Source of the DNA: a virus
Virus record (IMG/VR): IMGVR_UViG_3300020383_000006
Span: 32,001-96,000 of that record
Length of the DNA stretch: 64,000 bases
Reading direction: 5' to 3' (one strand)
Part shown: piece by piece, positions 1 to 64,000 of the stretch
How the letters are laid out: every line of letters begins with the position of its first letter
How positions within the stretch are numbered: the first letter of the stretch is position 1
Position numbers and translations under genes: made by a program
Notes under the pieces: model-generated
Told to the model about the DNA's origin: nothing
What the model saw: the letters and a program-made list of their open reading frames with translations, nothing else
The model's database searches: none

Positions 1-415
1 GTTCTTTTGAACATAATTCAACCTCACCGGAAGCACATGAAACTTCCTCATTAAACTTTTTCCATGAACGCCTTAATAGTCTTTCAACCAATTCAGGTTT
101 AGCAAAAACGGTTTCTTGGCGACCAATCGCTAAATTCAAATCGTATTGTGTTTGTCTAAGATTTGAACGCAATTCAGAAATTGAACGGTTTAGTTCACGT
201 TGTTTCTTAACTTCTTCTTCTAATTCTAGTTGGTATTGTTCAATAGAATCAGAAAGATTCTTGTTAACTAAATTCAGTTCTTCAATTTTATCTTCTTTTT
301 GTTGAATCGTTTGTTCCAGTGAATCTACTTTTTCGAACGTGTACCAAACATAACCAACAATCAATAAGATGGATATACCACCAAGAATTTTAGGATTTAG
401 AAATAGATTCCACAT
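1..415 (-). CDS. putative inner-membrane spanin (Rz-like), 3' end cut by window edge
   Basis: Not in ORF track. Manual translation MWNLFLNPKILGGISILLIVGYVWYTFEK... shows one N-terminal TM helix, a long coiled coil and C-terminal Cys residues; frame is open to position 1. Confidence 0.55.
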   Translation of the reverse strand, partial: MWNLFLNPKILGGISILLIVGYVWYTFEKVDSLEQTIQQKEDKIEELNLVNKNLSDSIEQYQLELEEEVKKQRELNRSISELRSNLRQTQYDLNLAIGRQETVFAKPELVERLLRRSWKKFNEEVSCASGEVELCSKE

Positions 416-419
416 AATT

Positions 420-578
420 TTAATACCCGATTTTTTGGGGGGATATTTCTAATTCTTTAACTTCCCATCCATCTTCTTCGTATTCTTTTTTATATTTCTT
501 GTCAATGTAAACTTTTTGACCGTCATTAGAGATGGCCAATAATTTATTTTCGTTTAAGTATTCTTTAAAACTTTTCAT
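420..578 (-). CDS. 52-aa protein with capsid-targeting-sequence-like N-terminus
   Basis: Manual translation MKSFKEYLNENKLLAISNDG...KIGY*; resembles the T4 internal protein CTS. Confidence 0.6.
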   Translation of the reverse strand: MKSFKEYLNENKLLAISNDGQKVYIDKKYKKEYEEDGWEVKELEISPQKIGY

Positions 579-593
579 TTTTCATTTTTTCCT

Positions 594-1019
594 TTATGGC
601 TTAACGTATGACATAGCGCCAGTTTTTGAATTCTTCATCAAAAACTTGTTATTTTTATGATACATTTTGCGCATTTCATCACGCAAAGATTCATTTTCAA
701 CGTATTTGGCCCAACGCTTGAATGGAACTTTACCTTTAATACAATTACAATAGGTGTCATCATCAACTTCAATTACTGGATTTCCTGCGAACGTTGATTT
801 ATTGAAAACAGGTTTAGCGTCAGGCATATCTACACCACCAGTACCTGTAGACGCCACTGCGGAGTCCTCAAACAAACCAAGAGGATCTTTTTTATCTTTA
901 TTAACCGAGTCGTAAACCGCCCCAAATATATCCTCTATATTTAGCTCACCGGAGCTTTCTAATTGAATTTCTTCAATTTCATTTTCTGATTCTGAAATAT
1001 ATTCTCTTAGAGTTTTCAT
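594..1019 (-). CDS. hypothetical protein, CTS-like N-terminus (MKTLREYISE)
   Basis: ORF track; overlaps the upstream stop (translational coupling). Confidence 0.7.
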   Translation of the reverse strand: MKTLREYISESENEIEEIQLESSGELNIEDIFGAVYDSVNKDKKDPLGLFEDSAVASTGTGGVDMPDAKPVFNKSTFAGNPVIEVDDDTYCNCIKGKVPFKRWAKYVENESLRDEMRKMYHKNNKFLMKNSKTGAMSYVKP

Positions 1020-1375
1020 GACAACTCCCTATTAATCAGTTCGTAAAATTCCTTATCGTAATTTTCTGGTGGTATCATCATAGGAAATGACAAATATTTT
1101 AGTACCGCGTTAAAATAAGGAACATGTTCTTCTTCAATTTTGTACTGTAACATTTTAGTTGCAGCATGAAAATTAAAGCAATTATAAAAAATCAAGACGT
1201 TGTTAACAAATAATCTAACGTTTATTTCACCGTATTCTAAATATTTGCTCATCATTCTCATGACTGTTGATAACTGCCTTAAATCTGAATAAAACTCGTC
1301 CTCTGTAAGGCAAGTTGTATTCGTATAAAAATGTGCGGCAAACCGTTCAAAATTATTTTCGTTTAATTCAATCAT
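1016..1375 (-). CDS. conserved T4-like phage hypothetical protein
   Basis: ORF track; ELNENNF...CLTEDEFYSDL pattern recalled from T4-like phages. Confidence 0.65.
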   Translation of the reverse strand: MIELNENNFERFAAHFYTNTTCLTEDEFYSDLRQLSTVMRMMSKYLEYGEINVRLFVNNVLIFYNCFNFHAATKMLQYKIEEEHVPYFNAVLKYLSFPMMIPPENYDKEFYELINRELS

Positions 1376-1395
1376 TTGTTCTTATAATTGTTTAG

Positions 1396-1427
1396 AAAAA
1401 GAAGCGGACTTTTAAATGAAGTCCGCT
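1396..1427 (-). terminator. rho-independent terminator
   Basis: AGCGGACTT/AAGTCCGCT stem followed by a U-rich tract on the minus strand. Confidence 0.6.
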
Positions 1428-1443
1428 ATTATTTAGGTTTGCA

Positions 1444-1977
1444 TTATTCAGTTAAACTTTCAACTGTAATTTCTTCAGCCAGTTCTTCTCGTAAAGAATC
1501 AGCTTTCTTCATATGGTGAGGTTTTTTACCAAATGTTTCTTGGTAAAGTTCTTTCAGTTCATCTTCTGATTTAGATTCAAGAAATGATTCAACTGTTAAC
1601 GGGTCAGTAGAATCTTGTTCGTCTGGCTCATTTTCATTATCTTCAGGATCTTGGTGCTCACCTGAACCATCGTCTTGGGTTTCAATTTGTTCTGATTCAC
1701 TTTCATCATCTTCAGAACCTTGCTCACCCGAATCTTCTTCTTGACCCAACTCATTTTCAATATCATTAAGGTCTTCTTCAGAAACTTTAACGGGTTCACC
1801 TGTTGAAGCCTGTAAAGAAACGTCAACATCTTCTTTTAGTTGTTCAAGTCGCAAAGGCAAATTCGTAACTGAACGTAGTAATTCACCCGTTTCTTTGACA
1901 ACCCAACCTTTCTCGGTAGCAACAACTTCTTTTTTGTGTTTTGGTACTCTTGCCCAAATAGGTAATGTATTTTGCAT
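1444..1977 (-). CDS. acidic hypothetical protein with small C-terminal helical (HeH/LEM-like) domain
   Basis: ORF track; D/E-rich linker; C-terminal EDELKELYQETFGKKPHH. Confidence 0.65.
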   Translation of the reverse strand: MQNTLPIWARVPKHKKEVVATEKGWVVKETGELLRSVTNLPLRLEQLKEDVDVSLQASTGEPVKVSEEDLNDIENELGQEEDSGEQGSEDDESESEQIETQDDGSGEHQDPEDNENEPDEQDSTDPLTVESFLESKSEDELKELYQETFGKKPHHMKKADSLREELAEEITVESLTE

Positions 1978-2030
1978 AATTAAATTCCTATAATGTTTAA
2001 GTTAATGAACCTATCCGTTCATTTACCTAT

Positions 2031-2687
2031 TTAGGCGGCTTGTTTCTTATGGGATTCGTTTAAATGGAAATATATATCTTTTAGATCATGGCTAAACCAT
2101 TCCGGTTCGCCCTCAGGAAAACAATATTTCTTACCTTTATTAACCTCCCACTCGCGTAATTTAATATTCATATAAACTTGGTACGCGACCAAAGGTTCAT
2201 CTTTATGAAATAAATGAACAAAAGGGTAATTTTCTTCACTTATAGCCAAATAATTACTCAGCAACCCCTTATCTTCCATAGCTTCAAAGGGTGGTATAAA
2301 AATGTATTCAAACATACCTAATGATTTATGATATTTTCCTCTACGGTCATGGAATAATTGATGTAATTCTTGTAAACATTCAACTAACCATTCATAATTA
2401 CTAATAGATTCCATAACCCATAAAACAGAAGGATGATTTTCATGTGTATGAATATAAACCTTATTATCAACCAACACTTCATCAACGATAGTGTCACTAG
2501 GTAGAACATAAGTTAATTTTTTCTTTTTTGCTTCTGGTTTACGGTAAATTTCCATAGGAATGCCGGACTTCAGACGCAAAACAGTAGAAAGTAATTGGGA
2601 ATATTCTAGAATCATTTTGGTAACATGAACGTCACAGTGTTCACGGGCTGACTGGATAGGGCAATCATTAGTACGGAAAATGTTCAT
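2031..2687 (-). CDS. pyrimidine-dimer DNA glycosylase / DenV-like protein
   Basis: MNIF...AREHCDVHVTKMILEYSQLLST and HENHPSVLWV motifs; probable start at MNIF. Confidence 0.75.
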   Translation of the reverse strand: MNIFRTNDCPIQSAREHCDVHVTKMILEYSQLLSTVLRLKSGIPMEIYRKPEAKKKKLTYVLPSDTIVDEVLVDNKVYIHTHENHPSVLWVMESISNYEWLVECLQELHQLFHDRRGKYHKSLGMFEYIFIPPFEAMEDKGLLSNYLAISEENYPFVHLFHKDEPLVAYQVYMNIKLREWEVNKGKKYCFPEGEPEWFSHDLKDIYFHLNESHKKQAA

Positions 2688-2728
2688 AATATAGTAAAAC
2701 CTCATCAATAAATTAACTCAACAAGGTA

Positions 2729-2757
2729 ATTATACTAAGAAATGGATTGGAAGTAAA
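2729..2757 (-). promoter_or_regulatory. T4-type early/sigma70 promoter
   Basis: TTTACT-N17-TATAAT. Confidence 0.7.
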
Positions 2758-2758
2758 G

Positions 2759-2834
2759 TGGTGCCCCACGACTGGGTTCGAACCAGCAACCCTCCGATTA
2801 TGAGTCGGACGCTCTACCGTTGAGCTACGGGGGC
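2759..2834 (-). tRNA. tRNA-Ile2/Met (CAT), probably lysidine-type Ile2
   Basis: Cloverleaf GCCCCCG...GACTCATAATCGG...GTTCGAACC...GGGGCACCA; encoded CCA. Confidence 0.9.
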
Positions 2835-2840
2835 ATTAAG

Positions 2841-3482
2841 TGGTGGTTCCCTAGTCAAGGAGATACTATGAACCACCTGCTAACGTTATTATCAGTTTTC
2901 CACGAGACCATGTACAGCCTATCTGATTTCCTTAATAAAAATTCTATTCAGGCAGGGATTACCACTAATTAGCTTGGACACCCTCTTTTTCTTCTCAACT
3001 ACCAAACAACAAGGAGGTAATTAAGCGAGATATAACTCTCACAAGTGACAAATTGCTTTAGAATTGAATCTAGCCACAGTTAACTCAACTCCAGAGCCGC
3101 TATATTTCAGTTTTATGATGAGTGCCCTTAGCGGTAAGGACTCATTCTTTTAGGGCGAACCCATTTTACTGATTACTATGCACCTAACGTCCATGACCGC
3201 TTGCGACTTACTAATAACCAGTAAAATGGGTGGTACACTACGCAGTACCCAGCGGAATATTTGGTGACAAGGCTAATTATTCGGGCGAAAAGCTCCACCA
3301 CAGAGCTTTTCTAAGCCTTGATGGCTAGTAGCTTATTAGGCTACCGCTGCCATATTAAAGTGTGAATCGTTTGCAGTTATAACGATTAATTACAGTTGCA
3401 AATAAGGCGACGACTCCCTACCTGACTCGGTGCGGTTAACACCTGAAAACCTAAACTTGATTTAGGCTTTTAGCTATTAACT
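2841..3482 (-). ncRNA. structured non-coding region between two tRNAs, containing several candidate RNAs
   Basis: No long ORF; own promoter at 3490-3518; 20-bp stem 3159-3231 with G.U pairs only on the minus strand; two CACCA ends (3262, 2841). Confidence 0.6.
3333..3380 (-). ncRNA. tmRNA-like mRNA domain, tag ANDSHFNMAAVA**
   Basis: ATAACT GCA AAC GAT ... GCA GCG GTA GCC TAA TAA with stop codons in a GTAGC/GCTAC hairpin; no tRNA-like domain found nearby. Confidence 0.6.
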
Positions 3483-3489
3483 ACAATTA

Positions 3490-3518
3490 ATGATAATCAA
3501 TTATTTTTTAAAAGTAAA
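3490..3518 (-). promoter_or_regulatory. T4-type early/sigma70 promoter
   Basis: GTTTACT-N17-TATCAT. Confidence 0.7.
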
Positions 3519-3532
3519 CCTTTATAAGAAAT

Positions 3533-3639
3533 TTCCCTAGAGACTTGCTCGGCAAACAAGATTTTTGGGTCTGATTTTGTCATGACGAACATAAAGTTTA
3601 GCGGTTGATTAATCCACAGACAGCCTAAACTCTAGGGAA
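3533..3639 (-). ncRNA. candidate ~105-nt structured RNA directly 3' of tRNA-Arg
   Basis: Perfect 10-bp terminal stem TTCCCTAGAG/CTCTAGGGAA enclosing internal hairpins. Confidence 0.5.
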
Positions 3640-3643
3640 TAAA

Positions 3644-3720
3644 TGGCACGGACGGTAGGACTCGAACCTACGACCAAGAGCTTAGAAGGCTCCTGCTCTA
3701 TCCAACTGAGCTACGCCCGC
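3644..3720 (-). tRNA. tRNA-Arg(TCT)
   Basis: GCGGGCGTAGCTCAGTTGGATAGAGC...CTTCTAA...GGTTCGAGTCC...GCCA. Confidence 0.95.
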
Positions 3721-3741
3721 ATTTAAACTTTCAATGTAATT

Positions 3742-3770
3742 ATGGTAATATATTTAATTTAAAAAGTAAA
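3742..3770 (-). promoter_or_regulatory. T4-type early/sigma70 promoter
   Basis: GTTTACT-N17-TACCAT upstream of tRNA-Arg. Confidence 0.65.
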
Positions 3771-3774
3771 CCTT

Positions 3775-4068
3775 TTATTTAAGAAGACGGTTCAAAACTT
3801 TATTCATTGTATTAAAGTCAATTTCTTTGTATTTTTTGAAGTCAGAATCTTTGCCGTTTTCGTCAAAAACCCTAACGACTAAATCAATAGAAACATCAAC
3901 TAAATTAGATTTGGTTCTAATTAATTCATAAGAAGTAATTTTAAATTGTAGTTTACCGTCTTTGGTTTTATACCAAACACCGTTTTGAATTTTATCGCTA
4001 TCATAATTACCCCACGTCAAAAACGTGGGGCGAACAGCTTCATTCAAAAAATCTTTAGCTGTTTTCAT
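3775..4068 (-). CDS. putative internal head protein (CTS-like MKTAKDFLNE)
   Basis: ORF track; N-terminal motif. Confidence 0.65.
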   Translation of the reverse strand: MKTAKDFLNEAVRPTFLTWGNYDSDKIQNGVWYKTKDGKLQFKITSYELIRTKSNLVDVSIDLVVRVFDENGKDSDFKKYKEIDFNTMNKVLNRLLK

Positions 4069-4306
4069 TTTTACCTTTTGCCTTTTCTTTATTGTTAGAA
4101 TCAGTCAATCTAGAATCAGCTTCCTTTAAAAATTCATTAATATCGCTGATTTCGGTGATACCCAGCTTAGAACCAATTAAATTAATTAAAGCGTTATTCA
4201 TTTCAGCTAGATTTTTGTTATTTTTCTGTAACCGAACGATGTCACGAGATAACTCTTTTGTTTCATTTTCAAGCTGATTCAACTGGTCTTGTACATTATT
4301 GTCCAT
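4055..4306 (-). CDS. small coiled-coil hypothetical protein
   Basis: ORF 4055..4396; probable start MDNNVQ at 4306 after AGGAG. Confidence 0.6.
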   Translation of the reverse strand: MDNNVQDQLNQLENETKELSRDIVRLQKNNKNLAEMNNALINLIGSKLGITEISDINEFLKEADSRLTDSNNKEKAKGKNENS

Positions 4307-4775
4307 TATATGGCTCCTGTATTTTAGTTTCAAATAGTTCAATTTGTTCAACGGAATTATCGTTGATATAAGGTTTAACGAATTCAAAAATATCACCGAA
4401 GTTATCCGGTAAGATATTTATATTAAAATATTTTTTAGCAAAAGTATATAAAAGTGTTACTGTAGTTCCTCCACCAGGAACTAAAAACAAAGGTGCTATA
4501 ACCGAAAACTTACCAACGTCTTTTAACTGCTTAAATGCTTCTAGAACATCTTCTTCAGATATATCAGACTTATTGGTAGCTATTTTATTTTTAAGTTGCT
4601 TAAAAAACGTCTCAAGCATCCTATTGGTTTCTTGGGCTTCGACTTTAGAAGCAATAAGAGCCATTTCAGCTTTCTTTTTTATTTTCGGCAACAAACTTTT
4701 AACTTTACTAATCATCGAGAAAAAATCTTCGTTTAATTTTTTCTCTTCTAAGGCAAATTGTTGAAATGTTTTCAT
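4296..4775 (-). CDS. hypothetical protein (CTS-like MKTFQQFALE)
   Basis: ORF track. Confidence 0.65.
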   Translation of the reverse strand: MKTFQQFALEEKKLNEDFFSMISKVKSLLPKIKKKAEMALIASKVEAQETNRMLETFFKQLKNKIATNKSDISEEDVLEAFKQLKDVGKFSVIAPLFLVPGGGTTVTLLYTFAKKYFNINILPDNFGDIFEFVKPYINDNSVEQIELFETKIQEPYNGQ

Positions 4776-5443
4776 TTTAATACATTATCCACTCTATTAA
4801 TTGCTGTATTAAATTCAGCAAATTCAAAACATTTTACTTCTGAATCAGAGTTACAATTATACACCTTGATTCTTTTTTCTTTTAAATTAGGTAAAGCGGT
4901 AGAAAATAAATTATCTAGGTGCCTTAAAGTGCCTCTACAGACCTTCCCATCAAACTTGTTTCTATAAATTTCGCCATCTAAACCTATAATCAAAATATAT
5001 TTAGGGTTCATATGGTAAGCTAGATTTAATGCACCATACAATGAATTCCCCGTACTTATTTTGTTCGGTTCTGTTTGAAGTCCATACGTTTGACTAAAAC
5101 AGTTTTGTTTTGAACTTATTCTTTCTAAGAAATTACAACCGCGATAGATAAATTTTTCTATCGTTTTAGTCCTTAACCTTGGTTCTTGTTTTATATTTCC
5201 TGGTATAGCGACGTATTTTTTATAATCGCTTCTTTTTTGTGCTATTTTTTGATTATCTAAACTTAAATCTAGCGTAAACCAATAATCCGCACTAACGTTA
5301 GGATGGTTCACGGAATTATTTACCGAAATAACTTTCCATGAATCATCAGGTTGGAAAAAATTATTGATAGAAAGACCGGAACCTGTTATAATTATTTTAT
5401 CGTGCTGTTCAGTTACTTCACCAAAATTCACTTCGTTGACCAC
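4772..5443 (-). CDS. DUF115/MptE-like (GT-A/sialyltransferase-like) protein
   Basis: IITGSGLSI, VISVNN and GNSLYGALNLAYHM..ILIIGLD motifs. Confidence 0.6.
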   Translation of the reverse strand: MVNEVNFGEVTEQHDKIIITGSGLSINNFFQPDDSWKVISVNNSVNHPNVSADYWFTLDLSLDNQKIAQKRSDYKKYVAIPGNIKQEPRLRTKTIEKFIYRGCNFLERISSKQNCFSQTYGLQTEPNKISTGNSLYGALNLAYHMNPKYILIIGLDGEIYRNKFDGKVCRGTLRHLDNLFSTALPNLKEKRIKVYNCNSDSEVKCFEFAEFNTAINRVDNVLK

Positions 5444-6096
5444 CCTGTTTCTCTAGGTCGAGGTCGACCATGATAACACAATATTCTTTCGTCGCCGTTA
5501 TTTAGTCCCTTTTTAACATGAGCTTTATAAGAAATGAACCATTCTTCAGGGAATATATTTTGGAACATAAGTGGTTTTCTTTCAGTGTTTAAACTTAGTT
5601 GATCACCAATAAATTTTTGATCCCCATAAGTGCCGCAATCTTCAGCAATTTGTCTAGGATTAGCAACCCATTTTTCCCAAATAGAACCTCTACAACTAGC
5701 AGGTAGATACATTACACCTGAAGCCAACCTGTGTCTAAAATAAAAATCTTTAAGCATCACAGGATTAGGTATTTCCGAACATTTTTTAATTATTTGGGAA
5801 ATGTCTCCAGTAATAATTGTATCTAAATCAACGTAAAATATATCATGAGTAATTGTATCAAAAAGGTCTGGTCTAAATAATTCCATTTTAGACCACCAAC
5901 CTTCCCATTCATTAGGGTATCTAAGGGGGATCCAGTTAGGAACGTTTTGTACGTTAGAAAGACAATGGAAATTGTCTTCAGGTAGACCGGAATATTTTTT
6001 AAACCCTTCAAAAAGACGTTGAACATAGTCAACGTCATAATGACTTCCTGGTTTTTTATGTAAAACGCAAATAAATTTAACCATTGTAACTACCAT
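5428..6096 (-). CDS. GT8-like glycosyltransferase
   Basis: GWWSKMELF, YVDLD (DxD), GDQKFI and HGRPRP motifs. Confidence 0.75.
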   Translation of the reverse strand: MVVTMVKFICVLHKKPGSHYDVDYVQRLFEGFKKYSGLPEDNFHCLSNVQNVPNWIPLRYPNEWEGWWSKMELFRPDLFDTITHDIFYVDLDTIITGDISQIIKKCSEIPNPVMLKDFYFRHRLASGVMYLPASCRGSIWEKWVANPRQIAEDCGTYGDQKFIGDQLSLNTERKPLMFQNIFPEEWFISYKAHVKKGLNNGDERILCYHGRPRPRETGWSTK

Positions 6097-6658
6097 CTAC
6101 AATAAAAAAGTGTTCATGAAAACAGTTCTTAAATTCCTTAACAAATTTTTCAGAATCTTTTCTTTGTACACTATTATCTATAAAAAGGTATCTTACATGA
6201 TTAGGTAACCCAAAGTACATTTCTTTAAATCTTGTATACGGAGTTAAAAAATTAATTTTGTTTAATTGGTTTTCAGTTAATATTAATTTGCTATCTTTAG
6301 CAAATTCTTTTAAAGACCTGCCAGTTTCTTTTCTATTAACCACAAAATAAACTGAATCATTTGCTAAATTTTCACCAATAAATTTAAGTAACATTGAACT
6401 TAGACCAGTCATTCGACCTAAGTTAATTGAAAAGTTGAAAAATTCATTCATTATACTAAAATTAATGCCACCTTGCGAACATATCATTTCAACTAACTTA
6501 GATGTCATCGGGTCTTTAAATTCTATAAATTCTGATTTTAAAAGGTTTTTAATTGTTTTTAAATCGTTTTGCGTGAACAAATCTAAAACAAATTTTCTTT
6601 GACGAAGTAATTCTTCAAATCCTTCATAATAATTATTCATACTATAAGAGCTCCTCAA
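6077..6658 (-). CDS. hypothetical protein
   Basis: ORF track; overlapping operon organisation. Confidence 0.6.
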   Translation of the reverse strand: MRSSYSMNNYYEGFEELLRQRKFVLDLFTQNDLKTIKNLLKSEFIEFKDPMTSKLVEMICSQGGINFSIMNEFFNFSINLGRMTGLSSMLLKFIGENLANDSVYFVVNRKETGRSLKEFAKDSKLILTENQLNKINFLTPYTRFKEMYFGLPNHVRYLFIDNSVQRKDSEKFVKEFKNCFHEHFFIVDGSYNG

Positions 6659-7364
6659 GTGTTATATGCGGACACAAATTATTGTTAGGTATAGCGGTAT
6701 GAAGGGTTGCGTTTTTTACGGTCACACCGGATGCTAACAAATCCTCACAAACATAACGAAAAGAACGTACCCATGTTTCAGGGTTATCTGCGTTCCTTCT
6801 AAACTTTTTCTTATCGTGATCACCAAACCAATGGCGTTTACCAAAAGTGTGACCAAAATCATACCCAACTAAAATTATTTCTTTTGCACCAAAAAGATAA
6901 GCAAGATTAACAGCCATACAACCAGAATTCCCGTTGTGGTGAACCGTATCCACTCTACCGATACCTTTTCCATGTGTAAGTTTAACACCGTTAAATGGTT
7001 TAGAAAGTTTGAATCCCCAACGTTTCCAACTTTCTTTAGCAGATTTTACCACCCGTTCTTGAGTCCATAATTCAGTATGTTCATAAACTAAATCCCTGAC
7101 GCTAGGGTAATAGTGGTGCCACCAAGAATGGTCAGCTGAATATACTGCGTCAACCCAAGGCGCAAGTTGGTAATTATTAGAAACGGCTATAACTTTATAA
7201 CCGTTCTTATTTCTAAGTTCCTCAACTATACCAATTTGTTCTTTAGTTAAAGAAGGACCGGAAGCAATACAAATTACTTTTTCCCATCCTTCTTTTTCTA
7301 GAGGTTTAGAAAAGTGAGATTCCTCTACAACCATTTTCGTAAAATTCCTTAACTGCTTCGTCAA
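6642..7364 (-). CDS. DUF115/MptE-like (GT-A-like) protein
   Basis: CIASGPSL and GNSGCMAVNLAYLFGAKEIILVGYDF motifs; paralogous pattern to 4772..5443. Confidence 0.6.
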   Translation of the reverse strand: MTKQLRNFTKMVVEESHFSKPLEKEGWEKVICIASGPSLTKEQIGIVEELRNKNGYKVIAVSNNYQLAPWVDAVYSADHSWWHHYYPSVRDLVYEHTELWTQERVVKSAKESWKRWGFKLSKPFNGVKLTHGKGIGRVDTVHHNGNSGCMAVNLAYLFGAKEIILVGYDFGHTFGKRHWFGDHDKKKFRRNADNPETWVRSFRYVCEDLLASGVTVKNATLHTAIPNNNLCPHITLEELL

Positions 7365-8601
7365 CTATAATGTCTGACCTATTTATCGGGTTAATTAAAC
7401 CGAACCCTTCAATAGATTTGATACGGGATAAGGCAACATAAGTTTGACCATGGCAAAACGCCCCAGAAGAAATATCAACGACTGCATTTGGTATTGTTTG
7501 ACCTTGTGCTTTGTGGATAGTAATAGCCCAAGCAAGTTTCAGTGGATATTGTTTGAAAGTTCCTGCAATATTTGTACCCAGTTTGCCGTCTTTGATTTCA
7601 TAATCAATTTGTTCCCAAATATATTTTTCAACAAATACAGTTTCTTCAGTTTCTTCTAAAAGAACTTCAATTCGGTCATTTACGAAGCCTGTAACATAAC
7701 CAATTTGCCCGTTTTTATAATCAGAGGTATTAGCCGTGATAATAACTTTAGCACCGTATTTAAGACGAAGTTCTTCTTCTACGGGAGTTTGACCTTTGAA
7801 CCCGTATGATTTTTCACCATAGAAAACTTTTTCTTTCCCTTCAAGTTCAGAATAGTTTTGAGTATTGATACCGTTAGCTGTTTTATTAGTTGCACATAAG
7901 AAAACAGGATCAGTATCCAAAACATCAACCAAGTTTTTGTTGCCATGATAGTTAAAGTAATTGACTGATTCCTCATACCCTTCAGAAGCATTCCTGATTT
8001 TTAATAAATTAGAAATCATTTCTTGATCTGATTGGCGCATAATTTCATTTAATTCAATATAATTAAATCCTGCATCAGCCCAAGCTTCCCCACCAAAAGA
8101 ATAAGGGGAATCATACAATGAAAAATAAGTTGATTCTTCATTTCTTACTACAACTGGTGGTAATTGGTAAAAATCTCCTACAGTAATAACTTGTAACCCA
8201 CCAAAAGGTAGTTTATTTCCTCTAACTTTTTTAAGAATCCTGTCTATTGTAAATAGAACGTCATAACGAACCATTGAAATTTCATCAATAAGAATTCGTT
8301 TAACAGGGGAATGTTTACCAAAAAGCTGTACAACCTTTTTGTGTGGATTGTAAGCGTCTTTTGCTTGTAAAATGTGAAAAGGTAATTTGAAGGCAGAATG
8401 TATTGTCATTCCACCTACATTTAAAGCGGCAATCCCAGTTGGTGCAAGCACAACCGTTTCATCTGAAAAAAGACTAACTATTTTTCTCGAAACGACTGAT
8501 TTACCTACACCCCCAGGACCAGAAATGAACGTATTTTTTCCAAGGGAAACGTTCTGTATTGCTTTATTTTGGTTTTGATTTAAAATCATAATATAACACA
8601 C
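7306..8601 (-). CDS. PIF1/RecD-like SF1B DNA helicase
   Basis: GPGGVGKS, APTGIAA, IDEISM, GDFYQLPPV, TIHKAQG and YVALSR motifs. Confidence 0.9.
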   Translation of the reverse strand: MCYIMILNQNQNKAIQNVSLGKNTFISGPGGVGKSVVSRKIVSLFSDETVVLAPTGIAALNVGGMTIHSAFKLPFHILQAKDAYNPHKKVVQLFGKHSPVKRILIDEISMVRYDVLFTIDRILKKVRGNKLPFGGLQVITVGDFYQLPPVVVRNEESTYFSLYDSPYSFGGEAWADAGFNYIELNEIMRQSDQEMISNLLKIRNASEGYEESVNYFNYHGNKNLVDVLDTDPVFLCATNKTANGINTQNYSELEGKEKVFYGEKSYGFKGQTPVEEELRLKYGAKVIITANTSDYKNGQIGYVTGFVNDRIEVLLEETEETVFVEKYIWEQIDYEIKDGKLGTNIAGTFKQYPLKLAWAITIHKAQGQTIPNAVVDISSGAFCHGQTYVALSRIKSIEGFGLINPINRSDIIVDEAVKEFYENGCRGISLF

Positions 8602-8632
8602 CTATAACGAAGAATTCAATTTTAGTTCAGTA

Positions 8633-9055
8633 TTAACTACTACCAATAGAATATTTTGAATTTAATTTCCATTGGTCTTTTTCATGGTACTTAATAATTT
8701 TTAAACTACGTGCTGATGACATAGGCATTTCCCAATTATTACTAACTGGTTCAATTAAGCCCCAATCCATTAAACATTTTACGATTAAGTTTCTTCGACC
8801 AAGGTCACCTTCACTTAATTCAGCTTCCCTTCCATCTAAGGCAAAAAGCTCAAGGAAATGACAAATATAGTAACGGTCTTTTTTATGTAAAATGTGACAA
8901 GATTGTGTTAAAACCGTTTTATCACGATTAGGAATACCCATTCTTTGTAACGTTTCTTTAACTTTACGGAAACCATCATCAACACCGTCTACAAACTTGA
9001 CCTCAACCATGTTTGAGACGACGATTTGTTGATCGGTTCCTCTCGTATATTTCAT
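8633..9055 (-). CDS. regA: translational repressor RegA
   Basis: FRKVKETLQRMGI...QSCHILHKKDRYYICHFLELFALDG; syntenic after gp62. Confidence 0.92.
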   Translation of the reverse strand: MKYTRGTDQQIVVSNMVEVKFVDGVDDGFRKVKETLQRMGIPNRDKTVLTQSCHILHKKDRYYICHFLELFALDGREAELSEGDLGRRNLIVKCLMDWGLIEPVSNNWEMPMSSARSLKIIKYHEKDQWKLNSKYSIGSS

Positions 9056-9522
9056 TTTTTACCTCTCAAAGTTTTCAATTTGTTTCTAATTATTTTAATT
9101 TGTTCATCGGGTAAAAGATCATAATATTCTAATGCTCTCTCATTTCCCAGTTTATATTTATCCTTTAAATATCCGATAATTTCTTTATCGACTGGTTCTT
9201 GTTTAGCCCATTTACCGAAACGATTAGACGGGGAAATAGAATAAAACAAAAAATCATGTTGCATTTCTTTACTAATAAAAGGCGATTTGTTCATTTCATT
9301 AGCAAACATAATCGTGTCAACATGTTGTGAAAGAGCCTTATTAATCATAAAAGGGATGTATTCTTTAGCGGTATCATCCCCATAAAGGTAATTCTTTTCA
9401 GAACTAATACTTTTAACGAAGTCAAATAAACCAATCTTTTTACGAGTGATTTCTTCAACTTCTTCGGGTGGCTTTTCAACCATCCCGAATAATCCAATAT
9501 CTTTAGTTTCTTCATCACTCAT
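9052..9522 (-). CDS. 62: clamp loader small subunit gp62
   Basis: YIPFMINKALSQHVDTIMFANEMN; synteny. Confidence 0.88.
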   Translation of the reverse strand: MSDEETKDIGLFGMVEKPPEEVEEITRKKIGLFDFVKSISSEKNYLYGDDTAKEYIPFMINKALSQHVDTIMFANEMNKSPFISKEMQHDFLFYSISPSNRFGKWAKQEPVDKEIIGYLKDKYKLGNERALEYYDLLPDEQIKIIRNKLKTLRGKK

Positions 9523-9528
9523 AATAAA

Positions 9529-10482
9529 TCACTTAAATTCGATTGAATTCATTAGTTCAGTACATAAAGCACTAAGGTGTAGTTCACGTGAAGGAACAAC
9601 TGCATCATACCGTTGTGCATCTTCAAGAATTAAAATCATATCAGGAATTGACTTTTTGTCAATCGTTTCTTTTAATTCTTTGTACAAGCGCTCATACATA
9701 CGTGACAAATCATTGTCTTTGTTTTGTTCACACCATTGTAAAACTGATTTAAATTTACGTTCACGCAGGTAATCAATAAGGTTACTAATTTCAACGTCAG
9801 CATATTTCATTAAAATGCCTTCGTCTATTTTACCTTGATCAGCGTATGATTGTAAAGCACCCAAAATTTTACGGTTATCAGGAAATAATTTCGTAACCAA
9901 CGTAGCGACTACTGTTTCATCGTATTCTACGCCTTCGTTATTTAAAATATCCAGAACACGCATATAAAATTTTGCTTGCATTCCATCAGATTCTTTAGGC
10001 GTTGGAGCAAAATCAACAGAAGTGAATCGTGAGTGCAACGCTGGAATGATTTTATTCGGGTAATTAGCCGTCATAATAAATGAACAAGACTTAGAATATG
10101 CTTCAGAAGCGTTACGAAGTGCCGCTTGCGTGGCTGGCATCAAATGATCAGCCTCATCAAGAATAAAGCATTTACCATTACCCGACATTGAAATAGTTGA
10201 TGCAAAAGACGCAACTTTGTCACGAATAACGTCAAGACCACGTTCTTCCGAAGCATTGACAATAACGTAATCCATTCCAATTTCATTACACATTGCACGA
10301 GCAACGGTAGTTTTACCTGTTCCTGGAGGTCCAGATAAAAGCATATTAGGAACTTTACCCGTTTTTACGATTTGGGAAAATTGTTTTTTAGTGCCGGAAT
10401 CTAGAATACAATCTTCAATTTTTTGTGGGCGATATTTTTCTACCCATAAAAATTCTTCACTATTAAATTGAATATCTGACAT
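9529..10482 (-). CDS. 44: clamp loader AAA+ subunit gp44
   Basis: LWVEKYRP, GPPGTGKTT and ILDEAD motifs; probable start MSDIQF at 10482. Confidence 0.95.
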   Translation of the reverse strand: MSDIQFNSEEFLWVEKYRPQKIEDCILDSGTKKQFSQIVKTGKVPNMLLSGPPGTGKTTVARAMCNEIGMDYVIVNASEERGLDVIRDKVASFASTISMSGNGKCFILDEADHLMPATQAALRNASEAYSKSCSFIMTANYPNKIIPALHSRFTSVDFAPTPKESDGMQAKFYMRVLDILNNEGVEYDETVVATLVTKLFPDNRKILGALQSYADQGKIDEGILMKYADVEISNLIDYLRERKFKSVLQWCEQNKDNDLSRMYERLYKELKETIDKKSIPDMILILEDAQRYDAVVPSRELHLSALCTELMNSIEFK

Positions 10483-10556
10483 AAATGAACTCCACATGAT
10501 AAAGTAATTGGGGTATAAATCAAAATTATACCCCACATAAATTTAGTTTATATTGG

Positions 10557-11273
10557 TTAGCCTTCCCACTTAGAACCAATATTCATAGCAACCCAGAATG
10601 TTTTACCTGAACCGCTTTCTACTTTTGAAATTTTCTTAGAAACAATAGAAAAGTTTAAATCGCCTTCGCCTTCTAAAACACTAACGTTTTGGCTATCCAA
10701 TTTGTAGAACATTTGGAACGTTAAATCAGTTTCCATTAATTCAATAGAAAATTTATTTGTTTCGTTTTCATCGCCGCTATTTTTGTTAAACGCAGTGATT
10801 GAAACAGTTTCACCGTCAGCAATAAAACCAACGTATTCCAGCTTCATTGTTTTTGCTGCGTCCATAATAGAAGCAAATTGTGATTGAGTTACCTCTAATT
10901 CAATATCAGGATCACTTAAATCAGGCGTTTTTTCGGTATAAGAGCCTTTAACGAAATCAGGATCACTTTCCATATAACGGATTTTTTGTTTACCGTCATC
11001 AGATTTAATTAAAAGGTATTTGTCATTGGAAAAATCTAACGTAGGATCTTCAATGATAGAAGTCACTCGCAAAAACTCACCCAAGTCATAAATGTTAAAA
11101 TCACGAGGGAACTGATCTTCAAGTGGAGCATGAAGAAGTAAATTTGCAGAGTTAGTGCAAACTTTTAGTGTATCGCTATCAGCTTTCAAACGAACGCTTT
11201 GATTGACATCATAAGCACTTTTCAATGTCTCAATAGTAGGTTTGCTGATTTTCATAGTCATATCATCAGACAT
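10557..11273 (-). CDS. 45: sliding clamp gp45
   Basis: MKISKPTIETLK, FNIYDLGEFL; synteny 46-45-44. Confidence 0.88.
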   Translation of the reverse strand: MSDDMTMKISKPTIETLKSAYDVNQSVRLKADSDTLKVCTNSANLLLHAPLEDQFPRDFNIYDLGEFLRVTSIIEDPTLDFSNDKYLLIKSDDGKQKIRYMESDPDFVKGSYTEKTPDLSDPDIELEVTQSQFASIMDAAKTMKLEYVGFIADGETVSITAFNKNSGDENETNKFSIELMETDLTFQMFYKLDSQNVSVLEGEGDLNFSIVSKKISKVESGSGKTFWVAMNIGSKWEG

Positions 11274-11335
11274 AATAAAAACTCCTGTAATAATAAAGAA
11301 ATGATATTATAGTGTATAATTGTTTAAATTAAAAC

Positions 11336-13045
11336 TCATTCTTCTTCAAACTCAGTAAATCCTTCTTCAAGTTTGAACCGAATTGAGCTATGGAAATAAT
11401 CCATGAATTCATCATAACGTTGCGTGATAATAAAAACGTTCTTATCAGTTAACATTTCTTTACATAAATTCATGAAATCTTTAACGCCATCTTGGTCAAG
11501 ATTTTCTAAAATTTCATCGAGTAACAAAACATTAGAAACAACGCTATTTTTAATGGAAGCAACTTCCAATAAAGCTAACCAGATAGCCAAATTAACTCGA
11601 GACTTTTGCCCTGTCGAAAGGTTCGACATAGTAAAGTTCTCTTTATTTAGTGCAGCAAAAGATTCCTTAAAGTTTTCATCAAGCGTCATGTTGATGTAGA
11701 AATTCATTGCTTGCAAATATTCGTTCAACTTTTTATTGATTAAATCAATATATTCTTTAATGATTACCGCTTTAACGCCATCATCTTTTAAAACGTTCCT
11801 TAAACGTTCTAGGAGATCACTTTTATCAATGAGTGAAGCAAGTACCTCACGTTGTTCAGATAATTGCTCTTCGAGCGTTTCATACTTACTTACTGCTTCG
11901 TTTAGTTTAGCGTTATCATCAGATTTTTCATTTAGTTTAGAAACTAGCTTTGAACGGTTTCTTTCAATGATACTTAACTCATTTTCAAGTGTTCTTCGTT
12001 CCGAACGAAGTTCATTATAACGTTCTTTTGCGCTTTTTAGTTTATTTTCTTTTGAAACAATTTCTTCTATGGTACCAAGCAATTCAGAAATATGGTTTTT
12101 ATTTTCTTGAATAACACGTTCAGAAGAATCAATTTTGTTTGCCTTTAACCCTTCATCAATATCTTGTTCACAAGTAGGACAAACATCATTTTCATTAAAA
12201 AACTTTAATATGCGTTCTTGTGCATTAATATTGTGTTCAAAATTAGTACCTAAATCTTGAAGTTCACGTTTTTGTTTTTTGACTTTATCCAATTTTGAAA
12301 AATCAAGAAGTTCATCAATCTTACTATCAATTTCCTTAATTTCAGATTCTACCCTTTCAGAATCTTCGTCCAAAGAATCAATTTCTTCTTGTGTTTCTTT
12401 TTCCAAAGATTCTTGGGAATCCTTTATCGTACTAATGACTTCTTTTTGACTTGAAATTTTGTTACGGGTAATTTCTATTGCATTTTCTTGGTTGGTTACA
12501 TCATTATTGTTTTGTTTGATTTTCTCTTTACAAATTTTATTCATAACGGAGAAAATACTAATACCAAGGATATCCTCAACAACCTTTCTACGTTCAGCGG
12601 TACTTAATGACATAAATGGTTTATATTGTTCTTTATTCAACATAACCACTTGAGTGAACATCATATAGTCCATACCCAAAATACCGTCAAGTTTTTTCTG
12701 GTAATCAGAAGCTCTTGCATCTTGTTCAATGAGTTCATCATTTTTATATATTTCAAACTTCTTAGGTTTTTCACCTCGGACAATTTTATAATCATCACCA
12801 CGAGTTGAAAATTCAATCTCAACTAATAAATTTTTCTTATTAGTTGAGTTAATTGCATCAGCAAGTTTAGCGCCATTAGGAAATTTACCAAATAACCCAT
12901 AGGTAAACGCAAACAACATTGTTGATTTACCTGAACCATTATTCCCGCCAATCAACGTGTTTTGGTTTCGGTCTAACTGAATAGTTATTGGGTGATTCCC
13001 AACAGATTGAACGTTCTTGTATTTTAGTGTAGTAAAGTGAGCCAT
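11336..13045 (-). CDS. 46: recombination endonuclease SbcC/Rad50-like subunit gp46
   Basis: GNNGSGKS, CPTC zinc hook, LSTGQ signature, LLLDE. Confidence 0.95.
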   Translation of the reverse strand: MAHFTTLKYKNVQSVGNHPITIQLDRNQNTLIGGNNGSGKSTMLFAFTYGLFGKFPNGAKLADAINSTNKKNLLVEIEFSTRGDDYKIVRGEKPKKFEIYKNDELIEQDARASDYQKKLDGILGMDYMMFTQVVMLNKEQYKPFMSLSTAERRKVVEDILGISIFSVMNKICKEKIKQNNNDVTNQENAIEITRNKISSQKEVISTIKDSQESLEKETQEEIDSLDEDSERVESEIKEIDSKIDELLDFSKLDKVKKQKRELQDLGTNFEHNINAQERILKFFNENDVCPTCEQDIDEGLKANKIDSSERVIQENKNHISELLGTIEEIVSKENKLKSAKERYNELRSERRTLENELSIIERNRSKLVSKLNEKSDDNAKLNEAVSKYETLEEQLSEQREVLASLIDKSDLLERLRNVLKDDGVKAVIIKEYIDLINKKLNEYLQAMNFYINMTLDENFKESFAALNKENFTMSNLSTGQKSRVNLAIWLALLEVASIKNSVVSNVLLLDEILENLDQDGVKDFMNLCKEMLTDKNVFIITQRYDEFMDYFHSSIRFKLEEGFTEFEEE

Positions 13046-13060
13046 TACAAATTCCTTTCA

Positions 13061-14131
13061 TTAACCAAATTCTTTCAATTCAAGTTCAGCTTCCGATTTA
13101 ACTTCAGAAAACAATTCTAAAATAGATTCATCTTCATTAACGTAGTCAGAAACATAATCCTCAATTTCTTTTGTATCAGAAACTTCAATTTCATTAGTAT
13201 TAACTTCATTCGGTATGACCGTATTGTCAATTACATCAACCGAGATAGGGTTAAATTTTTCAATTTTACTGACAACTTCCTTCAAATCAACTTTGTTGTA
13301 TTCATCATTAATGACTATACGAACAAATTGGTTTTCACAAAGGTCTTTTAAATCTTCTTTAGACATTTCACAAACTTCGTCAACATGAAAATCTAATTTA
13401 GTAAACAAACAATATTCATTTTCATGAAGTTCAAAATAGTTTGTATCTGGGTCGTAAACCTGGAAACCACGCCAGTCATTATGGTCTTGCCAATTATAAT
13501 GGAACAACGCCCCAATATATTCAATATTCCCAAGAATATTTCTATGATGAAAATGCCCAGAAAGGACTTTGTGGAAATTTTTTAGTTGACTAGGCTTTAA
13601 CCCTGACTCAGCGATTTTAGAACTCTTGTACATCTTAGCGCCTTCAATTTCAAAGTGCCCAACTAAGATATGGTCATCATCAGCGTAATATTTTAAATCT
13701 TCTAGCAGTAAATCTGAATTTTCTCGATTTAACCAAGGACATAATACAAATTTCTTTCCTTCAGTTTCCACCACTTCAATACCGTTATCAATAACTCGGA
13801 TATTATCGGAAGTCTTAAGGATAGAAAGGGAATTGATTTTGTTTGTATTTTTATAGGCAATGTCATGATTACCCGCAATAACGTGCATGGTTGCACCGGA
13901 ATCTTCGAGTAAAGGAATAAATTCATTAATTACAAAATCAATATCATTAAGGGAAAGGGAATTTCTATTATCAAAAAAATCACCTGCGTGAATGATCGTT
14001 TTGATATTATTTTCTTTAATAAAAGGGAATAATTCTTCTTTGTAGTATAACCGAAATAGTTCCCTAAAAACTTTTGAACCACCTCTTGCACCAAGATGAG
14101 TGTCAGTGATAAACAAAACCTTATCGCTCAT
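13061..14131 (-). CDS. 47: recombination endonuclease SbcD/Mre11-like subunit gp47
   Basis: TDTHLG, GDFFD, GNHD and SGHFH metallophosphoesterase motifs. Confidence 0.95.
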   Translation of the reverse strand: MSDKVLFITDTHLGARGGSKVFRELFRLYYKEELFPFIKENNIKTIIHAGDFFDNRNSLSLNDIDFVINEFIPLLEDSGATMHVIAGNHDIAYKNTNKINSLSILKTSDNIRVIDNGIEVVETEGKKFVLCPWLNRENSDLLLEDLKYYADDDHILVGHFEIEGAKMYKSSKIAESGLKPSQLKNFHKVLSGHFHHRNILGNIEYIGALFHYNWQDHNDWRGFQVYDPDTNYFELHENEYCLFTKLDFHVDEVCEMSKEDLKDLCENQFVRIVINDEYNKVDLKEVVSKIEKFNPISVDVIDNTVIPNEVNTNEIEVSDTKEIEDYVSDYVNEDESILELFSEVKSEAELELKEFG

Positions 14132-14190
14132 ATATAAATTCCTTCATAATTTAATCATATAACAAAATTGTGTTCAAATATTAGCTTTTT

Positions 14191-14832
14191 TTAATTAAAT
14201 AGTAAAGCTGAATCAGTTTCTTCTTGTTCCTCAGAAACACCTTTTTTATTAAAATTGTTTTCTTCGTAAGTTTTTATGAATTGTTTCCTTGACGCAGTAA
14301 CCTCATTATTAAGGTCTTGTTGTTGGAGGTCACTTTCTATAACGTTGTCATCAGTCAGTGCCATGAATTCTTGAGCTTCATCAATTTTTTTGTATTTTAT
14401 ATAAAGTTGTTTACGTTCTTTTCTTAGTTGTTCAAGGAGAGCGTTGTTGATGATTGAAGTTAGGTATGCAAACGGATTATTGGATTTTTCTGGGTCAAAA
14501 CCATTACCGCGAATTGCTGCAGTCATTACTGCATTGGATATAAATTCTTCCTTCCACGATTCACTTGCCATTCGAGTAACTCTCCAAGAATTGCAACGAC
14601 GTTTTGCTATTTGTAAAATAGCCCTACCAATAACTTCAGGAAGAGGTGGTGCAGGTAGATCACGTTCATCATGCAGTAACTTTATTTTCCTATATTTTTT
14701 GTATGCTTCAAGGCATTGTTTGTTATCTACATAGTGAGCATTCTTTTGTTTTGTTTCTTTAAGTTTACCTTCTGAAACTAATAGTTCTTCTATTTCTTCT
14801 TCTGAATATATTCTTGATTGATTTTTAATCAT
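14191..14832 (-). CDS. 55: late-transcription sigma factor gp55
   Basis: HYVDNK, FDPEKSNNPFAYLT; synteny with 47. Confidence 0.9.
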   Translation of the reverse strand: MIKNQSRIYSEEEIEELLVSEGKLKETKQKNAHYVDNKQCLEAYKKYRKIKLLHDERDLPAPPLPEVIGRAILQIAKRRCNSWRVTRMASESWKEEFISNAVMTAAIRGNGFDPEKSNNPFAYLTSIINNALLEQLRKERKQLYIKYKKIDEAQEFMALTDDNVIESDLQQQDLNNEVTASRKQFIKTYEENNFNKKGVSEEQEETDSALLFN

Positions 14833-15062
14833 AACGTAAAACTTCCTCGCGCGCGGAATATTTGTTTAAAGTATGATTCAATTATAATTCAATTATTGAA
14901 TAATTTAAATTGTTTAACAATTATATTCATACTTTAATTATACTTTATATATGAATGATTGTATAAAACCTATAAGTGTTAATTCTGAGAAGTTCATCTT
15001 CGAGGAATTTATCCACTTAGTTTTATTTTCTTTTGGAGTTGAACTGACTTGAAAGTCAAGTT

Positions 15063-15091
15063 AGTCTATATTAAAAATTGAAGGAAGTAAA
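15063..15091 (-). promoter_or_regulatory. T4-type early/sigma70 promoter for the 55-47-46 block
   Basis: GTTTACT-N17-TAGACT. Confidence 0.6.
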
Positions 15092-15100
15092 CCCCGTGAA

Positions 15101-16681
15101 CTAAAATAAATCCACGGAGGTTGTATCAGGTAGTTCATACTTGTCAAAATTTACCTCATGCTCTTCATCTGTATAATATTCAATCCTTTTTATAGCATGC
15201 TTGTAACACGAGTTCTTTTGTCCATCTAAACTAAGGTCATCGACAATATCAATGATATTACCTGACTCTTTAGTTTTATGGTTACGCATAAGACGCCCAA
15301 CGGTTTGTAAGACCTTTATTTTAGCTTTGCCTGAAGATACAAAAAATGCCCAATGCAACTTTTTGATGGAAACGCCTTGTTTCATTGTACCAAAGGAAGC
15401 GAATATAACTGCATCATCATAATTTTCCATAGATTTACGGATTTCTTCGCGTTCATCACCTTTGACACCACCAACTATAAGGAAAACAGGTTTATTTGGA
15501 TGAGATTCTTTGTATTGTTCATACATTTCTTTACCATAACCCTCAACGCGGTCGAACAATACAATTTTATTTCCCTCGAAAAAGTCGATCATAGAAAAAA
15601 CGAAATCCGTTCTTTCCTTTAGGGAATTAATAAAATCAACCTCATAGTTCCACGTTTTCGCACCGCCACCGATTGCTTTATCTTTCGCGGCAAATTCTTT
15701 TCTTGCTTCCCAAAACTTTTTGCGTAAATGTAGTGGGTAATTTAAGATAGACATGTAAATCTTTATTTTGCTTGCGTTACCCATGTCAATGATTTGTTTA
15801 GCGGTTGTGAACCGTTTAATTGGACCAAGTAAAGCATGGATTTGCATTTCATCGCATTCCATACCGTTTAGAGTACCTGTTACACCGTGTTTAATCGGTG
15901 CTTTGTTACAAGATTCAAGAATTCTACCCAATTCTTTAGCGGAAGCGGAATGTGTTTCATCCACAAGTACTGCTTTAATGTCCTCATAAACCCATAGGGG
16001 CATGTTTGACATTGATTGCCACGTAGTTACTATGATTTGACAATTTAGCTCTTTAGGATACTTTGCAGACACTTTTTGGACGTGTTTACTGACTGACCAA
16101 TCACGATTAGGTTTATTGGAATAATTTTCAAAATCTGAATATATTTGTTCAACCAACGCTACTGAGGGAACACAAATTACAATATGTTTGCCCTGGAATT
16201 CATCCATCAATTGATAAGCTCTAGCGACTGCGTATATGATAAGTGATTTACCCGATGAAGTGGCTAGTAATGATGTTGTTCTATCCATGTTCATCATGTA
16301 TTTGAACGCATCTTTTTGGTAATCATACGGTGTTAGCGGTTCACCTTCGTCGTGGATATCCAAAAAATTGAAAAATTCATTAACATCTTCATCATCAAGT
16401 TGTTCACCGGAAGGTAACAAGTCAGGGTCAACGTTATATTCCCAACCTTTTTTATTTAATAATTCAAGCAACGGCAATAGAAGCCCGACATGCATTCTTT
16501 TGGTTCTTCTATTATAGAGTTTTTTAATTCCGTCCCAGTGACCTTTTTTAACTCTAGGGTCAAATTCATTACCTGCCTTAAATGAGAACCTATCCTGTAT
16601 GTCCAGTTCTTGGTATACCTCAGAACAAAGAACCTTCATCCAAGTTTCATCTAATTTAGTAATGTTAACCAGTTCACTCAT
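15101..16681 (-). CDS. uvsW: SF2 DNA helicase UvsW
   Basis: WDGIKKL, PYDYQ, ATSSGKS, VDETH and QTVGRLMR motifs. Confidence 0.93.
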   Translation of the reverse strand: MSELVNITKLDETWMKVLCSEVYQELDIQDRFSFKAGNEFDPRVKKGHWDGIKKLYNRRTKRMHVGLLLPLLELLNKKGWEYNVDPDLLPSGEQLDDEDVNEFFNFLDIHDEGEPLTPYDYQKDAFKYMMNMDRTTSLLATSSGKSLIIYAVARAYQLMDEFQGKHIVICVPSVALVEQIYSDFENYSNKPNRDWSVSKHVQKVSAKYPKELNCQIIVTTWQSMSNMPLWVYEDIKAVLVDETHSASAKELGRILESCNKAPIKHGVTGTLNGMECDEMQIHALLGPIKRFTTAKQIIDMGNASKIKIYMSILNYPLHLRKKFWEARKEFAAKDKAIGGGAKTWNYEVDFINSLKERTDFVFSMIDFFEGNKIVLFDRVEGYGKEMYEQYKESHPNKPVFLIVGGVKGDEREEIRKSMENYDDAVIFASFGTMKQGVSIKKLHWAFFVSSGKAKIKVLQTVGRLMRNHKTKESGNIIDIVDDLSLDGQKNSCYKHAIKRIEYYTDEEHEVNFDKYELPDTTSVDLF

Positions 16682-16690
16682 AATAATCCT

Positions 16691-17092
16691 TTAGGAATTT
16701 TCATACTCTATAAAATCATACGCAAGTTTCATAAGTTTATTTATAGGCAAATTTATTTCCATAATTGGCCAAGGTAAACTCCCTTGTTTTGCCGCGTAGT
16801 ATCTATGGTGACCGTCTAAAACAAATCTATCTTCGGATATTAAAATAGGTGTTTTATCATCAGATTCATTATATGAGTTGATAATTTTATCAACTTTGTT
16901 TTGGTCAAAATCGGTTTGTGTCGGCTGAATATCATCCCAATTAGATTCTAATGATTCTGAAAACCCTATTTCTAACCGTTCTACAAATTTTTTGAAACTT
17001 GGGTAATGTAATTGTGGCATATTGCTCCTACTCACACAAAAAGCTGGCCAAGAAGGTTTCTTGGATAATAAATATTCTTTAAGTAACTTCAT
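16691..17092 (-). CDS. ParB/sulfiredoxin-like N-terminal domain protein
   Basis: PILISEDRFVLDGHHRYYAA motif. Confidence 0.7.
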   Translation of the reverse strand: MKLLKEYLLSKKPSWPAFCVSRSNMPQLHYPSFKKFVERLEIGFSESLESNWDDIQPTQTDFDQNKVDKIINSYNESDDKTPILISEDRFVLDGHHRYYAAKQGSLPWPIMEINLPINKLMKLAYDFIEYENS

Positions 17093-17110
17093 AATTAATC
17101 TTCTTATTAG

Positions 17111-17151
17111 TATAAATAATAATCAATTATAATCAATTATAGTTATTTATA
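17111..17151. promoter_or_regulatory. pair of opposing T4 late promoters
   Basis: TATAAATA on + at 17111-17118 and on - at 17144-17151, serving the divergent genes. Confidence 0.65.
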
Positions 17152-17164
17152 CCAAGGAAATAAA

Positions 17165-17671
17165 ATGGTTGAACAAAAGAATAACGCAAGATCTAATAAT
17201 TACCAATTCGTTGTAGGTGACAACCAAGAGGTTTCGTTTAACGTACAATCTACGAACGTTGCGGACATAATGTTAGGTACTACGACCCTTTCATCTAGAA
17301 ACAAAGACGTTTATGTCCCTTCTAATAAAATGGATAAAGAAACAGTAAACATACAAGTCTTATGTAGTGAAGATTTAGGGGAATGGATTTGGTTCTATAA
17401 ATGGATCCTTAAATGCAAGAATTCTATTAACTTTGAAGAAAAAACTAGAGCTTCGGAAATAATGGCTTTAGATTCAGGGAACGCGGTCACAGCAAGGTTC
17501 AGGTACTTGGATTCATTTCCAACTTCATTAACAGGTTTACAATACACCACAATTGGGAATTCAGAATACCTAGTTTTTGATGTAGTTTTGCGTTATAATG
17601 ACTTTTCTATAACCGATAAAGACGGTAATGAAATTGATGAACTTTGGAATGGTGAATTAGATGAAAGATAA
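17165..17671 (+). CDS. 3: tail completion / tube terminator gp3-like
   Basis: SNNYQF..FNVQSTN, FPTSLTGLQY; late promoter; position next to uvsY. Confidence 0.7.
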   Translation: MVEQKNNARSNNYQFVVGDNQEVSFNVQSTNVADIMLGTTTLSSRNKDVYVPSNKMDKETVNIQVLCSEDLGEWIWFYKWILKCKNSINFEEKTRASEIMALDSGNAVTARFRYLDSFPTSLTGLQYTTIGNSEYLVFDVVLRYNDFSITDKDGNEIDELWNGELDER

Positions 17672-18143
17672 GGCGGCTGAAGAAAGTTTAACCGAAATTA
17701 TTGATGGTCTAAAAGAAAAATTAGACCAATATAAAAAGCAAGCAAGTAAAGATTTAGAAATTGATGATATTGACCTAGATAGTTCTGTTTTGGTTACGCC
17801 CAAACTGATGGTAAAATATAATGACGCATTTACTGATGAGTCGTTAGCACTAAAAGATTTTTATGGTTTTAGAAGAAAAGTTGAGCTTGAACGTTGGAAA
17901 TATTGGTCCGGAAAACAAACGGATAAATATTATGCAAAGAATGGTATCGTTCACGAAAAAATTCTCAAAGGTGACATTGAAAAGTACCTAAAAGCTGATG
18001 AAAAAATGGCTTTAGTGGATGAACTTATTTCAATACAAAAAGCGATAGCTGAATACTTAGAACGTTGTATAAAAGAACTACAGTCCAGGAATTTTCATTG
18101 CAAAGTAGCTGCGGACTGGAGGAAATTTACTTCAGGGGGATAA
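17661..18143 (+). CDS. uvsY: recombination mediator UvsY
   Basis: DLEID..DLD, RWKYWSGK, RNFHCKVAADWRKFTSG. Confidence 0.85.
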   Translation: MKDKAAEESLTEIIDGLKEKLDQYKKQASKDLEIDDIDLDSSVLVTPKLMVKYNDAFTDESLALKDFYGFRRKVELERWKYWSGKQTDKYYAKNGIVHEKILKGDIEKYLKADEKMALVDELISIQKAIAEYLERCIKELQSRNFHCKVAADWRKFTSGG

Positions 18144-18144
18144 A

Positions 18145-18537
18145 ATGTTCAATAAAATAACAAAAATAAAATTTGAATATGAAGATTTAAAAGCAATAAC
18201 GTTTTTATTTTTTATTGTTGTAATTGCTACTGTGGTTTCATGTAACCAAAAACAAGAACCGTTAAAAGGTACTGAAAATTGGGTCGGGGAGCGCGTGGAA
18301 GTAACTACATATTTTTATGTCAACCAACAAAGACTTGATATGGCGTATAAGAAATTAGTTGATCCTGATGACAAATTGTCTAAGAAAGGGTTTGCTATTT
18401 GGCACCAAGGAATTCCTGAATGCGAGATACATATGAAAAGAATAGAATACAAAAATGATAAAGATGCTATACAAACGCTTGGCCATGAAATGTTGCATTG
18501 CTTAAAAGGTACTTGGCACGCTGAAATAACGTTTTAA
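18145..18537 (+). CDS. membrane-anchored protein with HEXXH motif
   Basis: N-terminal TM/lipoprotein-like segment; LGHEMLHC. Confidence 0.55.
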   Translation: MFNKITKIKFEYEDLKAITFLFFIVVIATVVSCNQKQEPLKGTENWVGERVEVTTYFYVNQQRLDMAYKKLVDPDDKLSKKGFAIWHQGIPECEIHMKRIEYKNDKDAIQTLGHEMLHCLKGTWHAEITF

Positions 18538-18544
18538 TATATCC

Positions 18545-18567
18545 TTATAACTAATCGTTATTATACT
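18545..18567 (+). promoter_or_regulatory. repeated promoter/operator motif, copy 1
   Basis: TTATAACTAATCGTTATTATACT, identical at 46798-46820 and near-identical at 23873-23894. Confidence 0.6.
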
Positions 18568-18630
18568 TATTGAAATATATGAGTATAATAGGGGTTGTTG
18601 AATACGTTGTTTACCTAAAAGGAACTCATT

Positions 18631-18801
18631 ATGACTAAAGTGAAATGTAAACACGTTGTACGAGTAGTAGAAGATGCAACAGCAAAAATTATTAAAAAAA
18701 TTGTTGTCGATAACTATATGCAAGCTTGTCGATTAGAAAACCGTTTCAATGACGCAATCGACTGTTGCAAGTATTCAGTAGAAATGGAAGCAATAAAATA
18801 A
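18631..18801 (+). CDS. 56-aa hypothetical protein
   Basis: Not in track; AAGGA RBS; MTKVKCKHVVRVVED...EAIK*. Confidence 0.6.
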   Translation: MTKVKCKHVVRVVEDATAKIIKKIVVDNYMQACRLENRFNDAIDCCKYSVEMEAIK

Positions 18802-18971
18802 TGAAACAATTAACAATATTAGAATTAATATTTTCTTTGTACGTTTTGACTGTTGTTTCTGCTTTAATGATTTCCATTTCTATGCAAATGAAACTACTTC
18901 CAGCGGTAATAAAATCTTTGGTTTGGTTCCTTTATGTACCATATGTCATATTCTTTAAAAAAGGGGGTTGA
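18801..18971 (+). CDS. small membrane protein
   Basis: MKQLTILELIFSLYVLT..., two hydrophobic segments; TAATG coupling. Confidence 0.55.
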   Translation: MKQLTILELIFSLYVLTVVSALMISISMQMKLLPAVIKSLVWFLYVPYVIFFKKGG

Positions 18972-18973
18972 AC

Positions 18974-19002
18974 TTTACTCTCCTTTGAAATTTTAGTATC
19001 AT
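18974..19002 (+). promoter_or_regulatory. early promoter for rIIA
   Basis: TTTACT-N17-TATCAT. Confidence 0.65.
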
Positions 19003-19047
19003 TACCTTGTTGAATTAAATTTTTATTGATGAAAAGGTGTTTATATA

Positions 19048-21390
19048 ATGAAACTTTTTGACGAAAAAAGAACCCTTCTTTCCAACGTAGAAAATAAAAG
19101 TAAAATGCGGATTGAAGCATCATCCAAGATGTTTGAAATCCTCAGTTCTAAAATCTACAAATATAAACCAGCTGCCATAGTACGTGAACTTTCTTCAAAC
19201 TGTTATGATTCGCATGTTGAAGCTGGTATTCCAGAAAAACCTTTCACTGTAGTATTACCAAGTAAAATGCACAGTTACGTAGAATTTATTGACTATGGTA
19301 CTGGTATGTCACATGAAGATGTTGTAAACATTTTCACGGTTTATGGTGTTTCCACTAAGAATAATTCAAACAGTGCAATTGGTGCATTTGGTATGGGCGC
19401 TAAAACGCCTTTTGCATACGCCAAATCATTTATTGTTGAAACCGTTAAAGATGGTATCAAACGTTTCTATAATCTATATCTTGATGAATCAAGTGAGCCT
19501 TCTTACTCATTACAAGCCGAAGTAGAAACTGATGAAGGGAATGGAACAAAAATTAAAATTCCAGTTCGCGAAGAACATTACCACAAATTTGTTTCTGAAG
19601 CCGAATTTATTCTTTCATTTTTTGAAGTTCGTCCTGAAATAAACTATGCAGGGAATTTTGAATTTGTGGTTTCTGAAGAAAAAGTTAAAGAATTTTACGA
19701 ACAAGGGTTCATGCGGTTAAATATTGAACGAAGTGAATCTGAATTGTATAACTCATACCGTGATATCTACGCAGTTATGGGACCAGTTTGCTACCCCATT
19801 GATTTTTCTGATATCGGTATTAGTTCATACGAAATTTCTAGAAAACTTCCTGGACTTAAAAATGATTTGTTTAGCGGTAATGATACCATTTTTATTCAGT
19901 TTGAAATAGGTGAATTAGAAGTTAATGCTTCACGTGAAGCACTTTCTATTGACCAAGATTCAAATTCCAAAACTGTAGAAAATATCAGTAATAAAGTGAA
20001 AGAAATTAATGATCGGTTATTAAAAGAATTTGAAGATCATATTTCAAATGCTTCTAACCGAGTAGAAATGTTATCTAACCTTTATGAATATAATAAGTCA
20101 ATTTTTGAATACCGTGGAAATTGGAAATTTGAAATTGCTTTACAAAGTGTTTATTATAAGGAAAAAACGCTTCAGTCCCATTTAAAAGGAACGCTTTTGG
20201 GTCGCAATATCAATGTATATTCTTGTGAAGTACCTAAATCAAGAAAACGCTTTAATTCTAGAAATAACTTGTTACCAAGGTTTTTGTTTGATAATTACGG
20301 TAACAAAAGAAACTTTTTCGTTATTTTTGAAGATGCAGAAACTCATTTAACGACTGAATCATGGATGGGTTTTTATGCTAACGAAATTGAATATAACCTA
20401 AGAAACCAAGATTTATTGGTAAAGTTTAAAGGTAAAAAATCTGATTTAAAACTAGAGCGTTTGGCTAAATTGTTACCAGTTTTTGAACCCGAAGATTTTA
20501 ACGTTATTACTTTGTCAGAAATCCTTTCTGAACGGAAACGTATCATGCGGGAACGTCGGGTTTCTAGCGATGTAGATTCTATTACAAATAGACCCAAAAC
20601 TGAATTTAAGGCAAAAGGGTTAATTGCTAGAAATGAACCTTATACTAATTATTACCATAAAGGCAAGAAAGATATTAAAATAAAAATTCGTGAATCTAGA
20701 AATCAGGTTCGTAAGCCAGAATCAGAAAAAAGTATTTTGTATTTTTATCTGGAAAATGACTCTGGTGTATTACCTAAAAACCTTGGTATCAAATTGATTT
20801 CATTTTACCACAAATTCTTCACAAACACTTCTTACAAAGAATTTGTGTTAGTTTATAAAAACAAAATGAACGCAAAGCGAATTGAAGCTTCAGGTATCCA
20901 AAGTTTTAATGGTTTAATTAAAAAGATTGTTTCTGATAGAAAATTTTTAAGGTTCTTAAAAATATATGATATTTTAAGGAATTCAGAAAATTATAAAATA
21001 GATATTTTTGAATATAAAATTGGAACTCATCGAGAAAATGAATTAAAAGAATTCATTAAGAAAGAAGTTCTTGAGGAAGGCTTGGTTAGAATCTATTACA
21101 AATATGATTTTTTAGAAAATGAACTTGTTAATAAACTGGGTGAAAATGTTGTTGAACTGTTGTTCCAATTAAGGGAAAACTTCTATGATATTTCTACAAT
21201 TCTTGCTGTTTCACCTTTATTTAATACCGTTTACTTTGATAACCTTTTAGGCGAAATTAGTGACCCTAAAACTGAAAATAATAATAACATCGAGGATGAT
21301 TTTCCTATGTTAAAATATGTTCCTCAACACAATTTAACCTTTCAAGACAAGGTTGATGTTTCGAAATATATTCATTCGTACTTTGAATAG
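19048..21390 (+). CDS. rIIA: RIIA lysis-inhibition protein (GHKL ATPase N-domain)
   Basis: KMFEILSSKIY..AIVRELSSNCYDSH, DYGTGMS, IGAFGMGAKTPF. Confidence 0.92.
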   Translation: MKLFDEKRTLLSNVENKSKMRIEASSKMFEILSSKIYKYKPAAIVRELSSNCYDSHVEAGIPEKPFTVVLPSKMHSYVEFIDYGTGMSHEDVVNIFTVYGVSTKNNSNSAIGAFGMGAKTPFAYAKSFIVETVKDGIKRFYNLYLDESSEPSYSLQAEVETDEGNGTKIKIPVREEHYHKFVSEAEFILSFFEVRPEINYAGNFEFVVSEEKVKEFYEQGFMRLNIERSESELYNSYRDIYAVMGPVCYPIDFSDIGISSYEISRKLPGLKNDLFSGNDTIFIQFEIGELEVNASREALSIDQDSNSKTVENISNKVKEINDRLLKEFEDHISNASNRVEMLSNLYEYNKSIFEYRGNWKFEIALQSVYYKEKTLQSHLKGTLLGRNINVYSCEVPKSRKRFNSRNNLLPRFLFDNYGNKRNFFVIFEDAETHLTTESWMGFYANEIEYNLRNQDLLVKFKGKKSDLKLERLAKLLPVFEPEDFNVITLSEILSERKRIMRERRVSSDVDSITNRPKTEFKAKGLIARNEPYTNYYHKGKKDIKIKIRESRNQVRKPESEKSILYFYLENDSGVLPKNLGIKLISFYHKFFTNTSYKEFVLVYKNKMNAKRIEASGIQSFNGLIKKIVSDRKFLRFLKIYDILRNSENYKIDIFEYKIGTHRENELKEFIKKEVLEEGLVRIYYKYDFLENELVNKLGENVVELLFQLRENFYDISTILAVSPLFNTVYFDNLLGEISDPKTENNNNIEDDFPMLKYVPQHNLTFQDKVDVSKYIHSYFE

Positions 21391-21404
21391 GTTAAAATTT
21401 AACC

Positions 21405-21433
21405 TTTACTTATAACCAATATTTTATTATCAT
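21405..21433 (+). promoter_or_regulatory. early promoter for rIIB
   Basis: TTTACT-N17-TATCAT. Confidence 0.65.
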
Positions 21434-21481
21434 AATGGCGTGAGTTAATCACGCCAACCTTTAAAATCAGGAGATTATATT

Positions 21482-22468
21482 ATGGCAGTTCAGTGTTTGA
21501 ACCAAATTGAAAAACGTGCAATTTACGATTCATTTAAAGATGGTGCTTCTAAGCGTTCACTCGCTAAAAAGTATGAAGTATCTGATAAAACGATCAAACG
21601 CGTGATTGATGAAATTGAATCTGAAAGTGAAACTACGGTTGTAGGTACAAATGAACCTGAACCACAAGAACAAACTGAAACGGTCGAAGAAAAAACCGTT
21701 GATTCAAGTTTAGAAGGCGTTCATTTCAACTTTACTTTGTGTTCTGATTCAATTTCAATTACTCATATGCTAAACGGTGAAATGGTCTCTCATAACATCG
21801 ATGAGAACCATGAAAAGTTTGAATGGGCATACGGGTTGATTATGGAATCTCGCGGCTCCCAGGAGTCTTTGCGGGAGGTTGTGGAGGAAGTTTCTACTAA
21901 AGTTAAACTGGAAACATTGACATTCGGGCGTTTAAAAGTAGAACCTGAAATTGGGGAAATGACTTATACCTTTGATGACGGGTATGTTCACCAATTCCAC
22001 GGTCGTTTATTGGAACGGGTTGTAGATTCAGTTGTAAGCGGTAATGAATCCAAACTTAACAGCCTTGTAAACTTTAGTAAACTGTTGATGGAAAACCCAT
22101 CTAATCGATCGGTTAATGAACTTTATAACTTCCTTGACCATAACTGTATTCAAATTGATGAAGAAGGTATGGTTATTGCATTTAAGAAAGTCCGTGAAAA
22201 CTTTACTGACGTTCACAGCGGAAAATTTGATAACTCTATCGGTAGTAAACCGCGAGTTAACCGAAACCAAGTAGATGAAGACTCACAAGTAACTTGTTCA
22301 TACGGGTTACATGTTTGCGCCAGTTCATACCTTAGTTCATTCGGTGGCACTAAAACAGTTAAAGTTAAAGTTCATCCGAAAGACTTTGTTGCTATCCCAA
22401 GGGATTATAAAAACGCAAAGGCTCGTGTTTGTGGTTATGAAGTTATTGATGAAGTTACTAACTGGTAA
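21482..22468 (+). CDS. rIIB: RIIB protein
   Basis: N-terminal HTH; LMENPS..ELYNFL; TCSYGLHVC; KARVCGYEV. Confidence 0.92.
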   Translation: MAVQCLNQIEKRAIYDSFKDGASKRSLAKKYEVSDKTIKRVIDEIESESETTVVGTNEPEPQEQTETVEEKTVDSSLEGVHFNFTLCSDSISITHMLNGEMVSHNIDENHEKFEWAYGLIMESRGSQESLREVVEEVSTKVKLETLTFGRLKVEPEIGEMTYTFDDGYVHQFHGRLLERVVDSVVSGNESKLNSLVNFSKLLMENPSNRSVNELYNFLDHNCIQIDEEGMVIAFKKVRENFTDVHSGKFDNSIGSKPRVNRNQVDEDSQVTCSYGLHVCASSYLSSFGGTKTVKVKVHPKDFVAIPRDYKNAKARVCGYEVIDEVTNW

Positions 22469-22527
22469 CCCAAGACAAATGGGGTGGGTAATTTAACTCA
22501 CCTCAAATTCACCTGAGGTAAGAAATA

Positions 22528-22755
22528 ATGAAACAAGAAAGAGATATTTTAAGTGAAATTGATAATATTATTGAGACCGAACGGAAACAAGGTAATATTG
22601 TAGACCAAACTGAAGTTGGTGATATTATCAAACAATTAGAAAAATTAAGTTATAACGAATTAAAGTTAATTGAAGTTCGTTTAATTAACCTTAAAAACAG
22701 TAAGAAGCCTGACGTTAAAAAAGGTCAAGATGAACCACCAACGTTTAGTTTATAA
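22528..22755 (+). CDS. hypothetical protein
   Basis: ORF track; GAGG RBS. Confidence 0.55.
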   Translation: MKQERDILSEIDNIIETERKQGNIVDQTEVGDIIKQLEKLSYNELKLIEVRLINLKNSKKPDVKKGQDEPPTFSL

Positions 22756-22783
22756 TTATTTTTAAATTATTTTCAAAAAAAGG

Positions 22784-22812
22784 TTTACTTTTATTTTTAA
22801 CTGATTTAATAT
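22784..22812 (+). promoter_or_regulatory. early-type promoter of the tRNA operon
   Basis: GTTTACT-N17-TAATAT with AT-rich upstream element. Confidence 0.6.
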
Positions 22813-22897
22813 GATCTTCACGGTTTAGGGAATTTTAAATTTCAAATTACCTAAATAATAATAGATTCAAAATTTTTAGGATTAACGGAATTCAATT

Positions 22898-23035
22898 ATG
22901 TTATCATTACGATTAGAAAAAGCGACAAAAGGGTATCAGCATAAATCTGCTGAGACGGGTTCGTTTTATTCTAAATCTGATAGTAATAATATTGAACCGA
23001 AAAACGGGCTTTTTGAAGTAGGGGTTTGGGATTAA
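22898..23035 (+). CDS. putative 45-aa leader peptide of the tRNA operon attenuator
   Basis: Not in track; GGA RBS; MLSLRLEKATKGYQHKSAETGSFYSKSDSNNIEPKNGLFEVGVWD*; 3' codons overlap the antiterminator arm. Confidence 0.65.
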   Translation: MLSLRLEKATKGYQHKSAETGSFYSKSDSNNIEPKNGLFEVGVWD

Positions 23036-23095
23036 ACTCCAAAAGATAAAAATCTTACTTCAAAAAGCCCAGCCTAAAAAGCTGGGTTTTTTATT
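23006..23095 (+). promoter_or_regulatory. attenuator: antiterminator overlapping an intrinsic terminator
   Basis: 23006-23020 pairs perfectly (15 bp) with 23056-23070; 23067-23073 alternatively pairs with 23081-23087 followed by a U-tract. Confidence 0.75.
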
Positions 23096-23167
23096 ACATA
23101 TAGAAAATTTGAATTACAATAAAGAAATTTAATTTACGAATCAAGTTTCCTTATTATAGTTTAAAAA

Positions 23168-23180
23168 TGTTCTTTAACAA
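23168..23180 (+). promoter_or_regulatory. rrn-type boxA antitermination site
   Basis: TGTTCTTTAACAA vs consensus TGCTCTTTAACA, 17 nt upstream of the first tRNA. Confidence 0.65.
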
Positions 23181-23197
23181 ATTGGGTTCTAGACAGT

Positions 23198-23273
23198 GGT
23201 GGTAGTGGCAGAGTGGTTATGCCCTCGGTTGTGATCCGAGATCACGTGGGTTCAAATCCCATCTACCACCCCA
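23198..23273 (+). tRNA. tRNA-His(GTG)
   Basis: Cloverleaf with G-1/C73; CTCGG-TTGTGAT-CCGAG; CCA. Confidence 0.95.
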
Positions 23274-23286
23274 AAGTCTTACTTGT

Positions 23287-23359
23287 ACTCCCATCGTCTA
23301 GTGGTCTAGGACACTTGCCTTTCACGCAGGGAACAGGGGTTCAAATCCCCTTGGGAGTA
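23287..23359 (+). tRNA. tRNA-Glu(TTC), no encoded CCA, extended acceptor helix
   Basis: Cloverleaf CTTGC-CTTTCAC-GCAGG; ends ...GAGTA CAA; flanks pair for 13 more bp. Confidence 0.9.
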
Positions 23360-23375
23360 CAAGTAAGATTTAAAA

Positions 23376-23453
23376 GGCGGAGTGGACTGGAGTTGGTTCC
23401 AGCTCAGGCTCATAACCTGAATGACGTAGGTTCGAATCCTACCTCCGCAACCA
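23376..23453 (+). tRNA. tRNA-Met(CAT), initiator-like
   Basis: 1:72 mismatch (G/A); TCAGG-CTCATAA-CCTGA; CCA. Confidence 0.88.
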
Positions 23454-23459
23454 GTTTGT

Positions 23460-23534
23460 AGTGGTATAGCTCAGCGGTAGAGCAAACTCTTGATAAGGGT
23501 TAGGTCGCTGGTTCAAATCCAGCTACCACTACCA
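23460..23534 (+). tRNA. tRNA-Ile(GAT)
   Basis: Cloverleaf; TTGATAA loop; CCA. Confidence 0.95.
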
Positions 23535-23543
23535 AATTTAAAA

Positions 23544-23629
23544 GGACGTGCGGCAAAGTTGGTGAGTTGCGGCAGACTGTAAATCTGTTACCTCAGGTTA
23601 AGAAGGTTCGAATCCTTCCACGTCCACCA
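23544..23629 (+). tRNA. tRNA-Tyr(GTA)
   Basis: Cloverleaf with variable arm; CTGTAAA loop; CCA. Confidence 0.95.
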
Positions 23630-23637
23630 GTTTCGAA

Positions 23638-23767
23638 AGCGCCACACTAGCGTGATTAGACTTCATCATCTACGTGATGTATGGTGCATACCAAGATAAA
23701 GTAACCTGAAGTAGTGTTCCGGTGAAATTGAAAGGAAGATAAGGTTCAAGTCCTTAACTGATGCTGA
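23638..23767 (+). ncRNA. tRNA-like ncRNA with a perfect T-arm but no cloverleaf
   Basis: TAAGG-TTCAAGT-CCTTA; long ACACT..ACTTCA/TGAAGT.AGTGT stem; no CCA. Confidence 0.55.
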
Positions 23768-23778
23768 AGAATTTTAAA

Positions 23779-23857
23779 CTCCGTGTAATATCAGTCTGGT
23801 CAGATGGCTCGATTTGGAATCGAGAGGTCGTAGGTTCAAATCCTACCACGGAGACCA
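23779..23857 (+). tRNA. tRNA-Pro(TGG)
   Basis: CTCGA-TTTGGAA-TCGAG; CCA. Confidence 0.93.
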
Positions 23858-23976
23858 ATTTTGGTTATATGCTTATAACTAATAGTTATTATACGCAAGC
23901 CATAATTTTTAGTATAATATTTGCGTTGGTTGGGAAGATCAACGTTAATTAACTAAAATTGAAGGAAATCTATATT

Positions 23977-24204
23977 ATGGCTATTAAACCATTATCTGAA
24001 AAACCAGTTGCTTCAAAACAAGAAATTGATTTATCTGGTCCAGATGGAAACGCTTTTGTTTTGTTTGGTTATGCTAAAAATTATGCAAAACAATTAGGTT
24101 TAGACGGTAATAAAATCGTTGAAGAAATGAAAAGCGGTGACTACGAAAATTTGTTAAATGTTTTTGATAGTTATTTCGGTGAGTTTGTAACTCTTTATCG
24201 CTAA
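23977..24204 (+). CDS. conserved small phage hypothetical protein
   Basis: IDLSGPDGNAF...MKSGDYENLL; probable start MAIKP. Confidence 0.7.
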   Translation: MAIKPLSEKPVASKQEIDLSGPDGNAFVLFGYAKNYAKQLGLDGNKIVEEMKSGDYENLLNVFDSYFGEFVTLYR

Positions 24205-24244
24205 TAGAATTTTGTGAGCCGAATATTCGGCTCACTTTTTTACT

Positions 24245-24324
24245 GGAGTATGGGACTGCTAGGTGTGGTCGCTGGCCTGTCACGTCAGATGTTCAGAGGG
24301 GTTCGAATCCCCTATACTCCGCCA
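24245..24324 (+). tRNA. tRNA-Asp(GTC)
   Basis: CTGTCAC loop; T-arm; GCCA. Confidence 0.93.
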
Positions 24325-24329
24325 TTTTT

Positions 24330-24404
24330 GGGGAATTAGCTCAGCGGTAGAGCGACTGCCTGTTAAGCAGTTGGCCATTGGTTCGAATCCAATATTCCCC
24401 GCCA
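24330..24404 (+). tRNA. tRNA-Asn(GTT)
   Basis: ACTGC-CTGTTAA-GCAGT; GCCA. Confidence 0.95.
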
Positions 24405-24409
24405 ATTTT

Positions 24410-24487
24410 GGGTCGGTAGCCAAGTCAGGTGAAGGCAATGCACTTTTAATGCATGGATCGAAGGTTCAAATCCTTCTCGACCCACCA
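24410..24487 (+). tRNA. tRNA-Lys(TTT)
   Basis: ATGCA-CTTTTAA-TGCAT; ACCA. Confidence 0.95.
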
Positions 24488-24492
24488 ATTTT

Positions 24493-24564
24493 GGGGCTGG
24501 TTCTTGGTGACGGAAGATGGTTTGCAACCATTTGAGGAGGGTTCGATTCCCTCTAGCTCCACCA
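24493..24564 (+). tRNA. tRNA-Ala(TGC) with aberrant D-arm
   Basis: G3.U70 in GGGGCTG/TAGCTCC; TTTGCAA loop; G at position 8; 72 nt. Confidence 0.85.
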
Positions 24565-24570
24565 AATACA

Positions 24571-24678
24571 GATTATTTTGTACTGGCGCAATACATGAGT
24601 TCTTTCCTAGGTTTTTTAAAAAGGCTCCGGCTTCCGCTGGCTAATAGGTTGAATGCGGGGCGTCAGTACAAAATAATT
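24571..24678 (+). ncRNA. candidate ~108-nt structured RNA
   Basis: 19-bp terminal stem GATTATTTTGTACTGGCGC/GCGTCAGTACAAAATAATT (G.U pairs on + strand) enclosing two hairpins. Confidence 0.6.
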
Positions 24679-24684
24679 TTAATT

Positions 24685-24760
24685 GCCGACATAGCTCAAC
24701 TGGGAGAGCAGCGCCTTTGTAACGCGCATGTTGGGAGTTCGAATCTCTCTGTCGGTACCA
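24685..24760 (+). tRNA. tRNA-Thr(TGT)
   Basis: Cloverleaf; C.C mismatch at the 31:39 pair; CCA. Confidence 0.92.
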
Positions 24761-24802
24761 ATTTATTGTTAGGTATTTAATTATGTTTGGTGGTAAGAAT
24801 AT

Positions 24803-24879
24803 AGGGGATTAGCCAAGCGGTCGAAGGCAACGGACTTTGATTCCGTTATTCAAGGGTTCGAATCCCTTATCCCCTCCCA
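24803..24879 (+). tRNA. tRNA-Gln(TTG)
   Basis: ACGGA-CTTTGAT-TCCGT; CCA. Confidence 0.93.
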
Positions 24880-24899
24880 ATTTTGAAAGGAGATATATT

Positions 24900-25163
24900 A
24901 TGGTTCGGTTTTATCCAAGGGAACTAGAAGTTTGGAAATCTAAGTTTGATTTTTCTGGAGATACAACCTTAGTTAATAGAACACTAAAACCATATAAAGA
25001 ATTTTATGATAGAGCTGAATTGATAAAATTTTTGAGGGAGAATGGTCCCAAATTAGATAATTCTAAATACCCTTTAGAGTTTAATTCAATAAATCACCAT
25101 TACTATGGTTATTGCCATGTCGTAAAACAAATCGGTGTTCTCGGTTGGATGATTGAGAAATAG
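24900..25163 (+). CDS. hypothetical protein
   Basis: AAGGAG RBS before MVRFYPRE; track start 24837 lies inside tRNA-Gln. Confidence 0.65.
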   Translation: MVRFYPRELEVWKSKFDFSGDTTLVNRTLKPYKEFYDRAELIKFLRENGPKLDNSKYPLEFNSINHHYYGYCHVVKQIGVLGWMIEK

Positions 25164-25181
25164 GGTAAAGTTTTAATTAAT

Positions 25182-25255
25182 GCGTGTGTAAACTCAGTTG
25201 GTAGAGTTCCGTCCTTCCAAGTCGGTGGTCGCAGGTTCGAATCCTGTCACACGCT
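25182..25255 (+). tRNA. tRNA-Gly(TCC), no encoded CCA
   Basis: CCGTC-CTTCCAA-GTCGG (one U.U pair); ends T-CAA. Confidence 0.9.
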
Positions 25256-25263
25256 CAATTTAA

Positions 25264-25350
25264 GGAAAGTTGGCAGAGCGGTCTATTGCACTCGACTGCT
25301 AATCGAGAGTCCTTCGGGGCACGTGGGTTCGAATCCCACACTTTCCGCCA
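25264..25350 (+). tRNA. tRNA-Ser(GCT)
   Basis: CTGCTAA loop; variable arm; GCCA. Confidence 0.95.
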
Positions 25351-25354
25351 ATTC

Positions 25355-25449
25355 GGAAGGTCGCAAGGCTGGCGTGCTTATCGGTCTTGAAAACCGTGAT
25401 GCTGAGTGAGTAGCTCGGCGTATGGGTTCGATCCCCATACCTTCCTCCA
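25355..25449 (+). tRNA. tRNA-Ser(TGA)
   Basis: CTTGAAA loop; long variable arm; TCCA. Confidence 0.9.
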
Positions 25450-25471
25450 ATTTTATTAGTAAGGGTTTGTT

Positions 25472-26698
25472 ATGTATAATTTGATTAAAGGTGAAAATTT
25501 TGATATTAAAGTTTGGAACAAAGATGTTCCAATGGAATCAGGTGTATTTGACCAAGTAAGAAACCTTGCTAAATTACAAGGCGTTCAGGCTGTCTCATTA
25601 ATGCCAGATGCTCATGTTGGCAAAGGGTCAACCGTAGGGTCAGTCATCGTAACTAAAAACGTTATAATTCCTGCTACAGTAGGTGTTGACATCGGTTGCG
25701 GTATGAATGCAATCCGGTTATCTTTAAAAGCTTCTGATTTACCTGAATCACTTACTCAAGTAAGGAACGAAGTAGAAAAAATGGTTCCAGTTGGTTTTGA
25801 CCAACATTCTGACCAACGTACTGGAATTAGTGCTCACAGAAATACTCGTTCAATGCTTAATCGTTATATGAGCAAATTAGAACTTGGGTTTAATGAAATT
25901 ACTAACAAACACGAAGATATTAGCAAAATGTCTAAAAACTTACCACAAAAAGTTCTTCAACAAATCGGGACTTTGGGTGGTGGTAACCATTTCATTGAAT
26001 TATGTATTGATGAAAACCAAGATGTTTGGGTAATGCTTCATTCAGGTTCTCGTGGTGTAGGTAACGCAATTGGTCGTTACTTTATTGAAAAAGCTAAAGA
26101 AGAAATTTTAAAATCAGGGTTACAAGTACCAGAAAAAGATTTATCTTATTTATCCCATGGTACAGATTTGTATCGTGATTATATTGATTCTGTTGGTTGG
26201 GCGCAAGAGTACGCTAAAACTAACCGCAAAGCAATGATGGAATTGGTTCTTACTGCTTTGAAAAGATATTTACCGAATTTCATTGTTACGAAAGAAGCGA
26301 TTAATTGTCACCACAACTATATTTCTAAAGAAGTTCATATGTCTGAAGAAGTATATGTTACCCGTAAAGGTGCAGTTTCAGCGCAAGCTGGTGAATTAGG
26401 AATTATTCCTGGTTCTATGGGTGCTAAATCGTATATCGTTCGTGGTAAAGGTAACGTTGATTCATTTTGTTCTTGTTCACATGGCGCTGGTCGTGTAATG
26501 TCAAGAAGTAAAGCTAAGAAAATGATTTCTATTGAGGATCATTTAAAAGCAACTGATGGCGTTGATTGTCGTAAAGATAAAGGTGTATTAGATGAATCAC
26601 CTTTAGCGTATAAAGATATTGACGCAGTAATGAGTTCACAAGATGACTTGGTTGAGGTAGTTCATACTCTTAAACAAGTTATGTGTGTAAAAGGTTAA
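25472..26698 (+). CDS. rtcB: RNA 2',3'-cyclic phosphate/5'-OH ligase RtcB
   Basis: MPDAHVGKG, VGVDIGCG, GTLGGGNHFIE, HSGSRG, HHNY, SHGAGR and C-terminal VKG motifs. Confidence 0.97.
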   Translation: MYNLIKGENFDIKVWNKDVPMESGVFDQVRNLAKLQGVQAVSLMPDAHVGKGSTVGSVIVTKNVIIPATVGVDIGCGMNAIRLSLKASDLPESLTQVRNEVEKMVPVGFDQHSDQRTGISAHRNTRSMLNRYMSKLELGFNEITNKHEDISKMSKNLPQKVLQQIGTLGGGNHFIELCIDENQDVWVMLHSGSRGVGNAIGRYFIEKAKEEILKSGLQVPEKDLSYLSHGTDLYRDYIDSVGWAQEYAKTNRKAMMELVLTALKRYLPNFIVTKEAINCHHNYISKEVHMSEEVYVTRKGAVSAQAGELGIIPGSMGAKSYIVRGKGNVDSFCSCSHGAGRVMSRSKAKKMISIEDHLKATDGVDCRKDKGVLDESPLAYKDIDAVMSSQDDLVEVVHTLKQVMCVKG

Positions 26699-26700
26699 TT

Positions 26701-26776
26701 GCATGGTTGGCTGAGCGTTTTAGGCGTCGGATTGCAAATCCGAATTACGGGGGTTAGAATCCCTCACCATGTTCCA
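26701..26776 (+). tRNA. tRNA-Cys(GCA)
   Basis: TCGGA-TTGCAAA-TCCGA; T-loop TTAGAAT variant; TCCA. Confidence 0.9.
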
Positions 26777-26796
26777 ACTAATTAAGGTTGTTTGTT

Positions 26797-27075
26797 ATGA
26801 GTGAATTTAAAGTTGAAGAAATGGTTTGTGGTTGTGGTCGGCAAGGTAGATATATTGACCCGTCCAATGGAAAGTCTTCTTGTAATAAAAATAAACGTTG
26901 CCCAACGTACGAGCAACTAGAAAAAACAAACAAGGAACTGTACCATGACATCCTTATGTTGTTGGAAGCTTCAAATGATGTAACAACATTCAGAGAATCT
27001 ACTAAACCTTACAACAAAGCTAATTTTGTGATTGAAGAATTAACTTCAAAATATGATTTTAATAAAAGGTTTTAA
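26797..27075 (+). CDS. Cys-rich hypothetical protein
   Basis: CGCGRQGRY..SCNKNKRCP. Confidence 0.6.
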   Translation: MSEFKVEEMVCGCGRQGRYIDPSNGKSSCNKNKRCPTYEQLEKTNKELYHDILMLLEASNDVTTFRESTKPYNKANFVIEELTSKYDFNKRF

Positions 27076-27076
27076 T

Positions 27077-27152
27077 GGGGACTTAGCTCAGCAGGTAGAG
27101 CACTAGATTGAAGATCTGGGTGTCACTGGTTCAATTCCAGTAGTCCTCACCA
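27077..27152 (+). tRNA. tRNA-Phe(GAA)
   Basis: TTGAAGA loop; ACCA. Confidence 0.95.
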
Positions 27153-27158
27153 AATAAT

Positions 27159-27242
27159 GCGGGTATGATGGAATGGAAGACATAGGAGACTTAAAATTTC
27201 TGGGCGAAAGCCGTGTGGGTTCGAATCCCACTACCCGTACCA
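27159..27242 (+). tRNA. tRNA-Leu(TAA)
   Basis: CTTAAAA loop; GGC-GAAA-GCC variable arm; ACCA. Confidence 0.95.
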
Positions 27243-27258
27243 TTTAGAGGTTTATATT

Positions 27259-27462
27259 ATGATTAAACATTTTGAAAGTAAAACAAGCCATCATAATGAC
27301 TTTACTTACCCTGAAATCGGTAGTAAAGTAATTCACAAAGTTTACGGTAAAGTTCAAATTTTGTCAGTAGATAAACAAGAACTTGAAGCTACTGTTAGAC
27401 AAATTGATGGCGACCCAACGCTATTTTTTAGAATTGGGTTGGAAGATTTAGAAAGTTTTTAA
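27259..27462 (+). CDS. small SH3-like hypothetical protein
   Basis: GAGG RBS; IGSKVIHKVYGKVQIL. Confidence 0.6.
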   Translation: MIKHFESKTSHHNDFTYPEIGSKVIHKVYGKVQILSVDKQELEATVRQIDGDPTLFFRIGLEDLESF

Positions 27463-27463
27463 T

Positions 27464-27546
27464 ACTGACGTAGTCGTGCTAAGCTACGAACTTAGTAAGC
27501 GTAAATGGATCTGAAAATGTAGGTTCGAATCCTACCGTCAGTGCCA
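27464..27546 (+). tRNA. rearranged tRNA-Arg(ACG) lacking a canonical D-arm
   Basis: Acceptor ACTGACG/CGTCAGT-GCCA, anticodon arm CTAAG-CTACGAA-CTTAG, perfect T-arm; 8-nt D region and 23-nt variable region. Confidence 0.8.
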
Positions 27547-27564
27547 CATTTTAAGGTATTATTC

Positions 27565-28005
27565 ATGTTTCGTAAAATTATTGATAAAGTATTTGCTAAA
27601 TTAGGTTATGTTAGAAATAGAAAACTTAGTGCCAAATTTTCTTTAGAGTCGGAAGAAGATCTTAAAAACCTACATAATATTGGTTGTGAATCCGAATTAG
27701 TTAATGCTATTTCTGAAGAAATTAAGGGTGACCAAACAATTTTAATGAGCCGTGATAACCCTTATGGTTGGAAACTTGAAGAACTATTAGAAAAGGTAAG
27801 AAATGAACTTATCAAGAAAAATAGACTTTTGGAAGGTGATACTTGTAAAGTTTCTGACCGTATAGTTAGAAATAACGATTTCATCATTTCTAACCTAAAA
27901 GAATGTGTTATCATCCAAAAAGAAACGATGGAAGTTTTAGATACTTTAGGTGAAAACCAAGGTCCTCTGGGTAAACCAAGAGTAGGTAATAGAAATGAAA
28001 AATAA
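27565..28005 (+). CDS. hypothetical protein
   Basis: ORF track; probable start MFRKII. Confidence 0.6.
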   Translation: MFRKIIDKVFAKLGYVRNRKLSAKFSLESEEDLKNLHNIGCESELVNAISEEIKGDQTILMSRDNPYGWKLEELLEKVRNELIKKNRLLEGDTCKVSDRIVRNNDFIISNLKECVIIQKETMEVLDTLGENQGPLGKPRVGNRNEK

Positions 28006-28132
28006 AGAACTTTCAGATAAACAAAAACGCCTTTTAAAAGAAGGTTATGAAAAATTGGGTTTAATATCCAAGTTACTTGATAAAGCATTCTTTAATGCTA
28101 TGTTGAAATCTTAACTTTAGGATTTTTATATT

Positions 28133-28486
28133 ATGGAATTAGTGAAACAAGACTTTTTTAAAATAGATGAAAACGGTAATGAACATGAACTAACTTATTA
28201 TTTTGGTTTAAAGCAGTGGCAAAGTATTATGGATAAAAATAATATGTACCAAGTTATGCTCTTTGCTGAATATATCTATGATAATACCGTTGAACGGTTT
28301 ACAAAAAATAGGTTCATTGGTTGTGGTTTAGCGAATGAAGTTATTAAGTTAACAGGCGTTAAAATTTTTAACTATGGTTCTGTTAAGTTAGCTTTATCTA
28401 AGTTACTCCTTCAAGAAGAAGATTCTTTTGTAGGAGAAATCCATTTTCAACTTTCAGAAATAATGAAAATGAATAACAATAAATAA
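28133..28486 (+). CDS. hypothetical protein
   Basis: ORF track; AGGA RBS. Confidence 0.6.
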   Translation: MELVKQDFFKIDENGNEHELTYYFGLKQWQSIMDKNNMYQVMLFAEYIYDNTVERFTKNRFIGCGLANEVIKLTGVKIFNYGSVKLALSKLLLQEEDSFVGEIHFQLSEIMKMNNNK

Positions 28487-28515
28487 TTGTAACTTCACGA
28501 TATAAAGGTTAGAAA

Positions 28516-28896
28516 ATGAAAACATTTAAAGAATTTTTGGTTGAGGGTTCTACTTGGGATTCAATATCTTCAGAACTTAGAAAACATAAAGTTTTTAAAA
28601 ACGGTATGTTGAGGACACCAAGAACTGATGGGACGTATGGTGTTTTTTACTATCATAAAAAATCAGGACTTTATGGTTTGGTTATTGATGCGGATGATAA
28701 AGGCTTTTACTACACTATTTCTAGTGGCAAGTATTATTTACCATACGCTGCTGAATTAGTTTCTTCCAAAGAATTATATATATTTAAAACGAGAAACGCT
28801 CCAAAACACGCTGAAAAATACATTTTAGAAAAAATCGGTGGTGAGAACCCAACTTTGAATAGTGATACTGTGTTAGAAAATTCATTTAAAGAATAA
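28516..28896 (+). CDS. putative internal head protein (CTS-like MKTFKEFLVE)
   Basis: N-terminal motif. Confidence 0.65.
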   Translation: MKTFKEFLVEGSTWDSISSELRKHKVFKNGMLRTPRTDGTYGVFYYHKKSGLYGLVIDADDKGFYYTISSGKYYLPYAAELVSSKELYIFKTRNAPKHAEKYILEKIGGENPTLNSDTVLENSFKE

Positions 28897-28906
28897 TAAT
28901 TTCTAT

Positions 28907-28991
28907 ACCTCAGTGGCGGAATTGGTAGACGCGCTAGATTTAGGTTCTAGTCCCGAAAGGGGTGGGAGTTCGATTCTCCCCTGAGGTACCA
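28907..28991 (+). tRNA. tRNA-Leu(TAG)
   Basis: CTAGA-TTTAGGT-TCTAG; variable arm; ACCA. Confidence 0.95.
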
Positions 28992-29013
28992 AATTGAATA
29001 GGCGGATAAGAAA

Positions 29014-29562
29014 ATGAGGGTTTTAAAATTAGACAAGGCAGGTACTCCAGAAAAATGGATATCTAGAGAAGATGCGGCTGTTGCGTATGCTAAAGACCAA
29101 GTCCTTTGGGAACTTGGTAATTCTGAAGCTATGTTCGGCGGTATGAATAGAAACCTTGGAATTCAAAGCCACATTGATATCGCGCCTATTATTGCATGCG
29201 ATTCACTAAGTAAATTAAGAGATAAAACAACATTTAGACTTTCTAATGCCGCTTTATTCAAAAGAGACAATTTCCAATGTATGTACTGTGGAAGGCATTT
29301 TAATAGAGGTAATTTGACTCGAGACCATATAACTCCAAGAGTACAAGGTGGTCCGGATATTTGGGAAAACGTTATTACTGCTTGTGTGCGTTGTAATACA
29401 CATAAAGGTGGTAGAACGCCTGAAGAAGCTAATATGGAATTATTAGCTATTCCTTTTGCACCGAACTTATTTGAATTTATGTACCTTAAAAGTCATAAAA
29501 TATTAGCGGATCAAATGGAATTTCTATCTAGTAAATTTAGTGGTCAGAGGGTTTGGCAGTGA
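29014..29562 (+). CDS. HNH endonuclease
   Basis: RDNFQCMYCG..TRDHITPRVQGG..WENVITACVRCNTHKG. Confidence 0.92.
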   Translation: MRVLKLDKAGTPEKWISREDAAVAYAKDQVLWELGNSEAMFGGMNRNLGIQSHIDIAPIIACDSLSKLRDKTTFRLSNAALFKRDNFQCMYCGRHFNRGNLTRDHITPRVQGGPDIWENVITACVRCNTHKGGRTPEEANMELLAIPFAPNLFEFMYLKSHKILADQMEFLSSKFSGQRVWQ

Positions 29563-29930
29563 AAAGGGTTAGTTTAGAACTTTTTATTCCAGAAAATTCT
29601 AAAGAAAAAGTTATATACAGGACAATGGAAGAAACTGAGTACCCTGAGTTGGGTATTGTGGTTCCAAAAGGGTTTTACACTGATGGAGCTTCAGTACCTA
29701 AATTATTCAGGGGAATATTTCCTGATATACACCAATATTTCCCTGCTACTTTATTGCATGATTACCTGATATTTGAGCGCAGAAAGGTCGGTAAAATGAC
29801 TTCAAAAATCAGGAAAGAAATTGATAAAAAGTTTTACAACCAACTTTTAAAAATTGGTGTTTCTAAAACCCGATCTAAAATAATGTATTTGGGTGTTAGA
29901 ATATACGCTTTTTTCAATTATAGAAAATAA
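29553..29930 (+). CDS. DUF1353-like protein
   Basis: VPKGFYTDGASVP..ATLLHDYL..MYLGVR. Confidence 0.8.
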   Translation: MAVKRVSLELFIPENSKEKVIYRTMEETEYPELGIVVPKGFYTDGASVPKLFRGIFPDIHQYFPATLLHDYLIFERRKVGKMTSKIRKEIDKKFYNQLLKIGVSKTRSKIMYLGVRIYAFFNYRK

Positions 29931-29934
29931 TTTT

Positions 29935-30011
29935 AGTCCCTTAGCTCAGTTGGTTAGAGCGCAGTCCTTACAAGACTGATGTCTTCCGTTCGAATCGGAA
30001 AGGGACTACCA
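29935..30011 (+). tRNA. tRNA-Val(TAC)
   Basis: CAGTC-CTTACAA-GACTG; ACCA. Confidence 0.95.
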
Positions 30012-30107
30012 ATTTGTGGTAAAGGCTGGTAATACCGCCAGTTCATCCACAGCAGCCGTTCTTAGGACGCTAGGAACCGCTCCACAGCGAAAAGTGGCGT
30101 AAAGACC

Positions 30108-30136
30108 TTTACTTTTATTCAATAAAGTAGTAAGAT
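30108..30136 (+). promoter_or_regulatory. early-type promoter
   Basis: TTTACT-N17-TAAGAT. Confidence 0.6.
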
Positions 30137-30169
30137 ACTTTTATTGTTTTTAGTAGAGGTCTTTTTGTT

Positions 30170-30673
30170 ATGAGAGTATTATTTTTGCACGGTTATGGGT
30201 CAAGTTCAGAAACTGACAAGTTTAAGGCAATCACTTCTAATAAAGTTACCCATAAGTTTTGTCCTTATATTGAGTACAACAAAACCGATTTCCTTTCTTT
30301 GTTTACGAAATTATCCCATATTGTTGAAAAATTCAGACCTGATTTAATTATTGGTCATTCTCTAGGTGGGTATTGGGCTAAAGTGATGAGCAACGCTTAT
30401 CATATTCCATGTATTCTATTGAACCCACAGTTATTTCCAAAGAAAAAGTATGGGTTTCCTAATTTGGATAAATCTGATTTTGAAACTGGGGTTTGGACTT
30501 ATAGTTACCTTGAATCAGGCGACGACATTATTGATTATGAAAAAACTAAATTAATATTAGAAAATTATACTGACTTAGAAATCTACGAAGGCGGTCACCA
30601 TAGAATTAAAAACCTAGATTCAATAAATAGTATTATTGAAAAACATTCTAGAATAGACGGGATTTATGATTAA
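30170..30673 (+). CDS. YqiA/YcfP-like alpha/beta hydrolase
   Basis: LFLHGYGSS, GHSLGG nucleophile elbow, LLNP, GGHH. Confidence 0.85.
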   Translation: MRVLFLHGYGSSSETDKFKAITSNKVTHKFCPYIEYNKTDFLSLFTKLSHIVEKFRPDLIIGHSLGGYWAKVMSNAYHIPCILLNPQLFPKKKYGFPNLDKSDFETGVWTYSYLESGDDIIDYEKTKLILENYTDLEIYEGGHHRIKNLDSINSIIEKHSRIDGIYD

Positions 30674-31259
30674 ATTTCAAGACTTCATCAACGAAAGATT
30701 TGTTAACCTTTTTGGTGATGTAGAAGGAAAAGAAAAATACGTTGACCAAGTTTGGGATATGTTACAATCATCTTATAAACGTTCAGGCGGTATTAAAGGC
30801 TCTGGTTTCGGTTCTAAGCAAGAAATGATAGACAAGCTACCGTTATGGAAGCTAGTCCGTAAAGACGGCAAGATTGTTGCTGGTGGACTCTATAAAGACA
30901 AACGGGGTCGTAAGCGCGTAGCTTCATTTACTGATGGAACTGAACAAGGCAAAAAATGGTTAGGTAAAGTCGTAGAAGAAGATTTTGAACGTGCTTTCTT
31001 TGAAATGTCTAAAGCGGCATTTGGTTCAGCCGTTAAAAATTTGGGTATTGACTTCATGAAGCGTTGGGCTAAAACGCCACAAGAAGTAGAAAAAATTCTT
31101 AAAGGAAAGGAAATAGTTTATCCAGTACCGGAAAATGACCCGCATGTTATAAAAGTCCCAGAATTGAAGGAATTTTATTACCAACGTGAACTAGGTGGGA
31201 AATTAGAAACCAAAATTATGTTGGGTACAACTGGGAATAAAATAGTTGTAGAACAGTAA
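30666..31259 (+). CDS. conserved hypothetical protein with CTS-like N-terminus (MIKFQDFINE)
   Basis: ORF track. Confidence 0.65.
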   Translation: MIKFQDFINERFVNLFGDVEGKEKYVDQVWDMLQSSYKRSGGIKGSGFGSKQEMIDKLPLWKLVRKDGKIVAGGLYKDKRGRKRVASFTDGTEQGKKWLGKVVEEDFERAFFEMSKAAFGSAVKNLGIDFMKRWAKTPQEVEKILKGKEIVYPVPENDPHVIKVPELKEFYYQRELGGKLETKIMLGTTGNKIVVEQ

Positions 31260-31262
31260 ATT

Positions 31263-31339
31263 GGAGATGTAGCTCAGTCGGTCAGAGCACGAAACTCATA
31301 ATTTCGGGGTCGGTGGTTCAATTCCACTCATCTCCACCA
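31263..31339 (+). tRNA. tRNA-Met(CAT), elongator-like
   Basis: CGAAA-CTCATAA-TTTCG; paired 1:72; ACCA. Confidence 0.92.
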
Positions 31340-31363
31340 ATTTAAGATATAAATATAGTTTAT

Positions 31364-31449
31364 AAGGGTGCTGATATTGGTGTGTCGAGCGGTCTCCAAA
31401 ACCGTGATCTTAACCGATCTTGGGGGTTCGAATCCCTCCACCTTTGCCA
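31364..31449 (+). tRNA. tRNA-Trp(CCA) with long variable arm
   Basis: GCGGT-CTCCAAA-ACCGT; GATC-TTAACC-GATC variable hairpin; GCCA. Confidence 0.88.
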
Positions 31450-31471
31450 ATTTTAAATAGAAGAGGTTTTT

Positions 31472-31588
31472 ATGAAAAAGAATACATTTGTTGGTGGCGG
31501 CAATTACAACGAAAAATCATCGATTGGTTTTGATGAATACTGTAGCCGAGTTAAAGGTATGATTGATGGTGGTTTTACTGGCGCTTAA
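31472..31588 (+). CDS. 38-aa hypothetical protein
   Basis: Not in track; GAGG RBS; MKKNTFVGGGNYNEKSSIGF...GFTGA*. Confidence 0.45.
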   Translation: MKKNTFVGGGNYNEKSSIGFDEYCSRVKGMIDGGFTGA

Positions 31589-31597
31589 TAAAATCAC

Positions 31598-31626
31598 TTT
31601 ACTTTTAAAAACAATAAGCCTATAAT
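31598..31626 (+). promoter_or_regulatory. early-type promoter
   Basis: TTTACT-N17-TATAAT. Confidence 0.7.
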
Positions 31627-31660
31627 GACCTCATACTAATTTGTTATGAGGTCTTTTGTT

Positions 31661-31864
31661 ATGTTAAACCCTTTCTCTTCAATTATTCTAATAATTATTG
31701 GTTTAATCATGATTGCTTTAGGCATGATTTATAGTGAACCAACACCTACTGTCAAAATTTCTCACTCTTCTGGTGAATGTGTCGAAGTTATCAATTATAC
31801 TAAAGAAACTCGATTTAGTTGTGATAATCTGCCGGAAAAATATGACCACGTTTGGGTCAAGTAA
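31661..31864 (+). CDS. small membrane-anchored protein
   Basis: N-terminal TM helix; ECVEV..SCDNLPEKYDHVWVK. Confidence 0.6.
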   Translation: MLNPFSSIILIIIGLIMIALGMIYSEPTPTVKISHSSGECVEVINYTKETRFSCDNLPEKYDHVWVK

Positions 31865-31866
31865 TA

Positions 31867-32061
31867 ATGGCTTCCTACCGTATAAAATGTTATTGTGGTT
31901 TTGATAAAGAAGTATCAGAAAGGGATTGTTTATTTGATTCCTTAAAAGAAACTCTTACTTGCCCACAATGCATGTACCGTCTTTCAAAATCAGTAGTCAA
32001 AAATTCTATTGGTTTTAGAGAAGTTGTACCTTTACTTTCTGTTTCTAAAAAGTTAAAGTGA
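31867..32061 (+). CDS. small Zn-ribbon-like protein
   Basis: CYCG...CPQC. Confidence 0.55.
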   Translation: MASYRIKCYCGFDKEVSERDCLFDSLKETLTCPQCMYRLSKSVVKNSIGFREVVPLLSVSKKLK

Positions 32062-32117
32062 TAACCGTCCCTCAAATACGAGGGATCTTGAAATCTTAGT
32101 TATTAGAGGATTATATT

Positions 32118-32858
32118 ATGAAGAACTACAAGAACCTTTACTTTAATGGTCTAGGTTTAGTATCCAACCGCAAAGGAAAATCAACGAAATATTGGGGCGT
32201 TTCTAAAGTTCCTAAAAGCCAACGCTATACAATTCGAGTTTTTAATGAATTAGTTGGTCAACCCCAATCAGTTTCCGGTAATTGGTCATCACTAGCCGTT
32301 GCCGCTGAAATTTCCGCTTTAATGTATTACCTTCTAACCCGTGGCGTTTTAAAACGGGCTAACAGTCGAGTCCTATACGAAACAAATAACAAAAATTATT
32401 TTTTGTTTGAATTTCGTTCAGCAGGTAACTGGGTTATTTCAAAACCAGTAAATACCCTTGTTCAAGATTACCAATCATCTTCTGAAATTCAACAAATCAC
32501 TTCTGACCAAGTTCATAAAGATTTGATGGAATCGGTTCACTTTGAACAAGAACCTGAAGAACTTCAGCTCCAAGAAAAACTTCCATTACAAGAAGAACAG
32601 GTCGACAAAGAACCTGTTGTTGATCAGAAAGAACCTTTAAATGAAATTGTTGATGATGATTCGCCTTCATTAGCTGAAGAAATAGTTGATGATGTTGTTG
32701 AAGAAAATGAAGAAGAATTGGTACAACATTCCGAATACCTACCGCATGAAAAAGAAGCGGCTAAAGCTATGTACAATGCTTTGGTTGAGAACGGGGTAGA
32801 AGCCAGCGATTCTTTCAAGAAATTCGTAGAGATTGTACATAATACAATCAACTCTTAA
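32118..32858 (+). CDS. hypothetical protein, basic N-domain (possibly AP2-like) with acidic tail
   Basis: STKYWGVSK motif; GAGGA RBS. Confidence 0.55.
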   Translation: MKNYKNLYFNGLGLVSNRKGKSTKYWGVSKVPKSQRYTIRVFNELVGQPQSVSGNWSSLAVAAEISALMYYLLTRGVLKRANSRVLYETNNKNYFLFEFRSAGNWVISKPVNTLVQDYQSSSEIQQITSDQVHKDLMESVHFEQEPEELQLQEKLPLQEEQVDKEPVVDQKEPLNEIVDDDSPSLAEEIVDDVVEENEEELVQHSEYLPHEKEAAKAMYNALVENGVEASDSFKKFVEIVHNTINS

Positions 32859-32913
32859 ATTTTAATTAATGAAAATGGGGTACTTTATTTGTGCCCCAAA
32901 ATTGAGGTAATTT

Positions 32914-33867
32914 ATGTCTGAAGTTCATAAAGGTATGCAGAATAAAACAATTATCAAGGTTATCAAAAATAAAATTGATGATTGGGTTAAATCCGTTTTA
33001 GATCATGGCGAAGAATATGACCTTAATGAAGAAGCAAAATCAGTAACAAAAGCAATTAAAAAAGATTGTATTGTTACAGGCGGTTCTATTGCTTCAATGA
33101 TAATGGGTGAAAAAATTAATGATTTTGACGTCTACTTAAGAACTAAAGAATCTGCATTATTGGTTGCTAATTTTTACGTAGACATCTTTAATAAGAAAAA
33201 CCAAGACCAACAAAAAGTAACAGTTAAAGAAGAAACTCTTTCTAACATTTTAGGGGAAGATGAAGAACGTGTTGTTATTTGGGTTGATAGTTCAGGTCAA
33301 GCTTCTGAAAGTTATTCCGAAGAACAGGAAGATATTCCTGAAATCGGTGCGGATATTGGATCTGAGGAAATTGAAGAAGAAGAGTTACGTTATCGTCCAG
33401 TTTTTTTATCTGAAAATGCCATCACTTTAAGCAACAAAATACAAATCGTAACAAGGTTTTATGGTGAACCCGACCAAATTCACCGGAACTATGATTTTGT
33501 GCATGCTATGTGCTATTACGACGCTGGTACAAATAAATTGGTCACTCCTGAAAAAGCATTACGTTCTATGCAATCAAGAACCCTTTATTACGAAGGGAGT
33601 CTATACCCTGTATGTTCACTTTTCCGTTGCCGTAAATTCATTAAACGGGGTTGGTCTATTTCAGCTGGTGAAATGCTTAAAATTGTTTTACAAATTAGTG
33701 AAATTGATTTAACGATTACTTCTATTTTACGGGAGCAGTTAACTGGTGTAGATGCTTTGTATTTCAACCAACTAATTTCCGCAATTAAACAAAAAGAAGC
33801 TCAAGGCGAAGCGATAGATAAAACCTATATCGTTACTGTAATAGACCGTATTTTTAATGACCTGTAA
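32914..33867 (+). CDS. Pol-beta-superfamily nucleotidyltransferase-like protein
   Basis: IVTGGSIAS..INDFDVY (G[GS]..DxD) and YDFVHAM motifs. Confidence 0.7.
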   Translation: MSEVHKGMQNKTIIKVIKNKIDDWVKSVLDHGEEYDLNEEAKSVTKAIKKDCIVTGGSIASMIMGEKINDFDVYLRTKESALLVANFYVDIFNKKNQDQQKVTVKEETLSNILGEDEERVVIWVDSSGQASESYSEEQEDIPEIGADIGSEEIEEEELRYRPVFLSENAITLSNKIQIVTRFYGEPDQIHRNYDFVHAMCYYDAGTNKLVTPEKALRSMQSRTLYYEGSLYPVCSLFRCRKFIKRGWSISAGEMLKIVLQISEIDLTITSILREQLTGVDALYFNQLISAIKQKEAQGEAIDKTYIVTVIDRIFNDL

Positions 33868-33878
33868 GGATTTATATT

Positions 33879-34523
33879 ATGAAAATTATTGACCATACGC
33901 TAGATTTTGAAACAATGGGTACTGACCCAGATAGCATAGTTTTAAGCTGTGCTATCACTTTCCATAGACGTGGTAAAGTCGACTACACGTTCCAAGAGCT
34001 AGTAGAGAAAACCCATTATTTTAAGTTTGATATAGAACACCAACAAAAAGAGTTCGGTCGAACGTATAGTGAACGCACGTTAGAGTGGTGGCAAAAACAA
34101 GACCCTGAAGTTAGAAAGGCACAATTTACCCCATCTGAGTATGATTTTACGTTGGGTGAATTTATAACAGCATATTACAATTTGTTGGAACAATATGGAT
34201 CAAATAACCTTTCTATGGCTTTTTGTCGTGGTCAGTCATTTGATTTCCCTATTCTTAAAAATATCCATCAGTCGGTTAGAAATAGTAATCCTGATTTCTT
34301 CCCTACTCCATTTTGGCAACAAAGTGATATCCGCTCTATTTTGCGTGGCTTAATGATGGATTTAACAGTAAGAAATATTCCTATGCCTGATGGAACATTA
34401 AAAGGGTTTAAAAAACATAATCCAATTCACGATAATGCTAAAGCTATTATGGAAATGCAATGGGCGTATCGGTATGCTGATGGTGAGGAACTTCCAGAAT
34501 ATATTGACCCTGAATCCTTGTAG
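33879..34523 (+). CDS. dexA: DEDDh 3'-5' exonuclease DexA-like
   Basis: LDFETMG, RGQSFDFPIL, FWQQSDIRS, HNPIHD. Confidence 0.85.
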   Translation: MKIIDHTLDFETMGTDPDSIVLSCAITFHRRGKVDYTFQELVEKTHYFKFDIEHQQKEFGRTYSERTLEWWQKQDPEVRKAQFTPSEYDFTLGEFITAYYNLLEQYGSNNLSMAFCRGQSFDFPILKNIHQSVRNSNPDFFPTPFWQQSDIRSILRGLMMDLTVRNIPMPDGTLKGFKKHNPIHDNAKAIMEMQWAYRYADGEELPEYIDPESL

Positions 34524-34588
34524 GGTTTAAAAATAATCTAAATAGAGGTAGGATATTGTTCCTACCTTTTTATTTTAGGAGAAATACG

Positions 34589-34831
34589 ATGCTAAATCTA
34601 AACGAATTTAAACAAATAGAAACTGACGTAGCTATGCTTGAAGAAAAAATTGATGAGTCAGTCTATGAAAAAAGTGAGACATTTGAACTGACTGAAAATG
34701 AAAACCTAACAACTACATTTAAACTGTACGACGCTGATGACAATTGTATCTTTGAAACTGAAGTTGAAGATTACTACACCGCCGAACAATACCTAAAAGA
34801 AAGATTTGACATCAGTGGTGAAGAAGAATAA
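34589..34831 (+). CDS. acidic hypothetical protein
   Basis: AGGAG RBS before MLNLNE. Confidence 0.6.
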   Translation: MLNLNEFKQIETDVAMLEEKIDESVYEKSETFELTENENLTTTFKLYDADDNCIFETEVEDYYTAEQYLKERFDISGEEE

Positions 34832-34897
34832 AATAGATTTTTAATTTTCTTTTTAATCTATTATAATAAATCCTTCTTAAGAATTTCGGAGTTTTAA

Positions 34898-36289
34898 ATG
34901 GACAAATATATTGATGGTGTGAGAGTCATCGTAGCTGAAGAACACCATGATTGTGAACACCTACTTGGTAAATTTTTAGATGAAAGTCATTATGACGTTT
35001 TAATAGACGAAGATTGTGATTTTTACGCGCCACCAGAAAACACTTTATTCGGTGTAGAAGAAACCTCAGAAGAAAAATGTATTTTCAAACTGCGCAAAGG
35101 TTTTTTCAGTATGGAAGAACAACGTGGCGCATATGAAGGGTTACGTGATGCGGCAGTTGCTTCTAACAACCGTGGAATTGCTGCTGGCGACCGTACTGAA
35201 ATGACGGGCAACCGAGTTTTCGTTACTGAACGTCATTTACGTATTTTAGACATGATGATGAATCCTGCTGGTGCTGTTATTGATGATGCCTTTACGGTAG
35301 CTGATGCGGTAGCTGATAAGTCTTGGGGTAATCCTAATTCTAAAAAAGGTGAAGCATGGATTATTCGAGTTGTTGGGGATAACTTTGATTTTGAAAAATG
35401 GGCTGAAGAAACAGTAAAATTATCCCCCAGTGAAATGAATAAGAAAGCACGTGAACTTTCAAAAGGCGTTTCTACTACTACATACGCAAATGAAGTTCAT
35501 TCCGGTATTGCTGGTTGGTTTGACCGTTACCCAAGAATTCCTTTTGGGCGAGCAACTTCTTACACAGCAAACAACCCTGAAAAATTTGCTAAATCTTACC
35601 CTTTTCTACAAAAACTTTCGGATGGATTTTCTAAATTTTTGCCTGAACGTTTCGTTAAACAAAAGAAATGTGCCGACTCATTAGACCCTGCTTTTGTCGT
35701 ACCTGAAACGCCGTTTACTACCCTGACGGTTAATAAAACGTTCCGTACAGCAGCTCACAGGGACGCTGGTGACCTGAAAAAAGGGTTCTCTAACCTTAGC
35801 GTGATCACTAATAAAGAAAAGTGTTACACTGGCGGTTATTTAGTTTTACCTGAGTTCCGTGTAGCTGTAAACATTCGTCCTGGTGACTTATTACTTATTA
35901 ATAACCATGACGGGGTTCATGGTAATACGCCTATTGAAATTGATGATGATGGTGAGCGCGTTTCAGTTGTTTGTTATTTCCGTGAAAATATGTTAGAATT
36001 AGGTTCTAAACCATATGAAGATGCAAGAGCCAAATTTGTTGAACAAAGAAGAAATGATAAAAACCACCCAGAGTGGCGTCCATTGTGGAACGGTATTAGT
36101 CCAGGAATGTTTGAGACTGATGAATGGTACAAATTTCTTTACAACGAAATTGGTGAAGAAGAATTATTAAAATACCATCCAAGGGCAAAAGGTAGCATTG
36201 AAGAATTTGAATCTTGTACTAAAAGAAAGGTACATGGGGATGATGTTTGTAATGGATGTAACAAAATATGTAATGGTCGAGGTGAATAA
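34898..36289 (+). CDS. TET/JBP-family Fe(II)/2-oxoglutarate dioxygenase
   Basis: SGIAGWFDRYPRIPFGRAT, FTTLTVNKTFRTAAHRDAGD (HxD), HGNTPI (H), RVSVVCYFRE (R). Confidence 0.85.
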   Translation: MDKYIDGVRVIVAEEHHDCEHLLGKFLDESHYDVLIDEDCDFYAPPENTLFGVEETSEEKCIFKLRKGFFSMEEQRGAYEGLRDAAVASNNRGIAAGDRTEMTGNRVFVTERHLRILDMMMNPAGAVIDDAFTVADAVADKSWGNPNSKKGEAWIIRVVGDNFDFEKWAEETVKLSPSEMNKKARELSKGVSTTTYANEVHSGIAGWFDRYPRIPFGRATSYTANNPEKFAKSYPFLQKLSDGFSKFLPERFVKQKKCADSLDPAFVVPETPFTTLTVNKTFRTAAHRDAGDLKKGFSNLSVITNKEKCYTGGYLVLPEFRVAVNIRPGDLLLINNHDGVHGNTPIEIDDDGERVSVVCYFRENMLELGSKPYEDARAKFVEQRRNDKNHPEWRPLWNGISPGMFETDEWYKFLYNEIGEEELLKYHPRAKGSIEEFESCTKRKVHGDDVCNGCNKICNGRGE

Positions 36290-37113
36290 TGTTAATTTGT
36301 ATACCAACGTATAAGCGCGAAGAAAACCAAAAATGTTATGAACGTATGCCCGACGAAATTAAACGTCGGGTTTTATTGGCTACTCATTCTGATGAAGTAG
36401 AAAACCTTAAAAAAGCTAACCCAGAAGCAAATGTTGTGGATATTGGAGTCACTGACGGCATCGCTGACGTGAGACAAAGAATACTTAACTACGCAAAATC
36501 ACAAAATGAAGAAAAAGTTTTTATAATGGATGATTCTTGCACATTCAAGAAAAGAGTTAAAATGAAACTTACTGAAATGGGCGCTCAAGATTGGGAAGAA
36601 ATGATTGAAAGGGTTTCAGAAAGGCTAGATGAATACCCTATGGTCGGAATTTCTGACCAAGCCGGAAATAACCGCGTTGAGAAACCGGAATTAGAAAACC
36701 AACGTTCATACAGTTGTTATGGTATCAACGTAGAATTTTTTAAAGAAAACGGCATAAGATTTGATGCTATGTATCAAGAAGATAATGATATCAAGTTTTA
36801 TGAAGATTTTTACGTTATACTGAAATTATTGACTTCAGGGTTTAAGAACTTGGTTATCTATGAATACGCCTTTTCACACGCACACGGCAAAAAGGGCGGT
36901 AACAGTGTATTAAGAAGTAATAATACACATAAAAAATCAATAGATTCTTTGAAAACGTTTTTTCCTAAGTTTGTTGATGTCGTAAAGAAGGAAAACCCAT
37001 CTTGGAAAGCAGGTTTAAATGATGAAGAAAACTTTAGATGGGACGTGAAAATTTCTTGGAAAAAGGCTTTTGAATATGGACAATCTAAAGTAGAAAGCGT
37101 TTCTTTATTTTGA
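36289..37113 (+). CDS. TET-associated GT-A glycosyltransferase
   Basis: ICIPTYKR, FIMDD, EDF and KGGNS motifs; coupled to the dioxygenase. Confidence 0.8.
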   Translation: MLICIPTYKREENQKCYERMPDEIKRRVLLATHSDEVENLKKANPEANVVDIGVTDGIADVRQRILNYAKSQNEEKVFIMDDSCTFKKRVKMKLTEMGAQDWEEMIERVSERLDEYPMVGISDQAGNNRVEKPELENQRSYSCYGINVEFFKENGIRFDAMYQEDNDIKFYEDFYVILKLLTSGFKNLVIYEYAFSHAHGKKGGNSVLRSNNTHKKSIDSLKTFFPKFVDVVKKENPSWKAGLNDEENFRWDVKISWKKAFEYGQSKVESVSLF

Positions 37114-37123
37114 GGAAGACTTT

Positions 37124-38173
37124 ATGAAATATGAGAAAAGGTTAGTCGTTGATTTTGATGACACACTATTTTTTACTAAAAACCGTGATTGGGAAAATGC
37201 GGAACCCAATTTAGAATTAATAGAAAAGATTAACGGTCTTTATGAAGAAGGCTGGAGAGTAGATATTTTTACTGCTAGAGGTTCAATATCTTGTGACAGT
37301 AGGGAACAAGCAAAGGAAAAATACCTTAATGGTATGTTGCGGTTGCTTGAAAAATATAACGTTATGTATCATGAAATATCTTTTGAAAAACCTTTGGCCG
37401 CTTATTACATTGATGACAAATCTATCACGCCAGAAGAATTTATTAAGAAAGATTTTAAGCAATTACAAGGCGGTCTATCAGGTAGTGATATTTATACTGA
37501 TGGTGAACAAGTCCATAAAACAGATGATAACAGCCATAATGTTGTTGAATGGTATAACGCCACGAATAATATATTAAATACGCCTGAGATACATAGGGTT
37601 GTTGGTAACACTGTTTCTATGGAGTATATTGAACATAATGAATCTTTTTTTGAATCTAATGTTTATTTTGCGTTAGCGTTAATCCAAGAGTCATTAGATT
37701 CAATGAGAAAATTGAAACCGATAAACAATTTAAGGTTTTCTGATTATAAGAAAAGAATTTTAACTAACCACCTTAAACCAGCTTTAGAAAATGATTCACT
37801 AAGTAAACAACAAAAAAAGGTTTTGTTGATAACATATGAAAATTTATCCCTTATTGACGTAAATCCATCATTTTCCCATGGCGATTTCGGTATAAAAAAT
37901 ATGCTTTTTAACGAAGACAAGAAGCTTTATTTGATAGACCCAATCCCACAAACATTCGGTTCTTTAGAAATAGATGTTGCGAAATTCATAGCTTCTATGT
38001 ACATAAATGAATATAATGAGCAACTAATTAATACCTCATTAAAAACCCTTTGTACATTCAATGGTCTAGAGCTGAGTTTAATTAATAAACTAATCAGTTC
38101 AGAATTAATGAGAGTCGTGAAATACCACCCTGACCCTGAAAAGATCGTGGAGCTTATATCGAATGTTTATTGA
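37124..38173 (+). CDS. HAD phosphatase fused to an APH/choline-kinase-like domain
   Basis: VVDFDDTL, FTAR, KP..YYIDDK; GGLSG, HGDFGIKNML, LIDP. Confidence 0.8.
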   Translation: MKYEKRLVVDFDDTLFFTKNRDWENAEPNLELIEKINGLYEEGWRVDIFTARGSISCDSREQAKEKYLNGMLRLLEKYNVMYHEISFEKPLAAYYIDDKSITPEEFIKKDFKQLQGGLSGSDIYTDGEQVHKTDDNSHNVVEWYNATNNILNTPEIHRVVGNTVSMEYIEHNESFFESNVYFALALIQESLDSMRKLKPINNLRFSDYKKRILTNHLKPALENDSLSKQQKKVLLITYENLSLIDVNPSFSHGDFGIKNMLFNEDKKLYLIDPIPQTFGSLEIDVAKFIASMYINEYNEQLINTSLKTLCTFNGLELSLINKLISSELMRVVKYHPDPEKIVELISNVY

Positions 38174-38627
38174 TAGGAAATCGTTGTCTGAGAAATTAAA
38201 TAAAGAGATGGATGAGGTTAAGATAGGTTTTACTTGTTCCACCTTTGATTTATTTCATGCTGGACACGTTGTTATGTTAGAAGAAGCCAAAACTATGTGT
38301 GATTACCTTATAGTGGGGCTTCTTTCTGACCCGACAATAGATAGACCAGATTCTAAAAATAAACCTATACAAAGTATGTTTGAGCGATATATTCAAGTTT
38401 CTTCTTGTAAATATGTCGACGAAGTTATACCTTTCCAAACTGAACAAGAAATTATCGATATAATTTTAACCATACAACCTGATGTGAGGGTTGTTGGGGA
38501 AGAATATAAAGGTGAAAATTTTACTGGAAACGATTTGTGTTTCGTACATTTTAATAAAAGAAGACACTCTTTTTCTTCAACTGATTTAAGAAAAAGAGTT
38601 TTTGAAAATGAAAATAAAGGTGAATAA
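38163..38627 (+). CDS. TagD-like (glycerol-3-phosphate-type) cytidylyltransferase
   Basis: STFDLFHAGH (HxGH), YVDEVIP, RRHSFSST. Confidence 0.88.
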   Translation: MFIDRKSLSEKLNKEMDEVKIGFTCSTFDLFHAGHVVMLEEAKTMCDYLIVGLLSDPTIDRPDSKNKPIQSMFERYIQVSSCKYVDEVIPFQTEQEIIDIILTIQPDVRVVGEEYKGENFTGNDLCFVHFNKRRHSFSSTDLRKRVFENENKGE

Positions 38628-38631
38628 AACT

Positions 38632-39336
38632 ATGTCATTAGAAATTACATTTCCACTGTATAATTATTTTTTAAAGCAAGTGATTGATTGGAACCATGCA
38701 GCAAATAACCCACCAGCAACAAAAATGGGCGCTAGAAAACTTCAAATTATGCGCCAAGCTGAATATACTCGCTCTGAAGTTCAAGAAACCATGGACGCAG
38801 TATTTGTTCATGATTTAAAAGAAATTGTTGATGGTGTTTGTGACGTTTTCGTTACGGCTGGTTATATGGCACATTTGCAATCACATAAACCCGAAGATGC
38901 TGGATTGATGTCCTTCAAACAAGGGTTTTTACCTAAAACCCAAATGGAACTTATTCCTCAGTTGTTTGCACTAAGGGAAGATTGTAACGTATTTGGTAAC
39001 ATTACTCACGAAAAAGTACAAATGTTACTGTTATCATTGGTCTCAGTTTTTCGAACTACGTTTGACATTGAAAAACCCGTTTCTAAAGTAGAAAGTTTTG
39101 TACAAGAAGTATTGGATTCTAATAATTCTAAGTTTATACCTTTGCAAGAGTATGAGAAATATAAAGTCCTTCATAATGAATACGTTAATAAGAAGTATGA
39201 AGGTAAATTTGAAAACATTGTTCCTGTATACACTAAACTTGGAACCCGTGACGTCGTAGTTTTCCGAGCGGATAATGGCGAAGGTAAAATTCTTAAACCT
39301 TCAACGTTCCGTGAACCGAAATTCGACCTTTCATAA
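38632..39336 (+). CDS. MazG-like NTP pyrophosphohydrolase
   Basis: EVQE..EIVDGVCD, SNNSKF, GKILKP. Confidence 0.75.
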   Translation: MSLEITFPLYNYFLKQVIDWNHAANNPPATKMGARKLQIMRQAEYTRSEVQETMDAVFVHDLKEIVDGVCDVFVTAGYMAHLQSHKPEDAGLMSFKQGFLPKTQMELIPQLFALREDCNVFGNITHEKVQMLLLSLVSVFRTTFDIEKPVSKVESFVQEVLDSNNSKFIPLQEYEKYKVLHNEYVNKKYEGKFENIVPVYTKLGTRDVVVFRADNGEGKILKPSTFREPKFDLS

Positions 39337-39412
39337 ATTCCACTTTAAATAAGAAATGAAACGGGGTATATTATTGCCCCGTTCCTTTTAATTCTATACA
39401 GGGATTACGAAT

Positions 39413-41980
39413 ATGATATATACCTATTACCGCCAGCTTGGTAATAAAATCCTACTTAGATATATTGATGAAGAAGGTGAAACCCATTCCAAAAAAATTG
39501 ATTTTTATAAACCGAAACTATACTTGAGAAGCGAAAAAGAATGTTCCCATCGTTCAATTTATGGGGAACCGTTGCGTGAAGTCGAATTTCCTGACATTAA
39601 TGCGGCAAAACAATTTGCTGAAGAACACAAGTATATTCCTGAAATCGGTTTGAACGGCAATTCAAATTATGCAAACCAATTCATTATTGAAGTTTTTGAT
39701 GGAAAAACGCCTAAGTTTGATATCAATACCTTTAATATCGGTATGTTTGATATCGAGGTTGATGCTGATGAATTTCCTTTACCTGAAGAAGCCAAATATG
39801 TGGTTAATGCTTTCTCACTCTACTCTAGTAAGGAAAACAAGTTCTATGCTAGGGCTATACCTCATAAACCTGAAGATAATTGGTCTAAGGATGCTTCAGA
39901 AGAGGATGAAATCAAAAAATTAGATATTGATTTCAAACTTTGTCAAGATGAAACTGAATTGTTGATGGAATTTTTGACGTTGGTTTCTTCGGGAGATTAC
40001 CATATTATTTCAGGATGGAACTCACAAGGCTTTGACGTTCCTTACTTAGTAAACCGTTGCAGTAAAATCGTCGGTGAAAAAACCACAAGGAAAATGCTTT
40101 CCCCGTTTAATAAAATTGATGAACGTGAAAGTATTGATAACTACGGCAAAAAGAAAGTCAAATATATTTTGAGCGGTTTGCCTCACCTTGATTTCATGGA
40201 TTTATATAAGAAACACGTTTTTACACCAAGGGAATCATATAAACTTGATTTCATTGCTTCCGAAGAATTGGGTGAAAATAAAATTGAATATGAAGATACG
40301 CTTCATGATTTGTATCGTGAAAACTTTCAGAAGTTTGTAGATTACAATATTCAAGATAGTAATCTAATTAAGCGACTAGATGACAAACTCGGATTATTTC
40401 AATTGACGCTTTCTTTGGCTTATATTTCTTTATCTAATTTTGAAGATACAATGGGTACGGTTAAAATTTGGGAACAATTAGTTGCTAAATTTTTGTATCA
40501 AAAAGGGAATAAAGTTCCGTTATTCAGGAAAGAAGCGATAACTGATGAACGTGATTTTGAAGGCGCTTTCGTTAAAGAACCTGTTCCTGGGTTTTATAAT
40601 TGGATAGTGAGCTTTGACTTAAATTCACTTTACCCGCATATCGAACAACAATGGAATATCGGTCCAGAAACGCTAGTTCCTTATGACCAATTACCTAGTG
40701 AATTAAAAGAAATCGTTGATAACTATACGTTCAATGATATTTTAGACATGAAAGTTAACATAAAACCGTTATTAGAAAAACATAATTTAACAATGGCGGC
40801 AAACTTTGAATTTTACAAGATTGATGAAATGTCATTCTTTTCTGAGATTAAACGTGAGTTGTATAGTGAACGTAAAGTACATAAAAAAGCAATGCTTGGT
40901 TATGAACAGAAAAAGGTAGATGCTGAATCAAGTTCAGAACAATTCAAGTATGAATCACTTGAATCTTCAGAAAATTCTATGCAAATGGGATTAAAAATCT
41001 TGCTCAACGGAGGCTACGGAGCCCTTGGCAATACGTCTTTTCTTTACTATAAGGTTGAGAATGCTGAAGCGATTACGTTATCCGGTCAATACGTTAACAA
41101 GTATGTTTCTCAGAAAATTGAAACGTTCTTACAAAAATTATTTTCTTCAGAAAAACGTTATTGGGTTTACTCTGATACGGATTCAGCGTATCTTACTATT
41201 GAAGATTTTGTTAATACGTTAGATGGTTCTAAAGGGGTTGAGTATCTAGTAGAACAAACTGATCGTTTCTGTGAAGATGTTATTTCACCTGAAATTAAAA
41301 AGTTGTGTGATGAAATTTGCGAGTACATGAATTGTTATGAACAACGCATGTTCTGGGAACGTGAAGTTATTTCTAATGTAGCTGTTTGGGTTGCTAAGAA
41401 AAAATATGTAATGTCGGTTCTTGATTCAGAAGGAACGAAATATTACAAAGAGCCCAAAATTAAAATCATGGGTATGGAGTCCGTAAAATCTTCAACCCCA
41501 GGATGGGCTAGGGTGGCTCTTAAAAGTTGCTATAAATCCTGTTTAGGGAAGGATAAGAGTGATTTTTATTCATTGTTGAGTGATATCACTGATTCTTATT
41601 ACAATAAACAACCAAATGAAATTGCTATTCCAACCAAAGTAAACGGATTAGAAAAATACCATGATCCTGAAAAAATATTCGCTAAGGGTGCACAGGCTCA
41701 TGTTAAAGCGGCTCTGTTCCATAATTACGTTTTGGAACAACAAGAATATAAACATATCGGCAAAATTAATAGCGGAGATAGTATTAAATACGTTATACTG
41801 AAAGAACCGAACCCAACTGGATTCCCTGTTATCGGTTTTGATACTTACCTTCCTAAAGAATTTAATGTTGAGGATTATATTGATAAAGACACTATGTTTG
41901 AAAAATCATTTATGTCTGCATTAAGAATATTCCTAAATGCTATTAAATGGGAAGAAGAAGAACAAGTCAGTTTATTTTAA
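39413..41980 (+). CDS. 43: family B DNA polymerase gp43
   Basis: FDIEV, SFDLNSLYP, KILLNGGYG and YSDTDS motifs. Confidence 0.97.
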   Translation: MIYTYYRQLGNKILLRYIDEEGETHSKKIDFYKPKLYLRSEKECSHRSIYGEPLREVEFPDINAAKQFAEEHKYIPEIGLNGNSNYANQFIIEVFDGKTPKFDINTFNIGMFDIEVDADEFPLPEEAKYVVNAFSLYSSKENKFYARAIPHKPEDNWSKDASEEDEIKKLDIDFKLCQDETELLMEFLTLVSSGDYHIISGWNSQGFDVPYLVNRCSKIVGEKTTRKMLSPFNKIDERESIDNYGKKKVKYILSGLPHLDFMDLYKKHVFTPRESYKLDFIASEELGENKIEYEDTLHDLYRENFQKFVDYNIQDSNLIKRLDDKLGLFQLTLSLAYISLSNFEDTMGTVKIWEQLVAKFLYQKGNKVPLFRKEAITDERDFEGAFVKEPVPGFYNWIVSFDLNSLYPHIEQQWNIGPETLVPYDQLPSELKEIVDNYTFNDILDMKVNIKPLLEKHNLTMAANFEFYKIDEMSFFSEIKRELYSERKVHKKAMLGYEQKKVDAESSSEQFKYESLESSENSMQMGLKILLNGGYGALGNTSFLYYKVENAEAITLSGQYVNKYVSQKIETFLQKLFSSEKRYWVYSDTDSAYLTIEDFVNTLDGSKGVEYLVEQTDRFCEDVISPEIKKLCDEICEYMNCYEQRMFWEREVISNVAVWVAKKKYVMSVLDSEGTKYYKEPKIKIMGMESVKSSTPGWARVALKSCYKSCLGKDKSDFYSLLSDITDSYYNKQPNEIAIPTKVNGLEKYHDPEKIFAKGAQAHVKAALFHNYVLEQQEYKHIGKINSGDSIKYVILKEPNPTGFPVIGFDTYLPKEFNVEDYIDKDTMFEKSFMSALRIFLNAIKWEEEEQVSLF

Positions 41981-41998
41981 TAAAAGGTACATTTCTTT

Positions 41999-42544
41999 AT
42001 GTATGAGATATCAGTAAACGTGATGGATCCTAAAAACGTAGAAAACGTCCGGACTTTAGTTCTGGGCGTCCTCTATAAATTACAGGGTCAAGGTCATGAT
42101 ATAGGCAACGAATTCCCTTCCAAAGATAAATATAGGATTAATTTATATTCTGAAAAAGAAGAATCGCTAGAATTAGCGATACAAAAACTTTATGACCATA
42201 AACATTCTCCATTAAGAGGTCACGAAAAAGTTAAAAGTTTTGATTTAGAAATAGAAATATTGGAAGATGACGGTTACTTATTGAACTGTTTGTTTGAAGA
42301 AGAAAAAATTTTTAATCGTCGCTTAACTAATATGCTTTCTACTTCAGCATTTAACCATGAAAAAGATATTCAGGAATTGGAACAAAAAATAAAATCTATC
42401 AATGATTACCTAAGCAATAGCGGTATTATTCATTATAAGAATTTTATGGTACAGTTCATTGAAATGTTGGGTCATAATCAATTATTACCGAACACCGATT
42501 ACGTTAAAGAACGTATGTTTAATAGTAATGAAAACACGCATTAA
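41999..42544 (+). CDS. hypothetical protein
   Basis: ORF track. Confidence 0.6.
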   Translation: MYEISVNVMDPKNVENVRTLVLGVLYKLQGQGHDIGNEFPSKDKYRINLYSEKEESLELAIQKLYDHKHSPLRGHEKVKSFDLEIEILEDDGYLLNCLFEEEKIFNRRLTNMLSTSAFNHEKDIQELEQKIKSINDYLSNSGIIHYKNFMVQFIEMLGHNQLLPNTDYVKERMFNSNENTH

Positions 42545-42555
42545 GGAACTTTAGT

Positions 42556-43515
42556 ATGTCTCTAGCTGAAAAATTTGCTAAAAACTCAAAATTGAAAGGT
42601 AGTGGAACGTTTTCTAAAACATTAGAAAAACCAGTGAAACTATATGACACTGGCGTACCAGCATTAAACCTTGCTTATAGCGGTGACCTATTTGGTGGAA
42701 CTAAATCAGGCGTTACTTGTATAGCAGGTAAATCAAAATCATTTAAAACGTTATTTGGGTTGATTGCTTGTAAAGCGTATATGGATGAACACCCTGACGC
42801 ATATATGTTATTTTATGATTCAGAAGGCGGTGCGTCGAAAGAATACTATGAACAAATTGGTATTGATACCGACCGAGTTATTTATCTACCTATCATGAAT
42901 ATTGAGGAACTAAAATTTGATTTAGTTCCTAAACTTGAAGAAATCAAAAAAGAACATGATGAAGCTAAAAAAGAAGAAGATAAACCAAGGTTCATCGTAT
43001 TCTGTGACTCAATCGGAAACTTAGCATCAATTAAAGAAGTAACTGATGCAATGAATGACAATTCAGCTACTGATATGGGTATCAGAGCTAAAACACTAAA
43101 AGCATTATTCCGTATCATGACACCTTATTTCAAGCGTTGTGAAATACAAATGATTGCTATTATGCACACGTATGATGAAATGGCTGCTATGGGTGCACCA
43201 AAACAAATTATGAGCGGTGGTTGTGTTACTGAAGGAACCCGTATTATGCTTGAAAACGGGGATTTTGTAGAAATACAAAATATCCAAGAAGGTGACATGG
43301 TAATGTCAAAAGAAGGTCCTAGAAAAGTAGACCATATTTGGGATCCTGAAACTCTTGAAGAAGGAAACCCAGAATGCTTGCGTTTAACTTTCGATGATGG
43401 ATATCAAGTAGAATGTTCCGAGAAACATAGATTCTTAGTTAAAAATGAAAACGGTGATGAAGAATGGGTTATGGCTAAGGATTTAACTGAAGGAATGGAC
43501 TTAATTTCTATTTAA
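42556..43515 (+). CDS. uvsX: UvsX recombinase N-extein (222 aa) + split intein N-fragment (97 aa)
   Basis: GKSKSFKT P-loop; ...IMSGG|CVTEGTRI (Cys1 at 43222); block B ECSEKHRF; ends WVMAKDLTEGMDLISI. Confidence 0.93.
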   Translation: MSLAEKFAKNSKLKGSGTFSKTLEKPVKLYDTGVPALNLAYSGDLFGGTKSGVTCIAGKSKSFKTLFGLIACKAYMDEHPDAYMLFYDSEGGASKEYYEQIGIDTDRVIYLPIMNIEELKFDLVPKLEEIKKEHDEAKKEEDKPRFIVFCDSIGNLASIKEVTDAMNDNSATDMGIRAKTLKALFRIMTPYFKRCEIQMIAIMHTYDEMAAMGAPKQIMSGGCVTEGTRIMLENGDFVEIQNIQEGDMVMSKEGPRKVDHIWDPETLEEGNPECLRLTFDDGYQVECSEKHRFLVKNENGDEEWVMAKDLTEGMDLISI

Positions 43516-43522
43516 TTTGAAT

Positions 43523-43583
43523 TTTAAACCTCTAGGATAATAAATACTTTATGCGAAGAGTACAAAAGTCCTAGAGGTTTAAA
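43523..43583 (+). promoter_or_regulatory. RBS-sequestering hairpin with a late-type promoter in its loop
   Basis: 15-bp inverted repeat 43523-43537/43569-43583 covering GAGG and the A of ATG; TAATAAATA at 43538-43546. Confidence 0.7.
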
Positions 43584-44746
43584 TGAATATAGTTTATAAA
43601 ATAACTTTTTTAGATAGAAAAGAAAATAACATATACCCATATATCTATATAGGTTCTAAATCAAATTGTAATTTTGTTGATGGTAAAATTATAGATAGAA
43701 ACGGTAATAGTTATTATGGAAGTTCAACTTGGCCAAATTATTATGAAATAGTAAAAAAGGGTAATCTGAAAATTGAATTATTATTTCATTCAGAAAATTA
43801 TAATGAATGTTTAATGAAAGAAAAAGAATTACATTTAAAAGAAGATGTTGTAGCGAACCCTGAATATTTTAATAAGACAATAGCTTCTATAAGTAATTAC
43901 TCTGACCCTAGTTATGCAACTTATAAACATACATTATATGGTAAAATAGTTAGGTTGCCTAGAAACCATCCGTTAGTCGAAAACGGTACTTATGTTGGGG
44001 TTACAAAAGGGGATACAGTTAAACATTCAGGCAATGGTTCTAGGTTTGGAATGTTTAATTCTTTTTATGGAAAAACGCATAGTGAACAAACTAAACAAAA
44101 ATTAAGAGAACATAATTTAGGCAAAGTTCATTCTGAAGAATCAAGAAGAAAAATGTCTAAATCTAGGAAAGGTAAAAAGAAGACTAAAGAACACAAAGAA
44201 AAGATAGGTAGGAAAGGTATGGTTAATTTTGTTAACGTAAAAACAAAAGAAACCATTAGGGTGTATAGGGAAGAATTTGAGTTGAGGGATGACAAAAAAG
44301 ATTGGTTGACCCAAGCAAAATATAATTCTATCTATAACAAACCTGAAGAAATTATTTGTGAGTATTGTGGAATGAGCTTATCTCCTGGTAATTATTCTCG
44401 GTTTCATGGTAAAAATTGTTCTAAAGTAAAAGTCAGAGAATATAACCCATTCAAAAAATTACTGGAAGGTAAAGGGAAAAACAAAACTATTGAGGAGGTT
44501 CTTTATTTCTTTGATGAGATTGTAAATTTTTTAAAAGAAAATAAAAAGCCTGAAAATATGAGTAGTAAAAGGTATTCATTAGAAGTTTTAATACCTTTTA
44601 CAAAAAATAAATTCGGTGATGTAGAACCCTTTTACGCTGTGATAAAAAGAGTATATAATTCATTTCGAGAAGGGAAAATTGGTGAAGAGACATTTTCATA
44701 TTTCTATAAATGGAAACAAAAGGTAGATTTTAATGCTATTAAGTAA
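43583..44746 (+). mobile_element. free-standing GIY-YIG homing endonuclease with NUMOD3 repeats
   Basis: IVYKIT...YIGSK; FYGKTHSEQTKQKL; GKVHSEESRRKMS; CEYCG..RFHGKNC. Confidence 0.88.
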
Positions 44747-45293
44747 AATTGAAAAAATTGGTAAGCGTCCTGTTTTCGACATATCCGTTAATGGTTCACA
44801 AAATTATGTTTTAGAGAACGGGGTTATAAGTCATAATACCGGACCACTATATTCCTCAGACCAAGTTTTCATCGTTCGCAAGCGCCAAATCAAAGAAGGC
44901 AAAGAAATTATTGGTTGGGAATTTATTCTTGATATTGAAAAATCAAGAACGATTCGCGAAAAATCATCAATCCCATTTGAAGTGAAATACGGGGAAGGAT
45001 TAAATCGTTTTTCTGCTCTACTTGACTTAGCTATTGCTTCGGGTCACGTGATTAAACCTAAGATGGGTTGGTATTCTCGTGCTAACGTAGAAGATGATAA
45101 AAATTGGCGTAGAAAAGAAACTTCTTCAGATGAATTTTGGGATCCTATTCTTAATGACCAAACGTTTGTCGATGCCGTTAAAAATATGTATCGTTTGGAT
45201 GGTGGCGACCCAATTCTACAAAAGAAACTTGATAATTTAGTTCAAGATGAAGATTTTGACCCTGAAACAGGTGAAATCTTCGATAAAGAATAA
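44733..45293 (+). CDS. uvsX: split intein C-fragment (35 aa) + UvsX C-extein (151 aa)
   Basis: PVFDISV..NYVLENGVISHN|TGPLYSSD; C-extein continues the UvsX sequence. Confidence 0.93.
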   Translation: MLLSKIEKIGKRPVFDISVNGSQNYVLENGVISHNTGPLYSSDQVFIVRKRQIKEGKEIIGWEFILDIEKSRTIREKSSIPFEVKYGEGLNRFSALLDLAIASGHVIKPKMGWYSRANVEDDKNWRRKETSSDEFWDPILNDQTFVDAVKNMYRLDGGDPILQKKLDNLVQDEDFDPETGEIFDKE

Positions 45294-45371
45294 ATAAATC
45301 ACTTTTAATGAAATGGGCGGTAGGTTAAACTATCGCCCTCTAACTATAATAATGAGCGCGAAGGATGATTA

Positions 45372-46778
45372 ATGGTTTCTTTTGAAGACACTCTGTTTAA
45401 ATCTCTTTTGTATGATAGCAATTATGTTAGAAAAGTTTTACCGTACCTTGATGATTCATATTTTGACGGTAGCAGAAAAACATTATTCAATATCTACAAA
45501 AATTTATTTGATGAGTATAATGAAGTCCCGACCCTTGAAGCAATAGGCGTAGTCTTACAAAAAAGTCCAGTCGGGGAATCTGAATTTGAGGAAATTGCTG
45601 AACTACTTACAACATGCCATAAAAATAGAAAAGATTTACCAAATACAGAATTCCTAGTTAAGGAAACTGAAGAGTATTGTAGAGATAAAAAATTATACGA
45701 TTCAATTTACCAATCCATTTCGATTTTAGAAGATGAAAAGTCAAACAAAAATTCTATACCTGATTTATTAGAAGATGCGTTGTCTATATCGTTTGACACT
45801 TCTATTGGTATGGATTTTTTCGAAGATGCGGAAAAGCGATATGAAGCCTATACAGCTGAAGACGCAAGAATTCCTTTTCCACTTAACGCATTAAACCGTT
45901 TATCCAATGGCGGTCACAAAAAGAAGTCATTGAGTTGCGTGTTAGCAGGAACAAACACGGGTAAATCTGCTCTTATGTGTTATCTTTGTGGTGAGTTTTT
46001 AAGAAGAGGATTAAATGTACTGTATATTTCTTTAGAAATGGCTGAAGAGGATGTTCAAGAACGTATTGAAGCTAACTTACTGAACGTTTCTACTGATGAA
46101 CTTAAAAAGTTGACTAAAGAACAGTACATGGGTAAAATTAGGAATTTACAAAGTAAAACAAACGGCAAATTTGTTGCTAAAGAATACCCTACCTCGGCTG
46201 GTCACGTTGGTCATTTTAGACACTTGATAAAAGAACTGAAACAAAAGAAAAAGTTTGAACCTGATTTCATATTTGTAGATTACATTAATATTTGCGCATC
46301 TTATCGTATTAGTGCCCAAGGTAGTAACTCATACAGTTACATTAAGGCGATTGCCGAAGAACTGCGTGGATTGTCTATGGAAATGAATACGCCTATTATG
46401 ACGGCAACTCAGGTTAATCGAAGCGGTATGGATAAATCACCTGAAATGACTGATACTTCAGATTCATTCGGTTTGCCTATGTCACTTGATTTCTTTATAT
46501 CATTGTCCCAAAATGAGGTTCACCAAGAAAACGGTCAACAATTAATCAATTGTATAAAAACCCGTTGGGGTAACAAATCAAAAATTAAACCTGAGTTAGT
46601 TAATATTGATTGGGATAAAATGCGATATAGTGATATTGATAGCGCAACTTCGGTTGCTTCTAAAGTAGGCAACAATAAGCCTAAAACAAGCAAAGGTTCT
46701 AATGAGAGTTCTACTGGCAGTTCATTGAGAGATAAAAAGAAACGTAAAGGTTCTTCAGCAGAATTTCAATGGGAATAG
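45372..46778 (+). CDS. 41: replicative helicase gp41
   Basis: AGTNTGKS, ISLEMAE, KEYPT, VDYINI, IAEELRGL, TATQVNR. Confidence 0.95.
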   Translation: MVSFEDTLFKSLLYDSNYVRKVLPYLDDSYFDGSRKTLFNIYKNLFDEYNEVPTLEAIGVVLQKSPVGESEFEEIAELLTTCHKNRKDLPNTEFLVKETEEYCRDKKLYDSIYQSISILEDEKSNKNSIPDLLEDALSISFDTSIGMDFFEDAEKRYEAYTAEDARIPFPLNALNRLSNGGHKKKSLSCVLAGTNTGKSALMCYLCGEFLRRGLNVLYISLEMAEEDVQERIEANLLNVSTDELKKLTKEQYMGKIRNLQSKTNGKFVAKEYPTSAGHVGHFRHLIKELKQKKKFEPDFIFVDYINICASYRISAQGSNSYSYIKAIAEELRGLSMEMNTPIMTATQVNRSGMDKSPEMTDTSDSFGLPMSLDFFISLSQNEVHQENGQQLINCIKTRWGNKSKIKPELVNIDWDKMRYSDIDSATSVASKVGNNKPKTSKGSNESSTGSSLRDKKKRKGSSAEFQWE

Positions 46779-46797
46779 GTTATAAAAACTTGTTCCT

Positions 46798-46820
46798 TTA
46801 TAACTAATCGTTATTATACT
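46798..46820 (+). promoter_or_regulatory. repeated promoter/operator motif, copy 3
   Basis: Identical to 18545-18567. Confidence 0.6.
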
Positions 46821-46889
46821 TTTATCATTTGTTTTATTATAATGAATTCAAGTTAAGGAATTAATCTCAAACCTGAGGAAGTTTATATT

Positions 46890-47108
46890 ATGAAAAACCC
46901 GTACCCATTTCTTCTTTCTTTCAAAAAGAAATTTACCCGTGATGCTACTCTTTACAAGAAAGGCGAAGTATCTAAAGAACAACAAATTGGTATGGTTAGT
47001 ATTGAAGAAGCAGAACGCTATATTGATGTGGTTAATAACCAAAATGAAATGGGTAATCTAGAATATAAAATTGAAGATTATACTATCGTAGAAAAAGAGG
47101 AAGCTTAA
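46890..47108 (+). CDS. hypothetical protein
   Basis: GAGGA RBS; ORF track. Confidence 0.6.
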   Translation: MKNPYPFLLSFKKKFTRDATLYKKGEVSKEQQIGMVSIEEAERYIDVVNNQNEMGNLEYKIEDYTIVEKEEA

Positions 47109-47112
47109 GATT

Positions 47113-47310
47113 ATGAAAAATAATCTAACCAGTGAAGAAATTGAATTGATTTATGAAGGTACTTGCAGAACCCGTCGTTCCGTTAACGATCAAGGTGAAA
47201 AATGTATTTCCTACTTCAAACCAGGACATGGAAATATTACTTCCCCAATTAATGAATTACCTTCAACGGTGTATAATCGTCGATTAAACTTATTAAGGAA
47301 TTCTGATTAA
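47113..47310 (+). CDS. hypothetical protein
   Basis: ORF track. Confidence 0.55.
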   Translation: MKNNLTSEEIELIYEGTCRTRRSVNDQGEKCISYFKPGHGNITSPINELPSTVYNRRLNLLRNSD

Positions 47311-48014
47311 TGGATATTTCCGAGTTGGAAGGGATCACCTTACCAAATTTAGTTAAATTCAAATTTGAAGGTGACCCCGTTTCAGAAGAAACCGCTAAAG
47401 ATTTTATACTTAAAACTGACCCAAGGCTTTTCTATAAAGAAGAGCTTTCTGGAATCATTAATGAGTTTTTACAGGAAAAATCGGGTTTCACTGAACCTCA
47501 AATTGATGCTTGGTTGAGGGATGACTTTTATGAGTTATCTGAACAAGAAAGGTTAAATCAGTTAGTAGATTTATCTGATTACCTAATGTCAGAGTACGGG
47601 ATAATTGAACTCAAAACTTTAGCCAGTAATTACATTTATTCTAAAGACGAAGAATACGGTGGTTATGGGTTAATAAACCCGAAAGGATTTATATTAGGAG
47701 AATTTCATTTAGGTAGTGAACATTCTTTTGACATTTATGACGTTCATGGTGACTTAGTAAAAATTGTATCTAATTTTAACCTAGATTTTAAACTGAGCCT
47801 TTACAATGAAGATGAATCTACTTTGTACGGAACTTTTATTTGTTCAGGGGATAGTATTGAGTTTGAACCAAATTTAAATCCAGTTATTGTCGATACTGGT
47901 CGAAGTAAAGTTTACAACCAAGTTGATAATTTGGGCGTACCGAGTCCTTGGGTATCAGAAATGTTATATTGGATTCGTACTAGAATTAAAAGAACTTTGG
48001 GGATTAGGTTATGA
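47310..48014 (+). CDS. hypothetical protein
   Basis: ORF track; TAATG coupling. Confidence 0.65.
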   Translation: MDISELEGITLPNLVKFKFEGDPVSEETAKDFILKTDPRLFYKEELSGIINEFLQEKSGFTEPQIDAWLRDDFYELSEQERLNQLVDLSDYLMSEYGIIELKTLASNYIYSKDEEYGGYGLINPKGFILGEFHLGSEHSFDIYDVHGDLVKIVSNFNLDFKLSLYNEDESTLYGTFICSGDSIEFEPNLNPVIVDTGRSKVYNQVDNLGVPSPWVSEMLYWIRTRIKRTLGIRL

Positions 48015-48256
48015 ATAATTTTGACTTTGATTTACTTAAAGAAAAAGAACTTATTGTAGTTGAGCATTATGGTTCTTTACCTAGTAACCCAATTAAACGT
48101 TTTCTTTGTATGGTTAACAAAAAATACAAAGAAAAATATGTTACCTTGATTAAAGATGAAGAAGTTATTGTTCATGGCGAATACGTATTAATGAACCATA
48201 ACACAACCTTAAAGTTGATTGAAATCATTGAAAATAGCTTACCAGAAGAACGCTAA
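48011..48256 (+). CDS. hypothetical protein
   Basis: ORF track; ATGA coupling. Confidence 0.55.
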   Translation: MNNFDFDLLKEKELIVVEHYGSLPSNPIKRFLCMVNKKYKEKYVTLIKDEEVIVHGEYVLMNHNTTLKLIEIIENSLPEER

Positions 48257-48333
48257 AGGTTTTTTATGGGTTATGGTAAGTAACCCTATTATTTTATTTT
48301 TATTATTGCTTAAAACATCTATGAGGAACTATT

Positions 48334-48780
48334 ATGATTACTATTGAAGAAGCCATCAAAGAAGCTAATTCTGAAGAACAAACTATGATTGACCCACGTT
48401 CTTTAGTGCGTTTGTCCCAGTTCATGACAGTTGAACAAATTGAAGAAGCTGGGTTAGAATTTAATTCAGAAGAAGCAAAACAAAATCACGAACCTAAACC
48501 TTTTACGGAAGAAGCTGTTATTCAACAATTAAAAAATGATGTTGAATTTGGTTTTGAAAAGGCATTAAACAAACGCGGAATCTCTGCAAGCCTTATGTTT
48601 CAAGTCGTTATGTTCTGGAATTATGTTCTTCAAAATGAATTAAAAGACTTTGATGAAAATAATTATGCTCAATACGGTTTACCGTTGTTCAAACAAACGG
48701 CAGTATTATATGGGTTTGAAAATCCTATTGGTGATGATGATGGTGATGAATTTGATTATTCATCAGAAGCTGATTGGTGA
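48334..48780 (+). CDS. conserved phage hypothetical protein
   Basis: DVEFGFEKALNKRGISASLM..YAQYGLPLFK. Confidence 0.7.
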   Translation: MITIEEAIKEANSEEQTMIDPRSLVRLSQFMTVEQIEEAGLEFNSEEAKQNHEPKPFTEEAVIQQLKNDVEFGFEKALNKRGISASLMFQVVMFWNYVLQNELKDFDENNYAQYGLPLFKQTAVLYGFENPIGDDDGDEFDYSSEADW

Positions 48781-48790
48781 AGTTGGTTAT

Positions 48791-48976
48791 GATCCTCTGG
48801 GTCAATAAAGAATCGAAGCGAGGGAATAATTTTATTCCCTACCTATCGAAGTGCGGGTGAAAGAACCGTTGCTCTTTAAATTCTTATGCCTTTTATTTGG
48901 GCGTTTAAAGAATGTTGTTGACTGTAGGAATAGACTACACGTGGTTGAAAAGACACATTACGAACCTTACTTCGCC
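48791..48976 (+). ncRNA. candidate multi-stem structured RNA
   Basis: At least five hairpins plus long-range CGAAGT/ACTTCG pairing in a 230-nt intergenic gap. Confidence 0.5.
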
Positions 48977-49009
48977 ACACAATTCTTAAAATAAAGGAAA
49001 TTTTCGTTT

Positions 49010-49264
49010 ATGAGTAAAAAATCAAAAGCCGAAAAACAAGAAGAAACTAGGGTATTGGCTGGGAAATTAACTTCAAACGTAATTGAAACTTGGGAAACGG
49101 TTGGTGCATCATTAACTGAAGCGCCTATTAAGTATGATCCTGAACTTGACATGGTTGCAGTGATTTACCCAAACAAAATTAATTTATTTTTTAATCGTGA
49201 TGATTCAGGATTCAAAGAACCATATCCTTGTTGGTTTGAGGAATCATTAGAAATTCCAAGATAA
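49010..49264 (+). CDS. hypothetical protein
   Basis: AAGGA RBS; ORF track. Confidence 0.6.
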   Translation: MSKKSKAEKQEETRVLAGKLTSNVIETWETVGASLTEAPIKYDPELDMVAVIYPNKINLFFNRDDSGFKEPYPCWFEESLEIPR

Positions 49265-49266
49265 AG

Positions 49267-49294
49267 AAAAGGGACTTCTTAAAGTCCCTTTTTT
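49267..49294. terminator. bidirectional intrinsic terminator between convergent blocks
   Basis: AAAAGGGACTT-CTTA-AAGTCCCTTTTTT. Confidence 0.7.
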
Positions 49295-51078
49295 ATTACC
49301 AGTTTATACCTTAATGAACCTGCATCATATATTCTAAGAAACCCATTCTTCCTCATATTTTGGTATTCAGTTAAAGATTCATCGTATTTATCTAATTTTT
49401 CTTCTAATTTATGTTTCATGAATTTATTTCGTGAATGTCGTTTACCATCATAATAAAAGTAATTAGGGTTCGTCATTCCGTTATATTCAAACCCATTTTT
49501 CTCATACATTATTCCATTACCGTAGTCTAATGACACATAAGTATGTATAATTGATGGATTATGTTTTCTTATAAAAGATTTAAGCAACTTTCCGAAGCCA
49601 CCTACGCAATTCAGCGAGGCATACCTAATAATTTCGTATTCGTCCTTACAGGAAGGATTTAACCCTAAAACGGATACGAGCTTACCTTCATAAATTAAAC
49701 CATAATAATATTTTGCGTCACGTGAACCTTGAATATGTGTTTTTTCTAAAAATGGAAAATATTCTTCTTTTGTTAATTTAACAACTGAACATTTTCTAGC
49801 ATAATATCGTTCATTTGATTTACCACACATATGTAATATTTTAGATTTAATCACTTCAGGTTTTTGTTCCCACCAATCTTCATACACATGGATAATTCTA
49901 TATCCTTTATCTAAAACCTCAAGGGATTTATTTTGATGGTAATTCCTATCACCTTTCATTTCAAACGAATGCCAAAACATGCCGTTAAATTCTATAACGA
50001 TTTTATGTTCAGGTATAATGATATCACATTCTTTGGGTGAAATTAATGAACGGTCATTTGGAATGTAATCAATATTGTTTTCTTCTAGAAATTTTCTAAC
50101 TTCCATTTCTTTTGATGAAACAGAATAAGAATTTTTCCTATCTATACCTAAAGCAATCATTGCTTGTAAAACAGTTCTATGAGAACCAACTCCAATTACT
50201 TCAGCAATTTTCCTAGAACATTGATACTTTTCGTATAATTCTAACAATAATTGTTTATTTGTTAATGCTTCTATAATTTCATCAGTAAAATGTATTTTAG
50301 AATAATTGTCATGCCCGTATCGTTCTTGGTTTGTTTCAATAACTTTTTGGAGTATATCCTTAGACTGAAGTGGGCGTTCAACACCATGATTTTGTAAACA
50401 AGTACCTTTTGATTTATCTAATATTTCAGGTGATTGTAATACATGGTTAACACCATATTTTTCAAGAACAGTTTCGGTGGATTTTTCTTTAGTAGATTCT
50501 AATTGAAATACGTTATCAACACCATATCTTTCATTTACGGAATCTACTCTATTTTGTTTAACTTGTTCACTTGAACGATAATCTTCTACACCATATTTTT
50601 CTTTTGAAGTTTGTTTAACTTTTTCTTTAAACTCATTAGAAGTAAAAACGTGTTCAGAACCATAACGTTCTTTATTTGTTTGTTTAATCTTTTCTTTAAT
50701 AGAATCATCTTTCATATGGTGACCACCATATTTTTCTGATGAAATTTTTCTAGCATTTTCTGATGAACATTTAACTGAACAGAATTTAGCAAAACCGCCT
50801 TTTTTATAATAAGGGGATTGTTTATCTATTCCCTTTGGTAAAATATTACCGCATGAGCATTTTGGAATTGAATTTATTTCATACAAAACGCAATATAATC
50901 TTTGAACCAAAGGTACGTTATTATATTGTTCATCTAAGAAAGAAGTTTTGATCAATAATTCTTTAACAAAATTTGTATGTTTACTGGAACGAATTTCCCT
51001 TCCATTAGGGTAATTATTTTCAATGATATATTCTTTCAAGTTCATATTATAATTCTGGTTCTTTATAAGATCATTCAA
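49279..51078 (-). mobile_element. free-standing putative homing endonuclease (repeat DNA-binding region + PD-(D/E)xK/Vsr-like domain)
   Basis: Repeated T.KERYG/EKYGV units; SSKEMEV..ECDIIIPEHKIVIEFNGMFWHS; IHVYEDWW; directly after gene 23. Confidence 0.8.
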
Positions 51079-51111
51079 TTATACCTTAATTTATTGGTGT
51101 TTTATAGGCAT

Positions 51112-51137
51112 AAAAAAGAGGAGCCAAAAGGCTCCTC
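51112..51137 (-). terminator. intrinsic terminator after the major capsid gene
   Basis: GAGGAGCC-TTTT-GGCTCCTC-TTTTTT. Confidence 0.85.
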
Positions 51138-51172
51138 AAGTTAGCTATGAATTATTATTGTTATAATTCAGA

Positions 51173-52453
51173 TTAGCCTTTAAGGTTAGTTACCGCGAAT
51201 TTACGGAAGTATTGGTTTTCACCTTGACCTAAACCTTTACCAGCTTTAGCAGAACCGTTAGCTTGGGTTTCAACGAAAGGATTCGCCTTAATACCGTAAC
51301 GAGTCTGGAAACCGATACGTGGCTGGAAGCTATCTTCCGCAGTAGCACGTACCATTTCTAGTGGAACGTATGGGCACCAGTATACGCCAGCATCCCAAGC
51401 GTTTTGACCTTTATAACCCAATGTGATATAATCACGAGTTGCATAAGGGTCAACGTGAACTTGATAACGACCAAGCAAGATACCTGCAAAGGTGTTAGAA
51501 GTAACGTCAACGTTCAAGCGAGAAGCCAACTCAGGGTTGTAATCCAATACGCCAGCCATGTTCAATGCAGAAGCAACGTTAGCTGAACAGATTACGCGGT
51601 TTGCTTTACCACGACGAGTTGAAATTGCGATTGCGTTAGCTTCAAGTTCAAGTTGGAACATAAGCCCTTTGAACTTCTCAACCAACCAACGACCGTCAGA
51701 GTCAGCAGAAAGGTCAAACATACCTGGAGTTGCAGCATCTTGAGCACCAATTTGTGCTGAAGTGTTGATTGTACGTAACAACTCACGGTCTTGTTCCGCT
51801 ACAATTTCAGTAGAAAGAACGTTAGCCAATTCACTTTCAGCGTCCAAGTTGTGGATTTGCTTCAAGTCGTGACGCAGTTCGTGGGTGAAAGAAGCTTTCA
51901 ATTTACGTGCTTTAGTTGAAACGTCAGTACGCTCAATTGAGAACGTCATTTCTTGCCAAGGATCGCCAGCTGTTGTACCAAGTTCTTCAGCTGCATTAGT
52001 TGACATACCAGTACCAGTAGAAGTACCTTCTGAAGGATCGCCTGTACCGAAGAAATCAGCAGGGAAACCTGAAGTATCACCAGCTTGAGTTCCAGCACCA
52101 GAGTGCGCAGTATTCGCTTCGTCGTGTAATGCTTCAGCGCCAGTTTGTGAAGTATAACGAGCACGCATAGCGAAGATTGAACCAGTTGGTCCAGATAGTG
52201 GTTGAACGCCAGCTAAATCAAAAGCCATAAGCTGAGGACCAGCACGACGAACCATACGGATCAATACTGGATCCCAGTTTGAAACACCACCAGTTTGAGT
52301 AGAATGCTCAGAAGATTCGTTCATGCCTTGCATAAATTTGATCTGATTCGTAAGCATTGACTCAGTTACGTATTTTTTGTGACTTTCACCGATCTGAGGG
52401 AACTTTTCGCTCTCAATCAGCTCATTCACTTTTTCAGTAATCATATTATCCAT
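51173..52453 (-). CDS. 23: major capsid protein gp23
   Basis: DPVLIRMVRR, GVQPLSGPTG, YWCPYVPL, FQPRIGFQTRYG. Confidence 0.97.
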   Translation of the reverse strand: MDNMITEKVNELIESEKFPQIGESHKKYVTESMLTNQIKFMQGMNESSEHSTQTGGVSNWDPVLIRMVRRAGPQLMAFDLAGVQPLSGPTGSIFAMRARYTSQTGAEALHDEANTAHSGAGTQAGDTSGFPADFFGTGDPSEGTSTGTGMSTNAAEELGTTAGDPWQEMTFSIERTDVSTKARKLKASFTHELRHDLKQIHNLDAESELANVLSTEIVAEQDRELLRTINTSAQIGAQDAATPGMFDLSADSDGRWLVEKFKGLMFQLELEANAIAISTRRGKANRVICSANVASALNMAGVLDYNPELASRLNVDVTSNTFAGILLGRYQVHVDPYATRDYITLGYKGQNAWDAGVYWCPYVPLEMVRATAEDSFQPRIGFQTRYGIKANPFVETQANGSAKAGKGLGQGENQYFRKFAVTNLKG

Positions 52454-52494
52454 TTTAAAACCTCTTGAATGAGAATTAATTAACCGTTATTAAT

Positions 52495-52502
52495 TATTTA
52501 TA
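52495..52502 (-). promoter_or_regulatory. T4 late promoter (gene 23)
   Basis: TATAAATA; others at 53301-53308, 57304-57311 and 63190-63197. Confidence 0.7.
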
Positions 52503-52513
52503 TAAATTGAAAT

Positions 52514-53260
52514 TTAAACTCGAGACATTACGCTGTCTAACCAAGAATTAGTTGGTTGATTCTGATTATTTTGCTCATTAAGCGTGTTATCTGAATCTTC
52601 TTTACTATTTTCTTGACCAGGAGCTAAAGACTCTTTTAAATCTTCCAATGCGCCTTTATACTGTGACTCATCAATGAATTTAACTTTAGAAGCCATTTCC
52701 TGAAGTTTTTCACGTTTAGTCTCAGTCATGTCCTCAGAAACGGTTTCAAATACTTTAGAGCGTTTAGACTCAGTAATTGTCGCTTCCAATTCAGTTTGCT
52801 TGTCTAATAGCTTATCAATTTTCTGATTAGCTTCAGCAAGATTTTGATTTGCTTTATCCAATTCATTTTCTGAACCATGAGGAACTTGAACGTTGAATTG
52901 TTCAGCAATACTACCTAAACCACCAAGGAAACTTTCAGCAAGTTTAACCTTGATACCGTTGTCGACAGCCAGTTTGTTTTCAGACATAAACTCTGAAGCG
53001 GCATGATCAACATATTTACCAATTTGAGGAATAACTTCTTCGTTAATATATTGTTCCGTTTTGTCTTCCATCTCGGTAACAACATATTCTGAATAGTTTT
53101 CGGCCAATGCTGAATACTTATCTTCAGCCTTAGCTTCCTCTTCAGTTCTAATTTCTTCTCGGGCTTCAGAAATCTGATTTTCCAAGACCTTAGAAACCTT
53201 CGTTTTAAAGTCTTCACTGATTTCAACGCCATCGAAGATTTTCATTAGATCTTCGTTCAT
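52514..53260 (-). CDS. 22: prohead scaffold gp22
   Basis: ISEDFKTK, ENKLAVDNGIK; synteny. Confidence 0.88.
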   Translation of the reverse strand: MNEDLMKIFDGVEISEDFKTKVSKVLENQISEAREEIRTEEEAKAEDKYSALAENYSEYVVTEMEDKTEQYINEEVIPQIGKYVDHAASEFMSENKLAVDNGIKVKLAESFLGGLGSIAEQFNVQVPHGSENELDKANQNLAEANQKIDKLLDKQTELEATITESKRSKVFETVSEDMTETKREKLQEMASKVKFIDESQYKGALEDLKESLAPGQENSKEDSDNTLNEQNNQNQPTNSWLDSVMSRV

Positions 53261-53329
53261 TTTCTTGACCTCGCTTTATGAAAATAACTCATATAAACTA
53301 TATTTATATGTACTATAAATTAAAATTAT

Positions 53330-53749
53330 TTACTGTATGGAACTTAGAATAGTTTCTTTATTCTTTTTAATTGATCTTTCTATCTTTTTAAATAAATTTT
53401 CAACGCTTTTAGAAGAAGAAACGGTTCTTATATCGTATAATCTAAACCCTTTCCACTCAGCCACTAATTTATCAGCCAAACGCATACCAGAAATATGAGT
53501 TTCACCTTTTTCATGACCATATATTTCTAAAGTAGCAAATTTTCCACTTTGACCAATTAGATTAATTTTCATTAAATCTGAATGAAATTCCCCATCCTTT
53601 ACTTTTACTTTTATTCCATCTTGATCAAATATTTTTGGGAATAATTTCATAGCTTCTTTTTTTGCTGATGAAAATAGTTCATTTTTATTATTGCGAAAAT
53701 CAAATGTTCCTGTTGGGGATTCATTCAGAAATTCTTTAAACGTTTTCAT
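53330..53749 (-). CDS. putative internal head protein (CTS-like MKTFKEFLNE)
   Basis: N-terminal motif; inserted between genes 21 and 22. Confidence 0.7.
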   Translation of the reverse strand: MKTFKEFLNESPTGTFDFRNNKNELFSSAKKEAMKLFPKIFDQDGIKVKVKDGEFHSDLMKINLIGQSGKFATLEIYGHEKGETHISGMRLADKLVAEWKGFRLYDIRTVSSSKSVENLFKKIERSIKKNKETILSSIQ

Positions 53750-53752
53750 TGT

Positions 53753-54229
53753 TTATAAAAACCTCTTTGCTGATTCATTTGCAAGTTTTTTAATTTTTGC
53801 TAATGTTAAACCACTTGCATCATGATTTCTATGACCTTTTACACTACCGCTAATTGAAGTTTTTTCAATTCCATTGACCACACCCCTACTATTGAATGTT
53901 AATTTGAATCTAAAAGAAACATCGACATCATCTAATGGAAATCCGTCACTACTAGAACCTCTGAATGTAGCTCTCGCATCAATAGTGGCTGAATCAGAAT
54001 GAATATTTAATTGGGAACTAATATAGCTTGTTGTTAACCTACCATTGCCAGAATTTAAACTCCAACTTAACATTTTTGCTATTTTAGAATATCCTTTTTC
54101 AAGTACTTTTAGATTAGCAATTTCTTGTGGAATTCTACCATTCAAATCATAAGTCTTATTAAAGAACTCAGGATTTTTTAAAAATTCTGGGAAATTTGAT
54201 TCATTCAAAAATTCTTTAAACGTTTTCAT
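53753..54229 (-). CDS. putative internal head protein (CTS-like MKTFKEFLNE)
   Basis: Start re-assigned to 54229 from the motif. Confidence 0.7.
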   Translation of the reverse strand: MKTFKEFLNESNFPEFLKNPEFFNKTYDLNGRIPQEIANLKVLEKGYSKIAKMLSWSLNSGNGRLTTSYISSQLNIHSDSATIDARATFRGSSSDGFPLDDVDVSFRFKLTFNSRGVVNGIEKTSISGSVKGHRNHDASGLTLAKIKKLANESAKRFL

Positions 54230-54246
54230 TATTTTAAACCTATATG

Positions 54247-54504
54247 TTACCACTGTTTAAATACATAATCATCTTTACTTAAATACCAATTTTCGGTGTT
54301 GCCGTTTTCTAATTCTACAGCAACTTCATAATTGTATCTATCTTCTCTTTCTATATCCTTTACGATCACGACAATAGGTTTTTCGAAAGAATCAGGATTA
54401 TCTACTTCAGCAGCCAAATAGCTTTTTCCTTTTCTTAATGAAGGCGGATTCATCCAACCTTCATCATTCATGTCTTCATTTAAAAAATCTTTGAATGTTT
54501 TCAT
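54247..54504 (-). CDS. putative internal head protein (CTS-like MKTFKDFLNE)
   Basis: N-terminal motif; coupled to gene 21. Confidence 0.7.
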   Translation of the reverse strand: MKTFKDFLNEDMNDEGWMNPPSLRKGKSYLAAEVDNPDSFEKPIVVIVKDIEREDRYNYEVAVELENGNTENWYLSKDDYVFKQW

Positions 54505-55148
54505 TTCTTAAGTCCTTTAACATAATCTTCTAATTTCTGAAGGAATATTCCTTCATCAAATTGATGAACAGGTTCTTGACCTTCTTTCTGAACCCAAATA
54601 CCTGATTCAGTAAGCATCCATTGCTTTGATTCGTTAATAGCGTTAACATAAGCATCAGGAGCTGAAGGGTTGTCAACACAATCGGTTGCTGTGAACATTA
54701 AATCATCTTGAACGTATTTAGTACCGTTTCTTTCTTTAAGTGACCCTAAAGCACGAGTTGAAACGCCAAGGTTAAACCCGCCTTCTAATAAACCTTTAAC
54801 GATTTCACCTTTTGGCGTATTTAAAACCAATGCTTTACCGTAGACGTCATTGCCTTGCCATTCTAATTCCTTAATAAGGATAGCCGCTTGGCTAGGATCA
54901 GCAAAAGGATATTCTGGGTGGTTTAATTCACCCAAAGCTCTACGTCTACTAACATAATCTCTGTCATAACGGTCAATAGCTTTTTCCATAACTGAACGTT
55001 CATAGAAACGACCATTACCGTTTTTGATTTCTGATTGTGCAAAGATACCCTCAATGAAAACTTGTTTACCGCTTTCGGTGTTTTCAGTAAGCATCTCAAC
55101 TTTATCAGATGATTCTACTAATAGATTGTACATTTTATTTTTATCCAT
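54501..55148 (-). CDS. 21: prohead protease gp21
   Basis: IEGIFAQ..NGNGRFY, ALGELNHP, GVSTRALGSL, VDNPSAPDA. Confidence 0.95.
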   Translation of the reverse strand: MDKNKMYNLLVESSDKVEMLTENTESGKQVFIEGIFAQSEIKNGNGRFYERSVMEKAIDRYDRDYVSRRRALGELNHPEYPFADPSQAAILIKELEWQGNDVYGKALVLNTPKGEIVKGLLEGGFNLGVSTRALGSLKERNGTKYVQDDLMFTATDCVDNPSAPDAYVNAINESKQWMLTESGIWVQKEGQEPVHQFDEGIFLQKLEDYVKGLKK

Positions 55149-55150
55149 TT

Positions 55151-55417
55151 TTATAGCCCCATAGAACTACGTTTCTTCAGAGCCTTTTTTCTTTTGTACT
55201 GTGATCTTTTCTTAGCACCTGAACCCTTTGAACGCTTAGTTCTTACTGCCTTTCTAATAGAACGTTTTTTAGAAGATTTTTCTGAACCAGACATAGGAAC
55301 ACAAGAAGTTCCTTTAGAGTTTAATTTAAACCCTTTTTTACATTTAACTCTTTTGGTCTTTTTACCTTTTGAGTTAACTCTGGTTACTTTACGCGCTTCT
55401 TCAATTTGGTCAGACAT
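55151..55417 (-). CDS. 68: basic prohead core protein gp68-like
   Basis: K/R-rich, ends KKRSSMGL; synteny 20-67-68-21. Confidence 0.75.
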   Translation of the reverse strand: MSDQIEEARKVTRVNSKGKKTKRVKCKKGFKLNSKGTSCVPMSGSEKSSKKRSIRKAVRTKRSKGSGAKKRSQYKRKKALKKRSSMGL

Positions 55418-55438
55418 AATATTTACCTCCAGTGAGGA

Positions 55439-55675
55439 TTATTCTTCGTCTTTATCTTTTTCTTCATCATCAGAATCTGAATATTTTTCATCATCAAGGT
55501 CTTCTTCGTCATCTTCTTCAGGTTCTTTTTCTTCAGAAACGAAGCTGTAACCAGTAAGGATTTCAGATTCACGTTCATTAATTTTATAACCAACTGATTC
55601 TTTTAGTTTATCTTTAATACCATTGATAACTTCGTTAGAGTTACCTTCTTTTAATTTTGTGTACAAGTCTTTCAT
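55439..55675 (-). CDS. 67: acidic prohead core protein gp67-like
   Basis: D/E-rich tail; synteny. Confidence 0.7.
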   Translation of the reverse strand: MKDLYTKLKEGNSNEVINGIKDKLKESVGYKINERESEILTGYSFVSEEKEPEEDDEEDLDDEKYSDSDDEEKDKDEE

Positions 55676-55729
55676 TTTAAAAACCTCTAGTTAAATTTAT
55701 TCCTTTAATTTATTTATTAAAGAAAAATA

Positions 55730-57253
55730 TTAAAATCTTCCTGGTTCTTCTTTAGGCTGATATTGTTCAATATTTTTCTCTTCTTTAATTTCTTTATCCA
55801 TTTCCTTCATTTGTTCTTCATTTTGTTTAAATATTTCACGGCGAACGTAATTGTGGGAAATATATTTACCAGTATATTGGTCTAATTCTCTAGCTAAATT
55901 TAAACGTTCTTGAAGGATTTCGTTTCTAGTCGCTTCTTCTAAATACAAATCATGTGAATAGTTAAAAACGATTTTGTCTTTAATATCATCAAATTCCTTT
56001 GACGTCATTATTTTAGTAAGAATACATTCGGTTCTTAATAAATCCAAGAACACTTCATTAAAGCGGGTTCTAACTCTAGAAACAAATTTACTAAACTTCA
56101 ACTCATCCCTAGTAATTTCAGTTGTTCTGCCGCCCATAAATGTGGATTCAGGTTCTAATCTAGAAACAGGTAAATTAAGTGACTTATAAACTTTTTTCTG
56201 GAAATAGACAATATCTTCAATATCACCTAAGTTTTGACCACCAGGAAGCGTAGTAACTTCAGTTCCTTTACCGTTAGAATCACGAGGCAACCAAAAGTCC
56301 TCTTGCATCGTATAAAAGGCTTTTCCATCCTTGAACGTACCCTTTTCAGGGTCAAATTGCATTTTGTTCCTGTAGGATGTTTGGAGCTTCTTAAGATATG
56401 CTTGTCCTTTAGACTTTTGAAGTTTAGAAGTATCAACATAAAAAACACGACGTTCAGGTGCGCGAGTAATACGGTAAATTAAAAGCGCATTTTCCATCAT
56501 TCGTAATTGGTTAACAGGCTTAACTGCTTTATGCAAATAAGAAACCGCGTAACCTGTTTTATCATCAGTCATTCCAGTAGTAACGTAAACAACTGCATCA
56601 GGGTTTAATTCTACTGCTTCAATATATTGGTTTCTATCAGTTTTCTTATTCTTTTTATTTGTACCAACGTTTTCATTATAGATAATTTTTTCTATAATTC
56701 CAGTAATTGCTTTAGTTTGTCTATCATATTCAGTTTGTTTAACCTTAGATACAAATCTAGGGTCTAACTGAACAACTTTCAAAATACCGTCTTTGGGTCT
56801 ACTTTTGTCTATAACTTTTTGGTAAGTTGCGCGACCATCTATGTAAAAATCACGTGCTTTTTTGTAAATAGTTTTCTTTAATTCCATTACTCGGGTTATT
56901 TTATCCCAAGCATCATAAATTTTATTTCTTACATTTTCAGAAAGGTCATCTTCTAATCCCGTTAAATCCATAGAAACAGGTTCTTCATTTTCATGGAAAG
57001 AAACCATTTCGTTAATAATGTCATCAATAGCTAAATCAACCAATTCATAATTAGCTATTTCCCTGTAGTCTTCAATTAATGCCGCTTGGTCAGAATATTT
57101 TGGGTCAAAGTTTAGGAAGTTTTGGTAGTATCCCTCAGAAAACTCAATAGCACCATCATCATTTTCGTCTGCTATCTGATTGGTCTGAATCCTTTCTTCA
57201 TCAGGATTATCAAACTTAAATTTTTCTAGAAAATCACCAAATACACTCATCAA
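55730..57253 (-). CDS. 20: portal protein gp20
   Basis: NQLRMMENALLIYRITRAPERRVFYVD, EDFWLPR, TLPGGQNLG. Confidence 0.97.
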   Translation of the reverse strand: MMSVFGDFLEKFKFDNPDEERIQTNQIADENDDGAIEFSEGYYQNFLNFDPKYSDQAALIEDYREIANYELVDLAIDDIINEMVSFHENEEPVSMDLTGLEDDLSENVRNKIYDAWDKITRVMELKKTIYKKARDFYIDGRATYQKVIDKSRPKDGILKVVQLDPRFVSKVKQTEYDRQTKAITGIIEKIIYNENVGTNKKNKKTDRNQYIEAVELNPDAVVYVTTGMTDDKTGYAVSYLHKAVKPVNQLRMMENALLIYRITRAPERRVFYVDTSKLQKSKGQAYLKKLQTSYRNKMQFDPEKGTFKDGKAFYTMQEDFWLPRDSNGKGTEVTTLPGGQNLGDIEDIVYFQKKVYKSLNLPVSRLEPESTFMGGRTTEITRDELKFSKFVSRVRTRFNEVFLDLLRTECILTKIMTSKEFDDIKDKIVFNYSHDLYLEEATRNEILQERLNLARELDQYTGKYISHNYVRREIFKQNEEQMKEMDKEIKEEKNIEQYQPKEEPGRF

Positions 57254-57320
57254 TAGATTCCTTTTTGAAAATACAAATCGAGGGAATTAACTTCCCTCGA
57301 ATATATTTATATCATAATAA

Positions 57321-57845
57321 TTAGGTTGAGTTACCGTTATCAATGTCAGAATAAGCAAACGTTGTTGAGAACGTTTCAATCTGGTCATTAGAGTCTTGGG
57401 CTAACTCAATAGGCGTAATGATTTGTGGCCAAGCGTATAACATAGCAACCGATTTAACGCGGTTGTCATTATTATCTAATTGGTGAACTTCCACTGTACC
57501 GAACATTTCTTCCGGTGCAGTTAACCCAGTATTAGAATTATACGCATTAATGGCGTTTTGCCAACGTTCCAACGCATTTTGAATAGCGAAATCAGTATCG
57601 TTATAAAATGTTGCTTCCCAATCTTCAAAAGTACGATCACCAGGAAGTTTTAATTGACGACCACGGAAACCGACTTCTTTAACGCCTAGATTAGATCCAG
57701 GAATTTGCGAAGCTTGTACTAAGAAAGCCGTTTTTCTGATTTCTTCTTGCGTTGCCGCGAAAGCAGGAAAATCAATTACAACCTCGAAGCGGTTGGGACT
57801 AGCCCCACCGCCTTTAAGGTTAGAAAGAAAATTCTGAATACTCAT
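57321..57845 (-). CDS. 19: tail tube protein gp19
   Basis: PNRFEV, FRGRQLKLPGDRTFEDW. Confidence 0.93.
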   Translation of the reverse strand: MSIQNFLSNLKGGGASPNRFEVVIDFPAFAATQEEIRKTAFLVQASQIPGSNLGVKEVGFRGRQLKLPGDRTFEDWEATFYNDTDFAIQNALERWQNAINAYNSNTGLTAPEEMFGTVEVHQLDNNDNRVKSVAMLYAWPQIITPIELAQDSNDQIETFSTTFAYSDIDNGNST

Positions 57846-59446
57846 TAGAACGATTCCCCTTCAATTTCTTCAAAACTAACTCCAGCGCCAACGGCAGTGA
57901 AGTTAAGGCGAATATTGTTAATTGAACGTGCTGGGTCAATCATAATATCACCAACAAATTCAAAATTATCAATAACTTGTTCGGTGTTATTAGTATCATC
58001 AGCGACTACTTTGAAACGACGAATACCTCTACGCCCTTGAACGCCACCTAAGTAACGATCACTTGAGTTCTTAAATGAAGAACGCGTGATTTGGTCGTTA
58101 AATTCAAATAACTGATAACGAGCCGCACGAGCAATAGATTTCTTGACAACTATAAACAAGTTACGAACGTTTACCCTACTGAAAGCAGAAGGACGTTTTA
58201 GCATTGTTTTATCACCAAATAAAACTTTACCTTCACCTTCAAAATCAACAATTGAATTGATATTGTATTTATATAACTCATTCCTTGTTGTTTCGTCAGG
58301 ATTCCAGGCAAGTTCAATAGCGTTAAGCAATTGTCCACGATTTAGTCCAGCGAATGAGAACCAAGGTTCGTTTCTAGCGAACGTTCTAGCTTCAAGACCA
58401 GCTGTATCAGAATCACAAGGAATCCATACGTTAGTATCATTGTACTTATCGTAAACTTTTTTCCAGTTATCTGAACCGAACGCATAAGAAGTATTTTTAT
58501 TAATTGTAGAGTTAAAATAATCTTTAACATCTTCCAATGCACTTGCATTATTTAAAACGTCAGACAATTCTGGAGCAAAGTGAGTTTTACAATCTTGGCG
58601 TTGGTCGCATAAATCAATTAATGATGCAACTGATGTTGCAGGCATGACTGAAGCAAATGCGCTAATGAAATCAAGTTTTTCTTTATTAGAAAGGACTTGA
58701 ATTGCTGTATCAAAGTCGGCAGCAGTAGAATCATTTCCATCTACACCACCAGAAAATGAAGCTTCAAAAACGCCTTCACTACCAGTTTCATCTAACAAGA
58801 CAGCAGAAAAATCACCAAGGTAAATGTATTCTGATTGCTCCATCAATACTTTTTCGATGAAAGCTGAAGTTCCATCAGGTTTTTTACTTCCTTGAACGTT
58901 AGTCATTAATTCATAACTTTCAAGAATTGCGCCTTTTGAACCAGAAATCAATCCACCTTCGTCTACCACAACTAAGTTGAATTCACCTTCTTCTGGTACA
59001 TATTGAAATTCACCAGCATAAGCCCAGTTGTCATAATCAAAATTATCAGCAACTGATACTTTTAATGAATTACCTAATGCCCCAGGATATTTAGCAATAA
59101 ACGCCTTTCCTGTTGTATCAGTAGTTTCTAATTCACTTTCATTTTTAATTAAAACACCTGTGCCTGAAGAATCAGCGTTTTTTGCAACTAAATCATCAAT
59201 AGCACGAACCACAAATAATGGGTTTGCGTATTTAAGATAATTTGCTGCTGATAAGAAAAACTGTGATACTTCATTATTAGGGCGACCAAACTTTTGTAAA
59301 AGTTCTTTTTCATCAGTCGTAATTCTAATCGCCTTGTTCACAGGTCCCCAACGAAATAGACCCACCATTGCAGAAGCAGAACTATTCTGTCCTGCAACGT
59401 ACAGGCTTCTATCACGTTCAAATGTTTGTACATTTGGACTGCTCAT
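57845..59446 (-). CDS. 18: tail sheath protein gp18
   Basis: FRWGP, PWFSFAGLNRG, SAFSRVNVRNLF, PARSINNIRLNF. Confidence 0.95.
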   Translation of the reverse strand: MSSPNVQTFERDRSLYVAGQNSSASAMVGLFRWGPVNKAIRITTDEKELLQKFGRPNNEVSQFFLSAANYLKYANPLFVVRAIDDLVAKNADSSGTGVLIKNESELETTDTTGKAFIAKYPGALGNSLKVSVADNFDYDNWAYAGEFQYVPEEGEFNLVVVDEGGLISGSKGAILESYELMTNVQGSKKPDGTSAFIEKVLMEQSEYIYLGDFSAVLLDETGSEGVFEASFSGGVDGNDSTAADFDTAIQVLSNKEKLDFISAFASVMPATSVASLIDLCDQRQDCKTHFAPELSDVLNNASALEDVKDYFNSTINKNTSYAFGSDNWKKVYDKYNDTNVWIPCDSDTAGLEARTFARNEPWFSFAGLNRGQLLNAIELAWNPDETTRNELYKYNINSIVDFEGEGKVLFGDKTMLKRPSAFSRVNVRNLFIVVKKSIARAARYQLFEFNDQITRSSFKNSSDRYLGGVQGRRGIRRFKVVADDTNNTEQVIDNFEFVGDIMIDPARSINNIRLNFTAVGAGVSFEEIEGESF

Positions 59447-59509
59447 TTATAACACCTCTCTAAATGTAGGATAAAAATTACCGTTTTATTTATTTATTAA
59501 ACGTTAATC

Positions 59510-61354
59510 TTAAAATTCTCCGAACGTTGGATCTTCAATTATTCTGTAACCAACATCTGGATCAACATCTTCACCTAATTCCATAAACGAATCACCATCA
59601 AATAAACTTCTACCGTCATCTATAATACCGAACGGCATTAATTCTTCTTCTCTTTCTTTTTTCGCTTGGTCAACTAATGAACTTCTGACATTAACATCAG
59701 TTAATTCTTTAAAGAATTCTGAGTTAGATAACCAAGCAAACATAACCAAAGGCATAACTAAATCATCATGAGCACCCTCAGCCGCAGCATACGAACCGCC
59801 TTTAGGCACAAAATCACCTAATTCATCAACTATGTTCATATGGTTAGGGTTAAATCTTCCTCGCTCAATCATTGTTTTAAGGTTTGCACACCCAATACGC
59901 TTGACGGACTTAGACATTTTCACGCCTATTCTACCATCAACTCTAAACGTTGGTGATTGCTGACCTTTTTCAGCAACGGTAAAGATAACATTTTCGTATT
60001 CTAAATCGTGGTATAAATCGCTACTGACTTGATGACCTGTACTTTCGTTTTCTATAAGTACCCAAGCCGCATTATATTCACCAGCCACGTTATAAATTAA
60101 TTCAGGTAATATAAGGCTTGATAACTTATTGTCGTGATACACACAAACAACTTCATACGGGTCTACAGATATATCTACAACTATCACTCCGTGGTAATCA
60201 CCACCAACGCCTTCTGAACAGTCCACTAAGCAGACATATTCATGACCCTCTATAGGTTTATGATATATGAATAACTTCCCTTCATTTAGCTCTTCAAGAG
60301 GTTCCTTAGTAATTAACTGCTCTAAGTAATTACCGGAAATAAGTGAGTTTGTGCTTCCACGGAAATGGCATTCGTGTTCTTGACGGAACTGTTCAGGTGA
60401 AGTGTTATTGATCGTTTCTTCTTTCCACGCCTGATCACGTCCAGGAACCATATCCCAAGTAACAAGTTTTTGAGCGTATGAGTTTTTACCAGCTTCAGAT
60501 TCTTGCCAAAGTTTATAGAACATTCCACGAGTACCGTTCGGTGTAGAAGTCACGATAACTTTAGAATTTTTACCAGAAGCAATTGTTGGATAGGTAGACT
60601 CATAGAAAGCCATATCATTGGGAATAAATGCCGCTTCATCAATATAAAGTAATGCAATAGATTTACCACGAATTGAACTTGATGAAGAAGCCGCTGAAAA
60701 GGCTTTAGAATTATTACTGAATACAACACTTTGTTTGTTGTAAACTTTAACTCCAGGTTGCAAAAAACAAGGAATTGATTCGTAAGATAATTGGACACGC
60801 TCAAGGATTTCTTGTGCTTGTGATGATTTGTTGGCTAATATTGCAGAAGTTTTAGCTTCTGAAAATATACTAAACCATAACAAATATGATGCCGTGGTCT
60901 GGGTTTTACCTGTTTGGCGCGATTGCATTGAAATAATGAATCGGTTGTTTTGGTACAAATCAAGTAAGTCTTCTTGGAAATCCCAAAGGTCAAATGGTAT
61001 GATACCATCATCAATAGATATAATTTTTACATATTTTCTAGTAAAATAAACAACGTCTAAAGCACATTTAATCCATTCCAGTTTTTGCTTAACTGTAAAT
61101 TTCTTTTCGTTCTTTTTTATGCCGTGACGAAGTAACCCTTCTTTATTTTGGTACCACCAATGTTCAGGAACTTCTTCAAAATTCCAATCATCAACAGTAA
61201 TACCCATCGTATCCTTTCTTAGGAATTTCTTTACAAGACCTTTATTTTCGTCATAAAATTCTTTTAAGTTTGGAAATGGACAAACATTTTCAAACTCATA
61301 AATTTTATTCGTTATAGTTGTATCATTACTTGTATCAATCTTCCTGATTTTCAT
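59510..61354 (-). CDS. 17: terminase large subunit gp17
   Basis: SRQTGKT, YIDEAAF, TSTPNG, FRQEHEC, HDDLVM. Confidence 0.96.
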   Translation of the reverse strand: MKIRKIDTSNDTTITNKIYEFENVCPFPNLKEFYDENKGLVKKFLRKDTMGITVDDWNFEEVPEHWWYQNKEGLLRHGIKKNEKKFTVKQKLEWIKCALDVVYFTRKYVKIISIDDGIIPFDLWDFQEDLLDLYQNNRFIISMQSRQTGKTQTTASYLLWFSIFSEAKTSAILANKSSQAQEILERVQLSYESIPCFLQPGVKVYNKQSVVFSNNSKAFSAASSSSSIRGKSIALLYIDEAAFIPNDMAFYESTYPTIASGKNSKVIVTSTPNGTRGMFYKLWQESEAGKNSYAQKLVTWDMVPGRDQAWKEETINNTSPEQFRQEHECHFRGSTNSLISGNYLEQLITKEPLEELNEGKLFIYHKPIEGHEYVCLVDCSEGVGGDYHGVIVVDISVDPYEVVCVYHDNKLSSLILPELIYNVAGEYNAAWVLIENESTGHQVSSDLYHDLEYENVIFTVAEKGQQSPTFRVDGRIGVKMSKSVKRIGCANLKTMIERGRFNPNHMNIVDELGDFVPKGGSYAAAEGAHDDLVMPLVMFAWLSNSEFFKELTDVNVRSSLVDQAKKEREEELMPFGIIDDGRSLFDGDSFMELGEDVDPDVGYRIIEDPTFGEF

Positions 61355-61859
61355 TATTTGGTTCTTCTTTTTTATTATCTAGTTCTTCAAGTTCACGTTC
61401 TAGATCATCAATTTCTTTTTTATCAGAGTTGTAGTAATGGTTATTGACTTGGGTATAATTAGATTGACCTTCACCACCTTCATCTAATTTATCTTTCAAC
61501 GTTTTATGTAAATTAATAAGTTCTTTTGAAATATTAGACGAATTATTCATCAACTGCCCAGCAACTTCTAATGCTCTTGGGTGTTCACTTAACATAGCCA
61601 ATTTTAATGCTTGTTCTATAGCAAAGTTAGTTCTACCCATTAACCCGTATAAATTAGAACGTGCGTTCTTATAATCTTCAAGCAAATCCGCTTGTGAAGA
61701 AATTGCTGTAGAATCTTTATTATCATAAGTTACTGGTGTTATTTCAATATTATCGAATACTGAACCTTCTTGTTCCTGAACTTCTGTATTAGAATTATCC
61801 CCAGGAACTTCTTTTTCCAGTAACTCAGTTAATTGTTTTTCAAAATTAGAATTTGGCAT
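61335..61859 (-). CDS. 16: terminase small subunit gp16
   Basis: EDYKNARSNL, SEHPRALEVAGQL. Confidence 0.88.
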   Translation of the reverse strand: MPNSNFEKQLTELLEKEVPGDNSNTEVQEQEGSVFDNIEITPVTYDNKDSTAISSQADLLEDYKNARSNLYGLMGRTNFAIEQALKLAMLSEHPRALEVAGQLMNNSSNISKELINLHKTLKDKLDEGGEGQSNYTQVNNHYYNSDKKEIDDLERELEELDNKKEEPNNENQED

Positions 61860-62557
61860 TATTCAGTTATCACCTGTTGTTCATCAGTCAATTCAACTTT
61901 GGGGTCTAATTCAAAATAATTGACATTAACTTGTTTAATAACTTTTTGGTTTCTGGTTGCTCTATACAACCAACCTTTTAACGTAATACTAAACGATGAT
62001 TCTATAATTTGAGGGTCTTCAAATTCCCCTTCATAATTATTTTCTAATGAGGAATCATCTAACGTAACTATAACCGAAGAACTTGAATTTAAATCGTTGT
62101 TATCTTTGACAACAACTTCTATTTCAGGGTCTATTGCTGTTAATATTTGTTCAACAATTTGTAAATTATCTTCAAGGTATTTTGTTTTCGCTCTAACTTC
62201 AAATTGGAAATTATAAGGAATTCTATTATATTGGAAATCTGAACTACCATCAGTTTCTCTATTGAAACTGTTACTAGATAACTTATTGTTTCTATTAGTC
62301 ATCCTAGAATCGTCACGTTCCCAACCTGTTAATAAGAAAGCCATTCTAGGTAAATTCATATTATACCCAAGGTCATCCCGACCGCTTCTATCAACTTCAT
62401 TGGCTTCGTTATTCTTTTGTTTACCAGAATACTGGATAGGTACTTTAATCACTTTACCGTTATGGCGTTTTATTTTTATGTCATTGAATATTGACCCAAT
62501 AATCCCAGTATAGATCCATATTGTTTTATGGTAAGAATATTTTTCTAATAACATCAC
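61859..62557 (-). CDS. 15: tail sheath stabilizer/completion gp15
   Basis: FNDIKI..KVPIQY, LPRMAF; synteny. Confidence 0.85.
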   Translation of the reverse strand: MMLLEKYSYHKTIWIYTGIIGSIFNDIKIKRHNGKVIKVPIQYSGKQKNNEANEVDRSGRDDLGYNMNLPRMAFLLTGWERDDSRMTNRNNKLSSNSFNRETDGSSDFQYNRIPYNFQFEVRAKTKYLEDNLQIVEQILTAIDPEIEVVVKDNNDLNSSSSVIVTLDDSSLENNYEGEFEDPQIIESSFSITLKGWLYRATRNQKVIKQVNVNYFELDPKVELTDEQQVITE

Positions 62558-63180
62558 TTAACTCCGAACGGGTTGTTTGGGTCAAATTCTAAATATTCAT
62601 TAGATTCAAAATCATCATTATCACCGCCTGATGATTCAGTATCATTTTCAGAATCATAAATTTCCATTTCAACTAAGTAATCTTCAATATCATAACCGAT
62701 TGTATCAATATCTTCATGAGAATAATCAAACGCAACTACTTTAAGTTCATAAACGTAGTTTTTTCCTTTTTCGAAAAATTCAGATTCTTCTTCACAATAT
62801 TTTAATTCTAATAACGAATTGGTTACTGGGATATAAAGTAAATCGCCAGCTTGGGGTTTATCAATATTGGGAAACTTTTCTCCGAATACTTTCTTAGATA
62901 CAACATAAGAAGCAGTATCCTGAAACTCATGTGCAAAGAAAGTCATTCCTTCCATTCCACCAAACCCATCAACGCTTACTGGATACATTGGTAATCTTTC
63001 AAAATGTTCATAATAAGCAGAAGAATCTTCATTGTATAAAAAATCAATATTATCTTGTGAACGACGGATGTAAAAAACCTCAAGACCCATATTGAATATT
63101 GTTTCATCAACTAGGTCTTGAATTAGGTTTTGTTCATTACTTGCGTTGTAATGATTAAAATGCTTATTAGTTACACTCAT
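62554..63180 (-). CDS. 14: neck protein gp14
   Basis: EQNLIQDLVDETI, PQAGDLLYIP, FDPNNPFG. Confidence 0.9.
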   Translation of the reverse strand: MSVTNKHFNHYNASNEQNLIQDLVDETIFNMGLEVFYIRRSQDNIDFLYNEDSSAYYEHFERLPMYPVSVDGFGGMEGMTFFAHEFQDTASYVVSKKVFGEKFPNIDKPQAGDLLYIPVTNSLLELKYCEEESEFFEKGKNYVYELKVVAFDYSHEDIDTIGYDIEDYLVEMEIYDSENDTESSGGDNDDFESNEYLEFDPNNPFGVK

Positions 63181-63210
63181 TATAATTTTTATTTATAGAA
63201 ACCATAAGTA

Positions 63211-63501
63211 TTATTTATACTGGGTTATACTACCATTAATAGTTTTTTCTGAATACGTTACAGCCCCAACATAAGCAATAACGATAGAAGAAAAGAAACC
63301 TATAAGAGCAATGAATATCCCATTAAACTCTGAAGCGGCTTTTGCTTGTTCAATATCAACAAGGTACGCTCCAGCTAAAAAAATAATTGAAATTAGCATC
63401 AAAAACCCGAATGAAGCTAATGCTAACCTTCTTCTAATTTTCCATTTTCTACGATCCCTTTCAAATTCAGCTTGTTCTTTTTCTTTTTCAAAGGTATCCA
63501 T
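63211..63501 (-). CDS. two-TM membrane protein (holin-like)
   Basis: RRRLAL followed by two hydrophobic helices. Confidence 0.5.
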   Translation of the reverse strand: MDTFEKEKEQAEFERDRRKWKIRRRLALASFGFLMLISIIFLAGAYLVDIEQAKAASEFNGIFIALIGFFSSIVIAYVGAVTYSEKTINGSITQYK

Positions 63502-63790
63502 TTTTATTTCCCAAAAATTGATTCCAACTAATTAATTCAGGTGATTTTACTTTTGGCCATAGACCATAACCAAAGAAATTAAATTGTTTGTATTTCATGA
63601 TTCCTATTGGTGTTATACCTTCTCTTTCTTCAGGTTCTAACCTTAAAAAAGTTCTTGCGTCACAAAAAGGTTCAAGAACTTTTTGATCATTAAATTTAAA
63701 ACCTGAATCATACATAACCATATATTCAGTAACAAATCTAGGGACAATAAAATCATAAATATCAAACAATAATTCTTTTATATTACCCAT
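63488..63790 (-). CDS. hypothetical protein
   Basis: ORF track. Confidence 0.55.
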   Translation of the reverse strand: MGNIKELLFDIYDFIVPRFVTEYMVMYDSGFKFNDQKVLEPFCDARTFLRLEPEEREGITPIGIMKYKQFNFFGYGLWPKVKSPELISWNQFLGNKNGYL

Positions 63791-63793
63791 ATT

Positions 63794-64000
63794 TTACCCC
63801 ACGATAAATGAAAGAGGTTCGCTATATTTTTCTTCAAGTTCAACTTCTAATTGTTCTATTTCTTCTACTGCTTCATCATATATTTGTTGACCGTTTAATT
63901 CGACGCCACCGAGAAGTTGAACACCGCTCATTTTCTTCATGTTGTTCCCCCACTGCTTCTTAATTAAAGCAGTCGTATACTTCTTCAGCCATACCTCATT
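63794..64000 (-). CDS. 13: neck protein gp13, C-terminal part (5' end outside window)
   Basis: Manual translation ..WLKKYTTALIKKQWGNNMKKMSGVQLLGGVELNGQQIYDEA..PLSFIVG*. Confidence 0.9.
   Translation of the reverse strand, partial: NEVWLKKYTTALIKKQWGNNMKKMSGVQLLGGVELNGQQIYDEAVEEIEQLEVELEEKYSEPLSFIVG

Follow-up and report, generated by a model that had tools for sequence, protein, structure and literature searches.

Organization of the locus

The window, a stretch of 64,000 nucleotides from the 145.5-kb record of a marine T4-like phage (IMG/VR IMGVR_UViG_3300020383_000006, positions 32,001 to 96,000), contains, between two tRNA genes, an AT-rich spacer in which we recognized the parts of a tmRNA-like RNA, hereafter the marine tag RNA. 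They are listed below in the order of transcription; RF00023 and RF04321 are the Rfam models of standard and circularly permuted (two-piece) tmRNA, respectively, and R1 is a covariance model built solely from tag RNAs of enterobacterial phages.

3490–3523, minus strand: early-type phage promoter, AAAGGTTTACTTTT ... TATCAT (9 of 12 matches in a sigma-70-type scan)
3444–3483, minus strand: leader hairpin AAAAGCCUAAA-UCAAG-UUUAGGUUUU (3471–3446) (fold and starts of RNA contigs)
3406–3443, minus strand: putative helix-2 vestige, GGUGUUAACCGCACC, an 11-nt loop and GGAGUCGUCGCC (RF04321 alignment)
3375–3405, minus strand: pre-tag leader, with the resume motif AUAACU at 3380–3375 (sequence, MFE folds and family alignment)
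3333–3374, minus strand: tag frame GCA...GCC, encoding ANDSHFNMAAVA, then UAA UAA (read from the sequence)
3321–3353, minus strand: two-tier hairpin of the helix-5 type, its loop containing the stops (folds, RF00023 and R1 alignments)
3250–3320, minus strand: PK2-type element (R1 alignment of stem 1 and linker)
2835–3249, minus strand: structured, ORF-poor RNA reaching tRNA-Met (folds and RNA contigs)

The tag frame and its surrounding structure

The initial annotation described this locus as the tag-coding domain of a tmRNA, equipped with its own promoter but devoid of a tRNA-like domain, and our analysis supports this core reading. The motif AUAACU is followed by GCA AAC GAU and the rest of a frame that encodes ANDSHFNMAAVA at 3374–3339 and ends with TAA TAA at 3338–3333, exactly as first read. 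The resume codon is indeed bracketed by an AAUCGUU/AACGAUU stem (3387–3381/3371–3365), and the two stops fall within the 7-nt loop of a helix-5-like hairpin with an outer tier, AUGGC/GCCAU (3353–3349/3325–3321), and an inner tier, GUAGC/GCUAC (3344–3340/3332–3328). As in tmRNA, there is a resume motif, a frame running from Ala to a small hydrophobic end, and a stop codon placed in the helix 5 loop. Upstream, the pre-tag leader matches the Rfam tmRNA consensus AAUAAuUGCaAACgA, and the leaders of enterobacterial tag RNAs align with it; AUUUGCAAC (3403–3395) is complementary to UGCAAA of the resume site, and AAUCGUU (3387–3381) to tag codons 2–4. A 3361 T>C variant (plus strand), found in one RNA run, would change His5 to Arg and keep the frame.

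A chance resemblance within an AT-rich spacer would be in keeping with the sub-threshold Rfam matches and with the fact that 128 kb had been scanned by eye in the first reading. However, the motif ATAAYTGCNAAYGAY has one match against 0.33 expected, and a generic tag-like frame occurs once in the 145.5-kb genome, whereas simulated genomes average 0.01 such frames and only about 1% of them contain any; here it is accompanied by stops in a hairpin loop, a promoter, the top match of R1 and a vestige of helix 2; the fold z-score of the tag RNA is −4.45. Such a tmRNA-like anatomy is improbable by chance, an explanation that we find scarcely credible.

Downstream of helix 5, stem 1 of the PK2-type element (CAAGGCU/AGCCUUG, 3320–3314/3274–3268) carries an inserted hairpin at 3311–3287 and is followed by an A-rich linker, UCACCAAA, at 3267–3260, which is aligned by model R1. 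By our own reading, which has no covariation support, GAAUA/UAUUC (3282–3278/3259–3255) is a possible stem 2. The segment had been thought to end at TCACCA (3262), but UCACCA (3267–3262) aligns with the conserved linker UCA(A/C)C(A/G)AAU that follows PK2-type stem 1 and, rather than stopping at a 3' CCA end, the contigs of three of the four RNA runs extend beyond it, to 3250, 3207 and 3203.

The stretch from 3249 to 2835, which probably belongs to the primary transcript of the tag RNA, folds into a hairpin at 3249–3232, a 20-bp hairpin at 3230–3162, another hairpin at 3146–3118 and further ones. RNAs of the SSU5 type likewise extend to a tRNA gene, in the same layout. Folds of longer stretches gave no convincing long-range closure. 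A 41-aa ORF with a GTG start (3301–3176) falls within the structured RNA.

A promoter type shared with the phage tRNA operons

A promoter-like site, TTTACT-17-TATCAT, is found ahead of the tag RNA at 3518–3490 on the minus strand. The extended motif AAAGGTTTACTTTT-N14-TAxxAT, for which the chance expectation in the window is 0, is present there in exactly two copies, one at the tag RNA and the other before the large tRNA array (22779–22812), and GGTTTACTT stands before tRNA-Arg as well as before the tag RNA. The early-type promoter proposed at 3490–3518 is thus borne out by both the scan and its recurrence before the tRNA array, and the tag RNA and the phage tRNA operons have a common promoter type.

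RNA from the locus in marine metatranscriptomes

Metatranscriptome contigs from two studies span 3443–3207, 3443–3250 and 3417–3262, and ENA contigs of the locus show non-templated G's followed by sequence in the minus-strand sense; contigs of this sort do not by themselves prove the strand, ends or level of an RNA. In runs X8 and X9, which belong to one study, contigs start exactly at G3443, upstream of which the depth, 52 or 16, falls to about 0. The leader hairpin is probably trimmed off the abundant form of the RNA, G3443 being its likely processed 5' end. Contig ends on the 3' side vary among runs (3262 in X12, 3250, 3207 and 3203), and for this reason we do not name a 3' end. Coverage resumes downstream, in runs of the two studies, from 3145 down to 2826, 2854 and 2952, and the intervening gap (3146–3202), which coincides with the 20-bp hairpin, is probably technical. 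In one sample, contigs run unbroken across the promoter, meaning read-through transcription or DNA carry-over.

Probable loss of the tRNA-like domain

Neither in the window nor in the whole 145.5-kb record did ARAGORN and the Rfam tmRNA models detect a canonical tRNA-like domain; the proposed ARAGORN/Infernal check returned only tRNAs and no such domain for the tag RNA. At a lowered threshold, ARAGORN gave only noise. A regular-expression search for the T-loop motif (GUUCRANYC), covering nucleotides −200 to +1000 relative to the tag, retrieved solely the T-arm of tRNA-Met, and when the whole genome was searched for an acceptor piece complementary to GGUGUUA, ordinary tRNAs were all that emerged. 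A 7-bp acceptor stem with G3-U70, a discriminator A and a 3' CCA is likewise absent, the sole end-to-end pairing having U3-A70 and no CCA overhang.

The alignment with the permuted tmRNA model suggests how this situation arose. RF04321 begins to align at G3443, precisely where the RNA contigs begin, and matches model positions 1–15 and the return strand, while the central 106 positions, which make up the whole tRNA-like domain, are reduced to 11 nt; between helix 2 and the resume codon, in the place of PK1 in tmRNA, it aligns a weak hairpin. This match scores 20.9 bits (E 0.076), and RF00023 matches locally, over model positions 86–140, with 10.2 bits, values that lie far under the gathering score of 47 bits of both models (E 0.06–0.13 in a search space of 1.4 kb). 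Real two-piece tmRNAs of other phage contigs score 111.5, 116 and 94 bits with RF04321, and one of them, in a relative, was overlooked by ARAGORN. The marine tag RNA is most simply explained as a circularly permuted tmRNA gene, such as other marine T4-like phages possess, that would have lost its whole tRNA-like domain (T-arm, both acceptor strands, CCA and D-loop) and retained the base of helix 2, the pre-tag leader, the resume motif, the 12-codon frame, helix 5 and the PK2-type stem with its linker. The earlier statement that both a 5' half and a T-arm are lacking is right for the T-arm and the acceptor but too strong for the 5' half, because GGUGUUAACCGCACC (3443–3429) aligns with the beginning of permuted tmRNA genes.

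The same evidence bears on two of the three interpretations first offered. A highly divergent tmRNA is unlikely, since there is no T-arm, G3-U70 or encoded 3' CCA and RF04321 shows the domain deleted. One half of a trans-encoded two-piece tmRNA, in the classical sense, is not supported, given the lack of both a 5' acceptor strand and, in the 145.5-kb record, an acceptor piece. Among the three, we favour a mimic or decoy, or a trans-acting template.

A self-sufficient mini-tmRNA would need the ends G3443 and A3262 to pair (GGUGUUA/UGUCACC, 6 of 7 pairs), stacked on a 5-bp AGGCU/AGCCU helix like an acceptor-T minihelix, with CCA added post-transcriptionally. In agreement with this, the MFE fold of 3443–3262 closes the ends with GGUG/CACC, and contigs begin at 3443 (X8 and X9) and, in one case, stop at 3262 (X12). 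However, position 3:70 is U-A rather than G-U, there is no T-loop, the 3' bases align with the pseudoknot linker, three of the four runs read beyond 3262 and the X12 contig has no non-templated CCA, all of which make this molecule highly improbable.

A split tmRNA could alternatively receive its alanine part in trans from the unusual phage tRNA-Ala (24493–24564) or from the Ala-tRNA or tmRNA of the host, linked by base pairing only, for example between the UGC anticodon and the flanked resume codon GCA. Across the genome, RF00023 scores highest on the phage tRNA-Ala (31.9 bits), and its 5' half, GGGGCUGGUUCUUGGUGACGG, resembles the tRNA-like domain of tmRNA in its 3-bp D-stem, G3-U70 and A73. 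Yet its anticodon arm is canonical, with a UUGCA loop core that is conserved and a stem that covaries in the homologue of Vibrio phage D419, and it is the sole tRNA-Ala in a 20-amino-acid set, so that it looks like a decoding tRNA. Homologues of it occur in about 291 Vibrio phage records, and the one that was searched, D419, has no tag RNA detected by R1; the sole complementarity is, moreover, the trivial match of codon and anticodon. We consider the split arrangement improbable.

A family of tag RNAs in enterobacterial phages

Tag RNAs without a tRNA-like domain are present, unannotated, in hundreds of enterobacterial phages and prophages, including Felixounavirus, SSU5-like phage-plasmids, Ackermannviridae, Carvajevirus and others. 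In the literature we found complete phage tmRNAs and forms consisting only of the tRNA-like domain, and no paper on tag RNAs devoid of it. In this family, covariation supports helix 5 and both PK2 stems (98% of cells paired; none of 500 shuffles reached the score). The 10-codon frame persists despite many codon changes, which is the main reason for thinking that it is read; the encoded tags are ANDNVFLAVA, ANEDTYLAVA, ANEEMYLAVA, ANDNTFLAVA, ANDNQYLAVA, ANDDVVLMAA and ANDDLMLMAA.

The top match of R1 in the window and the genome is the marine tag RNA, which aligns over model positions 1–132 with 25.3 bits (E about 5e-4 to 1e-3); five genuine tmRNAs scored from below 6 to 18.6 bits, a modest lead of about 6 bits for the marine RNA. 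The features that it has in common with the family are a promoter of its own, a place beside phage tRNA genes or in their midst, a leader able to pair with the resume site, the sequence AUAA(C/A)UGCAAACGA, AVA as the last residues of the tag, a two-tier helix 5 whose loop contains the stop, an immediately following CAAGG-type stem with the UCA(A/C)C(A/G)AAU linker, and several hundred nucleotides of structured RNA up to a tRNA gene. The tag differs in having 12 codons and ending in AAVA, versus 10 codons ending in LAVA or LMAA, and only the marine RNA has an extra hairpin of 42 nt within the loop of PK2 and a longer leader that bears the helix-2 vestige. The enterobacterial RNAs also share an invariant 5' GUUUUCG that is exactly antisense to codons of E. 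coli ssrA (ACGAAAACUA), whereas the marine RNA has only GGUUUUC (3450–3444), base-paired within the leader hairpin and lying upstream of the contig start, and the host is marine. In kind, the marine tag RNA very probably belongs with the enterobacterial ones.

Exact and degenerate pattern scans of viral contigs retrieved SSU5-like RNAs, genuine tmRNAs and chance matches, and no close relative; the same scans yielded no match among species genomes, and only genuine tmRNAs and chance matches among metagenome contigs. Over the tag module, strain variants on TARA scaffolds show no differences. With no close relative found, the marine tag RNA itself offers no evidence of covariation or of frame conservation. 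The 225-aa protein encoded downstream had no relative in viral contigs, and contigs homologous to it were either identical strains or non-syntenic. Relatives of the DNA polymerase are at most 56% identical and on short contigs; in 16 such records, R1 detected only the genuine two-piece tmRNA of the T4-like phage G006, whose tag, ANDSKFALAA, is near the ANDSHF... of the window, with no synteny around the tag RNA.

A decaying relic, in other words a two-piece tmRNA gene that lost its tRNA-like domain and is transcribed only through the tRNA-Arg/tRNA-Met unit, would account for the RF04321 alignment, which resembles a clean internal deletion, and for the intact two-piece genes in relatives, and no close relatives were found that could show purifying selection. 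Nevertheless, the gene has a dedicated copy of the tRNA-operon promoter, an intact frame, a double stop and strong folding (z −4.45), and the same domain-less architecture recurs with covariation in unrelated phage families, which favours function over a one-off accident; we therefore think a relic distinctly unlikely. The marine element is very probably a genuine transcribed non-coding RNA derived from tmRNA.

Possible action on ribosome rescue

Because the whole tRNA-like domain is missing, the marine tag RNA is one piece and cannot be charged. No SmpB gene (PF01668) was found in the phage record, and the host presumably supplies this protein. Without alanine charging, entry into the A site or a phage SmpB, the tag RNA cannot rescue ribosomes alone. 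The best explanation as a whole, to which we give not quite even credence, is a tmRNA-derived RNA acting in trans on host trans-translation. More tentatively, it may act on the host tmRNA-SmpB pathway early in infection. In the version that we prefer, the tag frame would be read, and the tag added to unfinished proteins would shift from ...LAA to ...AAVA; a near-equal alternative would be competition for the factors that recognize the message part of tmRNA. Translation of the frame could occur if ribosomes entered by host tmRNA-SmpB (or Ala-tRNA) switched to a template that is not joined to a tRNA-like domain, which seems unlikely to us. We know of no mechanism that loads a stalled ribosome with a tag template untied to a tRNA-like domain.

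The competing possibility is an untranslated decoy, a mimic of the message and pseudoknot part of tmRNA that would titrate a factor recognizing it, be it ribosomal protein S1, RNase R, the frame-setting contact of SmpB or a host nuclease targeting tmRNA, with the outcome that trans-translation would be damped or protected during infection. It would explain why precisely what lies outside the tRNA-like domain of tmRNA is retained, and it does not require a physical route for translating the tag, none being known; in addition, the reciprocal half is known alone in phage DS6A, and a similar molecule was reported to inhibit tmRNA (PMC4131195). A decoy, however, has no need of an intact frame, and yet in the enterobacterial family both the frame and its length are preserved, as are a sixth residue that is aromatic or hydrophobic and the hydrophobic end; the frame of the marine tag RNA is intact too, and closes with two stops inside the hairpin loop. 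We regard a decoy as possible but doubtful, and retain as our preferred version an RNA acting in trans whose frame would be read.

By definition, tmRNA joins tRNA-like and message-like functions in one particle, and conserved, promoter-driven phage RNAs with only the message half question the need to tie the template to the tRNA-like part or, alternatively, reveal a new phage route for tampering with ribosome rescue and protein tagging. If the frame is translated, the two functions of tmRNA would be physically separable, and exploited by phages. The marine RNA would extend the class of tag RNAs without a tRNA-like domain beyond enterobacterial phages, suggests as a plausible origin the deletion of this domain from a permuted phage tmRNA gene, and adds environmental RNA-level evidence for its production. 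It also exposes an annotation gap, since such RNAs are annotated by neither ARAGORN nor Rfam.

Comparison with known tmRNA forms

The tRNA cluster of phage T4 includes the stable RNAs species 1 and 2 (rnaC/rnaD), which are small, co-located and co-processed with tRNAs and in which, to our knowledge, there is no tmRNA-like tag frame. With standard SsrA (RF00023), the marine tag RNA shares the resume motif, the tag frame, helix 5 and the PK2-like stem with its A-rich linker, whose counterpart in E. coli tmRNA is GGUCAAACCCAAAA, but it has no tRNA-like domain, PK3 or PK4.

Circularly permuted tmRNAs (RF04321/RF01850) occur in marine T4-like and other phages, the OM43 phage Melnitz and pelagimyophages among them (PMC9004378), and the marine tag RNA resembles them in its marine myovirus setting, the gene start (gGuugUaaacac versus GGUGUUAACCGC), the base of helix 2, the resume motif, the AND... 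tag and the stop-bearing helix 5. Compared with them, it is missing the T-arm, the 3' acceptor strand with CCA, the spacer, the 5' acceptor strand GGGG.. and the D-loop UUCGAC. The mini-tmRNA of mycobacteriophage DS6A consists of a tRNA-like domain only and has no tag frame (tmRNA Website; PMC4131195), and the inhibition of tmRNA reported for a molecule similar to it perhaps operates through titration of SmpB (PMC4131195). The DS6A gene and that of the marine tag RNA each keep only one half of a tmRNA, and these halves are opposite ones.

A tag-coding RNA between two tRNA genes

The 145.5-kb virus record (ca. 90% complete; the window is its bases 32001-96000) belongs to a T4-like phage, whose family-B DNA polymerase shares 44% identity with its counterpart in Pseudomonas phage pf16 and ca. 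36% with cyanomyophage gp43, and public runs containing the stretch are almost all marine. The phage has 24 tRNA genes, as called by ARAGORN, and encodes an RtcB ligase; no gene for SmpB was found in it. The minus strand of the 800-nt interval between tRNA-Arg and tRNA-Met contains no ORF of at least 40 codons, except for one 41-codon GTG frame, and holds a tmRNA-like RNA (hereafter, tag RNA) with these features:

3720-3644, minus strand: tRNA-Arg(UCU), one flank of the tag RNA
3518-3490, minus strand: predicted promoter, TTTACT-17-TATCAT
Directly 5' of the tag frame, minus strand: resume-type motif AUAACU
Around the resume codon, minus strand: 7-bp stem AAUCGUU/AACGAUU
3374-3339, minus strand: tag frame GCA AAC GAU UCA CAC UUU AAU AUG GCA GCG GUA GCC, encoding ANDSHFNMAAVA
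3338-3333, minus strand: stop codons UAA UAA in a 7-nt hairpin loop, with inner stem GUAGC/GCUAC and outer stem AUGGC/GCCAU
3162-3230, minus strand: near-perfect 20-bp hairpin, just 3' of the tag module
2834-2763, minus strand: tRNA-Met(CAU), the other flank

The initial annotation had described the promoter, the resume motif followed by the tag, the 7-bp stem bracketing the resume codon and the double stop within a hairpin loop, and all of them were found in place. The promoter is more than an accidental consensus hit, because the window contains its 34-nt motif (AAAGGTTTACTTTT-N14-TAxxAT) at exactly two places, before the tag RNA and before the large tRNA array, with 0 occurrences expected by chance; the core of the motif also lies upstream of tRNA-Arg. 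The tag is also unlikely to occur by chance: a generic tag-like frame (GCN AAY GAN, 8-15 codons, A/V/L end, AU-rich upstream), defined post hoc with the tag already seen, appears once in the real genome, at the tag RNA; among genomes simulated with a Markov model, only 1% contain one. Folding of the 224-nt RNA is much stronger than that of shuffled sequences (z = -4.45), and the Rfam tmRNA model RF00023 matches locally over the resume motif, tag and helix 5 (model positions 86-140, 10.2 bits, E ca. 0.06-0.13 for the region). Further downstream, AUUACCUCCUUG (3008-3020, minus-strand RNA) is similar to the 3' terminus of 16S rRNA (anti-Shine-Dalgarno sequence); on the plus strand, the stretch has the form of a strong Shine-Dalgarno sequence, and no start codon follows.

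Absence and probable loss of the tRNA-like domain

ARAGORN detected no tmRNA in the window or the whole record, with only noise at a lowered threshold, and RF00023 and the Rfam permuted-tmRNA model, RF04321, matched over the whole record only T-arms and acceptor ends of ordinary tRNAs. From -200 to +1000 nt around the tag, the only T-loop motif is that of tRNA-Met. Across the genome, no acceptor-piece-like sequence pairing with the 5' end of the tag RNA was found other than normal tRNAs. These negatives are meaningful because genuine two-piece tmRNAs of other phage contigs reached RF04321 scores of 111.5, 116 and 94 bits. The first of these, with tag ANDSKFALAA, lies in the 160-kb contig of a T4-like phage relative, G006 (L274:1320-1640; G006:C1:114827-115147), and is not called by ARAGORN. 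It is highly unlikely that the tag RNA is a cryptic, self-sufficient mini-tmRNA.

RF04321 also aligns with the tag RNA, below threshold (20.9 bits, E 0.076) but informatively. The alignment begins at G3443, with GGUGUUAACCGCACC matching the first 15 model positions, which form the 5' side of helix 2, where the acceptor piece begins; 106 model positions are then skipped, with 11 nt instead, corresponding to the T-arm, 3' acceptor strand, CCA, spacer, 5' acceptor strand and D-loop, after which the alignment picks up again at the helix 2 return strand and runs through a small hairpin and the resume motif into the tag. In this alignment, the tag RNA resembles a permuted tmRNA gene from which the tRNA-like domain has been excised as a whole, with a short loop capping helix 2. 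The earlier statement that no 5' half exists has to be amended, since this sub-threshold alignment points to a vestige of helix 2 on the 5' side.

Related RNAs in enterobacterial phages

A pattern scan of viral contigs retrieved promoter-led tags ANDNQYLAVA without an ARAGORN tmRNA, beside tRNA genes in SSU5-like elements, and BLAST of the SSU5-like region returned ca. 400 phage records in which the match covering the tag is unannotated, including Felixounavirus, SSU5, Ackermannviridae, Klebsiella siphoviruses and one Aeromonas phage. As read from ten phage records plus E. coli prophage copies, the conserved RNA of this family starts with GUUUUCG and has a resume motif AUAA(A/C)UGCAAACGA, a 10-codon frame (tags ANDNVFLAVA, ANEDTYLAVA, ANEEMYLAVA, ANDNTFLAVA, ANDNQYLAVA, ANDDVVLMAA and ANDDLMLMAA), a stop within the loop of a two-tier hairpin and a pseudoknot directly 3'. 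Several members show a readable sigma-70-type promoter upstream (SSU5, Felixounavirus TP1, Aeromonas pIS4-A and Tbat1_6), and several a tRNA gene downstream. Base pairs covary in helix 5 as well as in the two pseudoknot stems, with 98% of cells paired and double changes in 6 of 13 pairs, and the observed score was reached by 0 of 500 shuffles. These RNAs are not copies of host ssrA, because only 394 of 5426 E. coli genomes contain a match, in prophages or plasmids.

Two Klebsiella phages, Carvaje (locus L121, ca. 830-900) and Kpn BU9 (locus L213, ca. 315-360), contain a T-arm-like module, AUGGGUUCGAGUCCCAU, followed by ACA(G/A)UG(U/C)UCUUUCC. In Carvaje it is located 3' of the tag RNA; in BU9 it immediately precedes it. 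The enterobacterial family therefore has a tRNA-like fragment that is movable and inconsistently attached.

A covariance model built only from 12 RNAs of the enterobacterial family, R1, had its top match in both the window and the whole phage genome at 3425-3251, over the full model length (25.3 bits, E ca. 5e-4 to 1e-3). Genuine tmRNAs scored 18.6, 17.2 and 15.4 bits (three from phages) and 11.7 bits (E. coli ssrA), and at the tag of a fourth phage tmRNA, L062, no R1 match exceeded 6 bits. R1 aligns CAAGG...CCUUG (3320-3316, 3272-3268) to the first pseudoknot stem of the family, and the window UCACCAAAUAUUCCGCU to the family linker UcAacgAAUUcGGcgCA (UCACCAAAUUCGGCGCA in SenALZ1); GAAUA/UAUUC (3282-3278/3259-3255) may form a putative second stem. 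The UCACCA at 3267-3262, previously taken as the end of the segment, is not a 3' CCA end: R1 places it in the pseudoknot linker, and RNA contigs from three of four runs pass 3262.

Expression

Two independent studies yielded metatranscriptome contigs over the tag RNA, in runs X8 (3443-3207), X9 (3443-3250), X12 (3417-3262) and X2 (3700-3203), and a second piece, from 3145 down to ca. 2830-2950, is covered as well; such contigs give neither strand nor true ends. In two runs, both from one study, coverage begins precisely at G3443, where depth drops from 52 or 16 to ca. 0 and where the RF04321 alignment also begins. This nucleotide, ca. 40 nt 3' of the predicted transcription start and just past the leader hairpin, is a candidate processed 5' end. 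Contigs of one sample are continuous through the promoter, which means either DNA carry-over or transcription reading through. At the 20-bp hairpin (3162-3230, minus strand), coverage is interrupted in all four RNA runs and in the ENA assemblies; this reflects either processing of the RNase III type or a technical break that an inverted repeat causes. Strain variants in TARA metagenome scaffolds show identity over the tag module, and one RNA-run variant would turn His5 of the tag into Arg.

After tRNA-Arg there is also a 118-nt structured RNA (3526-3643, minus strand), with its ends joined by a perfect 10-bp stem, UUCCCUAGAG/CUCUAGGGAA. One metatranscriptome contig (L287, 960-1032) reaches window position 3526 and goes on at 3643, a head-to-tail junction that is either a candidate circular RNA, as the phage encodes RtcB, or an assembly artefact; Logan contigs over the region did not show this type of joint.

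The phage tRNA-Ala

24493-24564, plus strand: tRNA-Ala, the only one of the phage, 72 nt, without U8/A14

In a split system, this tRNA would be the tRNA-like half for the tag RNA, and its 5' half, GGGGCUGGUUCUUGGUGACGG, with a D-stem of only 3 bp, does resemble the tRNA-like domain of tmRNAs. However, its anticodon arm is canonical, it is the sole tRNA-Ala in a set covering all 20 amino acids, and unannotated homologues, ca. 80% identical, exist in ca. 291 Vibrio phage records and in Proteus, Acinetobacter and Aeromonas phages. In the one homologue read, from Vibrio phage D419 and missed by ARAGORN, the loop core UUGCA is kept and the stem covaries, and R1 found no tag RNA over the whole D419 genome. 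A split system is quite improbable; we treat this gene as a decoding tRNA and its partnership with the tag RNA as putative. Immediately 3' lies a 120-nt spacer (24565-24684, plus strand) with a 14-bp closing stem, UUUUGUACUGGCGC/GCGUCAGUACAAAA, forming a structured RNA inside the tRNA array with a weak partial match to RF04321.

Possible function and comparison with known tmRNAs

The feature is real, and the core of the initial annotation stands, apart from the CCA end: it is a tmRNA derivative without a tRNA-like domain, a promoter-led, structured, non-coding unit that keeps the tmRNA message core but lacks the alanine-accepting domain. We infer that it cannot work as a tmRNA by itself and must therefore act in trans on host trans-translation. 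In the enterobacterial family, the frame and its length are conserved, as are a hydrophobic residue at position six and a hydrophobic end; this conservation suggests that the tag frame is read. For that reason we prefer, tentatively, a template mechanism, in which the phage RNA might supply an alternative tag template and the tag end would change from ...LAA to ...AVA. A decoy role for the tag RNA is only slightly less likely, and a decaying relic is improbable.

The invariant 5' UAGUUUUCGU of the enterobacterial RNAs is the exact reverse complement of the E. coli ssrA codons ACGAAAACUA and, judging from this complementarity, could tether or block host tmRNA. This antisense argument does not carry over to the window RNA, whose equivalent GGUUUUC forms part of the leader hairpin and so falls outside what appears to be the mature RNA.

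Published phage tmRNAs are complete, occurring in 2.3% of phage genomes and often in two pieces in marine phages (PMC9004378), and a form with only the tRNA-like domain has been published for phage DS6A (PMC4131195). In the literature searched, we found no paper on enterobacterial tag RNAs without a tRNA-like domain, so the class is apparently undescribed there. The two-piece tmRNA gene of G006 is intact, and its tag starts like that of the window RNA (GCAAACGACUCAAAGUUC vs GCAAACGAUUCACACUUU). The window RNA is the first marine T4-like example found of the class known here from enterobacterial phages.

Follow-up and report, generated by a model that had tools for sequence, protein, structure and literature searches.

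A probable conditional terminator ahead of the tRNA/rtcB block of an uncultured marine T4-like bacteriophage and its possible operation by leader translation

The DNA analyzed in this work, hereafter the window, is a stretch of 64,000 nucleotides that corresponds to bases 32001-96000 of an IMG/VR virus record of 145.5 kb, about 90% complete and with a G+C content of 34%. Near-identical contigs were found in Tara Oceans and in other marine metagenomes. Given these contigs, together with the rIIA/rIIB and tRNA/rtcB context, the source of the window is an uncultured marine T4-like phage. From 19048 to 33867 every gene is located on the plus strand, and 22 plus-strand tRNA genes are found downstream of the leader described below, the first of them at 23199. 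The genes of the locus are the following:

19048-21390, plus strand: rIIA, upstream of the leader
21482-22468, plus strand: rIIB, upstream of the leader, with 38% identity to the rIIB of cultured T4-like phages (Pfam PF26926)
22528-22755, plus strand: ORF of 75 amino acids between rIIB and the leader promoter
23199-27242, plus strand: downstream block of 18 tRNA genes, small ORFs and rtcB
from 23199, plus strand: tRNA-His, the first tRNA gene of the array
25472-26698, plus strand: rtcB (RNA ligase), inside the tRNA block

Among cultured phages, none showed any resemblance to the leader region, in which the following elements were read or predicted:

22775-22812, plus strand: early sigma70-type promoter, with an A-run, a -35 box TTTACT (22784-22789), a 17-nt spacer and a -10 box TAATAT (22807-22812)
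22823-22856, plus strand: 5' hairpin, GUUUAGG...CCUAAAU, -8.3 kcal/mol
22886-23000, plus strand: hairpin A, long and imperfect, covering the start region and codons 1-34 of the leader ORF, -31.5 kcal/mol
22887-22900, plus strand: Shine-Dalgarno sequence GGA and, at a spacing of 8 nt, the start codon (ATG at 22898)
22898-23035, plus strand: leader ORF, 45 codons plus TAA (23033-23035), peptide MLSLRLEKATKGYQHKSAETGSFYSKSDSNNIEPKNGLFEVGVWD
23006-23070, plus strand: antiterminator, Y-shaped, formed by P1, P2 and P3, -29.6 kcal/mol
23006-23020 with 23056-23070, plus strand: P1, 15 bp, the 5' arm being codons 37-41 of the leader ORF
23021-23040, plus strand: P2 hairpin, 8 bp, with the stop codon inside
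23044-23055, plus strand: P3 hairpin, 4 bp
23062-23092, plus strand: intrinsic terminator, stem GCCCAGC (23067-23073) and GCTGGGT (23081-23087), 7-nt loop, T6 up to 23092

The promoter, the 45-codon ORF, the 15-nt complementarity and the terminator with its U-tract had all been proposed in a sequence-only reading of this DNA, and all of them could be read directly at these positions.

Transcription from the leader promoter is predicted to start near 22819-22820. The pattern TTTAC[AT]-17-TAnnnT was present at 17 intergenic sites of the genome, including the leader promoter itself and the sites preceding rIIA and rIIB, and the putative leader promoter is, by this pattern, of the phage's own canonical early type. 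In addition, it agrees at 11 of 12 positions with TTTACW-N17-TAYWAT, which is the T4/PST early consensus given for PeSL cassettes in PMC4122927. In the diverged relative L168, described below, the -35 box and the spacer are identical to those of the window, and the -10 box is TATGAT. In a pattern scan of the genome, the next canonical early promoter on the plus strand after that at 22784 was the one at 27301, and the interval between them contained neither a late TATAAATA site nor a Mot-type site. It must be noted that the isolated tRNA genes located elsewhere in the genome have a canonical early promoter directly upstream; therefore, a leader of 415 nt is not a default layout. A single further promoter-like site was found on the 3' side of the terminator:

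23133-23160, plus strand: candidate second promoter, TTTACG-16-TATAGT

If this site were a real promoter, it would give an expression of the array independent of the leader. It differs from the TTTACT-17 promoter type of the phage and has 9 of 12 matches, a class that is no commoner in the genome than in shuffled sequence. In Vibrio phage nt-1 a plain terminator (probability 1.0) and then a promoter are located ahead of the tRNA array.

With respect to the RNA, the 5' arm of P1 at 23006-23020 reads GGGCTTTTTGAAGTA, and its reverse complement is found without a mismatch at 23056-23070 (TACTTCAAAAAGCCC). Since P1 uses 23067-23070, which is the GCCC of the terminator arm, the antiterminator and the terminator exclude each other, as the sequence-only reading had maintained. 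The core terminator stem (23067-23087) had an energy of -11.2 kcal/mol, or -15.4 kcal/mol when extended by A-U pairs; the terminator ends 106 nt before tRNA-His, and its hairpin is terminator-like on the minus strand too. In the fold model of the free RNA, the probability of the antiterminator was 0.998 and that of the terminator was about 0. In folds of the growing transcript, 23006-23020 did not pair stably with anything upstream as long as 23056 had yet to be transcribed: until segment 3 is made, the 5' arm was engaged only in a weak 7-bp A-U pairing that is not conserved in L168, and an upstream 1:2 anti-antiterminator or pause hairpin was not found in the leader folds. As the antiterminator wins in the free RNA and has no upstream competitor, the default outcome predicted by these models is read-through, which is what had been anticipated for an untranslated leader. 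Hairpin A had a z-score of -4.7 in the window and of -3.9 in L168. As for the 5' hairpin, it could stabilize the RNA or be a putative binding site.

The sequence features of the leader are not chance features. Perfect inverted repeats of at least 12 nt with a loop of up to 80 nt numbered 16 in the genome versus 2.0 in first-order Markov simulations, while arms of at least 15 nt were present three times in the 145.5-kb genome versus none in 20 Markov simulations. P1 is one of these three repeats, and another is an extended tRNA-Glu stem. The fold of 109 nt had a z-score of -5.1 and that of the whole leader (279 nt) a z-score of -9.2, and the segment 22991-23110 was the second most structured among 4847 sliding windows of 120 nt. 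The genome contains 14 terminator-like hairpins, 12 of which form in their context with a median pair probability of about 1. The leader terminator (hairpin of -9.2 kcal/mol in that scan) reached in its context a minimum pair probability of 0.03 and a median of 0.18, and it was the only strong hairpin among the 14 to be out-competed by upstream RNA; a weak hairpin at 87426 (-6.3 kcal/mol) was likewise low in context. The leader is single-copy, with no repeat elsewhere in the genome, and its interpretation as a repeated mobile element was rejected on this basis. A T-box or another sensor based on tRNA pairing was also rejected, given that there was neither a Stem I nor a specifier-like element, nor any complementarity to the phage tRNAs.

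The only diverged relative was L168 (Logan SRR29340318), a sequence of 1274 nt that extends from rIIB to about position 23049 of the leader and thus ends before the 3' arm of P1. The nucleotide identity between the window and L168 was distributed as follows:

rIIB: 78.5%
75-amino-acid gene: 76%
spacer between rIIB and the 75-amino-acid gene: 46%
promoter region: 83%
leader ORF, codons 1-32: 89.6%
leader ORF, codons 33-45 plus stop codon: 100% (42/42; p = 1.7e-5)

The 42 identical nucleotides (22994-23035) comprise the 5' arm of P1 and most of P2, and the identity continues to about 23043; at the amino-acid level, the identity of the 75-amino-acid gene was 78%. The leader frame of L168 has no indels and differs by four amino-acid changes and four synonymous codons, while the flanking non-coding DNA has indels. 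The pS of the leader ORF was 0.145, whereas the two genes located upstream gave 0.53 and 0.57 (binomial p from 4e-6 to 5e-5), and the ten substitutions of the ORF were distributed as 2/4/4 by codon position; the dN/dS was 0.38, a value without significance (p = 0.11). Given this low synonymous divergence, and the lack of any concentration of changes at the third codon position, the dominant constraint is on the RNA. Read in this way, the pattern fits a leader whose translation, and not its peptide, matters, or else a non-coding RNA, and it speaks against a conventional small protein. The 5' hairpin had one change in about 35 nt, and the following 19 nt were heavily diverged. Despite 14 substitutions, hairpin A maintained in L168 an energy of -29.4 kcal/mol, versus -31.5 kcal/mol in the window (p = 0.05 against a null of random positions), with no clean compensatory pair between the two sequences.

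Among the near-identical strains (L002-L004 and L169-L177), variation was restricted to three positions of the ORF and an A-run, none of them in the switch, and the terminator was invariant; three disruptive differences in the last 76 nt of L173, at 5x coverage, were treated as assembly errors. The sequence-only reading had also suggested looking for the same geometry before the tRNA arrays of related phages, and in the more distant relatives examined there was none. Thus, no out-competed terminator was found before the array in the rIIB-linked loci L102, L113, L115, L124, L141, and L109, from phages with about 40% rIIB identity, in the RtcB-linked loci, which belong to unrelated RtcB phages, in the T4-like records G001-G003 and G005, or in Vibrio phage nt-1. 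In our judgment, it is highly probable that a conserved conditional terminator really separates the tRNA/rtcB block from a strong early promoter.

The leader ORF may be translated, as suggested by its codon composition. Its codon-usage score was 0.378 bits per codon, equivalent to the 56th percentile of real coding pieces, higher than that of all 2131 open off-frame pieces and within the top 2.5% of 671 open non-coding windows. The frame had a 53% probability of staying open in L168 by chance and was dropped as evidence for this reason; since the dN/dS was not significant either, the case for translation rests mainly on codon composition. The Shine-Dalgarno match of the leader is 3 nt, while 65 of 96 long ORFs have at least 4 nt; that of L168 (AGGA at a spacing of 7 nt) is better than the one in the window. 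According to the growing-transcript model, the mean unpaired probability of the initiation region would be about 0.5 early in transcription and 0.3 after the completion of hairpin A. No homologue of the peptide was found beyond its own 90% cluster by a word-index search, by HMMER against 1.84 billion representatives or in PHROGs; the HMMER search gave two weak matches, both to repeat proteins. In addition, exact-pattern scans of IMG/VR and the JGI metagenomes with three conserved leader segments gave zero matches. The peptide is hydrophilic, and its reading as a membrane toxin was rejected accordingly.

On recount, the peptide contained 19 amino-acid types and 29 codon types including ATG, with three TTA, CGA and the four NCG codons, exactly as had been counted before. 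The unusual diversity that had been attributed to this composition was not sustained. Among 44-codon pieces of ordinary genes, 16% have at least 18 amino-acid types, 24% have at least 28 codon types and 10% have at least 12 rare codons; the leader was therefore ordinary in this respect (p = 0.24 for codons, 0.16 for amino acids and 0.10 for rare codons), and there was no run of a single amino acid that could be taken for regulatory codons. The rare G/C-rich codons of the leader fall within the stems that hairpin A, P1, and P2 form, and this location explains them more simply. Considering the leader as a whole, the weak GGA site, a start codon inside hairpin A, an orphan peptide, a possible second promoter and the absence of a comparable element from the more distant relatives are points that weaken a reading based on the ribosome.

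The consequences of a translating ribosome were modeled by masking a footprint of 27 nt at successive P-site positions and refolding the RNA. With the P-site at codons 5-30 the antiterminator was intact in this model, and with the P-site at codons 33-42 the probability of the terminator was 0.97-1.0. These values agree with the threshold of about codon 32 that the sequence-only reading had placed between stalling that permits read-through and translation that prevents it. With the P-site at codon 45, the A site is occupied by the stop codon, and the model leaves 12 bp of P1 free. The 5' arm of P1 is located 13-27 nt upstream of the stop codon, and the outcome modeled for a ribosome at the stop depended on the free RNA needed for bridging: the antiterminator wins if 20 nt or fewer are required, and the terminator wins at 25 nt or more. 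The modeled geometry is compatible with control by the ribosome, although it is less clean than in trp.

In our proposal, the polymerase would start near 22820 and make a structured leader carrying the 45-codon ORF. When codons 37-41 are uncovered, they would form the 15-bp pairing with 23056-23070, and the Y-shaped antiterminator would take up the GCCC of the terminator 5' arm, so that transcription would continue into tRNA-His and beyond. When a ribosome is in the last third of the ORF at the time that the polymerase reaches the U-tract, the 5' arm would be masked, and the same would probably apply to a ribosome still parked at the stop codon. With this arm masked, the terminator hairpin would form and the transcript would end near 23092. 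Efficient translation of the leader would then lower transcription of the tRNA set, and this transcription would increase if translation were slow, stalled or absent, the net effect being a feedback on decoding capacity. From the ribosome model we infer that the position of the ribosome could decide the fold in vivo and in this way set the levels of the tRNAs and RtcB. A ribosome-operated attenuator, ON by default and with translation lowering the transcription of the array, is the best single explanation that we can offer, and it is put forward tentatively. It is rather doubtful that the leader goes further and acts as a general sensor of translation health, in which tRNA depletion or cleavage (by anticodon nucleases, toxins or starvation), or the mismatch to an A+T-rich phage, would make the ribosomes lag on the leader, the antiterminator would form, and the strong early promoter would feed a complete replacement tRNA set and the RtcB repair ligase, the terminator closing again on recovery. 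The link to tRNA damage on which such a sensor would depend is an attractive conjecture.

Other explanations must be considered together with this one. T4-like phages are rich in cassettes that join a promoter and a stem-loop to a small orphan ORF (PMC4122927, PMC2839356), and this abundance favors the view that the leader is an ordinary PeSL-like early cassette, with a small protein gene and its own terminator, the array being transcribed from 23133-23160 and the long hairpin being the 3' structure of a small mRNA. The order of terminator and promoter before the nt-1 array, the promoter-like site on the 3' side of the terminator here and the coding-like codon usage of the ORF point in the same direction. 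However, a terminator that ends a cassette would not face a dedicated 15-bp competitor, whereas the one described here never forms in free RNA, and a synonymous divergence 4-fold below that of the neighboring genes, with no third-position bias, indicates a constraint on RNA and not on protein. Besides, the site at 23133 is off the promoter type of the phage and belongs to a class equally frequent in shuffles, and with only 14 terminator-like hairpins the genome has no cassette-wide PeSL pattern. In attention to these data we consider the cassette unlikely. We are similarly doubtful about a constitutive structured leader with an untranslated ORF, in which the antiterminator would always win and the structures would serve to process or stabilize the tRNA precursor (by offering a site to a double-strand RNase or by blocking an exonuclease, for instance), or in which the hairpin would stop minus-strand transcription. 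It would account for the antiterminator probability of 0.998 in free RNA, the exceptional overall structure (z = -9.2), the conservation at the RNA level and the weak ribosome-binding site. RNase III is reported to act upstream of the first tRNA in the T4 cluster, which also counts in its favor, as does a hairpin that resembles a terminator on the minus strand too, where the polymerase reaches the partner arm only after the hairpin. Nevertheless, cleavage within P1 would deprive a coding-like frame of its stop codon, and no minus-strand stop is needed in the interval 19048-33867, whose genes are all plus-strand. Furthermore, a good plus-strand hairpin with U6, kept together with a partner that overlaps precisely the G+C-rich arm of that hairpin, is what marks out a conditional terminator under the PASIFIC criteria (PMC5314783).

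A conditional terminator could also be operated by something other than the ribosome. An RNA-binding protein of the phage or the host, a small RNA or a metabolite acting at the 5' hairpin and hairpin A would mask 23006-23020 or 23056-23066 and so lead to the terminator. More of the leader is conserved than an attenuator needs, namely the 5' hairpin and the core of hairpin A, the evidence for translation of the ORF is indirect, and protein-operated attenuators of similar shape exist (TRAP and L20). Yet no repeated protein-binding motif was seen, and elsewhere in the genome there was no complementarity of at least 12 nt to either arm of P1. A search with Rfam 15 did not provide a family either: at the gathering score only tRNAs passed in the window, and the best matches in 22700-23200 were at most 26 bits, versus thresholds of 41-100 or more. 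The reading of the leader as a known RNA family was rejected on the same result. Moreover, the arm that has to be masked belongs to a reading frame that is coding-like and retained, and the simplest operator is for this reason the ribosome. We regard operation of the switch by anything else as distinctly improbable.

The ribosome-operated attenuator, our preferred reading, has to be compared with known systems. The enterobacterial leaders trpL, hisL, pheL, thrL, and ilvL have in common with the phage leader a promoter, a short ORF and a terminator before the regulated genes, and attenuators of the trpL type likewise contain an antiterminator that shares bases of the terminator 5' arm and is masked by the ribosome near the end of the ORF. 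The phage leader differs from them in lacking a stretch of codons that specify one and the same amino acid and in being placed before tRNAs and an RNA ligase, which it would regulate. It also has no 1:2 anti-antiterminator or pause hairpin, so that an untranslated leader would read through instead of terminating. In trp, the leading edge of the terminating ribosome covers an arm just beyond the stop codon, whereas the arm of the phage is upstream of it. The Rfam models of the Trp and Thr leaders gave chance-level scores on the phage leader. In pyrBI, with its 44-codon pyrL leader, the outcome is set by how closely the ribosome trails the polymerase. The phage leader is similar in length and in the coupling between ribosome and polymerase, but its sign would be the opposite, given that in pyrBI the ribosome blocks the terminator hairpin itself and translation gives read-through. 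Attenuators of the vmlR type are OFF by default, need a stall at a particular place, are mostly found in Gram-positive bacteria and control resistance factors. In comparison, the predicted fold of the phage leader is ON by default and translation would turn it down. The antibiotic attenuators identified by Term-seq (vmlR, lmo0919, bmrCD, and msrD; PMC9226507) likewise have a leader ORF without amino-acid specificity and sense slowed or stalled translation, which results in more read-through. PeSL cassettes (PMC4122927) resemble the phage leader in their T4-type early promoter, small orphan ORF, hairpin with an A-run, a G+C stem and a T-run, and subsequent promoter-like site. The phage leader has a dedicated competing helix, while none is described for PeSL stem-loops, and the latter are recognized as a stem-loop plus an early promoter motif at many ORF borders, whereas the leader motif is not repeated in this genome.

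Our literature searches returned ribosome-mediated attenuators that govern amino-acid and resistance genes, but for a tRNA operon, cellular or viral, or a phage tRNA array they returned no description of an attenuator. Phage tRNA arrays are now viewed as a counter to tRNA-targeting host defenses and to codon mismatch. To our knowledge, the control of their expression is essentially undescribed. If confirmed, a switch read by the ribosome, which is the consumer of its product, would constitute a direct feedback on decoding capacity. With it, leader-peptide attenuation would reach viruses and operons of non-coding RNAs, and the switch would provide a compact and portable sensor of translation stress. 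Were the sensor reading true, viruses would have an undescribed route to autoregulate their tRNA supply. Even the minimal reading, namely that a T4-like phage keeps its RtcB and complete tRNA set behind a conserved conditional terminator, matters for genome annotation.

Finally, two further elements were located downstream of the switch:

23168-23180, plus strand: boxA-like TGTTCTTTAACAA, with 12 of 13 matches to TGCTCTTTAACAA, between the switch and tRNA-His
24214-24235: strong and unopposed internal terminator within the array, 10 nt before tRNA-Asp

The sequence TGCTCTTTAACAA is presumably the boxA of the E. coli rrn operons, and the 13-mer of the phage was the sole match with at most one mismatch in the window. 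Antitermination of the rrn boxA type, with the 12/13 match, would suit a long untranslated operon with an internal terminator such as that at 24214; here it would be a candidate element separate from the switch. The reading as boxA is weakened by Vibrio phage nt-1, where the array is preceded by the 12-mer GTTAAAGAACAA; the reverse complement of the 11-nt core TGTTCTTTAAC is found within this 12-mer, so that the core sits there in the opposite orientation. In any case, given an unopposed terminator inside the array, the polymerase must pass terminators here in some way.

The near-identical strain contig L173 differed from the window at three sites relevant to the antiterminator that precedes the tRNA array (equivalent to window 23036, 23057, and 23067), and each difference would disrupt one antiterminator pair. 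They are probably assembly errors, since all three fall within the final 76 nt of the contig, the coverage of which was low. In the 5'-UTR of the leader, the diverged relative contig L168 retained a palindromic hairpin nearly unaltered, while the 19 nt directly 3' of it were scrambled. This hairpin may stabilise the RNA or serve as an operator.

22823-22856, plus strand: palindromic 5'-UTR hairpin TTTAGG...CCTAAA

The array itself contained a strong terminator, located 3' of an ORF of 75-81 aa (PHROG 1933) and ending 10 nt 5' of tRNA-Asp. It was found without any competing structure (P about 1), and therefore nine tRNAs and rtcB sit behind an unopposed terminator. Two perfect inverted repeats were also present in the array. 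The one enclosing tRNA-Glu lengthens its acceptor stem and lies in the top-ranked structured 120-nt window of the whole genome, and the other is probably a further structured RNA.

24214-24241, plus strand: intrinsic terminator, 9-bp stem, -15.2 kcal/mol, T6
23277-23293 / 23352-23368, plus strand: 17-nt perfect inverted repeat enclosing tRNA-Glu
24572-24585 / 24664-24677, plus strand: 14-nt perfect inverted repeat, 78-nt loop, between tRNA-Ala and tRNA-Thr

Between the leader terminator and tRNA-His, a boxA-like motif was the sole match with at most one mismatch within the window. In Vibrio phage nt-1, the sequence GTTAAAGAACAA (L184:1350-1361), immediately 5' of the first tRNA, contains the reverse complement of the 11-nt core of this motif, so that the orientation of the core relative to the array is opposite to that in the window. 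The motif is overlapped by a minus-strand promoter-like site facing the minus-strand side of the terminator, from which an antisense RNA of ~70 nt could be produced.

23168-23180, plus strand: boxA-like motif TGTTCTTTAACAA
23180-23153, minus strand: promoter-like TTGTTA-16-TATAAT, 10/12 matches

In several early promoters, the -10 box was directly followed by a shared motif at the start of the transcribed region, either taccTTGTTGA or gggTTGTTGA.

Window 18974 and 2757(-); genome -29177 and 105686: early promoters with a TTGTTGA-type initial motif

Outside these regions, window 27464-27543 (plus strand) scored 37.8 bits with the Rfam tRNA model, and ARAGORN called no tRNA there. Neither a tRNA nor an Rfam family was called in a strongly folding stretch placed 3' of tRNA-Val and 5' of the early promoter at 30108. 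Windows 43481-43630, around a further inverted repeat, rank among the most structured of the genome.

30012-30107, plus strand: stretch of high G+C content that folds strongly (z about -3.5)
43523-43537 / 43569-43583: 15-nt perfect inverted repeat, 31-nt loop, the genome's third of that size

Follow-up and report, generated by a model that had tools for sequence, protein, structure and literature searches.

A five-gene operon of an uncultured marine T4-like phage predicted to hypermodify thymine with a self-activated sugar donor

We propose that an uncultured marine T4-like phage uses a five-gene operon, located directly upstream of its DNA polymerase gene, for post-replicative hypermodification of thymine in its own genome, with a sugar donor that it activates itself; we put the probability of this reading at roughly 0.6. 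The window analyzed is a 64,000-nt stretch (positions 32,001 to 96,000) of IMG/VR record IMGVR_UViG_3300020383_000006, a 145.5-kb contig that is about 90% complete. Five plus-strand ORFs encode, in a tight series, a TET/JBP dioxygenase, a TAGT-family glycosyltransferase (GT), a HAD/APH fusion, a nucleotidyltransferase and a MazG/PRA-PH-like protein, followed by the gp43-type polymerase (Table 1). Genes 1 and 2 overlap by 1 nt, genes 2 and 3 are 10 nt apart, and the next two pairs overlap by 11 nt and by roughly 20 nt. The operon is bounded by a promoter-like site at its 5' end and, just upstream of gp43, by a terminator-like hairpin at its 3' end, and appears to be an early-transcribed single unit. 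The original prediction had described five tightly packed genes before the polymerase, and its annotation stands almost as first read. The same cassette, with a 100% identical TAGT, was assembled on at least six contigs from separate samples, among them one of Tara Oceans, and is therefore not an assembly artefact.

Table 1. Positions, in window coordinates, of the operon genes and associated features.
Feature	Coordinates	Strand	Support and remarks
Sigma-70-type promoter-like site, TTGACA-17-TAAAAT	34806..34834	+	64 nt 5' of TET start; 11/12 match, best in the region; consensus match only, count of such sites in the region not above shuffles
TET/JBP (5mYOX) Fe(II)/2OG dioxygenase, 463 aa	34898..36289	+	PF12851 E 6e-23
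TAGT-family DNA glycosyltransferase, 274 aa, GT-A fold	36289..37113	+	PF20691 E 8e-12; phrog_842 E 1e-50
HAD phosphatase (aa 1-115) + APH/choline-kinase-like small-molecule kinase (about aa 190-340)	37124..38173	+	TIGR01689 E 7.5e-14
Cytidylyltransferase-family (HxGH) nucleotidyltransferase, 154 aa	38163..38627	+	PF01467 (CTP_transf_like) E 3e-16
MazG/PRA-PH-superfamily all-alpha NTP pyrophosphohydrolase-like protein (gene 5), 242-244 aa	38602/38608..39336	+	phrog_671 E 1e-20; start differs by gene caller
Terminator-like hairpin, gene 5/polymerase gap	39360..39383	+	9-bp stem, T-rich tail; pattern match only
gp43-type family-B DNA polymerase (PolB), 855 aa	39413..41980	+	PF00136, PF03104, phrog_262 E 4e-259
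gp45 sliding clamp	10557..11273	-	tblastn with DLP6 and Cr30 clamp proteins: 29-30% identity, E 2e-26 and 9e-21

The AF2 model of the first gene product (pLDDT 83.6) matched TET2, CcTet and NgTET1 in Foldseek at about 1e-9, and its comparison with TET2 gave a Z-score of 20.2 across residues 1-379 (VIA). Residues H287, D289 and H341 were invariant among 28 orthologues. In the tree, the window TET is the sister (support 0.999) of a TET in the L037 locus, where the dioxygenase gene is followed by genes for a GATase, an amidoligase, a GNAT, an amino-acid:DNA transferase (AADT, which acts on 5hmU-derived DNA) and P-loop kinase3. The tree also places near-identical TETs in AADT, GT-B and TAGT cassettes, implying one common product. 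We infer that the enzyme is a thymine dioxygenase yielding 5hmU in DNA.

The gene content around the TET bears directly on the acceptor base. The reported lack of a dCMP hydroxymethylase or C5-methyltransferase (C5-MT) in the window was confirmed, and a wider search of the 145.5-kb contig detected neither a methylase of the C5, N6/N4 or Dam type nor a ThyA-type hydroxymethylase (PF00145, PF00303, PF01555, PF02086). The contig encodes ThyX and a dCMP deaminase. No C5-MT was found in the complete genomes of DLP6, Cr30 and C48C1, all with orthologous TETs, or in 40 of the 44 IMG/VR contigs with a TET orthologue, two of which are 100% complete. AADT is encoded by 12 of these 44 contigs, including both complete ones, and a ThyA-type hydroxymethylase by none (0/44); TET is therefore the sole candidate source of 5hmU there. 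Since methylase and hydroxymethylase are absent and the TET is sister to one from a 5hmU kit, the likely route is T to 5hmU to glycosyl-5hmU, a base-J-like product. Phage T-dioxygenases with GT partners have been established experimentally (published 2026; PMC13229309). Counting against a firm choice of T, some dioxygenases, such as TET89 (PMC8256090), act on both T and 5mC, and sequence does not reveal which of the two an enzyme prefers. The original prediction had allowed either hmU or hmC as acceptor for post-replicative transfer. The post-replicative transfer is supported and hmU is favored, while hmC is disfavored by the contig's lack of a methylase and by the position of the TET in the tree.

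We consider it unlikely that the TET instead oxidizes 5-methylcytosine made by the host or by an unrecognized phage methylase, giving glycosyl-5hmC as in C5-MT/5mYOX/GT clusters. A methylase could lie in the approximately 10% of the genome outside the contig; against this, five complete genomes carrying a TET orthologue contain no C5-methylase, and the window TET is nested within AADT/5-hmU-kinase-linked TETs. In four of the 44 related contigs (the L093-L096 group, of TET+TAGT type) a C5-MT does lie between PolB and TET. However, published clade C2 T-dioxygenases also adjoin cytosine methylases (PMC13229309), and a neighboring methylase is therefore not diagnostic. Two further points remain in favor of 5hmC: all phage GT pathways reconstituted so far act on it (bioRxiv 10.1101/2023.12.21.572611), and the donor module described below has its nearest relatives in hmC-type phages with a T4 gp42-like dCMP hydroxymethylase.

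The second gene product was modeled with high confidence (pLDDT 94.9, AF2) and matched RmlT, TarS, TarP and WrtF in Foldseek at about 3e-7. D81 and D82, which form the conserved DD motif, were invariant. TAGT is related to the base-J glucosyltransferase (PMC7968844). The third protein joins a HAD-IIIA/EcbF-type phosphatase domain, matched over aa 5-114 and with an intact DxDxT motif, to a kinase domain; the DFDDT, HGDxxxxN and IDP motifs were invariant, the latter two being of APH type. Its HAD portion shares 37-40% identity with HAD proteins of the arabinosylating phages DLP3 and 92A1. In the PDB the fusion matched 1xpj (4e-16) and 9iqw (1e-14), and a profile search matched choline kinase (0.004). 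The fourth protein carries an HAGH motif and scored better with the NCBIfam model rfaE_dom_II (2.8e-24) than with TagD (1.4e-15), both under the equivalog cut-offs; its PDB matches were ECT (1.4e-22) and TagD (7e-15). Neither GmhA nor a SIS isomerase is encoded by the phage contig, which leaves the host as the necessary source of the sugar phosphate. Heptose is the leading candidate sugar, and ADP and CDP are both candidates for the nucleotide. That the kinase/phosphatase and nucleotidyltransferase supply a dedicated activated donor to the TET-linked GT, as first suggested, is supported, and they would do so within a post-replicative modification cassette. The family of the nucleotidyltransferase includes HldE, which uses ATP, alongside enzymes that use CTP, and the proposed CDP donor is therefore not established.

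The suggested CDP-polyol donor belongs to a Kennedy/teichoic-type scheme, in which the kinase and cytidylyltransferase would make a CDP-alcohol (CDP-glycerol, -ribitol, -ethanolamine or -choline) and the phospho-alcohol would be put on the hydroxymethyl base. The best solved-structure matches of the nucleotidyltransferase are indeed ethanolamine-phosphate and glycerol-3-phosphate cytidylyltransferases, and the top solved matches of the kinase profile are choline kinases. The transferase, however, has the GT-A sugar-transferase fold of RmlT, TarS and TarP with its DD motif, not a TagF/LicD-type phosphotransferase fold. The HAD phosphatase has no role in such a scheme, whereas it has a defined one in a sugar bisphosphate route. 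Together with the higher rank of rfaE domain II (heptose-1-P adenylyltransferase) over TagD and the heptose product of an analogous trio (bioRxiv 10.1101/2023.12.21.572611), this makes a CDP-alcohol improbable.

It is similarly doubtful that TET and TAGT use a common host UDP-sugar and that the HAD/APH and nucleotidyltransferase genes are unrelated auxiliary metabolism, for example for remodeling of host surface glycans. There are indeed 32 other T4-like contigs that have the pair but neither TET nor TAGT, and the full fusion is absent from many TET+TAGT relatives. In those 32 contigs, however, the pair again sits among DNA-modification genes (a dCMP hydroxymethylase, two GT-like genes and a C5-MT-like gene), the window genes overlap or lie 10 nt apart, and the published trio was needed for the DNA adduct.

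In the proposed thymine pathway, dTTP would be made ordinarily through ThyX and dCMP deaminase and T incorporated into DNA, where the dioxygenase would turn it into 5-hydroxymethyluracil by hydroxylating its 5-methyl group. The APH-like domain would phosphorylate a host sugar phosphate at the anomeric position, the fused HAD domain would remove the distal phosphate to leave the sugar-1-phosphate, and the HxGH enzyme would convert this to an NDP-sugar. The TAGT, docked on the gp45 clamp by a polymerase-like C-terminal tail, would then transfer the sugar to the 5hmU hydroxyl, yielding a base-J-like O-glycosyl-5hmU. Counting against this pathway, some relatives (L050 type) have this nucleotidyltransferase together with an AfhE-like bifunctional enzyme, and the pathway does not account for the precise part that the HxGH enzyme plays.

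The docking proposal derives from the C-terminus of the TAGT, ...SVSLF, which matches the polymerase tail, ...EEEQVSLF. PolB, TAGT and a Dda/PIF1 helicase are the only proteins of this genome with an SLF terminus. Among relatives, an SLExFF-type terminal peptide shared with their own PolB is found on 39 of 42 TETs and on every TAGT. T4 gp43, gp55 and gp33 bind gp45 through comparable tails (PMC2988020). The likeness lies in a short hydrophobic stretch at the very C-terminus, which is almost the same in PolB and TAGT here and in PolB, TET and TAGT of relatives; unlike in T4, the tail is on DNA-modifying enzymes and clamp binding is predicted from sequence. The window contains the gp45 gene, adjoined by gp44, gp62 and regA, and the TAGT probably rides on this clamp. 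Against this, the window's own TET ends in a Cys-rich tail and lacks the clamp-type tail of its orthologues. Although the cluster is known here from genes alone and the TAGT relative GREB1 glycosylates a protein (PMC7968844), it is very improbable that the cluster modifies no DNA, with, for example, a dioxygenase acting on RNA or a small molecule and a GT acting on a protein or glycan, given the DNA-acting nearest folds of the TET, the position inside the replication module, the clamp tails of the orthologues, and the cultured phage DLP6, which carries TET (51% identity) and TAGT (54%) orthologues and whose DNA resists restriction enzymes (PMC8228603).

The pathway was first put forward as new, but it is not new in kind. 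In metavirome contig 53 (Pyle et al.), a HAD/APH fusion, a cytidylyltransferase and a DNA GT, reconstituted in 2023, were all needed in E. coli for mono-/di-heptosyl-5hmC (bioRxiv 10.1101/2023.12.21.572611). Judged by domain architecture, the two systems share the three-part donor and transfer logic, the HAD-APH fusion beside a CTP_transf-like enzyme and a 5mYOX neighbor. Contig 53, however, has a GT-B enzyme (T4 beta-GT-like), a 5hmC acceptor and a C5-MT, whereas this operon has a GT-A TAGT, no methylase in the contig and a TET of the thymine-linked clade. 5mYOX97, 5mYOX89 and 5mYOX176/ParB176 (O'Toole et al., PMC13229309) likewise are TET/JBP enzymes with no adjacent C5-MT, are tied to GTs or AADT/P-loop kinase kits and act post-replicatively on T. 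Unlike ParB176, neither this genome nor the 44 related contigs encode a ParB, and unlike the published enzymes the orthologues here bear the polymerase-type tail and belong to T4-like myoviruses. As in base J synthesis by kinetoplastid JBP1/2 and JGT, T in DNA would be converted to 5hmU and then O-glycosylated by a TAGT-related GT (PMC7968844). For base J, general metabolism provides the UDP-glucose, and the base serves as a mark at specific loci through which transcription is controlled. The phage operon encodes its own donor pathway, probably for a sugar other than glucose, and its product is likely to protect the viral genome, presumably against restriction. The kinase, HAD phosphatase and pyrophosphorylase logic was already reported as shown for UDP-arabinose with AfhE/AfhF of the arabinosyl-5-hydroxycytosine phages RB69, DLP3 and HY126 (PMC13326640), in which an anomeric kinase, a HAD phosphatase removing the distal phosphate and a nucleotidyltransferase also act in turn. 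Those phages fuse the kinase to a MurU/LicC-type pyrophosphorylase, encode an arabinose-5-P isomerase, use UDP-arabinofuranose and make the base pre-replicatively with a ThyA homologue. In the present operon the fusion partner of the kinase is HAD and the nucleotidyltransferase belongs to the HxGH class, and the contig lacks both an isomerase and a ThyA homologue. What is new is the gene combination, which none of the 77 relatives sampled shares, and the GT tail matching the clamp-binding tail of the polymerase.

Gene 5 has a weak link to base modification. A homologue likewise lies directly before PolB in L037, where the cassette is entirely different, which suggests that gene 5 belongs to the replication module and simply shares the transcript. 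The role first assigned to it, policing the dNTP pool, is not upheld, since pool exclusion is superfluous for a post-replicative route. Its own sequence had no Pfam match; its family profile matched E. coli MazG (3crc) at 1.3e-4, its homologues were assigned to PRA-PH in 10 of 41 cases and to MazG in 7, and its Atlas neighbors were PRA-PH clusters at 0.94. Residues E59, E62 and D81 were invariant, and E74 and D77 nearly so.

An ORF check found all five open reading frames of the original prediction, which encode, in order, a TET/JBP dioxygenase, a TAGT glycosyltransferase, an HAD/APH fusion, an HxGH nucleotidyltransferase and a MazG-like protein (genes 1 to 5). The successive junctions are a 1-nt overlap, a 10-nt gap, an 11-nt overlap and an overlap of approximately 20 nt, and the gene for the gp43-type family-B polymerase (PolB) starts 76 nt past the end of gene 5. 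Promoter-like and terminator-like sites at the two ends of the cassette fit a single transcription unit. The source contig in IMG/VR is 145.5 kb long, with the window at bases 32001-96000, and is estimated to be 90% complete. It derives from a T4-like myovirus and carries genes for gp43, the gp45 sliding clamp, gp44/62, RegA, a gp55-like sigma factor, a Dda-like helicase and a gp41-like helicase. Because the identical cassette was assembled on contigs from independent samples (six are shown, one from Tara Oceans), we consider it real and marine. Comparison of the cassette DNA with 50,697 phage records returned short matches only, all to the nucleotidyltransferase gene.

Positions of the features discussed, in the window and on related contigs
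Feature	Contig	Position	Strand	Remark
Five-gene cassette	Window	34898-39336		Genes 1 to 5
Sigma-70-like promoter match, TTGACA-17-TAAAAT	Window	34806-34834		Strongest in the region, just 5' of gene 1; consensus match only
Terminator-like hairpin	Window	39360-39383		3' of gene 5; pattern match only
C-terminal tail of gene 1	Window	36200-36289		Residues 434-463
PIF1/Dda-like helicase gene	Window	7306-8601	-	Product ends ...GISLF
gp55-like sigma factor gene	Window	14191-14832	-	Product ends ...ALLFN
RtcB RNA ligase gene	Window	25472-26698	+	Early region
HNH endonuclease gene	Window	29014-29562	+	Early region
317-aa gene	Window	32914-33867	+	Two genes upstream of the cassette
gp42-like hydroxymethylase to C5-methylase-like gene	L028	8642-14882		Donor-module relative
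DLP6-type TET relatives	L050/L054	4100-9350		
AADT- and P-loop-kinase-like sequences	L002 (Cr30)	10700-14500		

Gene 1 (463 aa) matches Tet_JBP (PF12851) with 81.2 bits against a gathering cut-off of 34.9. Its AlphaFold model, for which 28 orthologues were used (pLDDT 83.6), adopts a double-stranded β-helix fold to which solved TET enzymes are closest. Structural alignment of residues 1-379 with TET2 gave a Z-score of 20.2 (268 residues aligned, rmsd 3.5), NgTET1 gave a Z-score of 18.8, CcTet also aligned, and Foldseek returned 1.5e-9 against TET enzymes. The HxD...H iron-binding triad, H287, D289 and H341, is invariant in the 28 orthologues. Both the sequence and the model place gene 1 in the TET/JBP (5mYOX) family and predict oxidation of a 5-methylpyrimidine in DNA. 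A separate N-terminal domain in the first 200 residues was considered and rejected, as residues 1-385 align structurally as one TET-type catalytic domain. The public label "SNF2 DNA repair protein" on the orthologues from DLP6, Cr30 and S-CBWM1 was likewise rejected as a mislabel.

Gene 2 (274 aa) belongs to the TAGT family (PF20691, 46 bits against a cut-off of 27.5; phrog_842), which has been reported as a relative of the base-J glucosyltransferase (PMC7968844). Its model (pLDDT 94.9) has a GT-A fold with the wall-teichoic-acid glycosyltransferases RmlT, TarS and TarP as nearest structures, and the residues of the acidic metal/donor motif, D81 and D82, are invariant. By family and fold, gene 2 is predicted to be a TAGT/J-base-type glycosyltransferase that glycosylates 5hmU or 5hmC in DNA. 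TAGT relatives were gathered through the TET loci and a protein search; an exact-peptide-word search with TAGT gave none. In the cultured phage DLP6, the TAGT and its neighbours are publicly annotated as "hypothetical".

To decide between thymine and cytosine as the modified base we considered the gene content of the contig and its relatives. The lack of a recognisable C5-methylase, first noted for the window, extends to the whole contig, in which we found neither this enzyme nor a ThyA-family hydroxymethylase, nor any N6/N4 or Dam-type methylase. The contig does encode ThyX and a dCMP deaminase, so the phage makes ordinary T and builds it into its DNA. Full-length TET orthologues of 46-57% identity occur at 77 IMG/VR loci and also in the cultured T4-like phages DLP6, Cr30 and C48C1. 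None of these three complete GenBank genomes contains a C5-methylase, and 40 of the 44 longest IMG/VR contigs with a TET orthologue, two complete genomes included, also lack one; a ThyA-type enzyme is found in 0/44. Amino-acid:DNA transferases (AADTs) are present in 12 of these 44, again including both complete genomes. AADTs and P-loop 5-hmU DNA kinases work on 5hmU in DNA (PMC13229309), and in the AADT-bearing relatives the TET is the sole candidate source of 5hmU.

A maximum-likelihood tree groups the window's TET and that of the relative L037 as sisters, with support of 0.999; in L037, GATase, amidoligase, GNAT, AADT and P-loop kinase3 genes lie downstream of the TET. In other parts of the tree, TETs of near-identical sequence serve an AADT kit (L064), a GT-B and nucleotidyltransferase pair (L056), and a TAGT with an AfhE-like set (L050), which argues for one common TET product across the AADT, GT-B and TAGT cassettes. 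Phage T-dioxygenases have been demonstrated (PMC13229309, PMC8256090), and the context described for them, no cognate C5-methylase and linkage to a GT or to an AADT/P-loop kinase (PMC13229309), is that of the window's TET. Given the gene content of the relatives, the tree and these published enzymes, conversion of T to 5hmU is the best reading. Two caveats apply: relatives of the TET and TAGT type (L093-L096) have a C5-methylase between PolB and TET, and dual T/5mC activity is known (TET89, PMC8256090). ParB (PF02195) was found neither in the window's contig nor in the 44 related contigs; if gene 1 is a T-dioxygenase, it belongs to the ParB-less type and not to the ParB-dependent subclass.

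DLP6 encodes a TET and a TAGT that are 51% and 54% identical to those of the window, adjoined by an HAD gene and a large unannotated gene, and its DNA is listed as resistant to restriction enzymes (PMC8228603; 18-enzyme panel, PMC5349666). In Cr30, tblastn detected AADT- and P-loop-kinase-like sequences in the 17-kb locus around the TET, and an annotated inositol-1-phosphate synthase lies approximately 4 kb downstream of it.

Genes 3 and 4 form the sugar-donor module. Gene 3 (349 aa) is a two-domain fusion: residues 5-114 are an HAD-IIIA/EcbF-type phosphatase (PDB matches 1xpj and 9iqw), and the C-terminal part carries invariant HGDxxxxN and IDP motifs, typical of APH/choline-kinase-like small-molecule kinases, with weak profile matches to choline kinase, fructosamine-3-kinase and methylthioribose kinase. 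A literature search on the EcbF/BcbF HAD family (TIGR01689, 1XPJ, 9IQW) turned up only unrelated papers, and the public label "phosphoheptose isomerase" on HAD homologues was rejected as a mislabel, which AfhF-type HAD phosphatases carry in many RefSeq T4-like phages. Gene 4 (154 aa) encodes a nucleotidyltransferase of the HxGH class (PF01467) that scores below the equivalog cut-offs for HldE domain II, TagD and ECT. It lies about equally near to HldE domain II, which adenylylates heptose-1-phosphate, and to the TagD/ECT cytidylyltransferases, so that it may use either ATP or CTP.

The module resembles two characterized systems. In contig 53, a metavirome cluster, the attachment of one or two heptoses to 5hmC in E. 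coli requires all of three proteins: a bifunctional HAD/APH enzyme, a cytidylyltransferase and a GT (bioRxiv 10.1101/2023.12.21.572611). Compared by domain architecture, the window likewise has an HAD phosphatase-APH-like kinase fusion with an adjoining CTP_transf-like enzyme; however, the contig-53 transferase has a GT-B fold and a C5-methylase/5mYOX (5hmC) context, whereas that of the window is GT-A with no C5-methylase. In arabinosylating phages, UDP-arabinose is made from arabinose-5-phosphate by AfhE (kinase and pyrophosphorylase) and AfhF (HAD phosphatase), with the 1,5-bisphosphate and then the 1-phosphate as intermediates (PMC13326640). The HAD proteins of DLP3 and 92A1 show 37-40% identity to the HAD domain of the window, which shares its best PDB match, 1xpj, with the HADs of arabinosylating phages (PMC13326640 Table 1). 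The AfhE kinase is joined to a pyrophosphorylase, while the kinase of the window is fused to the HAD and its nucleotidyltransferase is of the HxGH class. The window thus appears to hold the same three activities as the AfhE/AfhF route in another arrangement, and from this we infer the donor pathway. The kinase domain would convert a host sugar-ω-phosphate to the 1,ω-bisphosphate, the HAD domain would release the sugar-1-phosphate, the HxGH enzyme would form the NDP-sugar, and the TAGT would move the sugar to the DNA base.

Heptose is our leading guess for this sugar, based on the domain architecture and the HldE-like score, and the host could supply heptose-7-phosphate. Counting against heptose are the GT-A rather than GT-B fold and a phage without GmhA or another SIS isomerase: the contig has no SIS domain, and a search for GmhA or arabinose-5-phosphate isomerase, meant to fix the sugar, found neither. 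A CDP-alcohol donor, the CDP-polyol of the original prediction, is less likely than an NDP-sugar, since the window's transferase has a sugar-transferase fold and such a scheme would leave the HAD phosphatase without a role. Among the DLP6-type TET relatives, L050 and L054 carry an HxGH nucleotidyltransferase, an AfhE-like 522-aa NTP_transferase-kinase and a stand-alone HAD, and hence two nucleotidyltransferases per one GT.

The nearest relatives of the donor genes reside in 32 marine T4-like contigs, whose HAD/APH and nucleotidyltransferase proteins are 50-54% and 70-77% identical to those of the window. None of the 32 carries TET or TAGT. They encode instead a T4 gp42-like dCMP hydroxymethylase (E 5e-74), a dCMP deaminase, two GT-like genes and a C5-methylase-like gene. 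The order in L028, and in L004-L035, is gp42-like dCMP hydroxymethylase, dCMP deaminase, HAD/APH, 305-aa GT-like, nucleotidyltransferase, 419-aa GT-B-like and C5-methylase-like. This arrangement resembles a system for hmC glycosylation that has a dedicated donor pathway and, oddly, an additional methylase. The 305-aa gene is not a hidden TET by BLASTP and PF12851, and Atlas indicates another GT. Conversely, the full HAD/APH fusion occurs at 0/77 TET loci, where TAGT is present in 13, a nucleotidyltransferase (50-58% identity) in 23 and a stand-alone HAD in 10. With donor relatives that lack TET and TAGT, and TET loci that lack the fusion, the window operon joins three modules, each already known, in a new way: a TET of the thymine type, a TAGT, and a donor module that is otherwise found in hmC phages. 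The polymerases of the 32 contigs are only 34% identical to that of the window, against 70-77% for the nucleotidyltransferase, which indicates that the donor module has been exchanged between the lineages as one unit.

The C-termini of the encoded proteins suggest where the transferase acts. In the window genome, TAGT ends in ...SVSLF and PolB in ...QVSLF, one of only two pairs with the same last four residues among 185 ORFs; an SLF terminus is otherwise confined to the PIF1/Dda-like helicase, which may also belong to the clamp "toolbelt" of this phage. In related contigs, (S/T)LE(D/E)FF(G/S) forms the end of PolB, of all TAGT orthologues and of 39 of 42 distinct TET orthologues. T4 gp43, gp55 and gp33 bind gp45 via such interchangeable hydrophobic-acidic C-termini (PMC2988020). 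These putative clamp tails support modification of DNA at the fork or behind it, and their function may parallel that of the ParB activator in other phage T-dioxygenases. The polymerase-like tail of the GT suggests a simple means to restrict modification to newly made phage DNA. The window's own TET lacks a PolB-type tail; it and its L037 sister have in its place a Cys-rich tail (CNGCNKIC...; C-x10-C-x2-C-x3-C with a His), which is possibly a zinc knuckle. Model confidence in this tail is low (pLDDT about 62-67, dropping to about 40 at its very tip).

Taken together, the hypermodification pathway originally proposed is right in outline but is not of a new kind, as the logic, the T-dioxygenases and the donor trio have all been published. 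Our tentative reading, to which we give a probability of roughly 40%, is that the virion DNA has an undescribed thymine-derived base, 5hmU O-linked to heptose or another non-glucose sugar, with the donor supplied by the phage-encoded kinase, phosphatase and nucleotidyltransferase and the sugar added behind the fork by a clamp-docked GT with a polymerase-mimicking tail. The base is possibly heptosyl-5hmU, which has never been observed. If this is true, viruses would have their own counterpart of base J, with a rarer sugar, and one portable donor module would serve different acceptor routes, pre-replicative hmC and TET-made 5hmU. Such DNA resists restriction enzymes and can skew the sequencing and cloning of marine viromes, and the cassette enzymes are candidates for site-directed DNA glycosylation tools.

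Gene 5 had been described as a MazG-like enzyme that polices the dNTP pool. The description holds at the superfamily level but not at that of Pfam families, as neither the MazG nor the PRA-PH cut-off is reached: gene 5 has no Pfam match of its own (MazG 13 bits, cut-off 22). An exhaustive HMMER search gave 135 representative homologues, and a profile made from 41 of them matches E. coli MazG (3crc) at 1.3e-4. PRA-PH is detected in 10/41 and MazG in 7/41 of these homologues, language-model neighbours are PRA-PH clusters, and the acidic metal-binding motif (ExxE...ExxD) is conserved, with E59, E62 and D81 invariant and E74 and D77 nearly so. Gene 5 is probably co-transcribed with the cassette, since it overlaps gene 4 and precedes the terminator-like hairpin. 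Its link to the modification is nevertheless weak. A 32%-identical homologue lies directly before PolB in L037, the modification cassette of which is entirely different; the MazG genes of DLP6 and Cr30 are unrelated and lie elsewhere; and a post-replicative pathway does not need exclusion of canonical dNTPs.

The region upstream of the cassette also encodes an RtcB RNA ligase, an HNH endonuclease and a 317-aa protein. The last is assigned to PF26128 (Gad2) in the precomputed annotation of the identical contigs, and may be a counter-defence (anti-Gabija-type) gene beside the modification operon.
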